From Cladosporium halotolerans (Eukaryota): a DNA stretch of 64,000 nt. Below the pieces are notes generated by a model. That model saw only the letters and a list, made by a program, of their open reading frames with translations. It was not told the DNA's origin and made no database searches. Position numbers and translations under genes: made by a program. The stretch's first letter is position 1; each line of letters starts with the position of its first letter. This document shows, one piece after another, positions 1 through 64,000 of the stretch. The stretch covers positions 186,001 to 250,000 of the forward strand of contig NW_027191466.1 in the NCBI RefSeq assembly GCF_011745625.1. Reading direction: 5' to 3'.

Positions 1-26
1 AAGCTGTCATGCAAAGTGGAGCCTAG

Positions 27-36
27 ATGGTGCCAT
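27..36. promoter_or_regulatory. Candidate CYS3/MetR (sulfur-starvation bZIP) site ATGGTGCCAT
   Basis: Exact match to ATGRYRYCAT 160 bp upstream of the monooxygenase ATG. A one-mismatch copy (TTGGTGCCAT) lies at 2630-2639, upstream of the next gene. Confidence 0.4.
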
Positions 37-195
37 GTTGTCAACTGGATCTTCCTCAGAACGGGCTGCGGTCAGCAAATCAACGTAACAGACATCGACT
101 GCCACCCGTATCCGCCTATTCTGCCAATCTTCATCTGTTCAATATTTACTTGGCCGAGACCTGCAGATTCCCCTGCACAGAAAAAAGGGTTCATC

Positions 196-2206
196 ATGGG
201 CGAAGCAGTCGATCTCCCCGCTGCCACGCATTTCGGCGAAGGCAACGTCAACGCTCCAGGGCCAACGATAGATTTGGTCGCCCAGGATGATCTGCCTGCT
301 ACGAAGAAGCCCGAAGATGATGATGATTGGGACTATCCTTATCCCACCGACTTCAAGATCCGAGAACGCGCCATTGACGACATAAGGCCACTGAAAGTGA
401 GCATGAGCCAGCGGAATCGATGGTGCTGAGATATATTACTGACGATTCTAGGTCGCTGTGATAGGCGCTGGCATTTCCGGTATTACTGCCGGCGTCCTCC
501 TCCCAATCAAAGTGCCTGGAATCCAGTTGACCATTTTCGACAAGAATAGCGATGTTGTGCGTACACGACACCCCGCTCAGAATCTGGTGAAATCCTCACT
601 AATTCAGGACTACAGGGCGGCACATGGGTCGAAAACATCTATCCAGGTGTTCGGTGCGACATTCCTTCTCATTGCTACCAATCGACATATTCGCCCAACG
701 TCAATTGGTCCGAAGAATACGCGCAAGGCCACGAAATCAGAAACTACTGGCAGTCCGTGGCGAGGAAGTTTAACGTCCATTCCAAGTGCCGCTTCCGCAC
801 CAAAGTCAACTCCGCTCAATGGGATGCCGACAAGTCAAAATGGATCTTGAACGTCTTAGATATTGAAGCAGCTACAACTGCAGACTCCGAGTTTGACTTC
901 ATCATCACGGCAAATGGACATTTCAACGAGTGGAAGATGCCAAGTTATCCTGGCATCGAAACCTTTAAAGGGCATATTCGCCACTCTTCAAATTGGGATC
1001 CGAACTTTGACCCCAACGGCAAACGCATCGCTACAATCGGCAATGGCGCCTCGGGCATCCAAGTCACGACCGCTCTGCAGAAACAAGCAGCTCACGTAGA
1101 CCACTACGCGCGTAACAAGACTTGGATTGCTGGATCATTCAACCCCAGTCAGAGAGAACGTCAAGAAACTGCCATGCCGTTCTCGGAGCAGCAGCTCAAG
1201 GACTTTCAGGATCCCGAAAAGTACCTCGCATTTAGAAAGCAGCTGGAGGGTAGCTTCTTTCGTCGATTCGAAGCCATTCTACGAGACTCGGAGACCACCC
1301 GCATCGGTGCCGACCGCTTCAAACAGATTATGCGCGAGAGGCTTGGTGACGATGCGGAGCTTCTGGAGAAGATGGTGCCTGACTTCCCTCCTTTCTGTCG
1401 TCGACTGACACCTGGTCCTGGATATCTCGAAGCCATCACGAAGGACAATCTTACTTTCATCCAAGATCCAATTGATCACTTCACGGAAACTGGCATCGTA
1501 ACCAAGGACGGCGTTCATCGTGAAGTCGACGCGGTGATTTGCTCCACGGGTGCCAACGTGGACTTTGCACCACCTTTCCCGATCGTGGCCGGCGAGTACG
1601 ATCTTTCTCGTGACTGGAAGCCAGACGGCAAGTTTGGTTTCCCATACACATACCTTGGCCTTTTCACGCCGAACTTCCCCAATTGTGCTTACATCCTTGG
1701 CCCGCATCCTCCGGGTACTTCGGGCACAGTCCCTCACGGTAAGTTTGAAAAGCTACATGGAAATTCCGACGAGTAGCTAATCGCCCACAGGCGCCGAGAC
1801 GCAAACCACATACATTGCCAAACTTCTCCGCAAGATCTCCTCGCAAGGTATCCGCACAATGACCCCCTCAAAGCGTGCCACAGACGACTTCGTGGCCTAC
1901 TGTGACGCTTTCTTCCCTCGCACCAACATGAGCCGCAAGTGCAGTTCCTGGTACAACGGCGGAAGACCTGGAGCACGCATTCACGGCGTGTGGCCGGGCA
2001 GCGCGTCGCACTTGACTCGTGTCTTGAGAGAGCCGAAGTGGGAGGACTTTGAGTACACGTACGAGAAGGGAGAGAATCGCTTTGGCTTCCTTGGTAACGG
2101 CTGGACTCTGAAGGAACAAGATCCTGATAGTGATCTTACTCCGTGGCTGCGCTTGGAGAGTGAGAATGATCTCAAGGACCTACATGAGAGGTGGTGGGAT
2201 CTCTAG
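196..2206 (+). CDS. Flavin-containing / Baeyer-Villiger-type monooxygenase; exons 196-396, 452-556, 616-1738, 1791-2206
   Basis: Spliced protein has VAVIGAGISG (FAD Rossmann), GGTWVENIYPGVRCD, BVMO fingerprint FKGHIRHSSNW (FxGxxxHxxxW) and IGNGASG (NADPH). Three GT-AG introns with branch sites keep frame. Confidence 0.92.
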
Positions 2207-2870
2207 AACTCCAGAGTAACTGAAAATAGCGAGATCATATATGCATAGACATCCTATAGACCTTCATACAAAACAAGTTGCACCTTGGGCCTGCAAAAAG
2301 TCCGTGCAGGACGGATTCACAAGACGGCGAGCTCGCTTTGCTATCATCCATGTTCAAGCGCCTAGATGCCTGGAACCTGAGGTCTTGCTAGGGGAACATG
2401 ATGCATACAATAGGTGGGGGAAGCCAGGATCCGTCCGCACTTGGGCGTGTCTTTGGCGTCCAAACTTCTCGCCATCTTCCTCCATCGTTATCGCATTGTC
2501 CTCAGCGCGCAGACGTCGGGCACGAGTTACACGTGGCTATGAGGCGATAAGAGTAATAATAATGCTAAAGTAGGGCATGCGTTGGTGCGCAAGACGTGCG
2601 AGCACGCCACAGCGCCCGCTTGACGTGCTTTGGTGCCATCCACTAGGGTACAGGTAGGTTCCGAGGCCGCGCCCACGAATGGTGCATGTCAGCACGCAGG
2701 TGAGGTATCTGAATCTTTCTAGAAAATTTTCCTATTTACTCGGAAGAGTATTCCTCCCTGCCCGTCGCGTTGCTCTTCACGAGCCTTCTTTTACCTTGCA
2801 GCAAGACACATAGCTTGCAGACATCCCTTGCAACGAGGCCATTCCAAGCTATTGAGATACTGCGGACAGA

Positions 2871-4377
2871 ATGGGATCGACGACGGCGCAAGATGGGTGC
2901 AAGCCATGGATCATGAATGCCTTCGCGATGACAGCACCTGGTCACTTGGCACCAGGTAAGTCTCCATGGAAAATGAGGCACCAGGTACTCTGTGTTGACT
3001 GAAAGAGACAAGGCCTCTGGAGACACCCAGCCCAGGAGAAGCAGACCTTAGACCACTGGGTCCGCCTGGCCAAATTCCTTGACGAGAACGGCTTCCATGG
3101 CATCTTTTTTGCGGACGTCCTAGGGATCTACGACGTCTACAATGGAGACGGCCCAGCTCTCAAATCAGGTGCTCAAGTGCCAATCCTCGATATCAGTCTT
3201 CTAGTATCTGCTCTAGCACACGCGACGAAGAACATCTCATTTGGCATTACGGCATCCACTACCTATGAGAATCCGTACGCATTGGCAAGAAAATTTGCTA
3301 CTCTTGATCACATCACGAATGGACGTGTCGGCTGGAATATCGTCACAAGCTACCTTGAGAGTGCTGCGAAGTCGTTCGGCCTCGAAAAGGGTATCGAGCA
3401 CGATGAGCGGTACAAGATCGCAGACGAATTTCTGGAAGTTGTGTACAAGTTGCTAGAGGGCAGCTGGCAAGATAGTGCCGTTGAGGCGGATAAGCAGAGC
3501 GCTGTTTGGACGAACCCTGACAAGGTCAGAAAGATCAATCACATTGGGTAAGTGTATCTGTGACCAGTACATCAAGCTGAGAGATCCTGACAAGTCGCAG
3601 CAATACTTCAAGTGCGCTGGTCCCAACATCGTCGACCCTTCGCCGCAACGGACGCCTTTCTTGCTTCAAGCAGGCGCATCTAAAGCCGGGAAAGATTTTG
3701 CCGCAAAGCACTCAGAAGCAATGTTTCTTCCCGGCATGATTCCCAAAAAGACAGCGCAAGTTGTGCAGGATACGAGGGCGCTGCTTCGCGAGCTCGGAAA
3801 GCCCGATGATAGCGTCAAATTCATCGCTGGCATTTTCATCGTCGTGGATGAGACGGACGAGAAGGCGCAGGAGAAGTTCAACGATCTCCTACAGTATGCC
3901 GACCTCGAGGGCACGGCCTCGCTGTTCGGAGGTTGGACCGGGACAGATCTCTCCAAGCTCTCTGACGACGAGGACTTTACTTTCAACGCCAAGGTGCCGG
4001 CTATCCAGTCGTTCATCAGTTCATGGACAGAGTCGGTCCCTGGCACTGGTGGCGTCAAGTGGACAAAGAAGCTAGTGCTGCAGCATTTGGCAGTCTCCGG
4101 TGCTCACCCACGTGCTATTGGTAGCCCAACGAAGGTCGCGAATATCTTGGAGCAATGGGTTGAAGAAGCGGGTGTCGATGGTTTCAACATTAGCTATGCC
4201 ACTACTCCAAGCACTTTCGAAGACCTGGTCAAGTACCTGTGGCCTGAGCTGCGCAATAGAGGCGTTCTGCAAAAACAGTATGCTGGCTCGACCATGCGAG
4301 AGAACTACCTGCAGGATGGCAAAGGTCCGAGGGCCAGAGATTGGCATCCGGCGAGGGAGTACACATGGAGTGGCTGA
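2871..4377 (+). CDS. Luciferase-like (LLM) flavin-dependent monooxygenase, NtaA/DszA/SnaA family; exons 2871-2955, 3013-~3547, 3601-4377 (second junction has a frame problem)
   Basis: MNAFAMTAPGHLAPGLWRHP, GIFFADVLGIYDVY, TASTTYENPYALARKFATLDHITNGRVGWNIVTSY, PSPQRTPFLLQAGAS, GVDGFNI and PELRNRG are typical NtaA/DszA motifs. Confidence 0.9.
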
Positions 4378-4783
4378 CTTGCCCAAGCCTGCCAACAGAT
4401 CCCGTTCGGCTCGACTATTGTCCAGCGGCAGTACCTTGTCTTAGGAAGCAGCGCCAAACGGTCCACAATGTGACGACGATCTTGTTCTTTCTTGATCCCC
4501 CGCATGATTTCCCCACGTTTTGTCCCCACAATCTCCTCTTCTACCACCCGCATCGTGGAGTCGATAGAGTCAATGAAACATACCACATGCTGGGCCTGCG
4601 TGTCATGCAGATCGATGCCTGCTGCAGATTGCCGGCCAACTATCTGCGGGCTTTCGCTGGCGTATATCCGAGCGGCTGCAATGATGACCCGAAGCGGTCT
4701 GTATATCTCTTGCCCCTCCCTTCCACCTCAATGTTCATGTCCTTTGTCCCTCACTCGATACAATAGCGATATCCGATCAAAAG

Positions 4784-6498
4784 ATGATGGATGAGACCAA
4801 GAAAGAAGACGTTCTCCAGCTGGAGAACGCCAGCGATACACTGGTAAAATCACCCGCAAAAGAGTCGGCCATGCGGTACAGACTACTGATACTCTGTAGG
4901 ACAAAGATGCAGCACAAGCCGAACACAACTCATGGCTGAACGATAAGCCACGAGCAGCCAGGCTCCGACGAAAGATGGATCTGCGTATCCTTCCCCTCTG
5001 CGCTTGGATGTATTTGCTCAACTATCTTGACCGCGGCAACATTGGCAACAGCAAGCTGCTCAACTCTGAGACGGGTGATTCGCTCATCCAGCAGACCAAC
5101 ATGACCAATCTCGAGTATGCCATTGCAGTCTCCCTCTTTGCCGTTGCATACGCCGTCTTTGAAGTGCCATCCAACTGGATCATGAAGCGCTACGTTCGGC
5201 CGTCAAGATGGCTAGCAACATTGCTACTGTGCTGGGGCCTTTTCACCATCGGTTTCGCTGGAGTGCAGAACTTTGCTCAAGTGACGATTCTGCGCTTCTT
5301 CATCGGCGTTTTCGAAGCAGGTTTCTTCCCAGGTGAGAGACTGTCTGAAGTAGCTGCAATTGTCAAGCACTGACGTCTTCCAGGTATCATCTTTTTGATC
5401 ACATTCTGGTACCCCGTCGAGGAACGCTCGGTCCGCATCGCCTTCGTGTTGGCATCAGCAACTGCTGCAGGTGCTTTCGGCGGGTGTATCGCCTATGGTG
5501 TCGGCCACATGAACGGTGCCGCAGGTCTCGAAGGATTTCGCTGGTTGGTAAGTACCTCGTGTATACGCCGCGGTCTGTTGCAATAGCTCGACATGGAAGG
5601 ATACTTCCATGAACAAAAGCTAATAGATGCGCGTTCTCAGTTCATCATCGAGGGCCTGATCACCGTTTTCTGCACAATACTGACGCTTTACTGCCTTCCG
5701 GACTATCCTTCCCGGGCTAATTTCCTTACCGAAGACGACAAGAAATTCATCGAGGCGCGTATTGCAGTCAAAGGAGGCGGATACACCAACGAGCATGCAT
5801 CAAGACGGGAAGTCTTGGAGACATTCTTCGGCCCAAGGATGCTGGCGCATTATCTGGCGTATATCTGCAATTGCGTGCCTTTGGGTTCGCTCACATTCTT
5901 CACGCCGCAAATCGTCAACGGCTTGGGTTTCTCCTCGATTAGAGCGCAGCTGATGACAGGTGATTGCCCTCTTATCCTGGCATGGCCAATTTTGTGCTGA
6001 CAAGATCTATCAGTGCCACCATGGGTTTGTGGCTACTTCGTCTGCCTTTTCCTCGGATGGAGCGCAGATCGCACCAACGCTCGCGGTTGGCATGTCACCG
6101 TGAGCTCAACGATTGGAGGTATCGGATGGCTCACAGCCGGACTCTTGCCAGCCGACGCATACACCGCAAGATACGGCTGCCTGTTTCTTTGCGCTTGCGG
6201 AGCGTTTCCCAGCTCCGGTCCTCTGAGTGCGTGGGTGACTTGCAACGTGCCATCTATCGTCACCATGGGTATTGCAGCGGCAATGAACAACAGCGGCGCT
6301 GGCGTAAGTCAGGTTATCGCACAGTGGATCTGGATTACGGGTGAGCGTGAGAGCGGGTACCCGACAGGCAACTTTACTTGCGCTGCGTGCAGTTTTGCCA
6401 CCGCGTTGCTGGCGTTTGGTCTTCGTTTGTGGTATGGTCGCATGAACGCTATTGGTGCAACAGATGCCAGGGGCAATAAGCGAACCTGGATGCTGTAG
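4784..6498 (+). CDS. MFS transporter, anion:cation symporter (Dal5/Tna1-like); exons 4784-4843, 4900-5332, 5384-5547, 5641-5959, 6014-6498
   Basis: KMDLRILP, YLDRGNIGN, FEVPSNW, RFFIGVFEAGFFPG, WRWL-like FRWLFIIEG, LPDYP. Four canonical introns keep frame. Confidence 0.92.
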
Positions 6499-6883
6499 AG
6501 CACAAGACTTTGGCTCGCGCGACACTCAGACACTCAATGAAGATGTCGCTTCAACAACGACAAATATACAATAGAATGGCTTGCTTGAACCTGTGTAAAA
6601 GTGGTCCAAACCAGAGTATGATCGATATGTGCTATCGCGCTTGTCTCATTTGGTTAGGTGCAGAGTCGTATCCAGTCTCCAAATGACCGGTCTGGAGCTG
6701 GACGATGTCGGCACAAGTCAACTGTGACGGACCTCATCTCGATCATCTGCCTTTGCACGTCCTGTGTGCAGAGGGAATAATGCATGCTAAGGATCTCAAG
6801 AGTCGGTTTATTCAGTTGGCACGTTGGCTCGACATCAGACTCGGAGGTATCTGCTCAATGATGTCTTTTCATTTTGATATCCT

Positions 6884-7609
6884 TCAATTCCATCTCACGC
6901 CAAACAATCTTCCTCCTGATTTGGATAAGCCCGACGATAGACCGTCAGCATTTACCAAGTAGTGTCGTTGGTGTCCTGGCACATCAAGTGCAAGTGTTCT
7001 GTATTCAAAGTCTTTCTCGCCAGGGGCCTTGGTCATGTGCAGGTTCACAGTGCCATGGGCCGCCGGTCCTTCGACGTAGAAGTGCATGTGCAAGTGTTCA
7101 ACACCAGTCCTGTCCGTCTCAATTCTGCTTGCAATTGTCCTGTTCCTGGCCCAGCGGCTATGTGACGGCTCGCCGTGCGCCGTGATCTCGCGCTTCGTGT
7201 GCATTCCCTCGCCGGCCAGAATCTCGATACATTTGGGGTCCTTGCGGACGCGATCTGCTGACCGGTTGAATACGGCGGTCTTGCTGTCTGTGCTGAAGAC
7301 CTCGAGGTAGAGGACTGTGAAGACGCCGGCTGTTGCTGCGATACCGACAAGGACGAGTCCGAGGTTGAATGTCTGCTGTGTTGTCCGGGCGGCCTTTTCG
7401 CCAAGCGACAGACTCTCCCAGGGTACGCGGCCGGTGTCGTTTACGACTGTGACGGATCTCCTCTTGGGCGTAGGCGGAGCGTTTGGAATTGAGGACTGGG
7501 TCGCGAGGCGGGCATTAAGAGGCGCTGCTGGGGCGATTGCTGGGCGGAAGCCGGCGCGGAAGACGAACAGAGGCGAGGTGAGCCTCAACGGAGCCATCTT
7601 GGCAGCCAT
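6884..7609 (-). CDS. TIM21: Mitochondrial import inner membrane translocase subunit Tim21
   Basis: Arg-rich presequence-like N-terminus, W..LSLGEKAARTTQQTFN followed by a TM helix, AHGEP..SRWARNR, EHLHMHFYVEGP. Single exon. Confidence 0.9.
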   Translation of the reverse strand: MAAKMAPLRLTSPLFVFRAGFRPAIAPAAPLNARLATQSSIPNAPPTPKRRSVTVVNDTGRVPWESLSLGEKAARTTQQTFNLGLVLVGIAATAGVFTVLYLEVFSTDSKTAVFNRSADRVRKDPKCIEILAGEGMHTKREITAHGEPSHSRWARNRTIASRIETDRTGVEHLHMHFYVEGPAAHGTVNLHMTKAPGEKDFEYRTLALDVPGHQRHYLVNADGLSSGLSKSGGRLFGVRWN

Positions 7610-7871
7610 CTTCACACAGAGGGCTTGGTGAGAATGCAGAGGGTGTCTGTTTTGACCGTCTTGTGTTATTAGGTCTCCGAAGCTTTGAGCTCTGCAAGCG
7701 TGAGGAGGGACGTCATTCGCGATTGGCCCGGGCTCACTCCCGACAACATTGCATCGGCGCATCTTCGACGCAAGACCATTTTCAAGTTTGTTACAAGGCA
7801 GAACCATGCAGATGGTATGTATGGTATCTTTATACCCGTGTATCCTATACGACGCCCCGTACTTCCCGCTA

Positions 7872-9352
7872 TCACTCGCTATGGACACCCTCAAACTTGT
7901 TCTTCTCCTGCTCCCTGAACTTCCTGACCACCTGGCGAGTGGCATAGTAACTGAAAGGCAGCGCGAAGAACCACAATCCGCAATTGATGCTAGCAGTGGC
8001 AATCAGAGGGGTCGGTATTGCCTGAACGCCGAAGCCGATGCAGACTGCCGCCGTCTCGATGCCGCGCAGCAAAGAGCTGTATCTGATCTGGTCCCCCGGA
8101 GAATCGGAGAGATTGGAGATACACCAATAGATGTAGTTTTCCACCATTGACACACTGACGCGCTCGAACACATATAATCCAAAGCCTCGCCCAAAGGTCG
8201 ATTGATTACTCCAATCTAGCACGGGCTTGGTGTACCGAAACTCATTCTGGATATAGACTGCCCATATCCACGAGCCGCTGTTGAGCGAGGCGATTATGAC
8301 ATAAGTGACTATTGCTCGGGTCTGGCGGCTTTTAACCCATGGCACATCGACAAGTATTCCACTAAGCCAGGTGCCAAGTGTACCGCTGAAAGCGAACATG
8401 AGGCTGCCTAGAGCGCGCGACCGGACGGTGAAGTAGGTCGCCAAGTAGGTTCCAGGATATGCCTGGCACCAGCCATAGTACCAGAAGAGTGGGACGAGCA
8501 GAAGTATCGATCTGCTTCTCATCAGACGCCACATCTCTCGCAGCTCGACCCTCCAGTTGATTCCTCTTGGCGCTTCAATACGGGTGCCGTCGTCCCTAAT
8601 CACCTTCCCTGGGTTTGAAAGTAGCAATCCGATGAAGAATCCCAGGCATTGAATTGCGATGAAGGCCAGGTACGTCTGATACCCGACAGATCCAGACTCC
8701 GTCCTATCCACGTTCAAGGCAAGCGAGATGGAGCCCCCGACAACGTTGCCAAAATTTCTGAATGTAAACCATGTGGCAACGTACCTTCCTCTCTTGTGGC
8801 TCTCTGGGTAGCCTGTGGCTATGGCGCCTTCTACACTCCAGAACCATCCGGCGCTTATGCCGCAAGCAACCGCGCCAAAGTAGACGAACCATGTCGCGCC
8901 AGTCTTGTTGTTGACGTACAATCCAGCAGCATAGAGAGGGTAACCGATGGAGCCAATCGCCAGCGTCCAGCGAAATCCAATAATATTGGTTAGCCATGGT
9001 CCAGAAAAGCAAGTGACTGTCATAAAGGCGTAGAGCAGAGCATTGGCCGCATTAACAAGGTCAGGACTTTGCGAGCCACCAACTCCGAGACCATTCATGG
9101 CGTTCCATATCTACGAGCGGATAAGTATCTGCGAGTCGCAACGACATCTAATGAACTTACTCCAGGCGCGCAAAAAGCACATGAGCCAACGACGAGGATC
9201 TGAAACAGAGTGCTTCGGAAGAACGGTACATGACCTTTCGCCACGTGGTGAGTCGCGCTATTCTCTGAAGATCGTTCCGGCGAAGTGTTTTGGAGCTCGA
9301 CATCATATCCAGGTGGCTCTTTGCTTTCCAGTACTGGTTGATTGGATGCCAT
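7872..9352 (-). CDS. MFS transporter, UNC-93-like family; exons 9352-9161, 9110-7872
   Basis: FFRSTLFQILVVGSCAFCAPG|IWNAMNGLGVGG, WSVEGAIATGYPE..KRG and about 12 hydrophobic segments. Intron 9111-9160 is GT-AG. Confidence 0.9.
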
Positions 9353-9925
9353 GACGATGCTGTATCTGCAACCGTGTCGAAAAGCACGTGCAATCAAGGA
9401 TGTTTGATGAAAAACGTCTCGTCTATCGAAACCTGACACTCGAAACGACTCTTCATAAGCCGAAGAGGGTTCGCTCGATGAGCAGGCCAATTAGCCGAAA
9501 AATGGTCAAGCACGCCATGTCGGTTGAGTTTTCGAAATGCATGGCAGATATATGACGATCCACCGCCATCGATGCCGATCTCTCAAAAGTAGTGAGAGGT
9601 ATCTGAATTGCCAATGCCGCTGACTATGCGATGATCTCCTGTTCCCCACAGCCCACGTCAAGGAGGTTGCGCCCGAGGTTATCAGTCTCTGCTCCTTTGA
9701 GTTGTGAGAAACATTGTGGAGTCGACTTTCACAACCCCTCCTCATCGCTTTCCCACGTCACATGTTTTGTCAGCCGTGCCTGCCTGCACATGATTGCAGC
9801 TCCGACGCAGCGACAAGCTGCGCGCTAAGGTGGCTTTTGCTGAGCTTTGGTCGCACTAGAAAAGGTGTTTCCTGAAAGAAGTCGTGCTCTGATGACGCTC
9901 TTGTCGTATTTCCATACTAACCATC

Positions 9926-11137
9926 ATGGCCGCTGCGAGCGACCCATCTCATGCTCATACTATAGCGCTACCGTCAAAGGCGATTGCACCCGGGCGGGCG
10001 ATCAAGTTCGAAGCATTTGACCTGCCAGAAACTAATCAGAAGAAGCTCGGCCTACCTCACTTGCCAGGCACTATAAGTCCTCTCGCCCTACGGCTGGCGG
10101 AGGCCGACCCTACAAGTGTCGAGCTTGATGCAGTGGTCAACACGATCAAGACTTTGCAAGCACAAGATAGCTTCCTTACCAAGAAATTGGCCGTTCACGG
10201 GACTCTTCTCTTCCGAGGCTTGCCCATCCGTGATGCTCACGATTTCAGCAAGTTTGCCCATGCCTTTGGATACAGACCCCACGAAATCATTGGGATCGTG
10301 GTCGACAGGCCGTTACTGGCACCCAATAAAGGACCAGCGAATGAATCACCCAAAGACGTATTGGTCTACAACCATAACGAGTCGCCTCAGGTCCCCTATG
10401 CACCAGAATACATCTTCTTCTACAGCCACAAAGCACCCAAAAGTGGCGGCGAATCTCCAATCTCCTCTTCGCTCGAGCTGTTCCACCGAGCTCAAAAAGA
10501 GATGCCCGAATTTATCCATGAGTTGGCGGAGAAAGGCATCCTTAGCAAAGTCACTTACAAAGTCGACCAGCAGTACAAAGGAGGCTCAACCCTCAAGCAA
10601 GCATTTGGAAAGCTTGTCGAACCCGGCGATGACGAGGCCACAAGGCGATTAAAGGTGGAGGCCCAGATCAGCAGGTATGGCCGCGGGAAGCACACAACCT
10701 GGGAATGGACTGACGACGGCGGCCTGGTCCTGACGCACCGCTTGCCTGCGATCCGCACTCAGCCACAAACTGGCTTACCGACTCTCTTCACAGGCCTAGC
10801 TGCGTATTATAAAAACGCAAAGGTCAATGGAGCTGGGCGGAACATCACGCAGCAACTTTACGGCGACGGTACACTAATCCCCGAAGAGTATCTGGCGGGC
10901 CTGGCGAGGATCACAGATGACATTCGTGTCTTGCATAAGTGGCATCAGGGTGATGTCCTGGTGTACGATAATGTTATTGCACAGCATGGGAGGGAGCCTT
11001 GGCAAGGGGAGCAGGAGGATCGGGTTATCATGGCGAGCTTGTTCGATGGCAATCAAGTTCCCGGGGCATACAATGATGCGGATTGGGCGCAAGTTGTGCA
11101 GGCGCTTGATGATGATGCCGTAGGTGCTGCGGCATGA
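9926..11137 (+). CDS. TauD/TfdA (clavaminate-synthase-like) Fe(II)/2-oxoglutarate dioxygenase
   Basis: HGTLLFRG, YNHNE (HxE iron ligands), GGESPI, WHQGDVLVYDN...HGREPW (distal His). Intronless, 403 aa. Confidence 0.9.
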   Translation: MAAASDPSHAHTIALPSKAIAPGRAIKFEAFDLPETNQKKLGLPHLPGTISPLALRLAEADPTSVELDAVVNTIKTLQAQDSFLTKKLAVHGTLLFRGLPIRDAHDFSKFAHAFGYRPHEIIGIVVDRPLLAPNKGPANESPKDVLVYNHNESPQVPYAPEYIFFYSHKAPKSGGESPISSSLELFHRAQKEMPEFIHELAEKGILSKVTYKVDQQYKGGSTLKQAFGKLVEPGDDEATRRLKVEAQISRYGRGKHTTWEWTDDGGLVLTHRLPAIRTQPQTGLPTLFTGLAAYYKNAKVNGAGRNITQQLYGDGTLIPEEYLAGLARITDDIRVLHKWHQGDVLVYDNVIAQHGREPWQGEQEDRVIMASLFDGNQVPGAYNDADWAQVVQALDDDAVGAAA

Positions 11138-11314
11138 GATGCCGGCATTTATCTCAAAGTAAGGCCGTTTTGGGCCGATCGACTTCTCATCGTCGCGTTC
11201 GACGATCTTAACAGCGCCTTGAATCTGGTCTAACGAAGGCTTCAGTGCTCATGCTATGATCAGTAATGGAAATATTGGTTCGGACAATACTCTTGTTTAG
11301 GTGATCAACCCCAT

Positions 11315-12757
11315 TCAAACTATTTTTGCCAATTTTCCAATGCAGGCGACTCCACCTAAAGTCACGCTCAATCCTGTGAACAGAATGACAGCACCATATC
11401 GAGTGCCGTAAGCGAAATCAGCGTCTTGAAAAGGCGCCACCTCAAGCAACTTCTCGCTGATAGGTCCAGAAACAACTGAACCGACTCCCTTACTCACACA
11501 AAGCAACGATATGACCATTCCAGTATCGACATGGTGTCCCGATTTCCTGATGGCAGCGGCGCAGCCAGCCCAGTTGCCAGCGAACCCGCCGCCGGTGAGG
11601 CCCCACAGTATTACAAAGACGTAGAGCATTGCGGGAGATGTAGTAAGGCCCCAGCAGACGAACACTGCTAGCATTGAGCCAAGCGTCGCAACGCAAATTG
11701 CTACTGTGACGTGGTACCGGTCGACAATGATACCTTGTGATATGTAGCCGCCGCAGGCTGCGATGTTCAGCAAGCACAGGGCGAGTGGCCCTGCGATGGC
11801 GGGCATACCGGCCTCTCGGGCGAAAGACGGCAGCCACAGCTGTGGCAGAAAGTATGCTATCGACTGCATCATGTTGCCAAAGGAATAGATCCAGAAAGGC
11901 GCTAACTTCATGAAAGCCAGATTCAAAGGACGTAAGGCACTGGAACCAGATAATGGTAGGCGATTTCTCATGACGAGTATCGATGGCAGGGCAAGGACGG
12001 CCTGTAATAGACATCAGCTAGCGAATATGGCACATTGTAGAATGTCGACTTACTATCACCACAGCCCAGACCCTCAAAGCGGTTCGAAAACCATAAGTGT
12101 CCAGTAGCCACTGCGAGACGAATGGAAACACAGCGCCTCCGAATCCAGTGCCGGTCCAAATCACAGCAAAAGCAAGTCCCTTTCTAGCAATGAACCACTC
12201 ATCAATCACATACATGGCCGGGAAGTACAATGTCAACCCCCCAATGGCAAACAAGATGCCCTGCGTCGCCAACAGAGCGCCTGTAGTGCTGGTGAATGAT
12301 GCGGCGACCAGCCCACTTACAAGAATGACAAGGCCAGCGAAGTTTGCAAGACGCCGCTGCCGTGGGTAACGCTGCACTAGAACAGCCACGAAAGGCGAGG
12401 CAATGAACATGATGCCACTTGCTGTTGTTGATATAGCCGCAACACCGGATCGCTGAGAGTTGAAAGGCCCATGGGTAGAATAGTAATTTTGGAAAACGCC
12501 AAAGGAATATGGGAATCTGGAAAGTAACGTTAACATAATACTGATTGGACGGGTTCGCTATCTCACCCCCAAACGAGCGCTTCCAGCACAAAGCAGCCAG
12601 CTAATACAAGCCATGCGTCTTTGCCACCGTCTACGCGAGGTAAGGCTTGAGTGTCTTCAAGCCCTTCCTCGACCTGCATAGGATGGGCGAAGGCTGTTGA
12701 TGAGCTGTGAATCCCCTCATCATCAGCAATAGAAACAGGACGTGACGGTTGCACCAT
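11315..12757 (-). CDS. MFS monocarboxylate-porter-like (Mch) transporter; exons 12757-12567, 12516-12054, 12001-11315
   Basis: LPRVDGGKDAWLVLAGCFVLEALVWG|FPYSFGVFQNYY, DEWFIARKGLA, YGFRTALRVW. Two canonical introns. Confidence 0.9.
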
Positions 12758-13312
12758 GGCCAGAGTCAGTTAGCGAGGCAGCTGATGTGAAGATAAACTC
12801 CATGATGGAGAAGGGTCCGTCGTTATAAGCCATCCGATTCTGACTCATGTCAGCCTGGCTTGCCCTAATGCTGCCACGCCACCCGGGAGGACGGAATAAT
12901 GTTAATGCACTGGATTCCGTATCCAAAACGAGCGAGCCAAGTATTGTTTGACAACATGATGATGATTGCAACTCACGCCCTTTGCTTGCTTCACGCCCTA
13001 CAGCATGTAAAGCCAAGGTCATGGGCAGGCGGGAGAGCTGATTAGCTGAGCTATGAGCTCTCATCCCAGAACACCACAGAAGAGGCCAGTAGTTTTGAGT
13101 GAACCCACCCTCAGGCATCTCTGAAAGTGTAGCAACACAAGAGATCTTACAATGTATCTCGTGATATGATAGGTCGTCAAGAGTATCCTGAATCGCTCAA
13201 AAGCAAGCCCGAAATATCCATGACCATGCCAATCGAACATTCATACTCGTAAGTGTACCAGAATGTCGTTATCATCTCATTCGATAGCAGCAAACGCCCA
13301 ATATGCTCCGAT

Positions 13313-13724
13313 CTACTTGTACTTGGCGACCAGCTTCTTGACAGCCTCGACGTACTTCTTCTGAGCCTCCTCGGGCTTCATGTCCTTGACCTTGGCCCAC
13401 TCGTTGTACTTGGCCTTGCCCTGCAGAAGAAATAAGACGTCAGCAAGCCGTGTCGGGGTATATTACTCAAGGGAAAGTAAAACGTACAGCCATGTCGAAC
13501 ATGCCGGGCTTGGGAGCATCCTCATACTTGACCTCCTGGGTGCCCTGCTTGAAAAGAGCGTAGATCTAGGGAGACAAACGAGACAGTCAGCGGAGCTCGA
13601 GCGTGTTATACCCATTTCAAAGACTAAGTCTTACCTCCAAGAGCTCGTCGTTGCTGGGCTTCTTGGTGAGGGAGCGGCTGTCCTCAACGGCCTTCTTGAA
13701 CTCGGCGGACTGGGCGGCAGGCAT
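13313..13724 (-). CDS. ACB1: Acyl-CoA-binding protein; exons 13724-13635, 13565-13488, 13420-13313
   Basis: Spliced 91 aa: MPAAQSAEFKKAVEDSRSLTKKPSNDELLE-IYALFKQGTQ...KPGMFDMA-GKAKYNEW...YVEAVKKLVAKYK, the classic ACBP signature. Confidence 0.95.
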
Positions 13725-14220
13725 CTTGATCGGACTAAGTGGGTGTTCGAGAGTTATGGCGGTATTTGCGAAGTAGTCTGAAGTCGGTTCGGTGTTTGTT
13801 GGGAGGGTGTTGCAGGGGGCAGAGGAAAGTGGGATGCCAGCGACGTAATGCGTCTCTTCCAAGGGCAAGCTTCCAGGCGCCGCGGGGCTCTGTCTTCAGG
13901 GCCTTGACGCCTTAGGCACGAATGCATTCTGCAGACGTCTACCTTACCATCCACGCCATCTTCCTTGCGATTCACGTGACACGTGGGGGCAATAAGACGG
14001 TTGGCAGAGGCTGAAATCAATCTTTGAGCTGAGACTCAAATGGAAGAAAGGGAAAGCTGCAAAGGAACTCTTTAATTACCATATCTCTGCGTACAGTCAA
14101 CCGCATCACGTTTCCAAATCATCGAAATCCAGACCGACAAAGCGCCACTGCGCGACTATTGACAATTATGCCACCAGTAATTGGCGCTGAGGCCCTTGCA
14201 AGATATCCTCATCAAGCTAT

Positions 14221-15433
14221 TCAAGCGCTGTACTGTGCCCTCTCCCTCTCCTTCGCCTTCTGGGAAGCACCCTTGATGATACCGGAGAGGTCGCCAACTG
14301 CGACATTACATTAGCATCTGACAACAACGAGCAATGACATTGCTCAACATACCAGGTAGCTGGAATGGGAAGTCCAGAGAAGCGAGCAAGATGGCGAAGA
14401 ATATCCACCACCCACACATGTCCGAGACGAACGTCAACGCTCCCGCCGCAACGGTCAAAGTCGTTGCAATCTCCGTGTTGCCGAGGGCAAGGTGCCAGTA
14501 AGCGCCGGCGAGGCAAGCGAAAGCGGGGACGAGGGTCAGAAAGATGATAAAGAAGACGACATTGGTGCGGAGGGAGCAGATCAGGTAGATGACGCAGAGA
14601 ACACCCATCCATAGCTGGAAGAAAGCTGCGGTCAAAGTCAGTTGCTGCTGTTGAGTTTGACTATTCGAACGAGCTTACCGAATGTCGCGTTGAAAGCCGG
14701 TGCCGTCAAGCCTTCTCCAGGGTTGCTCAATGGGTCTGAGGAATAAGCGCCGTAGGCGTTCCAGAACGGAGTCAAGGTGCAGGCGAAAGCAATCCAGAAC
14801 GCACCGAAAGTACCGAAGACGACGAACGGAAAAGTGTTGCCGATAATCCACTAATACTTGTTAGAATCACAGAAAGAAGGGAAACATTCGGGCGTGAGCA
14901 AGCTTACTTCACCAACGGAGCCGAGAATCATGAGAACGCCGCCAAAGCCGACGTAGACACCGACGTTAGCAGCACCGCTGCCACCAGCACCACGCCAGCC
15001 CATCAGAGTGCAAGAGAGAGGAGTCAAAGATAGAATGAAGCCGGAAAGCGCCCTAAGGGAAGTCAGTTCATCCCCCATGACCTTTGAAATGGTCGCTGTC
15101 TTACAGAGGAGTAGGGTTGCCAAAAGTCTTTCGGAGTTCACCAGCGACACGGTTATGGGGCTGAAGATAGATCTTCTCGAACAGCTCTGGGGAGATGGAC
15201 AGGCTGCCCGTGGTTCGGATGCGGTTCAATGCATGTTCAGGATCCATGTCCTTGTCGAGATGACTGTGGTATTCTTGCCTACGCGTTAGTTTACAGCTCC
15301 ATATCAAGCGACCGGACGATCAAGTACCGTTGTGCCCGTTGCTGAAGTCTTTCTCGAGAGGTGCGTCGGAACCTCTGTGGACTCCAGCAGTAAGGTTCGC
15401 GTTCTCTTGGGTCGCTTGGTATGTATCCGACAT
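14221..15433 (-). CDS. GPR1/FUN34/YaaH (AlcS-like) acetate-uptake family membrane protein; six exons 15433-15328, 15273-15105, 15052-14908, 14850-14679, 14625-14353, 14297-14221
   Basis: ISPELFEKIYLQP..GELRKTFGNPTPL-ALSGF, GEWIIGNTFPFVVFGTFGAFW, CSLRTNVVFF, FPFQLPVGDLS. Five introns; the first needs the distal AAG acceptor, otherwise the start is the Met near 15248. Confidence 0.9.
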
Positions 15434-16222
15434 CGAAGCTGGCTTATCCGAGTCTCAAGGCAATTGAAGAAGCTTGAGGGAGATGAAACGTGCAAGGGGA
15501 GGGCGAAGTCACAGAAAGATCTTACGACTCACGATTGGCAAGGCCGAAGATGAAAGCAAGCAGCGGCGAACCCCTACCTTATGAAGACGACCCTCTACGA
15601 AGCATAGCTCGCGGCTCCGCACTTGTGCATCTTGGGTCTAGACGATCTTACCACTCAGACATCAAATACAGATGCGGTGGACCGGCTGGAACGGAGACGC
15701 GGCGCCAAACCTATGCCCCCATTCGAAACCCTCCCTCCTCAATCTCCGCTCGAACGCTGTGTCAAAGATTCATCGTGACATGCGACGGCCACCGAGGCTG
15801 GTGAGCTATCCCAAAGAAGCCTGGTGCCCGCGAAGCGACTCCTATGCGTAGCTGGTCGGCGCAGAAGCGAGCCGCGTCTTCACCGAATCTGCAAAATGCC
15901 ATTCTTTTGTGCCTGTTCTGATGGTGCGGTAAGGTGACACGGCATCTTGCCATTGACTACCAACACCGGACACTCGCCTGGGCATGCGCAGTCAATGGCA
16001 TATCGCAAGGCAGTACCTCAGTGCAGCTGTATAGCTCAGGTAGCTGCAAAACTTAGGAGGAATCTCGGACAGTGGCTCTCCCATCCACACTCCGGTATAC
16101 ACACACACCATTCCCGCCCAGACAACAGAAGCCGGGCATACGGAAGGATTGCACTCCGGCCCAAGCACTCCCAGAGCATGTCTCACTGGTGCCAGAATAG
16201 CCTTTGTGGCGGTCGATCGTTT

Positions 16223-16248
16223 GCGGGGTGAGGTCTGGGGATGCGGAG
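16223..16248. promoter_or_regulatory. Three closely spaced CreA/Mig1-type SYGGRG sites upstream of the AlcS-like gene
   Basis: GCGGGG 16223-16228, CTGGGG 16235-16240 and GCGGAG 16243-16248, about 800 bp upstream of ATG 15433. Confidence 0.35.
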
Positions 16249-17098
16249 AAGTGGTCCATGGACAAGACGTCAAGGGACGGGAACAGAGCATGCCGGGTTG
16301 CAAGTATTACTTTTAACCTTCGCCTTAGCAGAACGATCCTCAATCACCTTCCAAATACTGTGCTAGACGGTCTTTCGCTCTAGAATTCGAGCTGAACCTT
16401 GCGTCTTTTCGTGCTCGAGGAAAACCGAGAAATATCGCCCGTGAAAGCATTCCGGTAGACTGCATCTGATGGCGCTTCATGCCTCCAATGAGATGACACC
16501 GTCTGACCGGGTTCCTCTCAACCCATTGCGCCGGCCCAAGCGGATCTTGGAAACGCGGCGAGGAGATGAGACTGCCGCGCATCAGTGATGCGTTTATTCC
16601 CGTGCGCCTAGCTCCAGGGTGTTCAGCAAATGGGGTTGGTCCGCTTTCAAGGGTGGCGTCCCGCCGCCAGATTACTCCTCTTTCGGTCGCAACACGAGAC
16701 ACGCCGATTCAGGCGTCCGCGCATTGTTGTGTCTTGTGAGCGGACGCCCGAAGTATACTTGCATTGGTAAGGCACTCGACGGAGGTAGCGGTGTTTGTGA
16801 AGTGTCAAGTCAATGTTCGAAAGTTCGGCGAGGGACCGATCGCTTTGATCCTTGAGCTTGGCGCTCTTAGGGCCGGCTTTGGGTTTGGCCCCCAGCAGCT
16901 TTGGTATACCCTCGAGAAACTTCCGTGTTGACGGCCTCTCGAGGATTTGGGTTGATATGTTTAAGACATGATATGTACGCATGCTATCTCCCATTATATT
17001 CGAAATACATGTTTCTTTTTTAATCATTGAGACCAAGTCTTTACCAGATGCCTTGCGCGCTTGTTCATGCCATACTTAGAATGCTGCAGATGCCCGTT

Positions 17099-18259
17099 CT
17101 AATCAAACTTCGCGAAAGCAAGCTCATAAGCCAGCCCAAGCGTGAGACGCGCGTGTTGCAGCATATGCTTGAAGTCGAGATATTCAACCTTGTCATCCGT
17201 AGTGTGAATCTTCTTGTCGCTGTACTTGAAGTCCGACTCAATCACAAACGCAGACGGGTAGCCATGCTTGCTGGCACTAGCGTGGTCAGAACATGCGTAA
17301 CCACACTTCGTCTCGACGTAAGGGATCGTGCAGTACGTGCTGACGACCTCCTTGATGAAGGTGGTGAGTCCTGGGTCGACAAAGTCCGTGATGACACCTA
17401 CGCTCTCTGGCTCGCCTGCGGCGATCGTAGCGTGCGTGTACCCGGTCATGTCCTGCTGTAGCATAGCCTTGACATCGCGACCTTGCTTCTCATATGCGCT
17501 GAAGATCGCCTGGCTTCCCAGCAGGCCGCCCTCCTCGGCACTGTACCAGTGGAACTCAACAGTGTTCTCGGCCTTGCCGTGTAGGATGTCTTTGTCTTGC
17601 AAGAGAACACGGAGGGCTTCCAAGATAGTAACAGTGCCAGAGCCATCGTCATCCGCACCTGGAGCAGCCAGGATGGACGGCAAGAAGAGGTTGATGCTGT
17701 CCTGATGTGCGCCAATGACCACAGTCTTCTCACTCTTGCCCGGCAGCGTGGCGATGATGCTGTTCTGGCCCCATTCGTGCTCGAAGAAGTGAGCGACGCC
17801 CGCGCCGGCATGCGCCAGTGTCTTGTTGACCTGGTCAAACAGCCACTCGGATGACTGTCTGCCGTAGTCCGATTTGTAATAGCGGGTGTGGAAAGAAGTG
17901 AACTTCTCAAGGTGCTTCCGCATGTTCTTCGCATCCAGCTCTTTCAACAACGGCGAAACGGTCTCGTTGAATGCCGGCTTCTTAGGGTAGTGGACGTTTG
18001 CCTGGGTGCGGATCGAAGCGTCACGCTCTGGCAGGCCGGTGATGTCGAAGAAGCTCTTGCCCTCTCTCCTGAGCTGCCATTTCTCATCTTCAGTAACAAG
18101 TCTGGTGTCGCCAGGTGCAAGCTCGATCAAGAACTTCTCCGCCTCAACGATAGGCTGTTGGCCCTTGAGCCAGTCGACACCAGTCTGCAGATTGGCTGGA
18201 AGGTAGATGGCCTGAGCGAGCGAGGCACCGAGGCCTGCAGCAATCAATGAAGATCTCAT
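17099..18259 (-). CDS. LAP1: Secreted leucine aminopeptidase 1 (peptidase M28)
   Basis: Signal peptide [63 protein letters not shown]. Intronless. Confidence 0.95.
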
Positions 18260-18503
18260 TCTGTTCAGTATGCGTGGTGATTCCACCTCTGAGGCAGATG
18301 TAGGGCAGAAGCTTTAGCTATGAGGCGCGTTCCTCGTGTGCACCTCGCGTCTGGTTGCCCGGCAGCAGCTATCTCTCGAGCTCGCCAGATCAGCCGAGCA
18401 CGCCGAGGTGGCGTCATCATCGTCGGCCGCGTTTCCCCGAGTGACGCGGGTGCCTCAGGCCTAAGATCGCACGACTCCAGGTTGCCGAACGTCGCAGCTC
18501 GCT

Positions 18504-18513
18504 CCGATCGCGG
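18504..18513. promoter_or_regulatory. Candidate Leu3/LeuB site CCGATCGCGG in the LAP1-LEU1 divergent promoter
   Basis: Matches CCG-N4-CGG. A TGACTC (Gcn4/CpcA-like) element lies at 18633-18638. Confidence 0.5.
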
Positions 18514-18830
18514 CGGCGCTGGGGCGGTGTCTGGGCGATCGCTGCACGAGGGGCCGAGTGGGCAACAAATGAGAGCACGCTCATTTGACGTCTTAGTCAA
18601 GCTCCCGACATCGCCGACATCGCTGGTGGGGGTGACTCTGGGAAAGTATTCAAGGCTGGAGCGTTGTGTCGTGAGACGGACGTAGCTGGATTCTCCTCTC
18701 CATTTCTGCCTCTATTTCGTCCATTGCTCATAAAGAAGTTCGTCCGCTTCTTCCACTGTATATTATCCGTCACAGAAAGGAACCTACCCCCAAACGCCTC
18801 TCGGCAGAGCAGAGAAAACCCACCACCAAC

Positions 18831-21164
18831 ATGCCTGGCGTTGTTAAGGGCCCCCAGACCCTGTACGACAAGGTCTTCAACGATCACGTTGTCCACGAGC
18901 AGGAGGGCGGCACTTGTGTGCTGTACATCGACCGCCACCTCGTCCACGAGGTGACCTCTCCCCAAGCCTTCGAGGGCCTCCGCAATGCTGGCCGCAAGGT
19001 CCGCCGACCCGATAACACCCTCGTCACCACCGACCACAATGTTCCCACCTCCACAAGGAAAAACTTCAAGAACGTGAGCGATTTTGTCAAAGAGGATGAC
19101 AGCAGGACCCAGTGCGAGACTCTCGAGCAGAATGTCAAGGACTTCAAGCTCACATACTTTGGTCTGGGCGACAAGAGGCAGGGCATTGTGCACATTATCG
19201 GCCCCGAGCAGGGCTTCACTCTGCCCGGTACCACAGTGGTCTGCGGTGACAGCCATACCAGTACCCATGGTGCTTTCGGCGCCCTGGCTTTCGGTATCGG
19301 CACATCTGAGGTCGAGCACGTGCTCGCCACGCAAACTCTGCTATCAAGCAAGAGCAAGAACATGAGAGTCCAAGTGGACGGCGAGCTTGCACCTGGCGTG
19401 TCCAGCAAAGATATCGTCCTCTACGTAATTGGAAAGATTGGTACTGCTGGTGGCACTGGCCACGTTATTGAGTTCTGCGGCAGCGCCATCCGCAGCCTGA
19501 GCATGGAGGCTAGAATGTCAATTTGCAACATGTCGATCGAGGGTGGCGCGCGTGCTGGCATGGTCGCGCCTGACGAGATCACATTCGAATACCTCAAGGG
19601 CAAGCCTCTCGCACCCAAGGTCGACTCCCCGGAGTGGAACAAGGCCATTAAGTATTGGAGCAGCCTCCGCACCGACGAGGGCGCGAAGTTCGACGTCGAC
19701 ATCTTCATCGACGCCAAGGATATTGAGCCTACCGTCTCGTGGGGCACCTCTCCTCAGGATGTCATCGGCATTACTGGTGTCGTTCCTGGCCCTGACGATT
19801 TCGATGATGACAACAAGAAGAAGGCATGCGAACGCGCTCTCACTTACATGGGGCTTACCGCTGGCACAAAAATGACCGACATTGTGCTCGACAAGGTCTT
19901 TATCGGCTCTTGCACCAACGCTCGTATCGAAGACCTGAGAATTGCAGCACACATTGTGAAGGGCAAGAAGGCCGCGCCTAACCTCAAGCGCGTGATGATC
20001 GTGCCTGGTTCTGGGCTCGTGAAGAAGCAGGCTGAGTCCGAGGGTCTTGACAAAATTTTCGAGGACGCTGGTTTTGAGTGGAGAGAAGCTGGTTGCTCCA
20101 TGTGCCTGGGTATGAACCCCGATATCCTTTCACCAGGCGAGCGTTGCGCCAGCACGTCAAACCGCAACTTTGAAGGTCGCCAGGGCGCTGGTGGACGCAC
20201 ACACCTGATGTCCCCTGCCATGGCTGCGGCTGCTGCACTTTCTGGCAAGCTCGCGGATGTCAGGGATCTTGCCGGTTACGAGCAGGCTCTGCCTTCTGCT
20301 AAGAGCGCATCGAACCGCATCGAGTCGCCGACTAGCCAGCTTGACGAGCCCGAGTCTGACGTTGATCTCGACAACGTTCTCGACCTTCCTGAGCAGGGCC
20401 AGGGTAACACAGTCAAGAGTTCTGCACCCTCTAGCAGCGGCTCCGGTCTGCCCAAGTTCACTCAGCTCAAGGGTGTTGCCGCCCCACTGGACCGTTCGAA
20501 CGTCGACACCGACGCCATCATCCCCAAACAGTTCCTCAAGACCATCAAGCGCTCTGGTCTCTCCGCCGGTCTCTTCCACGCCTGGCGGTTCAACGAGGAC
20601 GGCACCAAGAACGCCGACTTCGTCCTCAACAAGGAACCCTACACCAACTCAAAAATCCTCGTGGTCTCCGGCCCCAACTTCGGCTGCGGTAGCAGTCGTG
20701 AGCACGCCCCTTGGGCCCTGCTCGACTTCGGCATCAAGTGTATCATCGCCAGCTCCTTTGGCGACATCTTCTTCAACAACACCTTCAAGAACGGCATGCT
20801 GCCCCTCAGAGTCGCCGACGAGGCGAAGCTACGCAAGATCTACGGCGAAGCCGAGGCCGGCCGCGAGCTCGAGGTCGACCTGGAGAACAACGTTGTCAAG
20901 GACGCGCAGGGCAACGTTCTCGCGGACTTCGAGGTTGACGGCTTCAAAAAGCACTGCCTGGTCAACGGCCTCGATGAGATCGGTCTGACCATGCAGAAGG
21001 ACGACTACATTACCAAGTTCGAGCGCAGGCGTACGGAAGAGACCCCTTGGCTGGACGGCAGCGGATATCTGTCGCGTCACCGCACCGGACCCGTCAAGGT
21101 GGATGCTGCGCCTGTGCCCAAAACCAACCGCGGCGAGGAGAAGGCCGAGCCGCTGGAGTGGTAA
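18831..21164 (+). CDS. LEU1: 3-isopropylmalate dehydratase (fused large and small subunits)
   Basis: [79 protein letters not shown]. Intronless, 777 aa. Confidence 0.98.
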
Positions 21165-22466
21165 ATGGAGGAACGGGATTGGAGGAATTCAGCGAAATAG
21201 GAAAAGCGAAAGATTGGGAGATACCTACGTGCACATGTCTTAATCATGAAACGAATTTCAGTTGCAATGAATCTACTCGAATATCTACAATACCAGTTCT
21301 TTGTCAACTAGGGTCAGACCACATGTTGACTGCAACGAGGCCTTGGCTTTGAGGTTATGCTGTGTGTATCAGGGGTTACATGTGCGTCAACCACCCCTTC
21401 TCCGAGCGTTTGCAGGGTAAATGCTCTCCCATCGTATAGCTAGTCCTGAATGTCTAGGGCGGAGTATAGCAGCCTACGGGGCTTCGTAGGCTAGGTAACA
21501 TCGTTATAAGTAGAGACTCTACAAGGCCTCCTTGGTCCATTTCCACTCAGGAGCGACCGTGATGACTCGCGAAAGAGCATCCTGACAATTCCGCCGACGT
21601 TCGCAGAATTGATGGCGGGTCGTCCACATGGTATGTTATACGGGTACAAGTTCGGTGCAATGTCCCGTCAGTGGCAGTGAGTAGGGACATGAGTTCCTGC
21701 AGACCAAACTGTAAAGAAACGTACCAAAGCCTCCCGATGTGTCGAAATAGCAGGTCAAGAAGTCATACGTCATGAGCTGTGATCTGCTTGTACATCATGC
21801 ACTCCCTGACCATAATCGATAACGGATATCACGCCTGTTTCGAATCATGCATATCGTGTGGTGCACGGCAGAAAACTCAAAATCTTGCCAGCCACCTCCT
21901 CCGGGCACAAACGGCGCATGGCAACGGTGCGTCAGGCGGTCTGCACCTTGCCCGCTGTTGAGAAAACTGCAGGTGAAGACTCGTATCTCAGCCGCGCCAT
22001 GCCAGGATTAAATCCAAGCGACGGGTCATCACACGAAACACAACCCCGGGATCACCACGGAGCCGCGCAGGATGCGGCCGGCAGTGGCGTCAGATATGCC
22101 AGGAACCCAAGCCCTAAAGAAACTAAAAATTGCCAGTGTCCGCGGGCCTGTTGATCAGTTGGGGAAATGCATGCACGTCCATTCACGCTCAAGCCGCGTT
22201 CTCAGGACGCCGGTGGTGTCCCTGCGCTGCTACCTTTTCCTTCTGCATGTCTCGCTTCTCTGCGGGAGCTGGAGAATCTTTCGCGTAGAGCGCGTTACCG
22301 TCTTGACTGCATCTACAGCTTAGCTTTGACCTCGCGTTCAGTTTCTTAATCATCTGCTTTGGAATACTTTTCTGTCGTTCTTGCATTGCCTGTACTGTAC
22401 AGAGATCGAATTGCTTACTGCCTCTTCACCGTCTTTGAGATTCGGACACATTCTTTCAAAGGCGAC

Positions 22467-23498
22467 ATGAGGGCTTTCACGGCCGCGTCTCTAATGGCTG
22501 GCATTGCTTATGCCCTGCCGCAGTCTTGCCAGACGACTACCAAGCAAGTCATCGTACCGACTAGCACCGCGACTTACTATTCGACGCATGTCGAAACGGT
22601 CCAAGCAACGACTGCCCAAGATCTTGGTACTTTCACCGAGATCGTTCGCCAAAGCTCGACAAAGACGCTTCAGACTCTGACGAGTACCGAGATTGATTGC
22701 ACGGCCAGTGGCATGGTGTAAGTTTTCTGGTATGACATCGTCCCCAAGCCGACTGAGCTAACGCGAGATATCAGTGCCTCTCAGCCAACTACCACCATTT
22801 ACACGTCCGCTGGCGACACCAACGGTTCTTCTTCGCAGTCCCCCACTGCATCCGCAGCGTTAGGGAACCAAGACAAGAGCCTACACTCTCGTCGAGACGC
22901 AGAGTGCACAGTGACTAAGACATCCACGACCACTTACGGCCAGACTTACACCTTTGTGCCGGCCGACGCAACCAGCACGTACACCCGCTTCACGGCATTT
23001 ACGCAAGCAACTGTGACAAGCACTTCTACCGGCGGAACAGCATATGCCATCGCCACGGCGCTGGCCACCGCACCTGACCATTGTGGCAGGAATTCGACAT
23101 CCACATCCACCACCACGCAAGACGCCCGTTGTGCTCCTTCAGCTCTCATCTCCGCCGCCGGGGCGTCAGAGACATCGGAGCAGTTCGGCCTGTCGTACTC
23201 GCAAAGGACGTCCTCCGGTGCGACATACAGTACCAACACAACCGACGCGTCGTCCTGCTGCCAGCAGTGCGTTGAAGCGGAAGGCTGCGCCGCCAGCGCC
23301 TGGGACATCAGGAACGGCGCGTGCAAACTTGAGTTCCCTGTCAAGTTCGACAGCGGAGAGATGAGCTGCGGACTCGGGCTGCAGGCGTATTACAACGCTG
23401 GGCCGAATCACCCAATGGAGCGAGGTGCTGGACTCTTCGTGGCTAGGGGCTGTGGAAGCGTGGCTTTTGCGAACGCGAAGCCTGATGACGGCACTTAA
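22467..23498 (+). CDS. Secreted Ser/Thr-rich protein with Cys-rich C-terminal PAN/apple-like module; exons 22467-22717, 22775-23498
   Basis: Signal peptide MRAFTAASLMAGIAYA, Thr-rich stalk, dibasic SRRD, and SSCCQQCVEAEGCAASAW..GACKL. Intron GTAAGT..GCTAAC..CAG keeps frame. Confidence 0.8.
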
Positions 23499-23830
23499 GT
23501 GTCCGAGCTGTGAGGGCGTCCTAAGAGCGGGCCCTAGGTGATGGATTCATTGCATTTCGTATTGTAATATAGAAGTCTTGTAATCTTTCGATGTCTTGAT
23601 ACAGTTGCAGTCTCTCCAGGGTTGGCCGAGTACGCAGGTTGGAGGCGCGGGTGCTTAGGAGACCCTAGTGCATTCCACGCATTCGTAGGCCTACATAATT
23701 TTAAACCTGAAGTAAAGGGTAATACTTGATCACATGGCTTAGATGAGCGTGATAATTAGCTTGCAATTATTTCAAGACGTTTGAAGTAACAGGTGCTACC
23801 CTCGCTTCGTTCGAAGGAGAAGTAGTAATT

Positions 23831-24090
23831 CCTCGGAGAGACGTTTAAGCCGTATGCCACAGGCTCTCCCCTTAGCGGTGGCCGGTACCAGGTGAATGCT
23901 CATGATCACAGGCCGAGGACCACAGAAGCAGACCAGCATGACTAGATCCAACAGCCGAAGATGAGGGTATATGACCGAATCGCATTGCCGGTCTCGTCCG
24001 GAAAGACTCGACAGACGTCACGTGGACCCCCGGGTTTCATGTGAATGCCGCGGGGACAGCCGAGCAGCAGAGGGTCCGAGGATGCCTCGG
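23831..24090. promoter_or_regulatory. Cluster of FarA/FarB (Ctf1) fatty-acid response motifs CCTCGG/CCGAGG upstream of FOX2
   Basis: CCTCGG 23831-23836, CCGAGG 23913-23918, and the inverted pair CCGAGG-ATG-CCTCGG 24076-24090. Confidence 0.65.
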
Positions 24091-24279
24091 TCCAGCGACA
24101 GTTCGGCAGAGCCAAGCAACAGCATCATCCAGCTTCACGAGCCGGGGAGATCAGGTGCCTACATGTAGCCGACTCTGCGATCGGTGGATTTCCTTCTGCC
24201 ATTTCTCATTTCTGTCTCATCTTCCCACCCTTCACTTACACTTTCCATATACCCGGTTTGCGATCTCTTCCCTGCAAAC

Positions 24280-27166
24280 ATGGCTGGAGAGCAACTACGC
24301 TATGACGGCCAGACGGTCGTAGTGACCGGCGCTGGCGGCGGACTCGGAAGGGCGTACGCGCTCTTCTTTGCCTCTCGCGGAGCCAATGTCGTGGTCAATG
24401 ATCTTGGTGGCTCATTCAAGGGCGAGGGCGGCGGCAACAAGGTGTGTATTCGTGTATCCGTTCCCTCCAAGTTCCTTATTGACATCACTGCGTTTCCAGG
24501 CCGCCGACACCGTCGTCAACGAAATCACATCCGCCGGCGGCAAAGCCGTCGCGAACTACGACTCGGTTGAGAATGGAGACAAGATCATCGAGACGGCGAT
24601 CAAGGCCTTTGGCCGGATCGACGTGCTCATCAACAATGCCGGCATCCTCCGGGATATCAGCTTCAAGAACATGAAGGATCAGGACTGGGACCTCATTATG
24701 AAGGTGCACGTCGAGGGAGCATACAAGTGTGCGAGAGCCGCATGGCCACACTTCAGGAAACAGAAGTACGGCCGCGTGATCAACACAGCCAGTGCTGCGG
24801 GTCTTTTCGGCAGCTTTGGACAATGCAACTACTCTGGTAAGCGCGCGATTGCGTTTCTTGGAATCCTGAAGACGGAAGCTGACATGGCTTAGCTGCGAAA
24901 CTCTCCCAGGTTGGATTTACCGAGACTCTGGCAAAGGAGGGCCTGAAGTACAACATTATCTGCAACGTCATCGCCCCCATCGCCGCCTCGAGAATGACTG
25001 CCACTGTCATGCCCCCGGAGGTGCTGGACGCATTGAAGCCCGAGTGGGTTGTTCCTCTTGTGGCTGTCCTGGTGCACAAATCTAACGACTCTGAGACTGG
25101 CTCCATCTTCGAAGTCGGTGGTGGCCACGTCGCCAAGCTGCGTTGGGAGCGCTCCAAGGGTGCTCTCCTCAGAGCAGACGACAGCTTCACACCTGGTGCT
25201 CTGCTGAAGAAGTGGGACGATGTGGGAAACTTTGCTGCTGATGCTAGCTATCCTACGGGACCGGCCAACTTCCTTGAGCTGCTTGAAGATGCACAGAAGC
25301 TGCCTCCTAACCCTCCTGCCGAGAAGGTAGAATTCCAAGGCAAGGTCGCTCTGATCACTGGCGCTGGTGCTGGTCTTGGTCGTATCTACGCCCTTCAATT
25401 CGCGAAGTATGGCGCTAAGGTTGTGGTCAACGACCTCGTCAACCCGGATACAACTGTACAGGAGATTCAGAAGCTCGGTGGTCAGGCCACTGGCGTCAAG
25501 GCAAGCGCTGAGGAAGGCGAGACTGTCGTGAAGGCAGCTATCGACGCCTACGGCCGCGTCGACATCATTGTCAACAACGCTGGCATCTTGCGCGACAAGG
25601 CCTTTGCCAACATGGATGACAAGATGTTCAAGCAGGTGCTTGATGTCCACCTCCGCGGCACATACAAGGTCACCAAGGCTGCTTGGCCCTACATGCTCAA
25701 GCAGAAGTACGGCCGCATCATCAACACTACTTCCACCTCTGGTATCTACGGCAACTTTGGTCAGGCCAACTACGCTGCTGCCAAGTGCGGTATTCTCGGC
25801 TTCTCACGCGCTCTTGCTAGAGAAGGCAAGAAGTACAACATCTTCGTCAACACCATCGCCCCCAATGCTGGCACCAACATGACCAGGTCCATCATGCCCG
25901 AGGAGATGGTGCAGGCCTTCAAGCCCGACTACGTGGCGCCTGCCGTTGTCCTGCTTTGCTCGGACAAGGTTCCCGAGCCAGCCACTGGTCGTCTCTTCGA
26001 GGTCGGCTCTGGCTGGGTTGGCGAGACTAGGTGGCAGCGTACTGGCGGTGTCGGCTTCCCTATCGACAAGCAGCTCACCCCTGAGGAGGTTCTCGCCAAG
26101 TTCAACACGATCCTGAACTTCGAAGACGGCCGCGCTGACCACCCTGAGGACCCATCTGCCGGCACGGAGAAGATCATGGCCAACATGGAGAACCGCTCTT
26201 CTGCTGCGAAGAAGGAGAAGAAGGGCGGCGCTCCCAACAAGGAGATTTTGGCCAATATTGAGGCGGCGAAAAAGGCAAAGGCCGAGGGCACCGACTTCTC
26301 CTACGATGAGCGCGATGTCATTCTCTACAGTAAGGTCCAGAGTGTCTCATCATGCAGAATTTTACTGACACGTTTTAGACCTCGGCGTTGGCGCCAAGCG
26401 CACAGATCTGCCTCTTGTCTTCGAGAACGACGACAACTTCCAAGTCCTGCCCACCTTCGGTGTCATTCCTACTTTCAATGCTGTTGCTCCCTTCAGCATG
26501 GGCGACCTTGTCCCCAACTTCAGCCCCATGATGTTGCTGCACGGTGAGCAATACTTGGAGATCCGCAACCCGATTCCCACAGAGGCTACCACTACATCAT
26601 ATCCCAGCCTCGTCGAGGTTGTGGACAAGGGTAACGCCGGCATCGTCGTCACTGGCTCGACCACCAAGGACAAGAAGACCGGCAAGGACCTTTTCTACAA
26701 CGAGAGCACCGTCTTCATCCGCGGCTCCGGCGGCTTTGGCGGCCCTAGCAAGGGCAATGACCGTGGTGCAGCATCTCGCGTCTACAAGCCTCCCCAGCGC
26801 CAGCCCGACTCCGTCGTCGAGGAGAAGACGACCGAGGAGCAGGCCGCCATCTACCGCCTGTCGGGCGACCGCAACCCGCTGCACATCGACCCCGAGTTCA
26901 GCAAGGTCGGTGGCTTCAAGGACCCCATCCTCCACGGCCTATGCTCTTTCGGTATTGCGGGCAAGGCCGTCGTCAAGAACTACGGCCAGTTCAAGAACAT
27001 CAAGGTGCGCTTTGCGGGTGTCGTCATTCCCGGTCAGACGCTGGTCACGGAGATGTGGAAGGAGGGCAACACGGTCATCTTCCAGACCAAGGTGAAAGAG
27101 ACGGGCAAGCTGTGTATCGCTGGAGCCGGCGCGGAGCTGGCTGGCGCTGGAAAGAGCAAGCTTTGA
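24280..27166 (+). CDS. FOX2: Peroxisomal multifunctional beta-oxidation enzyme (hydratase-dehydrogenase-epimerase); exons 24280-24441, 24500-24836, 24893-26329, 26379-27166
   Basis: Two SDR domains ([36 protein letters not shown]), hydratase [20 protein letters not shown], and C-terminal PTS1 SKL. Confidence 0.98.
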
Positions 27167-28618
27167 TTTACGCGGTAGTTACGGCTGACCGATTATGTAA
27201 TTTTGTACTTCGTTTGACCATTTCGAACATCCTTGTCCCTCGATTGAACGGTCTTCGTATTCATATGTCTGACAGCTCACTCACAAGTCCCATGACGATG
27301 CCTAAGAATCCATCCATCTCGGGCTCGGGACAGGGCCACATCCGTCATTTCACAACGCTACAGTATAGTTCGGATGCAAGTCATAGCCGTCTTGGCTACC
27401 ACTACTGACAGAGGCTAGTTCAGCTTTCTACTCTAACGTTCCATCGAAGAAGGGCCAGGGCCCGGGGCACTAGCATGTGTTCGAGGCCCGAACTTATGTA
27501 GGGTAGTGCAGTGCTGTACTGAGCTTCAATCGGGAGCACGTGCCGGGTCTGGGGATACGAGCTGTACGACCCGCGAATGGAACGAGTTGAGCGACGGCGC
27601 TGGGGTCCCTGGAAGGGTGGGGCCGGGATAGGTAAGCACAGGACGTTTCACCAGGCGGGTTGGCTTGACGGTCATACGTTATTTGCACAACCACGCCCGT
27701 CGTACGATTCTTTGTGGAGAGCCTAGAATCACGTTCAATACATCCAAATGCTTGTTTCCACACGAGGATCGCTTCCATGACTGAAAACTTTCGCGATGTG
27801 CGAGGTCTGCGACGCGCAATCGAACCTATTCAACGCCACTCGCAACTACGATTGGGAATTCTGCAATCTACGGCTCGAACATGGATGTCGAGATCATGGT
27901 AGACTACTACTTAGCCGTCGTTCGCCGTTCGATGTATCAGTAATGTGTATTGATCAGCATTGCATGGACCAACGCTGCACAACTTTCCCCTCCACTTCAG
28001 CGTTGCAGTCTCTACCTTTCGGATGACGTTTACTTGTGCATATCGGATGCCATATAAACACCACATATACTCGCGACGCACTATTATGTTACACAATGGC
28101 GACGCGCAACACCCAAAGCTAGGAAACGAAGCGTCGTCGAGTGGAATGGTAACCCCAAAACCCTATCATTCAACTGGGTGGCAGTACATGTACGACATTT
28201 TACGAGATAGGGCTGGCTAAGCGTTTCAGAACGATCGCGTTCGAGGTCCTCGTGGTACGAACCGTGCGATGCGTGCATACTTCCGGCTTCGGGGGTTGAA
28301 GCCTTCAAGATGGGTCCTCGTACACCATACGAGGGTGTGGATCGTCACTTGGCACGAGATGCCACGTGCCTCATTGGCTGCTGCGCGAAGAAGGTTTGCT
28401 ACAACTCCCTTTAGGCGGGAGGGTTGGCCATCGTCATTACAGGTTGGAAAGTTGTGCAGCCGGCAGTTATACAAAGAGTGGGTGGGTGGGTGGTCTGAGG
28501 AACAGGGAATGGCGGTGACTGTGCATGCTGACTATATAGATTGCCACACGGCACGTTCGAGTAAGTCCGGTAACTCAGCGCCTCAGTTGTGTCCTTTTGA
28601 TCCTTCCGCTACGTGAGG

Positions 28619-30229
28619 ATGGACGTGCTTACCGCCTACCGGCCAGCGTTCCTGGAGAACGTTCCAGTCTCCATTCAAGTGATCGCATTTGGGGCCATTG
28701 CGATTTCTGCCTATATCGCCTACTCCCTCCTTACAATCGAAAGGCCATTGAAGGGTTTCCCGGTTGTTGCGCTCACCGAGCGAGGGCTGAGCCCCAAATG
28801 GTCCTGGTATTCTGCCGGCACGGAAACGGTTGCGAAAGGTCTGAAGGAGCACAATGCTCCTTTCCAGGTCATCACGGGCACTGGTCCTAAAGTAAGCTCA
28901 TGCAGGATCAAAGGTGTTGAACGCGCGCTCACAATGCTCTAGATCATACTGCCGAACCGATTCGCCGACGAACTTCGCGCTCGTGAAGAGCTCAATTTCC
29001 CCAAAGCTTTCGAGAAAGAGTTCTTCGTCAACTATCCTGGCTTCGATGGGCACAGGCAGGGTCTCATCGACGACTGGTTTATCCAAGAGATCACTCGCGT
29101 AAAGCTCACCCAATCTCTCAACCTCATTACTCACGATCTCGTCGACGAGACCACAGCAGCTGTTCACGACGTCTTCGGCGAGGACACCGAGTGGCACACT
29201 GCAGCTCTCAAAGATAATGTCGCTGAGATGGTTGCGCGTCTGTCCTCGCGTGTCTTCCTGGGTCTGCCTCTGTGCCGGAACAGGCGCTGGCTAGACATTG
29301 CAAAGGACTACACAATCGACAGCTTCATCGGGTCGCAATTGATGCGGATTGCACCTCCCATCCTCCGCCCAGTCTCGTACTGGTTGATTCCCAACTGTAC
29401 ACGCCTACGCAAGCAAGTTCGCGACGCCAGGAAGTTGATCATGCCGGAAGTTGAGCGTCGCAAGGAACGTGCACAAAAGGCGCTGGAAGCTGGCCAGAAG
29501 CCTCCGAAGACCGCGGATACCATCGGCTGGATGTACGAGGTTGGTCGTGGGAGACAGGTAGACTACGTCGCTGCCCAACTCTCCCTCTCGTTGGCTGCTA
29601 TCCACACGACGACAGAATCCACGGCACAAGCGCTCATCGACATTTGCCGGTTTCCCGAGGTTGTGCAACCGATGAGAGAGGAGATTATTCAGGTCATTTC
29701 CGAGAATGGTTGGACCAAAGCCTCTCTCCAGAAGCTGCGTCTGATGGACAGCTTTCTCAAAGAGTCCCAGCGCTTCACCCCAATGTCGACCTTGTCCATG
29801 AATAGATACGTTGAGAAAGAGCTGGAGCTCTCGGACCGCACTGTTCTTCCGGTCGGCTCACGTTTCTTAGTCGCTGCGGCGTTTCAAGACCCTAGCATGT
29901 ACGATGAGCCCGAGAAGTTCAAGGCATTCCGCTTCTCTGACAAGCGTCAGGAGCCGGGACAGGCAAACGCTTGGGGCCACGTGACGACGAACTCCAGCCA
30001 CCTCGGGTTCGGCCACGGCCAGCATGCTTGCCCAGGAAGGTTTTTTGCCAGCAACGAGATCAAAGTGATCCTCTGCCATCTGTTGCTGAAATACGATTTT
30101 GACCTCGTTGACGGCGAGGTGCCGCCGACGATCAACTTCGAAGTGAACAAGTCCATCAGCCCGAAAAGCAAGGTCTCGCTGAGACGACGGAAGGAAGAGA
30201 TCGTCTTGGATTTGGAATCCCCTTCATAG
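28619..30229 (+). CDS. Cytochrome P450 (ent-kaurene oxidase/PaxP-like clan); exons 28619-28891, 28943-30229
   Basis: N-terminal TM anchor, I-helix AAIHTT, DSFLKESQR (ExxR), heme motif FGHGQHACPGRFFA. Confidence 0.93.
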
Positions 30230-30880
30230 CGTATTTCGTCAGCTCTTACGATGGCATATGTCGCGAATTTGAAAATTTGTGATGTCTCCTCAGATTGCCG
30301 ACCTTGTACGTGCGTGCGCGCGACGTCCATCAGGAACCCGACGAGCCCGGGTGAGTGATCATGAGTCTGTAGATTGGCGGAGGGCGAGGGCTAGTGTACA
30401 CCCTGGGGCTCCAGTCCCGAATGCGATGGACCCATATCACCGAGGATTTTTGCACTGTTTCCGGTCGGCGTGTATCGGTCTCTATTATTTCATATGTAGA
30501 GCTGTTGTAGGCAGTAAAGGGGCGGGAGTTGGATGCCGCCAAAGCAGAAGCAAGCCAGCCGCTGATCGCAGCCTCAGCCTCAGCCGCGCTGCACCAGTCG
30601 CCCGGTGGCTCTCCACCCCACCACGCTCATTGGAATTGCACTACGCCTTATGAACAACCCACCCTTGACCCCTCGGCACTTGCTCAGAGCTTTCGCGTAC
30701 ATACTCTGGCTTTACGTTGACAGCACCGGACTCGACTCTTAGCACCACGAATTACACGGGCGCGCCCAGTATCTCGCACTTCACCGCATACCCGCTTGCC
30801 AACCTCTCCGCAGGCTGCCTCTGGACTCTGATCTCCACGGACAGACACTGTGACGGGGAGAACCGCGTCAATCAAACAAC

Positions 30881-32518
30881 ATGGCCGTTGAGGATGTCGA
30901 AGGACCGGAGAGACCCGTTCGCGAGCAGCTGAAGAAGGCTTCGATCGGAGGCATGACAGATGAGGCTCGCTCGGCTGCTGCGGCCGCAAGAACCGAGGGC
31001 GCGGACAATGATGCTGCGCAGCATGCGGAGGCATCGGAAGCGACATCAGGAGAAGTCAGCAACACTGAGCGAAAGGATATCAATGACAAGGCGGATGTGC
31101 AGCAACCACAGGTGCAGATCAAGACTGGGCGCCACCACACTCGCAAGCGGTCACGAGATAGCACAGCCGAGACTGATGAGCTGGAAGAACACAAGCGCAA
31201 AATCTCCGGCGAAAGATCAAGAGCACAGTCTCCGGTAGCTGACCCGAGCACCGCGAATGGCGCTGCGAAGCCGAAGGCTGTTGATCGTTCTAGCACCCCC
31301 GACCCCGCGACTGGTAGCAAGCCCGAATCTGCTGGCGAGGCTGTAGTCAGTCCGAAGGTCAAAAGGAGTAAGATTCAGGGAGATACAACGACTACAGAGC
31401 CCGATCAGGCAGCATCTACGGAGACTTCTAAGATTCCACCGGGAAGTGCCTTCTCCAATACGTCTGCTGCGTCGCCCTTTGGTGCCCTTGCAGCAAAGAC
31501 TTCATCTCCGCCTTCGAAACAGCCTCAGACTTCTGCAAGCGCTTTTGCGGCTTCCGGCTTCGGTGCGCTCGCTGGCTCATCCACTTCCGGTTTTGGAGCG
31601 ATTGGCAAGAGCAACGGGGGTTTCGGCTCCGGAGGTGGTGGTTTTGGCTCCGGGAGTAAGAGCCCACTCGGCGCTGCAACAAACGACGAGAGCGCCAAAT
31701 CGACGGGCAGCTCGTTCGGTGGTGCCCTCGGCCAGCAGTCTGCTTTCGCAGCTCCTGCGACTTCTGGCGGTGGTTTCGGATCAGGTGCTTCTGGCTTTGG
31801 TAAAATCGGCCAATCAAGCGGTTTTGGTTCGGGACTCAGCGGCAGTGGTTTTGGCAGCAGTGGTGGAGGCCTTACGAGTTTCGCAAGTGGCAAATCGACG
31901 CCCTTGTCCGGGGCTATCAAGCAGGCCAAGGCTTTTGGAGCGCCTCCGGACGATGATGAAGAGGGCGACAACGAAGGAGGCGACGATGATGACGGTAATG
32001 GCAGCAAAAGCCCTCTAGTCGTGGAAGAAGATGAGAAGGACGAGCGCTTTTTCGAACAGGAGGTCGAGACTGGCGAAGAGAATGAGGTCACCAAATACTC
32101 TTGCCGAGCCAAGCTCTACAACTACTCAACTCTTCCAGACGGAAAGAAGGAGTGGCGCGAACGCGGACTCGGCATGCTCAGACTCAATGTCAAAGCTAGT
32201 GGCGATGGTGATGACGACGAAAAGCCCAAGGCCAGGTTCCTCATGCGCGCTGATGGCTCCCACCGTGTGGTTTTGAACACTCCTATCAAGAAAGAGATCA
32301 CATTCGGCACACCAAGCGGTGCAGCACCTACTAACGGCTTCATTTACTTCATGGGTACTTTCGATGGCAGAGAGAACCTGGAAATGCTGCAGCTGAAGGT
32401 GAGACACAGGTTCCTCAGATAAGACGTGTGACGCATAGGCTAACACGATTCACAGGTCCGGCAACAATTTGCCCTTGAGCTCTATGACAACATTATCGCT
32501 TTGCAGGAAGAAATGTGA
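30881..32518 (+). CDS. RanBD1-domain protein with FG/GFG-rich region (Yrb2/RanBP3/Hba1-like); exons 30881-32398, 32456-32518
   Basis: Basic NLS-like RKRSR and PKVKRSK, many SGFG/GFG repeats, acidic linker, then ETGEENE..RAKLY..WRERGLGMLRLN..RFLMRADGSHRVVLN. Confidence 0.88.
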
Positions 32519-32871
32519 GCGTCTTCGAAGGGGCTCCGAAAGGTCTCCAGGCAGACTGGTAGACGAATTGTTGTATCGCTGGCGAACACACTACACATAG
32601 GATTTCCTTTGTTGCATTGGGTAAAACACCGATGTGAATGGCGAACAGCAGCAATAGCAGGCCGCAAAATTAGAATATACCCCTTCTCAATACAATTCAT
32701 GCTCCTCCCTCTTTCGTGCATGCCTCCCCTCAGATGTCTCCCAACTGTTTCGTCTTGGCACTGAAGTCTCTCCTACAATGACCTCACGTTCTGCATGCAC
32801 CCGGCATTTGGAAGCTATTGTCGCACTCTTGCGCACCAAGACAAACGATAGCACGTTTTCAGCTCAGGAAA

Positions 32872-33570
32872 ATGCGGCTGTGGCACTACGTCTCCCAAGC
32901 ATTCCTCGCCGCTCCGACCAACCATACCTCACCACAAGCAACTCCCAGCGACTCCCTCGTAGCAGACACCATGGGTAGCAATTTCAACGGGACAATGTAC
33001 TTCGGCTACGGCTCCAACCTCTGGCGCAATCAGATGGAACAGCGCTGTCCAACGTCAGAATACCTCGGCATTGCGCGCTTGAACGACTACAGGTGGATCA
33101 TCAACGAGCGCGGCTACGCCAACGTCGTCCAGATCAACCGCCACCACAGCGATACGGACACTGCTAAATCTTACGAAGATGAGGTGTGGGGTTTGGTCTA
33201 CACTCTTCAAGCCAGCGACGAGAAGCGTCTGGACCGTAATGAGGGCGTGCCATTTGCGTACACCAAGGAAACTCTCGAATGTGATTTCTGGGCTGTGAAG
33301 GATGGCGCGGGCCCGGCGAATGTGACTAAGAAGCCGAAGCGGACGGACATGCTGGTTTATATTAACCGTGACATGGTCGAGCCGAGCGAGCCGAAGCGGG
33401 AGTACATCTATCGGATGAATATGGGTATCAAGGATGCGGTCAAGGAGGGCGTGCCGGAGAAGTACGTGGATGCTGTCATGAGAAAGTTCATCCCCAAGAA
33501 TGAGCTTGTGATGAGTGAGATCGAGCGTGCGGCCAGAAAACAGGCTGCTGAGTTTGAAGACGAGAGGTGA
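32872..33570 (+). CDS. Gamma-glutamylcyclotransferase (GGCT/AIG2-like) family protein; alternative start 32971
   Basis: YFGYGSNL, RWIINERGYANVV, VWGLVYTL..LDRNEGVP, PKREYIYRM. Confidence 0.85.
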   Translation: MRLWHYVSQAFLAAPTNHTSPQATPSDSLVADTMGSNFNGTMYFGYGSNLWRNQMEQRCPTSEYLGIARLNDYRWIINERGYANVVQINRHHSDTDTAKSYEDEVWGLVYTLQASDEKRLDRNEGVPFAYTKETLECDFWAVKDGAGPANVTKKPKRTDMLVYINRDMVEPSEPKREYIYRMNMGIKDAVKEGVPEKYVDAVMRKFIPKNELVMSEIERAARKQAAEFEDER

Positions 33571-33813
33571 GGAGATCCAGTCTTCTGTTGATTGGGTGAA
33601 TTTTGAGCTTTCGCGCTGAGCATCTGGTTTCACATCATGATGATAGACGTAACAAGAAGCTTAAAATGCAATTGTATTCGTTTAGCTCCAGAAGCCATTT
33701 GTACAGTAAAGTGCTTACACCCTAGGCCTATCGGGTGACAAGACTCGTTCGCGGCACTTTCCACGCTATGCAATACACGTTCAAAAGAACAACCTTCCGA
33801 GCCAGCGTCTCCT

Positions 33814-34545
33814 CTACCAGCCCTGCTTCTTCATCTTCATCACGCGCCTGACGACGGCCTGGAAACCCATCTTGAACCGCTTCCGCCACCTCTCACTGTG
33901 CAGCCTCTTCCTCTTAGCACCGTTTCTCTCGTGGAATCTCTGCCTGTTGAAATCTTTGCGGACGCTGTTCTTCGCCATGATAATGTCCACCGACCTGAAA
34001 GCCTTCGCAACGTCGAAGCCTCGCGATTCGTCAACGTAGACTGTTCTGCCCAAATTGGGGCCAAGTTTCATGGGCGCTGGTTTAGGTGCCGCAGGGATTG
34101 TACTTCTGGGATTAAGAGAGCGAGCGACGTTCCTTTTGCTGGTCATGGCCATTATCGAGGATTGCATGTCGTCGAAGCTAGACCTCTTGTCCGCCGCCAG
34201 CTGAGCGCGAGAGGGTGTGCTGGTATCCTGGGCATTTCGAGATGCGAAGCGCGAAGTTCGTGCGGACGGAGCGGTCGGTGTGCCCTTGTTGCCCTCGAGG
34301 GCTTCGTCCAGGATGTTGCTGATGTGTGATGAGGGCCTCATAGGCGCTTCTGTGTCTTCTGGCTTCCTCGCTCGCATGGATGTCGCGAATGACCGTGATC
34401 CCGAAGATTGAATGTGCTGTGCTCGGCAATGCCTGGTGACGAGGGCCATCCTCGCGGTTGGCTGTCGGTATGCCGCAGGGGCTAGAAAGGGCAACAGCGG
34501 CTGCGACGAGCGCAGCACCGTCTCGCCAGCCCTCATGAGATCCAT
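33814..34545 (-). CDS. MRP21: Mitochondrial ribosomal protein bS21 (Mrp21)
   Basis: Presequence-like N-terminus; C-terminal LGPNLGRTV..NSVRKDFNRQRFHERNGAKRKRLHSERWRKRFK..MKKQGW. Confidence 0.88.
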   Translation of the reverse strand: MDLMRAGETVLRSSQPLLPFLAPAAYRQPTARMALVTRHCRAQHIQSSGSRSFATSMRARKPEDTEAPMRPSSHISNILDEALEGNKGTPTAPSARTSRFASRNAQDTSTPSRAQLAADKRSSFDDMQSSIMAMTSKRNVARSLNPRSTIPAAPKPAPMKLGPNLGRTVYVDESRGFDVAKAFRSVDIIMAKNSVRKDFNRQRFHERNGAKRKRLHSERWRKRFKMGFQAVVRRVMKMKKQGW

Positions 34546-34820
34546 CGCGACGTCTGAATGTAAGCCCCTTGTAGAAGAGCCTGGGGCGCAATTGGGAAGG
34601 GCAATGGGCGACTGTCTCCCGCAAACCGTCGCCTGCAGCCGCTTCTGGGGACGCCGCGGGAGTTTTTGCGGCAAGCTTGGCATGACTCGCGTGCGCAAGC
34701 TGCTCAGCCGAACATTCAAGCAACCTTTCATTTGCTGTCGATGTGTCGGAGAACAGCACACCACTGATCATACTGTCTGCACGGCGCACACTCTTGGGCA
34801 CTCAAGCGCTGGACATCAGG

Positions 34821-37073
34821 ATGTCCTACAATTATGGTGCACCTCCTGGTGCCTATGGCGGGCGTCAGCCGAGCTACGGTGCTCCAGGCATAGCGCCGCC
34901 TGGCATGGACGCGCCTCCTGCCGCTCAGAACCAATTCCAACCTCCGACAAATATTCCTCCAGGGATCAATTTCAATGCGCCCGTGATCAGACTGGGGGTT
35001 GACCAGCCGAATGCGCCAACTGCAGATCGTGGATCACGCGACGGCAGAGGAAACGCCGACTCTTTAGGCGGCAACAGCAGGAGAGCCGGCCTCGGTGCCG
35101 ATGGCGGCAGCAGGAATCTTGAGCGCGACCGCGCGCAGATTCGCGAAAGCATGTTGGCTATCCAGCAGCCGACCCGAGAGGAAGTGGCACGGACGATTTT
35201 TGTGGGCGGAATCGGAAACGACGCGCCTGAGGACGAGGCTATTGAGAACATTCTACGGTGCGCCGGCAAGCTGCGTCGCTGGACTAGAGCGCGAGACGCT
35301 GACGACAAGAAGTGCAAGTTCGGCTTTGCGGAGTACGAAGATGTCGATTCGCTCGAGGCTGCCAACGAGCTGTTTGGAGACGGCATTGAGGTGCCGGCCT
35401 TCAAGGCTCGTCAAGTGATCCGCCATGGAGAGAACAATGAAGTCAAGTTCACGAAGCTCACGGTCATTGTCGACGAGCAGAGCCAAAAGTATATCGAGGA
35501 GTGGACGAGCAAACGGAACGAGGACGAGGATGCGCGTCAGTTCCGCCTCGACGGTTGCAAGGAAGATTTGCGCCAGTGCCTCACATCACTTACAAATGCC
35601 GATGCCTTCATGGCGAATTCTGCCGCGAACGGAGAGCAGGATGGTCCCGCAGACGAATCCAATGCAGAAAAGAAGGGGGGTGACAGCGCTGAGGTCGTCA
35701 ACATTACGCTGAACGGACAGGGCGAAGACGATCTTGCAGACGTTCCAGAGGATATGCGTGCGACTGTGGCTGCGGAGATTCTGGCCTTCCGTGACCGCTC
35801 AAACAGACGTGATCTTGACCGGCTGAGGCAGGAGGAGGAGATGGAGCAGAAGGAACGCCAACGCGCGATGGGAAGCCGTCTCAGTCGGCTGTCTTCGCCT
35901 CCCAGGGGTACCCCAAACGATGGGATTCCTTCTGGGCCGCGTGATCGTACCGCTGGACCTTCAGGTGCGCCGTCTGGGCCGAAAGGTTACCGCAGTGTAC
36001 AGATGCCGTCTGATTACGCTAATGGTGTTGGATTCGTTGGTGCCAATGGCGCGGGAAATGGCATCTCACTGAATCGCGAAGACGAGGACGCAGAAGAAAG
36101 CGACGAAGAGCTTGAGGCGCGACGCCGCAAGAAGCGGGAGGATGAACTTGAGAAGCAATATCTGGACCAAGAGCGCAAATGGTTGAATCGCGAGCGCGTG
36201 TCTGCTAGTGCCAGGCAGCGCGATCGTGACAACGAGGCAAGGTCGAAAGAGCAGAGAGACCGTCAGAAGGATGCCATGATCAAAAGGCTACGGGAGTGGA
36301 ATGACGACGAAGAGAATCGTCTTGGCCATGAAGAGTACTACGTTGATCGATCGGCTTGGCTGCGCAAGCGTGCTGCCTATCGCGACAATGAATCTCGCCG
36401 CGATGATTCTGATCGCGCCAACGAGATGCGTGAACAGTCTGACCAGCAAGTTCGCGATGCCGAAGCTCGTGGCCAGGCGGATGCTTTTCTTGACCAGCTG
36501 GACAGCGAGCTTACGAGCAGATCTGCTGCAGAACCTGCCGGACCTGGAAAAGCTTTCAAACTCAACCTTGGAGCTGCCAAAAACAAGGCTTCTGCCGCTA
36601 CCACAGGTGCTGGCTCCCGGCGCACCGTTGCCGAGCTGGAAGGACTTCTCGAAGACGAGGAGGGAAGACGCAAGACTGCTCTCAAGCCACTCACCGACAC
36701 TTCTACACTTCCGACCAACGGTGCGGACCTTAGCGATGAAGACCGCGCTGCCGCCCGACAACAGCTCGCTGGTGAGATTCCGACTGACACCGAAGCATTG
36801 TTTGCCTACAAGGTACGCTGGTCCTCGCTGTCATCAGAGAACATCGAAACGCAGATTCGCCCGATGGTTGAGAAGAAGGTGGTCGAATATTTGGGCGTGC
36901 AGGAGGAACTGCTCGTTCACGCCGTCGTTGATGGCATCAAGGATCAGCGCGCTCCGGAGGAGCTGGTTGGAGAGCTCGAGCCCGCACTGGAGGAAGAAGC
37001 TAAGGTTCTCGTGAAGAAAGTGTGGAGATTGGTCGTGTTCCTCAGTGAAAGCGAAGGTAGAGGGCTGAACTGA
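34821..37073 (+). CDS. SNU71: U1 snRNP-associated RRM + PWI protein (Snu71/RBM25/Usp107)
   Basis: RRM (TIFVGGI..CKFGFAEYED), charged coiled coil, REWNDD, PWI domain (EIPTD..LFAY..IRPMVEKKVVEYLGVQEE..VKKVWRLVVF). Confidence 0.9.
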   Translation: MSYNYGAPPGAYGGRQPSYGAPGIAPPGMDAPPAAQNQFQPPTNIPPGINFNAPVIRLGVDQPNAPTADRGSRDGRGNADSLGGNSRRAGLGADGGSRNLERDRAQIRESMLAIQQPTREEVARTIFVGGIGNDAPEDEAIENILRCAGKLRRWTRARDADDKKCKFGFAEYEDVDSLEAANELFGDGIEVPAFKARQVIRHGENNEVKFTKLTVIVDEQSQKYIEEWTSKRNEDEDARQFRLDGCKEDLRQCLTSLTNADAFMANSAANGEQDGPADESNAEKKGGDSAEVVNITLNGQGEDDLADVPEDMRATVAAEILAFRDRSNRRDLDRLRQEEEMEQKERQRAMGSRLSRLSSPPRGTPNDGIPSGPRDRTAGPSGAPSGPKGYRSVQMPSDYANGVGFVGANGAGNGISLNREDEDAEESDEELEARRRKKREDELEKQYLDQERKWLNRERVSASARQRDRDNEARSKEQRDRQKDAMIKRLREWNDDEENRLGHEEYYVDRSAWLRKRAAYRDNESRRDDSDRANEMREQSDQQVRDAEARGQADAFLDQLDSELTSRSAAEPAGPGKAFKLNLGAAKNKASAATTGAGSRRTVAELEGLLEDEEGRRKTALKPLTDTSTLPTNGADLSDEDRAAARQQLAGEIPTDTEALFAYKVRWSSLSSENIETQIRPMVEKKVVEYLGVQEELLVHAVVDGIKDQRAPEELVGELEPALEEEAKVLVKKVWRLVVFLSESEGRGLN

Positions 37074-37275
37074 GCCGTCGCCTCGACTTGGAGGGTAAAA
37101 TTAGCTTAATATGGGGGCAGAATTGGTTCAAGCATGCGCGCTGTATCGCGGAGAGGGTAGCATTAGTCACAAACGATGGGAAAGAGCCTCGAGGTAGTGA
37201 AGTAGCACGAGCCTTGGGTATCTAGTTCCCTGAAATCATAACTCCTTCGATGACTGCCAGTAGTCTCTCAATCGT

Positions 37276-37974
37276 TCACACATCAGGCCAGAAGCCCTTC
37301 TCGGCCCAAAGCACCTGTCTCCAAACCTCCTCGCACTCGCCCCACTCCCAGCCTCCCTCCTCCATTGAAGCACCGAACTTGTTCACTAGCCCTCCAATTC
37401 TCCTGACAAAGGCCTCAAACTCCGACGAACTCCAATTGGGGATGAAGACGCGCTGCATGACATCCTTATCCTTCGCCGCCAGCGCATGGTCCATCTTCGA
37501 CCACGCATGTCTCCAGGAGCGCAAGTAGCATTCTTCAGTCGCCCACAGCGCCACGAGAGAGACAACGAGCGGTCTCGACGGAGCCGCGGCGCCAGCGAAC
37601 AAGTCTTGGTACGCGCGCGTCTGAGGCGTAGGAATAGCGTCGCAGATGTCGTCCAGCCAGCCTTCCGCGGCCGCAGTATCCTCGAACAGCTTCAACTCTC
37701 TCTTGATGTTAACCAGCGCATCGATCAACAGGTCTGCGACGCGCCACTCCAACGTGTTGTCTCGCTGCGTGGTTCCGGGAATGGGCAGGCGGGACAGCAT
37801 GGTTCCCATGAAGTTCACGTAACTCATGGCGTACAGCCGGTCCTGAGCCAGCCATGTCTTGAGGTGGGCAGGCGAGAGCTGAGACGTCGCTGCAGCGGCC
37901 AGAAATGGGTGCTGAGTCGCTTCGAGCAAGGGCAAAGGCTCAAGGCCGATGAGGTGAGAAGTTAGAGAGGGCAT
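37276..37974 (-). CDS. TenA/THI-4/PQQC (heme-oxygenase-like) family protein, TenA_E-like
   Basis: ATQHPFL, WLAQDRLY, NIKRELKLF, LWATEECYLRSW, FIPNWSS.EF, WAEKGFWP. Confidence 0.87.
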   Translation of the reverse strand: MPSLTSHLIGLEPLPLLEATQHPFLAAAATSQLSPAHLKTWLAQDRLYAMSYVNFMGTMLSRLPIPGTTQRDNTLEWRVADLLIDALVNIKRELKLFEDTAAAEGWLDDICDAIPTPQTRAYQDLFAGAAAPSRPLVVSLVALWATEECYLRSWRHAWSKMDHALAAKDKDVMQRVFIPNWSSSEFEAFVRRIGGLVNKFGASMEEGGWEWGECEEVWRQVLWAEKGFWPDV

Positions 37975-38464
37975 GTTTGCGCCGCAAAGTAAGGCAGAGG
38001 CTTCTTGCGAGGTTGCGACACAAAAGGTCAAACTGGCGAGGAGGTAGTACTTGCCAACATTCTTCGCGGAGCCATGTTTCCAACGGCCCTCTACGTAATC
38101 AGCCCACGCCCCGCCCACGCGAAGTCGGAGTGAGGTCTGGTGCGATTCGGAGCCAGAGGCTGGGCGGTTCGCGCTAAACGTCTGCAGGTTGGGACCAGCC
38201 ATACCGCTTGCGGTCGAGGCCCCACCATCATGATCATTATTCAGATCCTCCAGATCTTCCAGGAATTGATCTAATAGACTTGTCCGTTCTCTTCAAGCGA
38301 ACGTTTTGGATAGCGAAAAACATACACGATGCAGTAACATGAGTCTTGTGGAGGGGTAATACCTTCAATGACAATATACGGAAGATAGATCCATCATCGA
38401 AAATGCTATTTTGCCCGCCACTTCAGCATCCCCATTCCAATCACGCAATATTCTATCTCTCCAG

Positions 38465-39337
38465 CTACTCAGATGGCTCATCTTTGAAGACCTGGTCGTA
38501 ATCGGCAACACTTCGTCTAGGCCGTGCTGATTTCCGTCGGGCCCTGTCATTCTCCGCTCTTCTCGAGTCTCTGCGGGAAGACTGACGGCCACGGGACCCC
38601 ACGCCAGACAACATGCTGTTAGAAGTCACAGAGCTTTGCCTTCGCTGACTTGCAATTTGGCTCGACATGCGAGTCGATCTGGGATTGCGAGGTACCTCTT
38701 TGACGTCTTTGAGCCATTCCGGCGGTTCGTCCCCTTGGACTTCGTAGCGTTTTCCTTTCCAGAGGTAGGTCTTCTTGGGCGGCTCCTCGTCGGTCGAGCG
38801 AAGAGGGTCAAAACCAGCTTTACCGTTGACCTCGAGCTCCTTGGGGACTTTCACAATGTCCCCGAGATCAGACCTTGATGCGTCAGTGGTGGACGTCTCA
38901 GTGGATACGATTATAGCTGGAGGCCCCTTTCGCGGCACATTGCCTGATAGTTTTGCTGGCGTCGACGATCGGGTCTTCATCTGACTGTTTTCGGGAGTGA
39001 CACTGCTGTTTTCTTGCATGCTGTCCCTGCGCTTCTCAGCTTTGAGCCGAGGACTAGGTGGAAGATCGTGGTCGTAACCCGTCAGGCGTGTGGCAAGCGC
39101 AGCATCTTGGGCCGCAACGGCATCAGGAGCTTCGAAGTGGGGGCTTTTGTAGACGTTCATGCGGTTACCATCCGCTGTGCCGACTAGAAATGCCGCAGAG
39201 TGCTCAGGTGGCTCCTGGGGCATAAGGATTCTGACAGCTGTATCGCCATCCTGTCCACGTCTCCAGCTGGGTCTTGCCTCGGATGTGGCCGGAAAAGGAC
39301 AATCCCATCGATGATGTGGCACAGGATAGTCCCCCAT
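38465..39337 (-). CDS. Hypothetical low-complexity S/R/P-rich protein (290 aa), apparently with 5'UTR introns
   Basis: 290-codon ORF; an intron with GTGAGA/GCTGAC/TAG signals (39356-39409) sits just upstream of the ATG. No recognisable domain. Confidence 0.6.
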   Translation of the reverse strand: MGDYPVPHHRWDCPFPATSEARPSWRRGQDGDTAVRILMPQEPPEHSAAFLVGTADGNRMNVYKSPHFEAPDAVAAQDAALATRLTGYDHDLPPSPRLKAEKRRDSMQENSSVTPENSQMKTRSSTPAKLSGNVPRKGPPAIIVSTETSTTDASRSDLGDIVKVPKELEVNGKAGFDPLRSTDEEPPKKTYLWKGKRYEVQGDEPPEWLKDVKEVPRNPRSTRMSSQIASQRRQSSVTSNSMLSGVGSRGRQSSRRDSRRAENDRARRKSARPRRSVADYDQVFKDEPSE

Positions 39338-41607
39338 TGAATATGCAGCGAAGCTCTAAGAATCGCGGTCAGCTATATTTCCTGAAGGATGCAGCCAGTG
39401 GTTTCTCACTCGATCTCTCCTGAGCTTTCCAAGGTGTGATAACGATGATTAAACTTTGTGTAAGAGCTCCAATTTCGAGACGTACGCTTTGTGAAGCGTG
39501 AGAAATGTGTTTATGGTGCAGTTGAATATGCCAGGCGTGATATGCGATCTGATGTGTATTTGGGTTGAGATTGTGGCAATCCGGGGTGCGGGAGAAAGAC
39601 GGCGGTGATCTACCAATGTTGCAATTTAAGCGTCAAAGATGTTTCGGACAACCAAAGATGTAGGTGAAGTGCGTGAATTCGAGACAAAGGAGGCTGTGAC
39701 TGGGTTCAAGGCAACGAGCTACACAGCGCCACGTGAGATGTTCCACCCTGGTCGACGTGGCTATGGCTATGGCGTGGCGCCAGCCTAGTCAAAGTGAAAA
39801 TCACGCGTCGAGACAACAACTTCATCTGTCACGAAACAATTATACTCGACTTGGGTCAAACGCACGAATTCGCCCATGTAACTTTTTGAGTGCCCGTTGC
39901 TCGTGCTTTCGTCCTGATGATCGCGAGCTTGCCCGGGGCTGAGCATTACATGTGCGCTTCTAGTCTTCGCGCACCAATTGCGGTCGTTACCGCACTAGAT
40001 CTGTCACATAGTTAATAAAGAGCGCCTTTCATCGGAAATAGACGTGTTGACACGTGAGTAACCGGAGTCGAGTGCTACACGAATACAGTCACTGCCAGCC
40101 TGGCTTCAGGCCGAACTAGCTCACGTTTGCAAACATCAGGCGACGTCCGCTCAGCAAGTTTTTCACATTCTTTCTCCTTTCATTGACACGCACGAAGGTG
40201 GTCTCAGTCAGAAGGCTTCGATTTCCCGGGCACAAAGCCCACAGCAGACACCAAATGTCTAATCCGCCTTGTAGAGATGTTCGTCAAATTGGACGACCGT
40301 CGGCAATTGAATGAATCAACTAGATCTCCCACTTTCCAGTGCGCTCAAGAAAATTATCAGCAGCTTTCCCAAGAGCCAGAAGGAAACACTCGAGTGATCC
40401 GAGATTTTCAAGCGAGGCAGATCACAAGAAAAAGCACCACATTGTTTTGCGATGATTTTCTTGAGGTAAAGCAAGCTTCTCATAACGTGCACTCGCACAT
40501 TGTCGTGCCATCTTGCTCCGGCTGCCGCAAAATACGCCCAAGTAATACCAGCAACATAGATCTGTAAGTAGGCTGCCGTAAATGTACTAAAGGTAGAAGC
40601 AAGATACGGTCTGTCGTCTTTGGTGGGGCTGTCACGTAGTGTTCTCATGTGTATTATGTTGAGAAGCGCCCACGCTCCGAAAGACTCAATCCTGCTGCCT
40701 TCACATAAGCGAGGGAGGCTATGACACACGAGGACTTTGGGTCTCGCAGAAGCGGCTTCGCCAGATCGAATGAACATCGCTCAGACTTACGCGTCGAACC
40801 ATGCCTGGACTCGCAAGCAATTACCCAAACTCCATTGGCAAGGTGAGAGTCGAAGTCGGAGACGTGCGTGTATTCATAATTTGACCAGTCTCCACAAGAG
40901 CACTGCGCTACTGGGAATGGTTATTGTTCAAAGCTGAGCCGCACGCCCTCCTCTACTATGGGACAGGCAGTATTTTGCAAATGTCATGCTTGCGGTCTCG
41001 GTCGCATGCCATCTTCCGCGATGTTTTTCTGCGGTAGAGGTGGGGCCGGCCCGGGCTTTGTCGTGTCCAGAGAGAAGCTTGGGGGCTCGAAAGATACAGT
41101 ATTACATGACTGCACTATAGCACAGCGGCTAGAGCTCAAAGCGTGCCGTACACCGCTCACTAGGGCTACCAGTTTCCTGCTGAACCCTGAGCAAACACGA
41201 TCTGTAGGATGGGTCAGCTCTGGGACTTTCTTGTTGCACCAATAGGATCCATCCTGAATAAACCGAATGCGCTCCTCCTGATCCATTTGCAGTAAGTGCG
41301 GGATGATGGCCTTGTAGGCGCGCAGGGTGTTGTTCGCCTGTGCCATAGACGTTCCCTGTTAGCAGAAGTTCCTGAAGTCAAAACCAGCTACTGGTCCGTG
41401 CGGCGACTTTGCCGGCACGCCAACAACATCCACCTCCTTTTAGATTGCCGCCGCATGTATATAGCACCGTCCGTGTCGCAGGTGACGCCAGCATCATCAT
41501 GTAATTGTTTCGCTATAGGGACTGAAGAACAAGTCTATTGCTCCTACCTCCAAGCCGTGTCTCATACCTCCCCTCAACTGTTCAACACCAACTCCACCGT
41601 AAGCGAC

Positions 41608-42327
41608 ATGGCTGGCCACGAGCATTCCCACTCCGTTGCGGACAAGGAGGTTGAAGTTCCTGACTGGGAGCACAATCCCGATGGAAACGAGAATGACACC
41701 TCAGCGAAGCCCTCGGCGTCTATCGTGGTTACAATGCGACAAAAACTGGACTCAATAATGCCCTCGCGCAAGAAATACCTCGGCATGCGGAGGAAACTCT
41801 TCCTGATAGTCCTGCTCGCATCAACATTGGCGTTGCTCGCTATCGTTATCGGTCTGTCTGTCGGATTGACTCAAGGATCGAAGTACATAGCCTTGTCTTA
41901 AGCTTGGCAATCTACGACTGACTGTTTGTGTAGATCCAAGAACCTGCCTCTTCCGTCGAACGCGCAAACTTTCACAGGTGACCTCACCTACTACCAGCCT
42001 GGGCTTGGTGCCTGTGGTCTGACCAACACCGACGCTGACGACATTGTTTCTGTCTCGCACTTTCTATTCGATGCGGCAGGCAGTTCCAGCTCGACTGGCG
42101 GCAACTCCAATCACAACCCGTTGTGTGGGCTCATGCTGCGCGCGGAGCGCTTTGATGAAGACCGCGGAGAGCGAAGAAGTGTAGACTTGAAGGTCGTGGA
42201 CCGCTGCACAGGCTGTGAGCCGGATGATCTCGATGTGACAATCACCGCATTTGAGAAGCTCGCGTCAAGTGAGAAAGGGAGGGTGAGTGTCAGTTGGGCT
42301 TGGCTTGACTCGGAGTCTTCAGGTTAG
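41608..42327 (+). CDS. Type II membrane-anchored RlpA-like double-psi beta-barrel / expansin-like (Asp f 7-like) protein; exons 41608-41882, 41934-42327
   Basis: KKYLGMRRK plus a TM helix, then FTGDLTYYQPGLGACG..IVSVS..NPLCG..VVDRCTGCEPDDLDVT..AFEKLA..GRVSVSWAW. Confidence 0.9.
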
Positions 42328-43186
42328 GCATGAATGGTATCGAGAGCTTGTCCTGCTGGTCTCCAGCAAGTATTCCAGCGTTCTGCGTCCTTATCGCGTG
42401 GTTGCAAAACGTTTTGAGGAAGCTGTGCTCGGAACGCTCAATTGATTTCACAGGTACCTCGCGAGCGAAAGCACCCCCATGACATATCGCGAACCGCGTA
42501 TGAATATACTAGGAAGATTCTGGTTATGACGCGAAGGTGCCTTGAAGTTTGTTTCTCGGCGTGCGCTATTTGTCTGTGGGAGTCGCTCAGGTGCCCTGAC
42601 AGGAGGGTTGATCGCACCAAATGTAATAGTTGCAGGTGGAAATCGTGCTTTCGGGAGCAGTGACAGCGGTTCGCTACGGATGCAGGTCACAGAAGACGTG
42701 AAAAAGGCTACACACGGCTGCCTCCACGCCTTCTGTCTCTCGGGATAGGGCGCCGGTCTTGCCTGATTGCATGTGACTGACACAGTGAGGTCGAAAAAGC
42801 TTATTTTGATTTGCGAGCGCGCCTGCCGTCGCTTTTCTATGCAGTCGCAGCAGCCTCTCAACTTGCAGCACCTTCTTTTCACGACCAGATTCGACTCCAT
42901 CACTCGAAATTTCTCTCACCCGTGCAGTTGCCACTGTTCCAAGCTGCGTAACACCCACACGACACGACTATCACTGCACATCAGCCTGGGAAGCCCCTAC
43001 AACACGCGCACCTCCAGTCCCTTCACGCCCAACGTTGTACGCCGCCACTGCAGTGAGGACTGGTCACTTCACATTGGAGCCTTTCGCGACAGAAACTTGC
43101 ACTGTACATCATCATAACCTATTACCAACTCAATGCACTCGACCGGAGCACTCTAAGCCTCAGCTTGATCCGCGTCTCACCTAGCC

Positions 43187-46065
43187 ATGGGCTTCTACAA
43201 AGATCTCAACAAGGACAAGAGTTATCACAGGGCGAATTTTTTATGCGCAGCGATCGCACTCGCAGCATTATGCAGCGTTTACCCGGTAGCGTGCTTCAAG
43301 AAATTCAGCGGGAAGGAGAAAGCAAAGATGAAAGCAGAACTGGCGGAGCTGGAGCGGCAGCAGCAGGAGGACAGCGAATGGGAGAGAAATCACCGCCCAA
43401 GACGAGCGAGGCATCGGTCACATTCACCACCCCGAACTTCTCACCGCCCACATCGCCATCGCCGCCATTCCTCGGCGAGATCGCCACCAAATTACCCACT
43501 CGAAACCATGACCAACCGTCAACCAAGCTTCCCGGTACATCAACAGTAGGACTACGAGATTGGGGATCCCATGAAGCCTCGCAGGACCCACACGACCGAC
43601 CGAGCCTTAGATCGGGAGAGATTCGAGCGCCATGGTGGGCATCCTCCTCCGAGGAAATATCACTGAAGTTCATGGGAAGGGGTCTTGGGGCCGATGCCCT
43701 AGGCTCAAGCAAAGAATCTTCGGAAGAGCAGTCCCGCAGATCTTCAACACCTATTCAGCAGGACATGGGAAATACCCACCATACATTCTCTGATCCATTC
43801 GCGACCAAAGCCAGAGCAACTGCGGAGGTATCAACTGCATCTGACCAAGCTGCGACAATTTTCAACACGAAACCCTTCGAACACACCCCATCAAATACAT
43901 CGAGCTCGGAATCCTCGACGCCTAGCTCTGCTGCATCGAGCTTTGCTTACCAGTTGCGGCGTAGAGTTGACATGCGACTCTTGCGCAAGCGGTACAGGCC
44001 GTCTCAGCACAGGAAAAAACATGCTATCGCGAAGGTCAAAACTTCGCCACCCCTACGTTCCCCTACGTATGGCATACCGAAGGTTGTGGAAGACAGTCGT
44101 GATAGCAATTGCGTCGATGAAAGACAGCACAAGAATTACGAAGCACTTGAGGCATATCTAGACAAGTCCGCAAAGGCAGCGGTCAAGTCGCTGAAGTTAC
44201 CACCGCCCAAGCAGCCGCGAAGATCTCCGAACAGTAGCCCGGGAAAACGTTCAAGAGACTGCTCGCCAGGGCATAGATCATCGTCACCAGCATCGGCACG
44301 CTCGAAGCCTGTCAAGCAGAAGCGGCCGGGCATTCTGCGATCGTCGGCCTCACTCGATGTCACGGAGCTGCCAACTTTACCCTTTGTCCGAGCAAAACGT
44401 CCATCTTTATCTCTGTCCAAGAATTCGAGTCAAGGCTCCGCAGAGACGGCTCGTGCGGCGCGCTCGTCGAGCGCAGGAAAATATACCAGCTCATCCTGCC
44501 GGCAAACCCCAATAAGTCCGTTGACGCGCGACCCTTTACCGTCAACGCCGCAATCTGCCGATACAGGGAAGTCAGAAACAAATCCATTCCAGACCGACGA
44601 TAACTACTTCTCAACGTTGCGCACAAAGATCACAAGTCGCCAAGCATTCACGCCGACGCTCTCCCCAATGGAACCCGACCAGCCTAGCCTCGATCCTCGT
44701 ACAACAGAGCAACCAGGCCTGCAAGGTAGTACAGAAGTTTCAGTGGAGCAGGGGCCAGGAATGAGCCCTGACGCAATGGAAAAGCGACAGAAGCGTGGGA
44801 GCATCTTCAGCATCTTTGGATTGCCGGTGCCTGGGAAGAGTTCAATACCAAATACACTTGAAAATTCTGACCGGACACCTCACGATTCTCCCGCTGGGCG
44901 AGCACCAGACACTGCGAATCAAGCATCTGAGGAATCTCTGAAGAAGTTCCAGAGACGCCTATCCAACGATCATCCGCTTCCGCCCTACTTTGCACGTCCC
45001 AAACGGCGTCAGGCTAATTCCGACGTCTCGCCATCTCCAATGTTATCGCCAGCGAGTACCAATACCCGCGAGTCAGCGTTCTCGAAAATCCCGCATTCAC
45101 GAGACGCAAGTGATGAGCTCGGCCCAATCTCTCCGTTCACTCCGCTTCCTCCCCTGCGCGAAGACTATGACCGAAACAGAAGGGTGTCTATCGAGATTCC
45201 TGGCACGCCTGGCATACACCATCGACCGTCAGACACACCCGCTCCATCCCCCGTCCATGACATCGTGAAACTACCTCCTGCGCCAGTCCAGTGCACTGAC
45301 AAGGAGGATACCACTGCTGTATCGATCGGTAGACCGGAACTCATCCGTAGGCTCTCCTTCCGGTCAAGAGCTCCCAGTGGTCAACAAATAGGGCCGGATC
45401 CTCCGTCATGCGAGCCGGGTCCTGCTCGCAAGCGCTCTAGCGTATACCGCAACATCTTACCAGAACTCAACGCCATCGCAAGCCATCGCAAAGCATCCGC
45501 CAGTAGCGGCGAGCGCATCGCCCGCTTCGCAAGGCGACGGCGCTCAGCCATCACACCCATCACCCGACAGGCCACCTTCACTAGCACAACCAGCAAACCC
45601 GTCAAGCGCACTTTCACCCTATTCAAAAGAACAAACACCACCAGCACTTCCCTCGCCCTGGCCCTGGACCCCCGAGAATAGGATCTGACCGTGACGGGCT
45701 TCAGCCAGACGCCCTTCGCGCAGCGCTACCACGACGAGAAGCGCAGCGAGCAGGCGCTGATGCGCTCGCACATCAGCAAGGCGAACGCCGAGGACGACTC
45801 GGACGGCGACGACGCGCCCGCCCTGCTGCGCATGCACGTTCCGGACCACCTGCCCGGCAGCCCACTGTGTCCCATCGAGCCGACGAATCACCAGAGCGGC
45901 GGCAGGAGCATTTGTCCTCTGCACGGCAGCCGCAAGAGCATGCTGGCCAGCGCGCAGAAGCGGAAAAGCAAGGTCGGCGGAGGGCAGAGGGGGAGTCTTA
46001 CAGGGGCGGTGAAGAGGGAGCCGGAGATTGTTTTTGACAGTGGCGATGGTGATGGGAGGCTTTGA
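43187..46065 (+). CDS. Hypothetical, largely disordered protein locus with uncertain structure: short TM/coiled-coil ORF from 43187, long S/P/R-rich ORF to TAG 45679-45681, and in-frame continuation to 46065
   Basis: ORFs 43187-43549, 43165-45681 and 45682-46065; the last two share a frame and are separated by one TAG. The C-terminal part carries VPDHLPGSPLCP..HQSGGRSICPLHG, a Cys/His motif I recall from fungal hypothetical proteins. Confidence 0.65.
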
Positions 46066-47019
46066 GGTCGTTGGTCCTAATAATATTAATTTTTTCTTTC
46101 CGTGGCTTGGAGGCGATTCCTCTTCTGCTTTGTGCGATTGCCCAAGATACCCTGTTAATTCTACTGATGCTCACAATTGCTCACGAGTCTTCAATTCGAT
46201 CGGCGCCGCGTCGTCCCAAGATACCCTCAAAAAACGTGCCAAAAGCAGCATTCGGGCCCTCCTCATGTCTCCTACCTGCTCCTTGAACTCACATCAAGAA
46301 CTTCCATGTGAAAAGCTCTCCATTCGACCCCAACACCGTCACAGACCTTACAATTACAGAGAAGCGAGCCGCTCCTCCAAGAACCAAAGCGACATTGCAA
46401 GCGAGGAGAAAAAGAGGGCGGGACGAGAAGATTGTGGAACTCAAAGTAGAATACAAGTCTTCGCAAGCAGGGCGTTACAGAAAATGGTGATAAGTTTTCC
46501 TTCTCGCGCAATAGTGATTCCCCCGGTTCGCGCAGGGGCATTGGAAAGGCGAGTCGATCGCCCGCGCCAGCCTGTCAATCATCGTGTCCATCCGTCGCTC
46601 CGCTCCGATAGCGAAAAAAAAAAAAGACACAGAACAAACCTCCTGTTTCCGTTTCCCCCCGAGAGAAACCCATCGACTCACGAAATAACGGAAAAGAAAA
46701 AGCAGAACAGAACGCCTCATCAGGTGAAGGATCGATTTCGATTTTCGATCCGGACGTAATGAAAGAGGGAGGTTGGAAAAAGCAACGCCTCGTTTTCCCG
46801 TGGATAGTCTTGACATGTGAGTGTGTGTGCCTCCTTCTCTTGACGTTCCTCCGTGAAAAGGAGAGCACCGAGCCATCATCCCAAGCAAATTTTTGTTAAA
46901 GTAACAGGGTTCAGAAAGGGAGAGAGAAAAGCTGCGCCGCGGAACTCCATCGCTTGTAACAAACAGGACACACGCCGATTTGAGTGAACAGTCCGCAGCG
47001 CCCTCGAGATCGTCAATGG

Positions 47020-49947
47020 CTATGAGTTGGAAGGCGTGCCTGCGTCGTCCATCTTCACATCCTCTTCGGCGACCGCGCTGCCGCCTTCTTGCGCGCTCTT
47101 GATCTCCGAGCTGCTAGCTTGCAGTGCAGGAGGCCCAGCCGCAGATGTCGGGCCCGACGCGACGGAAGCCGGTGAGCTCTCGCGGTCAGGCTTGCTGTCC
47201 GAAGGCTGCTCTTTGGCTTTGCTGCGCTTGGTATAGTCGCTGAGGCTCAGCTTTTTGCGCGTCGGATTAGGCGCGACAGCGGCGGTGACGGACGGAGAAA
47301 AGATGGGGCCGGCGGGGCCGGCAGCTGCAGGGGATTGCACGAGGGCGCTATTTGTTCCGCTGCTCGAAGGAGGTTGCTGGCCGGCAGCGAAGGGATTCAC
47401 AGGCGGTGGTGGCATTGAGAGACTCATGTCGGGCGCTTTTGCGGCGTCAGTAGTAGGAATCGGTGGCGCTTGATCAGGTGGCGGTCCTTGGTCTGAGTCT
47501 GGTGCTTCTGATGGTTGATCTGGCGCTGGCGGATCTGAGGGGAGGTGCGAAGTCTGAGGGCTGCTAAGAGCAGGAGGCTCCTTTGCCGGTGTTTCATCAT
47601 CCTTTGGTCCCTCGTCTTCCTGCTTGGAACTCTCAACGCCATCTTCACCAGAATCCTTCATCTCCACATCTTCGTTCGTCGGTAGTGATGGTGGGTCTTC
47701 GACTTCAGGCTTTTTAGTGTCGTCGGGGTTTGGTGCAGGCGAAGCAGATTTGACGCGTTCTGATGGTTTGACATCCACGTCCATCTTTGTTTCAGCTTCA
47801 GCGGTCTTAGCCCGGATTTTCAAGCGCACTTCCTTGCTGATCGCATTATTACGCGCGCACCGCTCAAGCAAACGCTGGTGGAGGGAAATGAAGGGTCTCC
47901 GAACGCGTGGAGGCTCCTGCGCTTGTGAAGCTTCCTCATCAGACATATCGCATTGCACGCCGGAGTGAACGTACGCCGGCTTCGGTGTCCTAGACCGTTT
48001 GGTGGAAGGCTTGCCTGAGGCGCTCGTTTTGGTGGCAGGCTTCGGTCGCTTGCCACTGGATGATTTTGCAGGGGGTAAGCCAGATTGTCTTGACGTTCCA
48101 GCGTCTGCATATCTGGACGAGCTAGTCGAAGGCAGACTGGGTTGCTTCGGAGTCGTGGTGCTTGGTGTGTTGAGTGCCGAACCGCCACTGCTGCGTTTCT
48201 TCTTCGATTGCTTGCTAGTAGCTTGCTCATCTTGCTTCGAAAACAGCTCTTCCACTCGCGCTAGCTTCCTTCTCTCGCGCTCCGACATCTCCGTCGTGCC
48301 GCTCGTCGAGTAATGCGTGTTAGGCGTAATGTCGCGACTAGCGGACCCCCGGTCGGCAGAGCCTGAAGTCGAGCGTGAGTCAGTGGGCTCGTCATCTACA
48401 TCGACCCTGCGCGCCTCACTACCTGAGCGGCTATTGACGGCATGGGTATTGACGGGCGATATCTGGGATCCAGCCTTCTTCTTCCTTCCAGGCTGCTTAG
48501 GAATCTTCGCGGGCTCGGTCTCAGGATCGACAGTGGGGTCTCTCCTGTCGAAGCGAGACATCAAACAGCTCTCGCCTCGAGAGCATGCGCAAGGGCCGCA
48601 GTTGGCGAGAATGGTTGACACCCATGACGATATCCCCGACATATCTTTCTGCGAAATGTTGCCGCTGTGACGGGCGTTCAACCCGGAAAGCCCGCTGTTC
48701 ACATCCCAGGCAATGGCAATCTCTTCGCCCGCTTCGATGTCGCGCGTTGCGATGAAGCAAAAATGATAGTCGGCCGGTCCAGTAATGATAATCTTGAGTT
48801 CTGCGTTTGGCGAGCAGCTGCGCCTGATGTATCGTACAGGCGTGCCTTCATTGCGCGCGTCAATGCAGATAGGAAGCTGAGAGTGCAGAAAGACGAAAGG
48901 CTCCGGATGACGCAGAGTAGACCAGCGAGTCGCTGGGTCCTCGATGTAGTCGCCCTTCCACGTCAAATGGCCTCGAAGCTCACCTATGCAAGCGTGTGTC
49001 GCAAGTGGCTCCGACACGGTCGCATATCTCCACATCGCAGGCTGTCCATCGGGTGTTTTGTATGTGGGATCACGGCGTTCGCGAATTTCGAACGAGGGAA
49101 CGCCATCAATAATACTGATGTCTCCGTCCCAGCGTTGGAAGACGTTATGTGGCTCGACACCACCCGTGACCTCGAAGCACTCATCTGGGTTGGTGAGCCA
49201 CTTCTGCATGGAGCTGTAGAGCTGAATGTCTGGAACATTAGTGTGCGGGACGTTGTAGTCGTCTTCGCGGTAAATGCGGATGAAGTCCGCCGAGTACATA
49301 GGGAATAGGGCGTCTGGCGATCGCGAAACGCTTCGCCTGTGGTTGGTGGACGAGCCATTGTTGCGCTTGCGATCCTTCGGGACCTGGAGCGGGTTGGTTG
49401 TCGAGTTGGATGTACGATGGCTTGTCTTGGGTCTTTTCGCGGGTGGTTGCTGGTCGCGGGGGCTCGCGCTGTTTCGATCGTGCCGTGATTTGTCCAGCGG
49501 CCACCCGTTCGTCGCGGCCGCGCCTGGGGCGTCCTTGGTCTTCTTTTTGTGGCTCTTACTGGTCTGTCGTTTATTGCCATTCTGCAAAGCGTATCGCTCA
49601 GCTCTTGCTTCCCGTTGACGAACATGCGCGGCTTGCGCATTTACGGGACGCTCGGGACGACATTCCACACACCAGTGCTGCAGCTCGTCTGGCAAACTGT
49701 CGCCGTACTGCGGATAGTAGCAAATAATGTGTTGCCACTTGTTGCAAGTATCGCAAGCGACCGTGTTGCCATCGTCTTCGTTGAAGCCGCAGATGCAGTT
49801 TATCTGGCCATCGTCCTCCTCTTCGATGTCGTCCGGAAGTTGCTGCTGGTGTGCGAGATGTGCGTAATCGTCGGGGCTGGCGATACGGCCTGAGAATGGC
49901 TTAACGTCCTGACCAGTGACAGCGGTAGGGCGGAAGGTGTCTGTCAT
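47020..49947 (-). CDS. SET3: PHD finger + SET domain chromatin protein, Set3/Set4 family
   Basis: PHD INCICGFNEDDGNTVACDTCNKWQHIICY..HWCVEC; degenerate SET (IDARNEG..RYIRRSCSPNA..GEEIAIAW); C-terminal KKLSLSDY. Confidence 0.88.
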   Translation of the reverse strand: MTDTFRPTAVTGQDVKPFSGRIASPDDYAHLAHQQQLPDDIEEEDDGQINCICGFNEDDGNTVACDTCNKWQHIICYYPQYGDSLPDELQHWCVECRPERPVNAQAAHVRQREARAERYALQNGNKRQTSKSHKKKTKDAPGAAATNGWPLDKSRHDRNSASPRDQQPPAKRPKTSHRTSNSTTNPLQVPKDRKRNNGSSTNHRRSVSRSPDALFPMYSADFIRIYREDDYNVPHTNVPDIQLYSSMQKWLTNPDECFEVTGGVEPHNVFQRWDGDISIIDGVPSFEIRERRDPTYKTPDGQPAMWRYATVSEPLATHACIGELRGHLTWKGDYIEDPATRWSTLRHPEPFVFLHSQLPICIDARNEGTPVRYIRRSCSPNAELKIIITGPADYHFCFIATRDIEAGEEIAIAWDVNSGLSGLNARHSGNISQKDMSGISSWVSTILANCGPCACSRGESCLMSRFDRRDPTVDPETEPAKIPKQPGRKKKAGSQISPVNTHAVNSRSGSEARRVDVDDEPTDSRSTSGSADRGSASRDITPNTHYSTSGTTEMSERERRKLARVEELFSKQDEQATSKQSKKKRSSGGSALNTPSTTTPKQPSLPSTSSSRYADAGTSRQSGLPPAKSSSGKRPKPATKTSASGKPSTKRSRTPKPAYVHSGVQCDMSDEEASQAQEPPRVRRPFISLHQRLLERCARNNAISKEVRLKIRAKTAEAETKMDVDVKPSERVKSASPAPNPDDTKKPEVEDPPSLPTNEDVEMKDSGEDGVESSKQEDEGPKDDETPAKEPPALSSPQTSHLPSDPPAPDQPSEAPDSDQGPPPDQAPPIPTTDAAKAPDMSLSMPPPPVNPFAAGQQPPSSSGTNSALVQSPAAAGPAGPIFSPSVTAAVAPNPTRKKLSLSDYTKRSKAKEQPSDSKPDRESSPASVASGPTSAAGPPALQASSSEIKSAQEGGSAVAEEDVKMDDAGTPSNS

Positions 49948-51866
49948 GCTATCACGTCTGCGATCAGAGTCGTGGGTGGTGACGGGTTCAGGTGACGGGA
50001 TCTTCGCCGAGCCTGCGTCGCATGACGGGAAGGCTGCTGAACGGCGCCCGATGGCGGAAATGGTCGACACCGCACGGTGTGCGCAATCGGTGCCGCGTCT
50101 TTGAAGGTCGTCGACGGGCGGGACAAAGAGCGGCTTCGCTGGCGGTCAAGGGCGGGGACTCGGCGGCGTCTAGAAAGCGGAGGACGCCAATGCGTGCAGA
50201 TGACGGCGCGTCACGGTGTCGCTGGAGGGTGAGGGTGTGTGGCGATCGAACATGGGCCAGGGAGTCGAGTACGGTCGCGGTTTGAGGGCGAAGAAGCGTG
50301 CGTGGCGGCGGTGGTGGTGGGCGAGCGGCGGCGCGGAAGGGAGGGCGGGCGGGTGGGAGGCTGCAACCGGGCTCAAATACGGTCGTGATAGAGTCGCATA
50401 AGAATCGAAAGGCGTCAAGCGCGAGCCTGGGAGGGTGAGGAGAGAGATGGGTGGTGGAGTGTGTGTGGGAGGGAATTGGGTGACAGACTCAGACCTGAGG
50501 GGACGGACGCAGCAGCAACCCGACCACCTTCAGCGCGAGTTTCTGTGCTGCTGCGCGTAGCCCGCGTCACGCCGCACGCTGCATACCGGCGAGGGAGGCG
50601 GCCCGTGCGCTGGCCCAGCTTTCGCGCTGAGCCTGAGGCCGCGTGCGGGATGCGGCCTGGCGGCCTGGCCCACGCCGGCGCTCAAACGGGCCATGAGTCT
50701 GGGCGGAGCAGGTGTCTGCTGTGGGCTGGCACAGAAGACAGTAGAGGTCGCGGATGTGCGTTCACAGGCGGGCGTGGCGGGCGGCAGGCAGGAGGCAAGG
50801 TTGGCGTGCTGCGAAAGCACGAAGCCAGCACGCTGCCAGCAGCCTCGAACGGTCCGCGAATCATCGTCGAGAACGGCGCTTAGGTTCGCGCTAAGAGGAA
50901 GGTTAAATCCGACTCGCGCGCGTAGGCCTCTGCAGCGTGGGCGGCTTCCTCCCTGCTGTTGTTATCGCACCACACTCTGTCCTCCCCGTGCGACAAACGT
51001 TTGCCGTGTCGCTGAGCTGATACGGCGAAGATGGCTGCCATGTGCGAACGATGACATGCGCTGGAGGCTTTCCGGAAGGCAAGCGCAGCGATGAGTCTGC
51101 CGCCCGGACTCGTGTCTGTCTGCCTTCCTTCCCACGGTTCGCGACGGCGCTTGTCCCGGACCCGCGACCTTCGAAAGGACGGTGGCCCTAGCGGACGAGC
51201 CAGCCTCTCGCCATCATCTCTCTCCTCCGCCCCTCGAGCTCTCGTCTCATCAAACTCGTCAGTTGGGGATCCGCAAATTCCCGCACGCCGTCCTATGCCC
51301 ATCGCATCACCGCCGTGCTGACGACCGCACTGTCGTACGAGTCATCTAGACACCAGGCCTTTCTCACTCACGATTAGGCTTTGCGAGCATCTTCGACGGT
51401 GCCAACAACAGTCTCCATGCAATTTGCAGCGCACTCAACATCGACGTGTACAACCTTCATCTAGTGAGATGTCCAGTGGTCGCACTGTAGTAGGCGACAC
51501 ATTCCTATCATCACCAGTCAAAAGAAATGGAGAACCAAAACACGAGGTGGGATGATCAAAGGACAAAACGGGTCCTGGGCTATGTCTCAGTTGCATGGAA
51601 AGCTGCGAAACGGTCGTTGTTGTGATATGGCGACAGCCGTTTCCTGCGGAAGGGCGAGGACAGACGCCATCTGACTTCTGCTCGTTCAGCCTGCGCTGGA
51701 GTTGCCTTCCGAACATTGCCACATGGAGCCGATAAAGAACAAGGTAGGCTCTTCAACTGGAAACTAGACACTCGCATCTGCAACGCTCCGATCGAGATCA
51801 TAGGCATCCATTCCCCTCAATCAGATATCTAGCTCGAAAGATGCGCTCTTTAGAACAAACCTCTCA

Positions 51867-53447
51867 TCATCGCCAACCCTGGCTCGAACTGCGATGGTCC
51901 TCATTGCTCATACTCTCAAAGCTCAAATCCCATTCGTCGACCTCCGCGAACTTCCGCCGCGCCTCCTCCAGCTCCTTGCTGTGCGCCACCTCGTGCATTG
52001 TGAGGCTTGTGTCCCCTTCCTCTTCCTCCAAGCCGGACTCCTCGCCTGCATTCTCCTTGTCGGACGCTGCTGCGCGGCCGTAGGTCCTAGTGGCTTTGCC
52101 TTTGTTTTTCGTCGACGGAGCAGGAGCGGCGGATTTGCGAGTCTGCTTGGGCTTTGTCTTCGCTGGAGCGGCGGTCTTCTTCCTGCCTTTGGTTTGCGCA
52201 GGGGCTCGGGTCTGCCGTCTGGTCCTGCCGCCCAGCTCGTCTTCGTCCTCGTCCAGATGTGTAGTGTCGAACGCTATGCCGTCGTCGTCTTCGTCCGAGG
52301 GTATGTCGTATTCTGTCCGGCCGTAGCTGGGCTGCGTTCTTCGTGTGCGTCTAGGCAGGAGAGCGCGTAGTGTTGCCGTTGACATGTTGACTTGCTTCTT
52401 GCTACCTCTACTTCTCGTCTTTGCTGGTTCACGTGGCGGTGGCGAGACTTGCGTGAGAGGATCTGCGTAGATGTCCGTGCGCTGTGTCTCCGGTATTGGT
52501 GAGGCGAGTGGGCTACTGCTGGCTGGTTCGGCCATGGTAGCGTTGGGCGCGTCGAAGTCGCTTTCTTGCTCCTCGTCATGGACTGTTTTTCGACGCTCCT
52601 GCTCCTCCGTGGATGGCACTGCCAAGTCTGCCTGTTCGGCTCCAGCGGGTTTCTCAGCAGACGAAGGTTCTGTAGGCGGTGTTGACTGTGGCGAGGAATT
52701 GACGACCTGTACGTCTGAGGTGATGGGGTTGGGCACAGGGCTCTCCTCGCGGTCTGATGAGGCGTGCTCTTCCACTTCGCCTTCAGCGTCGACTTGAGGT
52801 AGTGACTCCTCTTCCGCAGGCGGTACAGCAGACTTCCGGTGCCTTTTCTTCAACGCGTCCAAAGCCGAGTGCGAAACATCCACATCGTCTGATTTTCTCT
52901 TCTTCCTCAACGCACCCAAAGCCGAACCCGGAGCCTCCATCTCATCCGACTTGCGCTTACTCCTCCTCCTCGTCGCCTGCACAGGCACAGGGCTCTCTGC
53001 CGCCTTAGACACCACACTCTTCGCAGCGGACGCGACACTCTTCGCAGCAGAACCCACGTTCCTCCTCCCCTTCGAAACCAAAACCGGCGTGCCCTCCGCC
53101 TCCGGCGCAAAATCCTCCTCATCCTCACTCGCGCTGCCCAGATCAAACACGCTCGTGCTCTCCACGCCATCGTCCTCCACCTGCGGCCTGGCGCTCAGCA
53201 TGCTCTGCTGCGCGATACTGGAGCGGCGGCGCTTGACCATCTCCAGCATGCTGCCCTGGCGCGGGCGGCGCTTGAAGTTCTTCAGAGCCAGCATGCTCGT
53301 CTCGACGGCCGGGCCGGGCGTGCCGGTCGTGTTGGTCTTCTCGCGCAGGGCGGGGCGTCGCGTCGTTGTTGCGGGCGCATCTTTGGTTGCTGAGGGCGGT
53401 GGCTTCGTCGCGGAGGGCGGCGCGCGGGCGCTGCGGAGGCGGGCCAT
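51867..53447 (-). CDS. Disordered nuclear protein with D-box, KEN box and Sororin-like C-terminal motif (candidate Sor1)
   Basis: RPALREKTN (RxxLxxxxN), NFKRRPRQGSML, STATLRALLPRR, RTYG, DKEN, ELEEARRKFAEVDEWDLSFE. Confidence 0.75.
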   Translation of the reverse strand: MARLRSARAPPSATKPPPSATKDAPATTTRRPALREKTNTTGTPGPAVETSMLALKNFKRRPRQGSMLEMVKRRRSSIAQQSMLSARPQVEDDGVESTSVFDLGSASEDEEDFAPEAEGTPVLVSKGRRNVGSAAKSVASAAKSVVSKAAESPVPVQATRRRSKRKSDEMEAPGSALGALRKKRKSDDVDVSHSALDALKKRHRKSAVPPAEEESLPQVDAEGEVEEHASSDREESPVPNPITSDVQVVNSSPQSTPPTEPSSAEKPAGAEQADLAVPSTEEQERRKTVHDEEQESDFDAPNATMAEPASSSPLASPIPETQRTDIYADPLTQVSPPPREPAKTRSRGSKKQVNMSTATLRALLPRRTRRTQPSYGRTEYDIPSDEDDDGIAFDTTHLDEDEDELGGRTRRQTRAPAQTKGRKKTAAPAKTKPKQTRKSAAPAPSTKNKGKATRTYGRAAASDKENAGEESGLEEEEGDTSLTMHEVAHSKELEEARRKFAEVDEWDLSFESMSNEDHRSSSQGWR

Positions 53448-53810
53448 TGTTGGCGCGGCCGGTTGGGTAGGGATGTATTCGGATTGTTTTTCGAGGGCCA
53501 GAGGGTTTATGGTTTCCAGGGTGGTGGTGGGAAGAGAGGTGGGTGATGACGTTCTGGACGAGACGCGTGATGGCTTGCTGGAACGCGACTTTCGCACAAC
53601 AGCCCACCAGCGGGCTTTGCTGGGTGGCAGAAGTCGTGGTCTGAGCTGGATTGCGCTCCAATGAGAGGGCTGCTCGTAGGAGGATGGGATTGGCCGTACA
53701 ATGCTCTTCTTTTGTTATTTATGTTGATGCTAACAATGCTACTTGAACACGTCATCAAGCATATTGTGATTACATACTCCGTAGATCAAGTAAAGGCCGC
53801 TATGAGCACC

Positions 53811-55932
53811 TTAGAACGGACCAACATTCGCGTTGCCCTCCAGCAGCTTCTCGATCATGCTGCGGCAAATAGGGTGGTAGAAATCCTTGTTCTTCTCGAA
53901 CGTCTCGCGGGCCAACGGGACGTCGACCTTCAACAGCTCCTTGTACAAAGGCCTGACGAACTTCATCCTGCCAACTCTTCCAGCGAGCGCCGCAGCGTCC
54001 TTGTAGAACTTCTCCGCCTTAGCCTTGAGAGCAATGACATAGAATCTGCTGACAAGCTCGACGTTCTTCGACGAGGCGTACGCGTACTCCTTGCCCATAG
54101 TCTCGACAAGAGCCGGAGACAGCGGGGACGGGAAGCCCTGAACGGCCTCAAGGAAGACGTAGCTCTGCTGAGAGGTGAACTTGGAGATGTCGTCGGCGCT
54201 CGGCTTGAAGTCTGATTTGCCCTCGCTGAGAGCCTTCCATTGATCCGCAAGTGCGAGGCAGGCGTCGGCAAGAGTGGTGTCGAACGCTGGCTTGGGTGGG
54301 AAGCCGGGCTTGTAGTACCAAGCGTCCCAATCGAGGTCATTGAGCTTCTTGCTGGCATCAGCATCTGACGCGAAGAAGTCAAGCAGCGTGGCCTTGAACT
54401 CGTAGGAGTCGACGGAGCGCTCCTTGAAAGTGGTGAAGTAGTGCGGAATGAACTTGTCCCACTGCTCAATGCCAATCAGCTTCTCGAGATGGTACAGAAA
54501 CACGAAGCCCTTCTCGTAGGGAACGCTGGAGAAGGCGTCATCCGGATCCTTGCCCTTCAGGTCAGGAATCATCTTGGTGAACTCATGGTCCTCGCCGAAC
54601 TGAGCAATGCTGTCGGACAAGGCCTTCCAGCCGATAAGGGCGCTGAAGTCGCGGATCTTGTCATCGTTGTGCACGGCGCCTTGGATGCGGCGCTCAAGGT
54701 ATACAGTCCAGCCCTCGTTGAGCCAGAAGTGCTCCCAGCTAGCACAGCTGACGAGGTTTCCGGACCTGCAGAGAGCGTCAGTTGATGTTGCCGAGCAGAT
54801 GTTGTACTTTCTATACATACCAGGAGTGAGCAAGTTCGTGAGCGACCACATCCACGTTAGCACGGTCGCCGCTGATCAGGGTGGGGGTTGCAAAAGTAAA
54901 GACTGGGTTCTCCATGCCGCCTGAACATCTATTAGCTCGTGGACCTTGAACAGCGGAATGCTCGCTTTTGCGCAAAGTCACGTTGTGGCAAGCGTTTTAG
55001 GACTTGAAACATACTACGAAGATGTCAGCATATATTTCTCATGCAGGCAGTGGCTCTCAAACTCACCCATAGGGGAAAGACGGCGGGAGAACAAGAACAT
55101 TGTACTGAGTCCAAGCATAGGGGTAGACAATCTTCTCCGCAGTCTTGATGTAATCCTCAGTGTCCGCCTCGAACTCCCACTGACAATCAGTGAGCTCCTC
55201 AGGGCCTGTCCACACAGTAGAGCGAGGACCGATCGACGCGCAAGCGAGGTCACCGCTGGCAACAGCGAACAGATACGAGGGCATGGGGACGCTCTGGTGG
55301 AATGTGTAGAGCAGGGTGCCGTCTTTGCCATCCTTGCCGACCTCGAAGTCCTTAGCTCCAGTGGGCAGTCCAGATGCAACGACCGGCAGGGGCGAGCGCA
55401 GGTTGAAGGTGTAAGTCGACTTCACGTCCGGAGTGTCCTGGCATGGCAGCAGCGATCTGGCGTGGATAGCCTGGCATTGCGAGAACATGTACGGTTGCTT
55501 CTTGTTGCTGGTCTGGGCCGGGGTCATCCATTGGAGAGCGGTGCAGTCCTTGGTGGTGGAGACTTCGATGTCGACGGTGACCTCGGAAGCAGAAGCGACG
55601 TACTCGTCGGCGAGACCGATGGTCAAAGGAGTACCGTATGGCTCGGTGCGCTTAGCCGCAAGCTCCCAATCGACCTTCTTTCCGGCCACAGTGACTGCAG
55701 AGACGTCCAGGAAGCTGGTGTCGAGAACGATCTTGCGTTCATCAGCGAGTTTCTTCAGGGTCAAGCTGACACTGCCGTGAAGACGCTTTCCTTCGAAGTC
55801 GATCGCATAGTTGGCGGTCGTGTGCTGCGTTCTCCAGGCATTGTAGTTGGCCAGAGTGTTCGGGTCTCTCGGTGCGTGAATGCTAGCAGCAGCCTTCTCG
55901 GCAGCAGCGTCAGAGATTGGCCGCATGACCAT
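53811..55932 (-). CDS. LTA4H: Leukotriene A4 hydrolase / M1 leucyl aminopeptidase; exons 55932-55068, 54920-54821, 54765-53811 (first intervening sequence is a stwintron); possible upstream start 56052
   Basis: [30 protein letters not shown] (after twin-intron removal), [28 protein letters not shown]. Confidence 0.95.
54921..55067 (-). other. Spliceosomal twin intron (stwintron), [D1,2] or [A2,3] type
   Basis: Minus strand reads G-GTGAGT..GCTGAC..TAG-TATGT..GCTAAT..CAG-G, with two complete sets of splice signals sharing one G. Only two-step removal gives the correct frame. Confidence 0.88.
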
Positions 55933-56734
55933 TTTTGACTGCGAGTATGGCAGCTGAGATTGGCGTTGAAATCCGTGAGGCTTAAAAGCAAAGCACTCTC
56001 TCAAAGTAGATGTGACTTTGCCCAAGAGACTACCTGCGGCCTTGCTGCTCATCCGGCAAGGAAGTCCTCTCGTAGCAAAGTTTCTTTTCCTTGGACCCAA
56101 CGCAGATACCCGGCAATGACAAAGTGGATTGCGTGACTCTTTTTATTGTTGGTCAGTGTGGAACGTGATACCCGAGCTCCTTCCTATCTGGTCGACCTCG
56201 TGACACCGCGAACAAGCGCGATGCTGTGCCTCGGTCGGCAAAAGTCGTTGCAACGCTGTAAGTAGGGTTAGGGTTGGGGTGACCGCAACACATCGATTGT
56301 CGACGCGTTCCTGTTTTGTAGACGTTGCTGCATATCTTAAGATGATCTGGGACTTCCGTTGGTATTAGCTGATAATTTTCAAGGGCAATTTGGTGTTCTT
56401 GAGCCAAGTGCCGGCATGTATATGAGGTACTGTCATTCTGCTAGTCTATGACAGAGCAGCTTCACGACACAGACGAAATTCTCGACGCGCAACGGACAAC
56501 ACATCAAGTCTCTATATCTCATGCAAGAAAATTATAGGCCTTGAGAAAGACCCATCAGATCACGCTCTCAAGACACAACCATCGATCAACCATTTTGACA
56601 AGGACCAGAGAGACACAGGGAGCCAGAAAGCCCCCATAACCGACGGAGTGAACAGACCACAAAACCCAATCAATACACTACAAACCAAACCCCATCCCCA
56701 ACCCTCCCACCTCCCACCTCACCCACCAACCCCA

Positions 56735-58567
56735 TCACCCCCTCAAAACCCACCAAGCCAACCTAACCGGCCCCCTCAACGGCCAAAACACCACCCCCAA
56801 CACCCCCAACACCGCATCGCACACCCTCCAAACGAGCGTAACTGCCATCAAAACCGCAACGACCTGCCCGACCAGCGACATCAGCACCCTCGACGCCGCG
56901 AGCTTCTCTTCCGCCGAAGCGTCCGGCGACGCCAGCGTCGCGACCATCGCGGGCGTCGGGACGCGGATGTGCACGTGGGCGCTGAGGCGGGTGTGCGCGG
57001 CGCGGAGGCTGCTGAGGAGGAAGGTGAGCAGGGCGATCAGGTGTTGCAGGGGGGATTGGGGAGGTGGGTCTGGGGCTGTGAAGAGAGGGTGCGAGTTGGG
57101 GCTTTGATGTTGCAGGGAGGCGAGGCGTTGGCAGGCGCCGGGCTCGGTCGAGCGATCGCAGCCTAGAGAGCAGGAGCGCGACCCTGCTGCTGCTGCTGTT
57201 GCGAGAGCGTGGTCTGCGGCGCGCCGGAGTTTGGGCATGGGGAGGCTGGCGAGCTCGGGGTGCACGAGGTGCAGTTTCGGCAGCTGGCTGAGGTGCGTGA
57301 TGGGACCGTGGGCGTTCGCGTGTGGTCTCCGCACACCACCACCTCTTCCACCAGAGCCACTGGACCTCCTCGCCGGCGTCCTGGGAGAAGAATACGGCGC
57401 GAACAGCGCCGCGCCGCGCAGCATCTGCTCAGCCCCAGACGTCGCCGTCCCGTCCAAAACCTCCAGACTCGGCGCGCCGCGCCTGATGACCGTCCCCTCT
57501 CGTCTCTTAGGAAAATGCCCCTGAAGCGGCACCGGCCCCGGCACCGCAGCCCTCTTCCTGCCCCTCTCCTGCCCCGCCGCCGAAACCACCCTCCTCCCAC
57601 CACAGCCCCCAGTATCCGCTGGACTCGTCTTCCTCACCCCTCCCCCACCGCCCCTCACACACCGCCTATCCCAGCCCTCGCCGCTCGTCTTCCTCGCCTT
57701 GCTCCTGTAGTGCTCGAACGCGCGGATCTCCTCCGCGCTGCGGCCCGGATACGCGTACGGCTGCGGTTCCCGAGCCGAAGGCATGGGGAGCACGAAGCGG
57801 TCCTCGGCCGCGGGGCCCAGAGGCTTCCTTGCCAGCTGAGCGAGGGCGATCTCGTTCTCGTCCTGGGGAAAAACCGCGCCCACGAGATCAGCCGCGCCGG
57901 CGCTCGCGGTGGCGTCGCTCGCGCGAGGCGACGCCGCCGCAGCAGCAACAGCAACAGCGTCCTCGAGCGCCCAGCCCTGCGCGCCGGCGCGCCAGCGGGC
58001 GCTGATTTTGCGGGCGGAGTTGGCGCGGGTGAGAGCTGGTCTCGCGTGCTGTTCCTCTCCGGCGTCGGGGAGGATGGGCGATCGGTCGAACTGGACTCGT
58101 AGCTTGAGGGCTTCGGCGGGCGACTCGGGCGTCTGGGGCGTCGGGGAGGGCAAGCTGGGGCTGACGAGGCCGGTGCGGGGGTTCGCGGCGCGGGCGGTGA
58201 GGTAGTCGTCGGAGTCCTTCATGCGCATTTTGCGGCGGGTTGGGGTTGGAGTTTGGAGGGTTGGAGGGGGAGGGGGGAGCGCGGGTGTCGTCGTCGTCGT
58301 TGTGATGGTGAGCTGTTTCAGGAGGAGGCTGCGGGCGAGGGATTTGATTCGGAGGGTTCGCGAGGGGTGGTGATTGTTGTTGTTGTTGTTGCTGTTGGTC
58401 GGTTTGAGGCGCCACTTGGGCGGGCAGAGCTCTGGGACTGTTGTTGATTGGGGAGCGGTTGATTGATATTGCGGATTTGCGGTCGAAATGGGTGTTTTCT
58501 TAGGATCCTGTGATTGTGAGTTCTTCGGCGGTGCCTCCAATCTTGCTGATATTGCCATTGAAGCCAT
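56735..58567 (-). CDS. Hypothetical protein (610 aa) with DSDDYLTARAANPRTGLVSPS motif and C-terminal hydrophobic segments
   Basis: Long ORF with GC-rich codons, poly-N/T/P tracts, DRFVLPMPSAREPQPY and a hydrophobic C-terminus. Start uncertain. Confidence 0.7.
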   Translation of the reverse strand: MASMAISARLEAPPKNSQSQDPKKTPISTANPQYQSTAPQSTTVPELCPPKWRLKPTNSNNNNNNHHPSRTLRIKSLARSLLLKQLTITTTTTTPALPPPPPTLQTPTPTRRKMRMKDSDDYLTARAANPRTGLVSPSLPSPTPQTPESPAEALKLRVQFDRSPILPDAGEEQHARPALTRANSARKISARWRAGAQGWALEDAVAVAAAAASPRASDATASAGAADLVGAVFPQDENEIALAQLARKPLGPAAEDRFVLPMPSAREPQPYAYPGRSAEEIRAFEHYRSKARKTSGEGWDRRCVRGGGGGVRKTSPADTGGCGGRRVVSAAGQERGRKRAAVPGPVPLQGHFPKRREGTVIRRGAPSLEVLDGTATSGAEQMLRGAALFAPYSSPRTPARRSSGSGGRGGGVRRPHANAHGPITHLSQLPKLHLVHPELASLPMPKLRRAADHALATAAAAGSRSCSLGCDRSTEPGACQRLASLQHQSPNSHPLFTAPDPPPQSPLQHLIALLTFLLSSLRAAHTRLSAHVHIRVPTPAMVATLASPDASAEEKLAASRVLMSLVGQVVAVLMAVTLVWRVCDAVLGVLGVVFWPLRGPVRLAWWVLRG

Positions 58568-60180
58568 GTTTGCCCGTGGAATGCAGCTCGCTGGCCAGGA
58601 GACGTAGAGAGTGATGTTCAGCTGGGCGTGTCATTATTGCAACGAATACCTACCGTGACTATTTCTCAGAGCGTCTTATCTTCAATAAGAATGTGCCTTC
58701 TTTAACGAAACGATTTTTGAGTTGCTTGCGATCGCAATGGCCACCCAGATTCCAGCTCCATTGTGCCTACTCTTTGCAAACCGGTCACACGACAACGTTG
58801 GGACACTCGCAACATCGCCACTGCCGGAGTCGACTTGCCGAGAATTGGCACATTTCAAAGAGTCCCGCCACGCAGCATACAACACACCGGTCGTCTCGCA
58901 CAGCTCGCGGAATAATCACCAGAAAGTCGTCACGAGCAGCACCCGCAGTAGTGTGGCGGCATCATCGCGGAGGGAGAGGTCCTTTCGATTTGGGGGAGCG
59001 AGGGTCCCACGGAACTGCATGGAAAAGCGTCGCTTGGAGCAGACGACGGAACGACAGTCTTTCTTCGGCCTGGGCGCATTCAACGCTGCAAGGCCCTCCG
59101 GAGCGACCAAGAACGCACAAGCACAGCAATACACAGTAACACACAAGACGCACCCGGGGAGCGGCGACAATTGATAGCGGTGGCCGACGCCGCGAGGCGA
59201 TTAATGCCGCATACCATTTAATGGCGCATTCCGTCGCGGCGTCGCGTGTGCCGAGGGAGAGCACTTTAGGCGGACCGGGCGCGCGTGCGTCTAGCCTGGG
59301 AGCCTGGGTGGGGCCCAGACGGCGCGCCCACCTGCATGGCATGCATGCCGTGCCTGTACCTGACAGGGCAGGACGCCTTCTGCAGCTTCTAGCTCGCCCC
59401 ATCGGCACGACGGCGGCGGCGGCGAGCACGCGCGCGACGCGCGGAAGTGCTTCCTCGACCACGGGCTTTCGCGGTTTGGGTTCAGAGCGAAGAAGGGACC
59501 AGAGAACGGAGAGAAGAGTACTTCGGTACACGATGCGGTGTGGACGGCACGCGAGAGCCGATCGTTGAACGTCTTGGGCGCCTTCAGAGGGACCTCTCCA
59601 CCCACACACACCTCGGCACCGGCGGCTGAAGGCCAGGCGAGACGTCAGCAGAGCTTATCTCATTTTTTCGAAAGAAAATTACCAGCGCAGAGAGATCTGA
59701 GCGCCGCGGTAGCAACAGCGCGCGATCGCAGGAAGACGCATGTGGCGTTCCTGCCAGGAGCCGCGGCACGTCAGAGCCGTAAGGCGCATCTGGTCAGTGG
59801 TATCACTGCAGTGTCATGCCGACGAGGTCCGGCGTCGCACACCAAAGTGCAAGGGACTCGACTGCAACGCTGAGGTTGAGCGCGCTCCAGGGCGGGTAAT
59901 TCAGGACGCGGTCACTTGGCTGCTTACGGCCGGGATGGAGGCCTTCGAACGAACGTGCTTTTTCGACCATTTTCCGGTAGCGCCCTCGCAGAATAATGTC
60001 TGGAGGAATAGTGCCAGCCCTGGCTCTCGCTCGCCCCGACCGAGGCCCACTGAGCAGCCCATCTGCAGGTCAACACGGCAAGCCCACAAAGCGTGAAAGA
60101 CCAGCGGGCTCGTTCTCTGGAGACGCCCGCACGGTTGCAGGGCCCGTGTTGGGAGCCCCACGGGCTCCGCCGGGGGAAGT

Positions 60181-60201
60181 GAGAGAGAGAGAGAGAGAGA
60201 G
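60181..60201. repeat. (GA)10 microsatellite
   Basis: gagagagagagagagagagag read directly. Confidence 0.9.
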
Positions 60202-62601
60202 GGATTTTTTGGCACTTCCGAATACCCACGTAGCGGTGCGAGTGCCGGCCTGGCGTAGATCCGCCAAGACAAACAATGAATCGTAGTCTATCACCGCGAG
60301 TGTATGCATGAGCTGACTACTTGGGCGATGGTCAGGTCAGAACGAGCGGACGGGCCTCTATGCCGCACGCGCTGCCGGTGTGCAGTCATCGTGTTGCAAG
60401 TCATGACGAGAGATGTGTTACGGCGTGGCTGGGAGCCAATGGAGTGTTTGAGGTTATGTGGGCACCCGAAAGCGTGCGATGAGGTCAGAGCAGAGATACC
60501 GACTTCCGAAGGGACGAATGTCCGGATTGGGATACCGAACTAGGAGGGCGACGGCCACGCGAGCACGAGGATGCTGGCGCTCTTTGTTGTTGATATCACA
60601 TTGCGAGGGCTATTGCATGGGGAAAAGGTGGCGGATGGCTGGGGTTGAAAGGGGTAGCTGATCACGGTGGAACTCCGAGTAATGAAACACCAAGCATCGA
60701 GCGCCCAGCATGTGGTGGACTGTCAACCCCATAGCGTCTGCTCCACTAAGGGTATGCTCATCATGCGTGGTGAACACGTCGAAAGGAGTTTGCGACTCCA
60801 AGCCTCCACCCCTCCACACTGGAGATGTAGCAGGCGCTCTCATATATGGGGTTGCGTGAACGCCAATGTCTTGTCTGTCGCAGACTCGCAACGCTGCACG
60901 ACGCAGGGAGGAAGCATATCTCCCCCAGATTGCAGTCTCACGGTAATCAGTCACGTTGTCACACGCGCTGGCACACCGGCGAACAACGGCGTTTCTCCAA
61001 GAAAGCACAGATGGGCGTCGGAGTAGATCGCAATGGCTGCGCCAAGAGAGGGAATTGGCGACTGCACTCGAAGAATACCAAGACGAGAATACTGCACTAC
61101 CAAGCCCTTTAGGAGGCAAAGAAGCTCAAGAGCGTATGTGTATAGGTAGATCGGGACGCGAGTATTCGCGATGCCCAGCCTGGGGAGCCGGACTATTGTC
61201 GTGCTTCCGTATTGTAGGTCAATCAAACATGTTTGACGGACGGGGAGTTTTGGACGGCAGCGAAATGGGCGACACGGTGAGTGTCTGGCTAAATGACATG
61301 ATGTATCACGATCGCGCGGTAAGTGCCTGAAGACGGATGCCCTCGGAGATGCTTCCAGCGGCAATGGATGGTACACAGAGCAGAGTCTTCATGGTGCCGG
61401 GCACGCGAGCGGGAGAAGGTGGACGTGAAACGGTAGCCCGCGCGACAACCATTCATCGCCAGGACTAGGGAACTCTCGCCTTGCGTCGGGGATCAGCTGT
61501 GAGGCTGGGAGCAGAGGCCGAAGCGCGCGATCCTCGGGCTTCGCGCGCGTGTCGAAGTGCCTGCGTTGGAAACCGATCCGAGACTGCCGAGCCCCCGGGG
61601 GTTCTGCGGGAGTATCACTCCAATGGGATCAAACGCGGTGTGCGTGGCAGTTGGGGAGAAGGCGGATAGCGATGGCCAGAGTGTCGTGCGCCGGGCGAGA
61701 GCTGGCTGCGAGACGCCATCGCGGCCATCGCACAGTGCAGGCCAGGCACACGGGCGCAGATAGACGCGCGGGGCGCGAAGTGAGATTGGAGAGCGCTGCT
61801 GACTAGCCCGCCCATGTAATAATTCACTTGCATCGCGCATGAGCAGAAGAGCTTTGGCAGGCGCTGCCGAGGGCGGGCCTCCACAAGACTCGCAGGCCCG
61901 ACGAGGACGCGGTGGTGAGCAGCAACTACTGCGTAACACTGGCGGCTGTCTGTGTGAGGACGGGCAGGGCCGGGTGGCCAATGCCCGGGCGGCAGATTGG
62001 GGTTAGGGAGCGCTGGCGGCGCGATGGGCGAGCTTATTGCCTGCGCGCCGGCTGTTGCCCTGCAGCGACGGCCGTGGTGCTGGATCGCGGCGATGCGAGC
62101 GCTGGCCCAAGGTCAATTTCGCTTGCCTTGGCGCCCGCCGCCGGGGCCAGACGCCCCACCGCGCGCGCATTAAACCTCGACGATGCGCCTAGCGGCCGGC
62201 GCGCAGAGAGATTTGGGTGGGCTGGGAGTGGGCTGCTATTTGCGATGGCCGATGGCTTTGCGGGAGGTGTTGCTGGCCGCGATACGGGCAGGCAGCGCCC
62301 TCGCGACCATATCATTATTGTTGGCGCTGGCTCTGGCACAGGCCCCGGACCATGGGGGAGCGGCGCGCACAGGCTCACTGCTGGCAGCATTGGAGGCTCG
62401 CGATGACGCCCGGGCTGCACGGCCGCAAATCACGGCGCGAGTGGTACTGCAACGGCGACGACACCCGGCTGCTGAAGCGAGCGAGCGATCTCTGCGGCGC
62501 CCACGTCATGACGGCGCCGGGGAGGTGAGGGTGTGCGCGTGGGCGGCGGCGATCACGCTGCGTAAGGCGGCCTCGCAGTCCACCACCCCAGGGCCAGCGC
62601 C

Positions 62602-62636
62602 CCAGCACCCAGCACCTAGCACCTAGCACCTGGCAC
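62602..62636. repeat. 7-bp tandem repeat, five copies (CCAGCAC x2, CTAGCAC x2, CTGGCAC)
   Basis: Read directly, about 690 bp upstream of the PMA1 ATG. Confidence 0.8.
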
Positions 62637-63322
62637 GCAGCAGCCATCCGCGCAGTCAGCCAGGGTCAGCAGCGCAGGCAGAGGCAGATGCACGCCGGAC
62701 GCCCACGCCTCGCCGGGCAGAGGTGCGACACTCATCACTCGCGCGATAAGGGCCCCCCCGCGCGCGCTCATTGGGGCCGGCGGCGCATGGGCGACGGGCT
62801 ACGCGGCAATAGGGTTTGGCGGCGACGGCTGGCGGACACGACGGCACGCAGCAGGCGAATGGCAGTGCCGCTCGCGCCGGCCGGCGTGCTTTTCTTCGGG
62901 CCTTTGCAGGCATCTCCACCCGCCCTCCCCAACCGGCGCGGGCGTGTCTTGCGTGAGGACCGCCCGCTCCCACGACTCGCGCCGCCAGCCGGGGCCGCGA
63001 CCAGAAAATCGCTCAGCCTAAGCAACGGCCAGGGCTCCATCGCGCCGTTAGCTAAGAAATTCTTCGCCGTGCCAGGCCGTTGCGCGAGCCCACAGCTGTC
63101 GGCTGCCCAGCGGTCGCTCCAAATTCCGCTAGCTCCATCCAGCATTAGGCTCGGTTGGGCCCGCTGCAACAGAGCTCGCTCCCGCTGCGCATCCGCTTCT
63201 TTTTCACCAGCTGCCCGTCCGCTTCAAAAGTGCCTCCTCTCCTCTCCTCATCGACAGCACCACGCCAACTCTCTCTGTCATCTCATCTGTAGCGACCATT
63301 CACTTGGGCATCGCTATCCAAG

Positions 63323-64000
63323 ATGGCTGCTCCCCGCGTTAGCTTCGGCGAAAAGGATATGGAGAACGGAGGTGACGGCGCGGCCGAGAGGTACACACCA
63401 CCCACAGCTCCCCGTCGCCCAGCGCCTGCTCGCATTCGACGCCGGTGCAACTCGCCCGCGATTCCCACGACGACTCCAGGCGATCGACCGACGACACCGG
63501 CTCAATGCAGCAGTGCGATGGCACGGCGGGGTTGAACGCGTCTCGCATCCCCTACTAACATCGGCGACAGATCTCGCAAGTGGTCTCAGGCTCCCGGCAA
63601 CATTGAGGATCTCGGTTAGTGGCTATCAACTTCTACTTTGACTGCAACAACTGCTAACGACCGACCAGACGAGTACACTGCTCTGCAGAAGTACATCTCT
63701 ACCTACAGAGATCCCAAGGCTGGCACCCCCGAGGGCCAGGCTGCCGACGCCGCCGACGCTGGCAAGGGCAAGGCCTGGTGGCAGTTCTGGCGCTCTGGCA
63801 ACTCTTCCAAGGCTGCCAGCGGCGACCCCGGTGTCGTCCCCGAGGAGTGGCTCGAGGCCGACATCAAGCAGGGTATCTCCAACAGCGATGTCGAGTCCCG
63901 CCGCAAGCGCTTCGGCTGGAACGAGATCACCACCGAGAAGGAGAACCTGTTCATCAAGTTCCTCGGTTTCTTCACTGGCCCTGTCCTCTATGGTAAGTCT
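63323..64000 (+). CDS. PMA1: Plasma-membrane H+-ATPase, 5' part; exons 63323-63390, 63571-63614, 63669-63992, continuing beyond the window
   Basis: Spliced MAAPRVSFGEKDMENG..ER-SRKWSQAPGNIEDL-DEYTALQKYISTYRDP..VPEEWLEADIKQGISNSDVESRRKRFGWNEITTEKENLFIKFLGFFTGPVLY. Confidence 0.93.

Follow-up and report, generated by a model that had tools for sequence, protein, structure and literature searches.

The locus lies on the forward strand of the window, the 64,000-nt stretch of Cladosporium halotolerans DNA that was analysed, and carries a long frame, here called ORF B, which is open from position 43057, meets an in-frame TAG at 45679–45681 and then continues for 127 codons to a TGA at 46063–46065. 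The frame before the TAG counts 874 codons from stop to stop, 812 from the ATG at 43243 and 803 from the ATG at 43270, the conserved ORF B start that is kept in all 11 aligned lineages. A reading of the window from its sequence alone (hereafter the sequence-only reading) had picked out the in-frame TAG and the 127-codon extension, both of which stand, and its figure of 838 codons for the ORF counts from a TTG at 43165. The ORF B body (43270–45678, + strand) encodes a low-complexity protein rich in Ser, Pro and Arg, for which the Pfam search matched no family. Since the frame is open, no intron is required for ORF B in this clade, and reading through the TAG from ATG 43270 would give a protein of 931 aa. 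The TAG (+ strand) has the context GAA TAG GAT, with A45680 as the candidate edited base, and the surrounding A-U-A-G-G-A is exactly as described in the sequence-only reading. A base error or a nonsense allele private to this strain, which that reading had listed as alternatives, can be set aside: sequencing run X15, probably made from the source DNA, shows zero differences from the window over 34000–53900, and 11 of 11 related proteins with 88–98% identity end at the same residue as ORF B.

Translation can reach the C-terminal tail and its TGA (45682–46065, + strand) only by decoding the TAG. At E ≤ 0.001 the tail matches 255 homologues, spread across the Pezizomycotina, and it is single-copy in the 27.9-Mb genome. 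No Pfam family was matched by the tail at E ≤ 1, and the ESM Atlas returned low scores only, the best being 0.81. A helix is predicted for residues 12–38 after the stop (45715–45795, + strand); the AlphaFold2 model of the tail is weak as a whole (mean pLDDT 64, pTM 0.32), reaches a pLDDT of about 90 over residues 11–30 and has no fold match in the PDB. The Cys/His motif that had been quoted for the extension is indeed in frame. It has the form H-x3-SPLCP-x-C-P-x-H (45847–45924, + strand), and H56, C63, C78 and H81 are invariant in all 18 aligned sequences, so that the motif is a possible zinc knuckle with putative metal binding. Selection downstream of the stop, which the sequence-only reading had proposed to look for, is evident. 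The pN/pS values, which are uncorrected, are 0.11–0.14 for the tail in eight within-clade pairs and 0.26–0.65 between the window and the others, and for codons 1–26 after the TAG, ahead of the first ATG, they are 0.00–0.28 within clades and 0.15–0.40 between the window and the others. Judged by this selection, the tail is translated, and the purifying selection includes the 26 codons ahead of any ATG. The first ATG after the TAG (45760–45762, + strand) is codon 27 in 15 of 17 sequences and cannot alone explain the conservation; the related loci L017 and L018 lack it, and their first ATG is codon 79.

The alignment of orthologues, another check that had been proposed, shows the phylogenetic distribution of the stop. 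A metagenome scan yielded 79 loci, of which 24 are the closest (L002–L025, 23 of them displayed) and 55 are more distant (L026–L080); L024, which does not reach the TAG site, and L016, which starts downstream of it, were left out at this position. The TAG occupies the same codon in 16 of 16 assessable closer loci, and a sense codon stands there in 6 of 6 assessable Mycosphaerellales-like loci, where the frame is uninterrupted through the site and the residue is variable. In the closer loci the upstream frame is open for about 810–1060 codons before the TAG wherever the contig is long enough. When near-identical loci are merged, the 16 TAG loci and the window form 10 lineages, whose tails are 57–93% identical in DNA. 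The stop is never TAA in these 10 lineages, and none of the four invariant purine-ending two-fold columns kept a single codon. The terminal TGA of the extension is likewise unchanged in 17 of 17 sequences, and therefore the identity of the stop alone is weak evidence. Named homologues with the extended motif around the stop, about 35–54% identical, belong to Hortaea, Zymoseptoria, Cercospora, Friedmanniomyces, Baudoinia and related genera, which places the host among the Dothideomycetes but outside those genera. Across 89 distinct open-frame homologue contexts, the residue at the TAG site is Asp in 33, Ala in 11, Ser in 10, Pro in 9, Glu in 6, Tyr in 5, Phe in 3 and Trp in 1. A high-identity protein that reads through the site was absent from the 517–1645 aa class that was searched and from the 8000 scored candidates in each of the 139–457 and 455–2000 aa classes.

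In six of the 55 more distant loci the frame is open except for a TAG that lies shortly ahead of the Cys/His motif. The Aureobasidium orthologues (L056, L059, L065, L071 and L074, at about 3870–3935), of which L071 and L074 are A. pullulans and L056 is near A. namibiae according to the cluster names, have such TAG gates at two different codons. At one site, CCA TAG GAG in L056, L059 and L065 is replaced by CCA TGG GAA in L071 and L074; at the other, L071 and L074 have TTC TAG CAA whereas L056, L059 and L065 have TTC TCA or TTC TCG. Thus, each species has exactly one gate, at differing codons. The pN/pS ratio beyond the Aureobasidium gate sites is 0.21–0.29. The listed protein models end at the stop in 14 of the 15 members of the A. 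pullulans cluster, the remaining one being a partial model, and in all three members of the A. namibiae cluster. The downstream neighbour of the Aureobasidium orthologues is CDC73. A further distant locus, L076, looks decayed: it carries several stops, one of them a TAA that lies 39 codons upstream.

A second frame, ORF A (43187–43702), which the sequence-only reading did not mention, overlaps the start of ORF B. Its ATG at 43187 has a strong context and lies 83 nt upstream of the ORF B ATG. The first part of ORF A (43187–43546, + strand) is read in the other frame and encodes a hydrophobic N-terminal segment, with a hydropathy of 2.2 over residues 19–37, followed by an Arg/His-rich region. 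ORF A is single-copy, is 42–68% identical in 10 long-flank loci and is recognisable also in Aureobasidium; the ESM Atlas gave nothing for it. An in-frame TAG (TAG GAC, 43547–43549, + strand) is the second candidate gate, and the coding signal in frame A persists in the continuation past it (43550–43702, + strand). Variation peaks at frame A third positions, including those beyond this TAG, and over 43611–43700 the amino-acid identity is 0.74 in frame A versus 0.43 in frame B. TAG-GA is found at the 43547 site or no more than three codons from it in L002, L004, L006, L009 and L012, and the frame is open in L018; 10 of 11 lineages have at least one TAG within ORF A, and L018 has none. The codon at 43673–43675 is TAG in 5 of 11 lineages (L002, L004, L019, L023 and L025) and TGG in the other 6 (the window, L006, L009, L012, L018 and L020), with no other codon seen, and the matching ORF A codon of Aureobasidium encodes Trp. 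In frame B, the same swap falls on a third position and is synonymous. In the six codons that follow it, the TAG bearers show 15 synonymous versus 6 non-synonymous codon pairs. Only this strain has a TGA at 43664–43666, three codons ahead of the conserved Trp; in 11 of 11 other alleles the residue encoded in frame B rules it out.

Since the ORF B ATG is also kept in 11 of 11 lineages, frames A and B both appear to be real, and the locus appears to be dual-coding on this comparative evidence. NCBI models of relatives fuse ORF A to ORF B at differing points, suggesting that the introns in those models are predicted rather than real. The base before the ORF B ATG is T in 11 of 11 lineages (43267–43272), placing the A of the start codon in a U(–1) context as well, partly because ORF A coding forces a T there.

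Removal of the TAG by splicing, as the 3' acceptor of an intron spanning 45601–45681 or of a longer alternative, is very unlikely. The 81-nt segment would be in phase 0 and TAG followed by G is a legal acceptor; in addition, the distant members L040 and L047 have genuine TAG acceptors, which were counted as such and not as gates. However, there is no conserved donor: L012 lacks any GT within 200 nt, near-consensus donors within 500 nt are missing in 4 of 10 lineages and lie at unrelated places in the others, and the GTCAAG at 45601 was dismissed because it is not conserved. Branch-like motifs occur in 5 of 10 lineages, all 51–69 nt from the site, and the segment upstream of the TAG evolves as coding, with the frame kept and pN/pS of 0.26–0.70. 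These data agree with the sequence-only reading, which had found no branch site or strong donor and had noted that the preceding 80 nt look coding, and they speak against the weak intron that it had kept as an alternative. Run X2, the only one of four mapped runs that shows canonical spliced joints, points the same way: two introns in neighbouring genes are spliced, yet a 5998-nt contig covering 44464–50465 crosses 45601–45681 without a joint at the TAG, although contigs drop minor forms and the strand of this contig is ambiguous because it also spans a convergent SET-type gene. The contig holds the 3' half of the ORF B gene and the entire SET-type gene, which suggests overlapping 3' ends or antisense read-through between the two genes. 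X2 differs from the window at 108 A>G plus T>C places as against 109 G>A plus C>T places, a balance that reflects strain divergence and says nothing about editing.

Programmed readthrough, in which some ribosomes would decode UAG by a near-cognate tRNA with no RNA editing, is the main rival and is considered improbable. It accounts for the fixed stop, the downstream selection, the varying residue of the open-frame homologues and the absence of assemblies with TGG at the 45679 site; in 9 of 10 lineages the stop follows two adenines, and two gates (A. pullulans and L020) have UAG-CAA, both of which are leaky contexts. Nevertheless, UAG-G is found at four of the six gates, and the residue usually inserted when UAG is read through is Gln, Tyr or Lys, whereas the clean swaps are with TGG. 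Moreover, the gene family contains no TGA gate, UGA being described as the leaky stop in PMC4817773, and no conserved stem-loop follows the TAG. A split gene, with the TAG as an ordinary terminator and the tail made as a separate small protein that begins at the downstream ATG or at a near-cognate GTG, or that comes from transcription starting internally, is hardly probable. The codon-27 ATG shared by 15 of 17 sequences, a GTN at codon 4 and the short tail proteins reported by gene callers fit such an arrangement, but codons 1–26 are constrained like the rest of the tail, codon 4 alternates among GTG, GTC, GTA and GTT, L017 and L018 lack the ATG, exactly one codon separates the two frames at each gate, and the TAG/TGG swaps are left unexplained. 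The least probable explanation is a neutral nonsense codon ahead of a slowly decaying tail, or else a suppressor tRNA or code change. The private TGA at 43664 shows that nonsense codons exist nearby and stops can persist; against this, the tail is intact and constrained in 10 lineages despite synonymous divergence of up to about 0.6, of the 21 long ORFs in the window 7 end in TAG, and no tRNA gene was found in the 20 of 30 CTA-anticodon pattern matches scanned.

Judged from these comparisons, the UAG is a real, conserved and functional recoding site. The best-supported mechanism is A-to-I stop correction, by which UAG would be read as Trp in a Dothideomycete, and we consider it probable because TAG/TGG swaps are found at two other sites and because the gates are exclusively TAG with an A at +3. 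Acting on UAG, A-to-I editing yields Trp and no other residue. Each of the six gate sites of the gene family is a TAG with an A at +3 relative to the editable base, and two of them swap with TGG; the background frequency of A at the second codon position is 0.26–0.36, and the +3 pattern was spotted after the fact and partly reflects a conserved Asp/Glu. The –1 and +1 bases of the gates are dictated by the TAG codon itself. Predicted folds of 31 and 41 nt, which are weak and not conserved, leave the candidate A unpaired in 9 of 10 lineages, and it is paired in 2 of 10 lineages in 61-nt folds and in 3–4 of 10 in 101-nt folds; no conserved hairpin is present at the TAG across the 10 lineages. The sequence-only reading had proposed A-to-I editing of a restorative kind. 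Editing itself remains the favoured mechanism, but the edit would restore no ancestral Trp at 45679, since Trp occurs in only 1 of the 89 open-frame contexts. It had also pointed to the interest of a host outside the Sordariomycetes and Pezizomycetes, and the host is indeed a Dothideomycete.

In the proposed A-to-I correction, ribosomes would stop at the UAG by default, producing a disordered S/P/R-rich protein that lacks the helix and the Cys/His module. Under certain conditions, for which the sexual stage and viral or stress induction are candidate triggers, an ADAR-independent deaminase would convert A45680 to inosine; Tad2-Tad3 with a cofactor and an OLD-type enzyme are the candidate enzymes. 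The edited codon would be decoded as UGG, yielding the 931-aa protein with a Trp at the junction, the helix and the possible zinc knuckle. The UAG of ORF A would probably be corrected in the same way, and ORF A probably also damps the translation of ORF B. Across the Dothideomycetes the gate seems to have been gained repeatedly at different codons, suggesting that an editable stop ahead of the domain, and not its position, would be what is selected.

Candidate machinery and other stop-bearing genes are found elsewhere in this genome. OTT_1508 deaminase matches number five uninterrupted and one broken (L084–L089, on G000 contigs C663, C691, C527, C105, C95 and C128), and none lies on C57, the contig of this locus. 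Of three DUF726 genes, two show AS and SI at the position of the Ame1 MV residues, a position that was estimated rather than taken from an Ame1 alignment. Of 128 kinase matches, 16 that contain one or two stops were picked for inspection: 13 have intronic stops, two have a TAA in apparently degenerate copies, and one has a non-intronic TAG. The last is an NDR-like kinase (L098, G000:C175:218093–218506, + strand) whose in-frame TAG lies in the catalytic domain in the context AGG TAG TAC, with A at +3; it does not correspond to the PUK1 site, whose sequence in this genome is TGG TGG-like (DWW). The two copies with a non-intronic TAA, L103 (G000:C5:6784–7263) and L106 (G000:C663:19829–20203), lie on small contigs and are probably degenerate. 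For known Fusarium targets of premature-stop correction (PSC), none of the three DNA-methyltransferase matches has an internal stop, and a Spo11 match was discarded as its TAA sits in an apparent intron. One of the DNA methyltransferases, L081 (G000:C217:218392–222024), has a 740-codon frame with an in-frame TAG and 55 open codons ahead.

Among known systems, the closest parallel is offered by the PSC genes of Sordariomycetes, such as PUK1, AMD1, RID and AMA1, of which there are 71 in Fusarium graminearum and whose editing involves Tad2-Tad3-Ame1. As in those genes, a fixed in-frame UAG lies within a gene under selection and swaps with TGG, U is found at –1 and purines at +1 and +3, and gene models are truncated at the stop (Aureobasidium); a non-TGG origin and repeated independent origins are also shared, as PMC10776026 describes them. 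By analogy, the ORF B gene may work like a Fusarium PSC gene. Unlike those genes, it belongs to a host of the class Dothideomycetes, has no known domain or PSC counterpart, and is dual-coding with gates in both frames. Programmed readthrough of UGA-CUA in fungi produces peroxisomal isoforms. A conserved coding extension behind a fixed stop is common to that system and to ORF B, but here the stop is UAG-G/C (TAG GAT in the window), the extension is the most conserved domain and not a short tag, and there are TGG swaps. The OLD-ZAO antiviral modules (Neurospora old-1/zao-1 along with old-2/zao-2, Fusarium CHE1) also have a UAG that gates a Cys/His-containing C-terminal region, and OLD-type deaminases are present in this genome; OLD-1 edits further sites too (PMC12754623). 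However, there is no OTT_1508-like gene on the contig, the tail matches no Pfam family and does not form a C2H2 array, and the neighbours are the SET-type gene here and CDC73 in Aureobasidium. An OLD-ZAO module was therefore rejected, as there is neither an adjacent deaminase gene nor C2H2 fingers behind the stop.

According to PMC11156358, editing in Fusarium prefers A or G at +1 and +3; Sordariomycetes and Pyronema are the groups with reported editing, and none was found in Aspergillus nidulans or Botrytis. The interaction between Ame1 and Tad3 originated in the Sordariomycetes (PMC11087585). PMC10776026 describes PSC stops as often derived from non-TGG codons and as arising repeatedly; it also mentions that in other classes single species have a stop at a PSC site, the presence of editing there being "yet to be determined". 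A term search of that paper's supplementary tables gave no hits, and its supplementary PDF may list Dothideomycete stops. The literature covered, mostly outside subscription journals, holds no report of editing in Dothideomycetes or of this locus. Which fungal classes edit their mRNA is a stated open question in both PMC11156358 and PMC10776026.

On balance, we lean slightly towards the broader view that Dothideomycetes, including the Cladosporium-like clade, Mycosphaerellales-like fungi and Aureobasidium, have their own A-to-I stop correction, and that both frames of this dual-coding locus would be switched on via UAG gates with a history of repeated gain, loss and relocation. The analysis has brought to light a conserved, unannotated overlapping ORF, and shows that public gene models are truncated, those listed for A. 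pullulans and A. namibiae ending at the TAG. It also pinpoints testable sites in Dothideomycetes that can be cultured, among them Aureobasidium pullulans. If true, A-to-I stop correction would extend to a class that ranks among the largest in the fungi, and since some of the hosts have no well-known sexual stage, either cryptic sex or a third trigger would be indicated.
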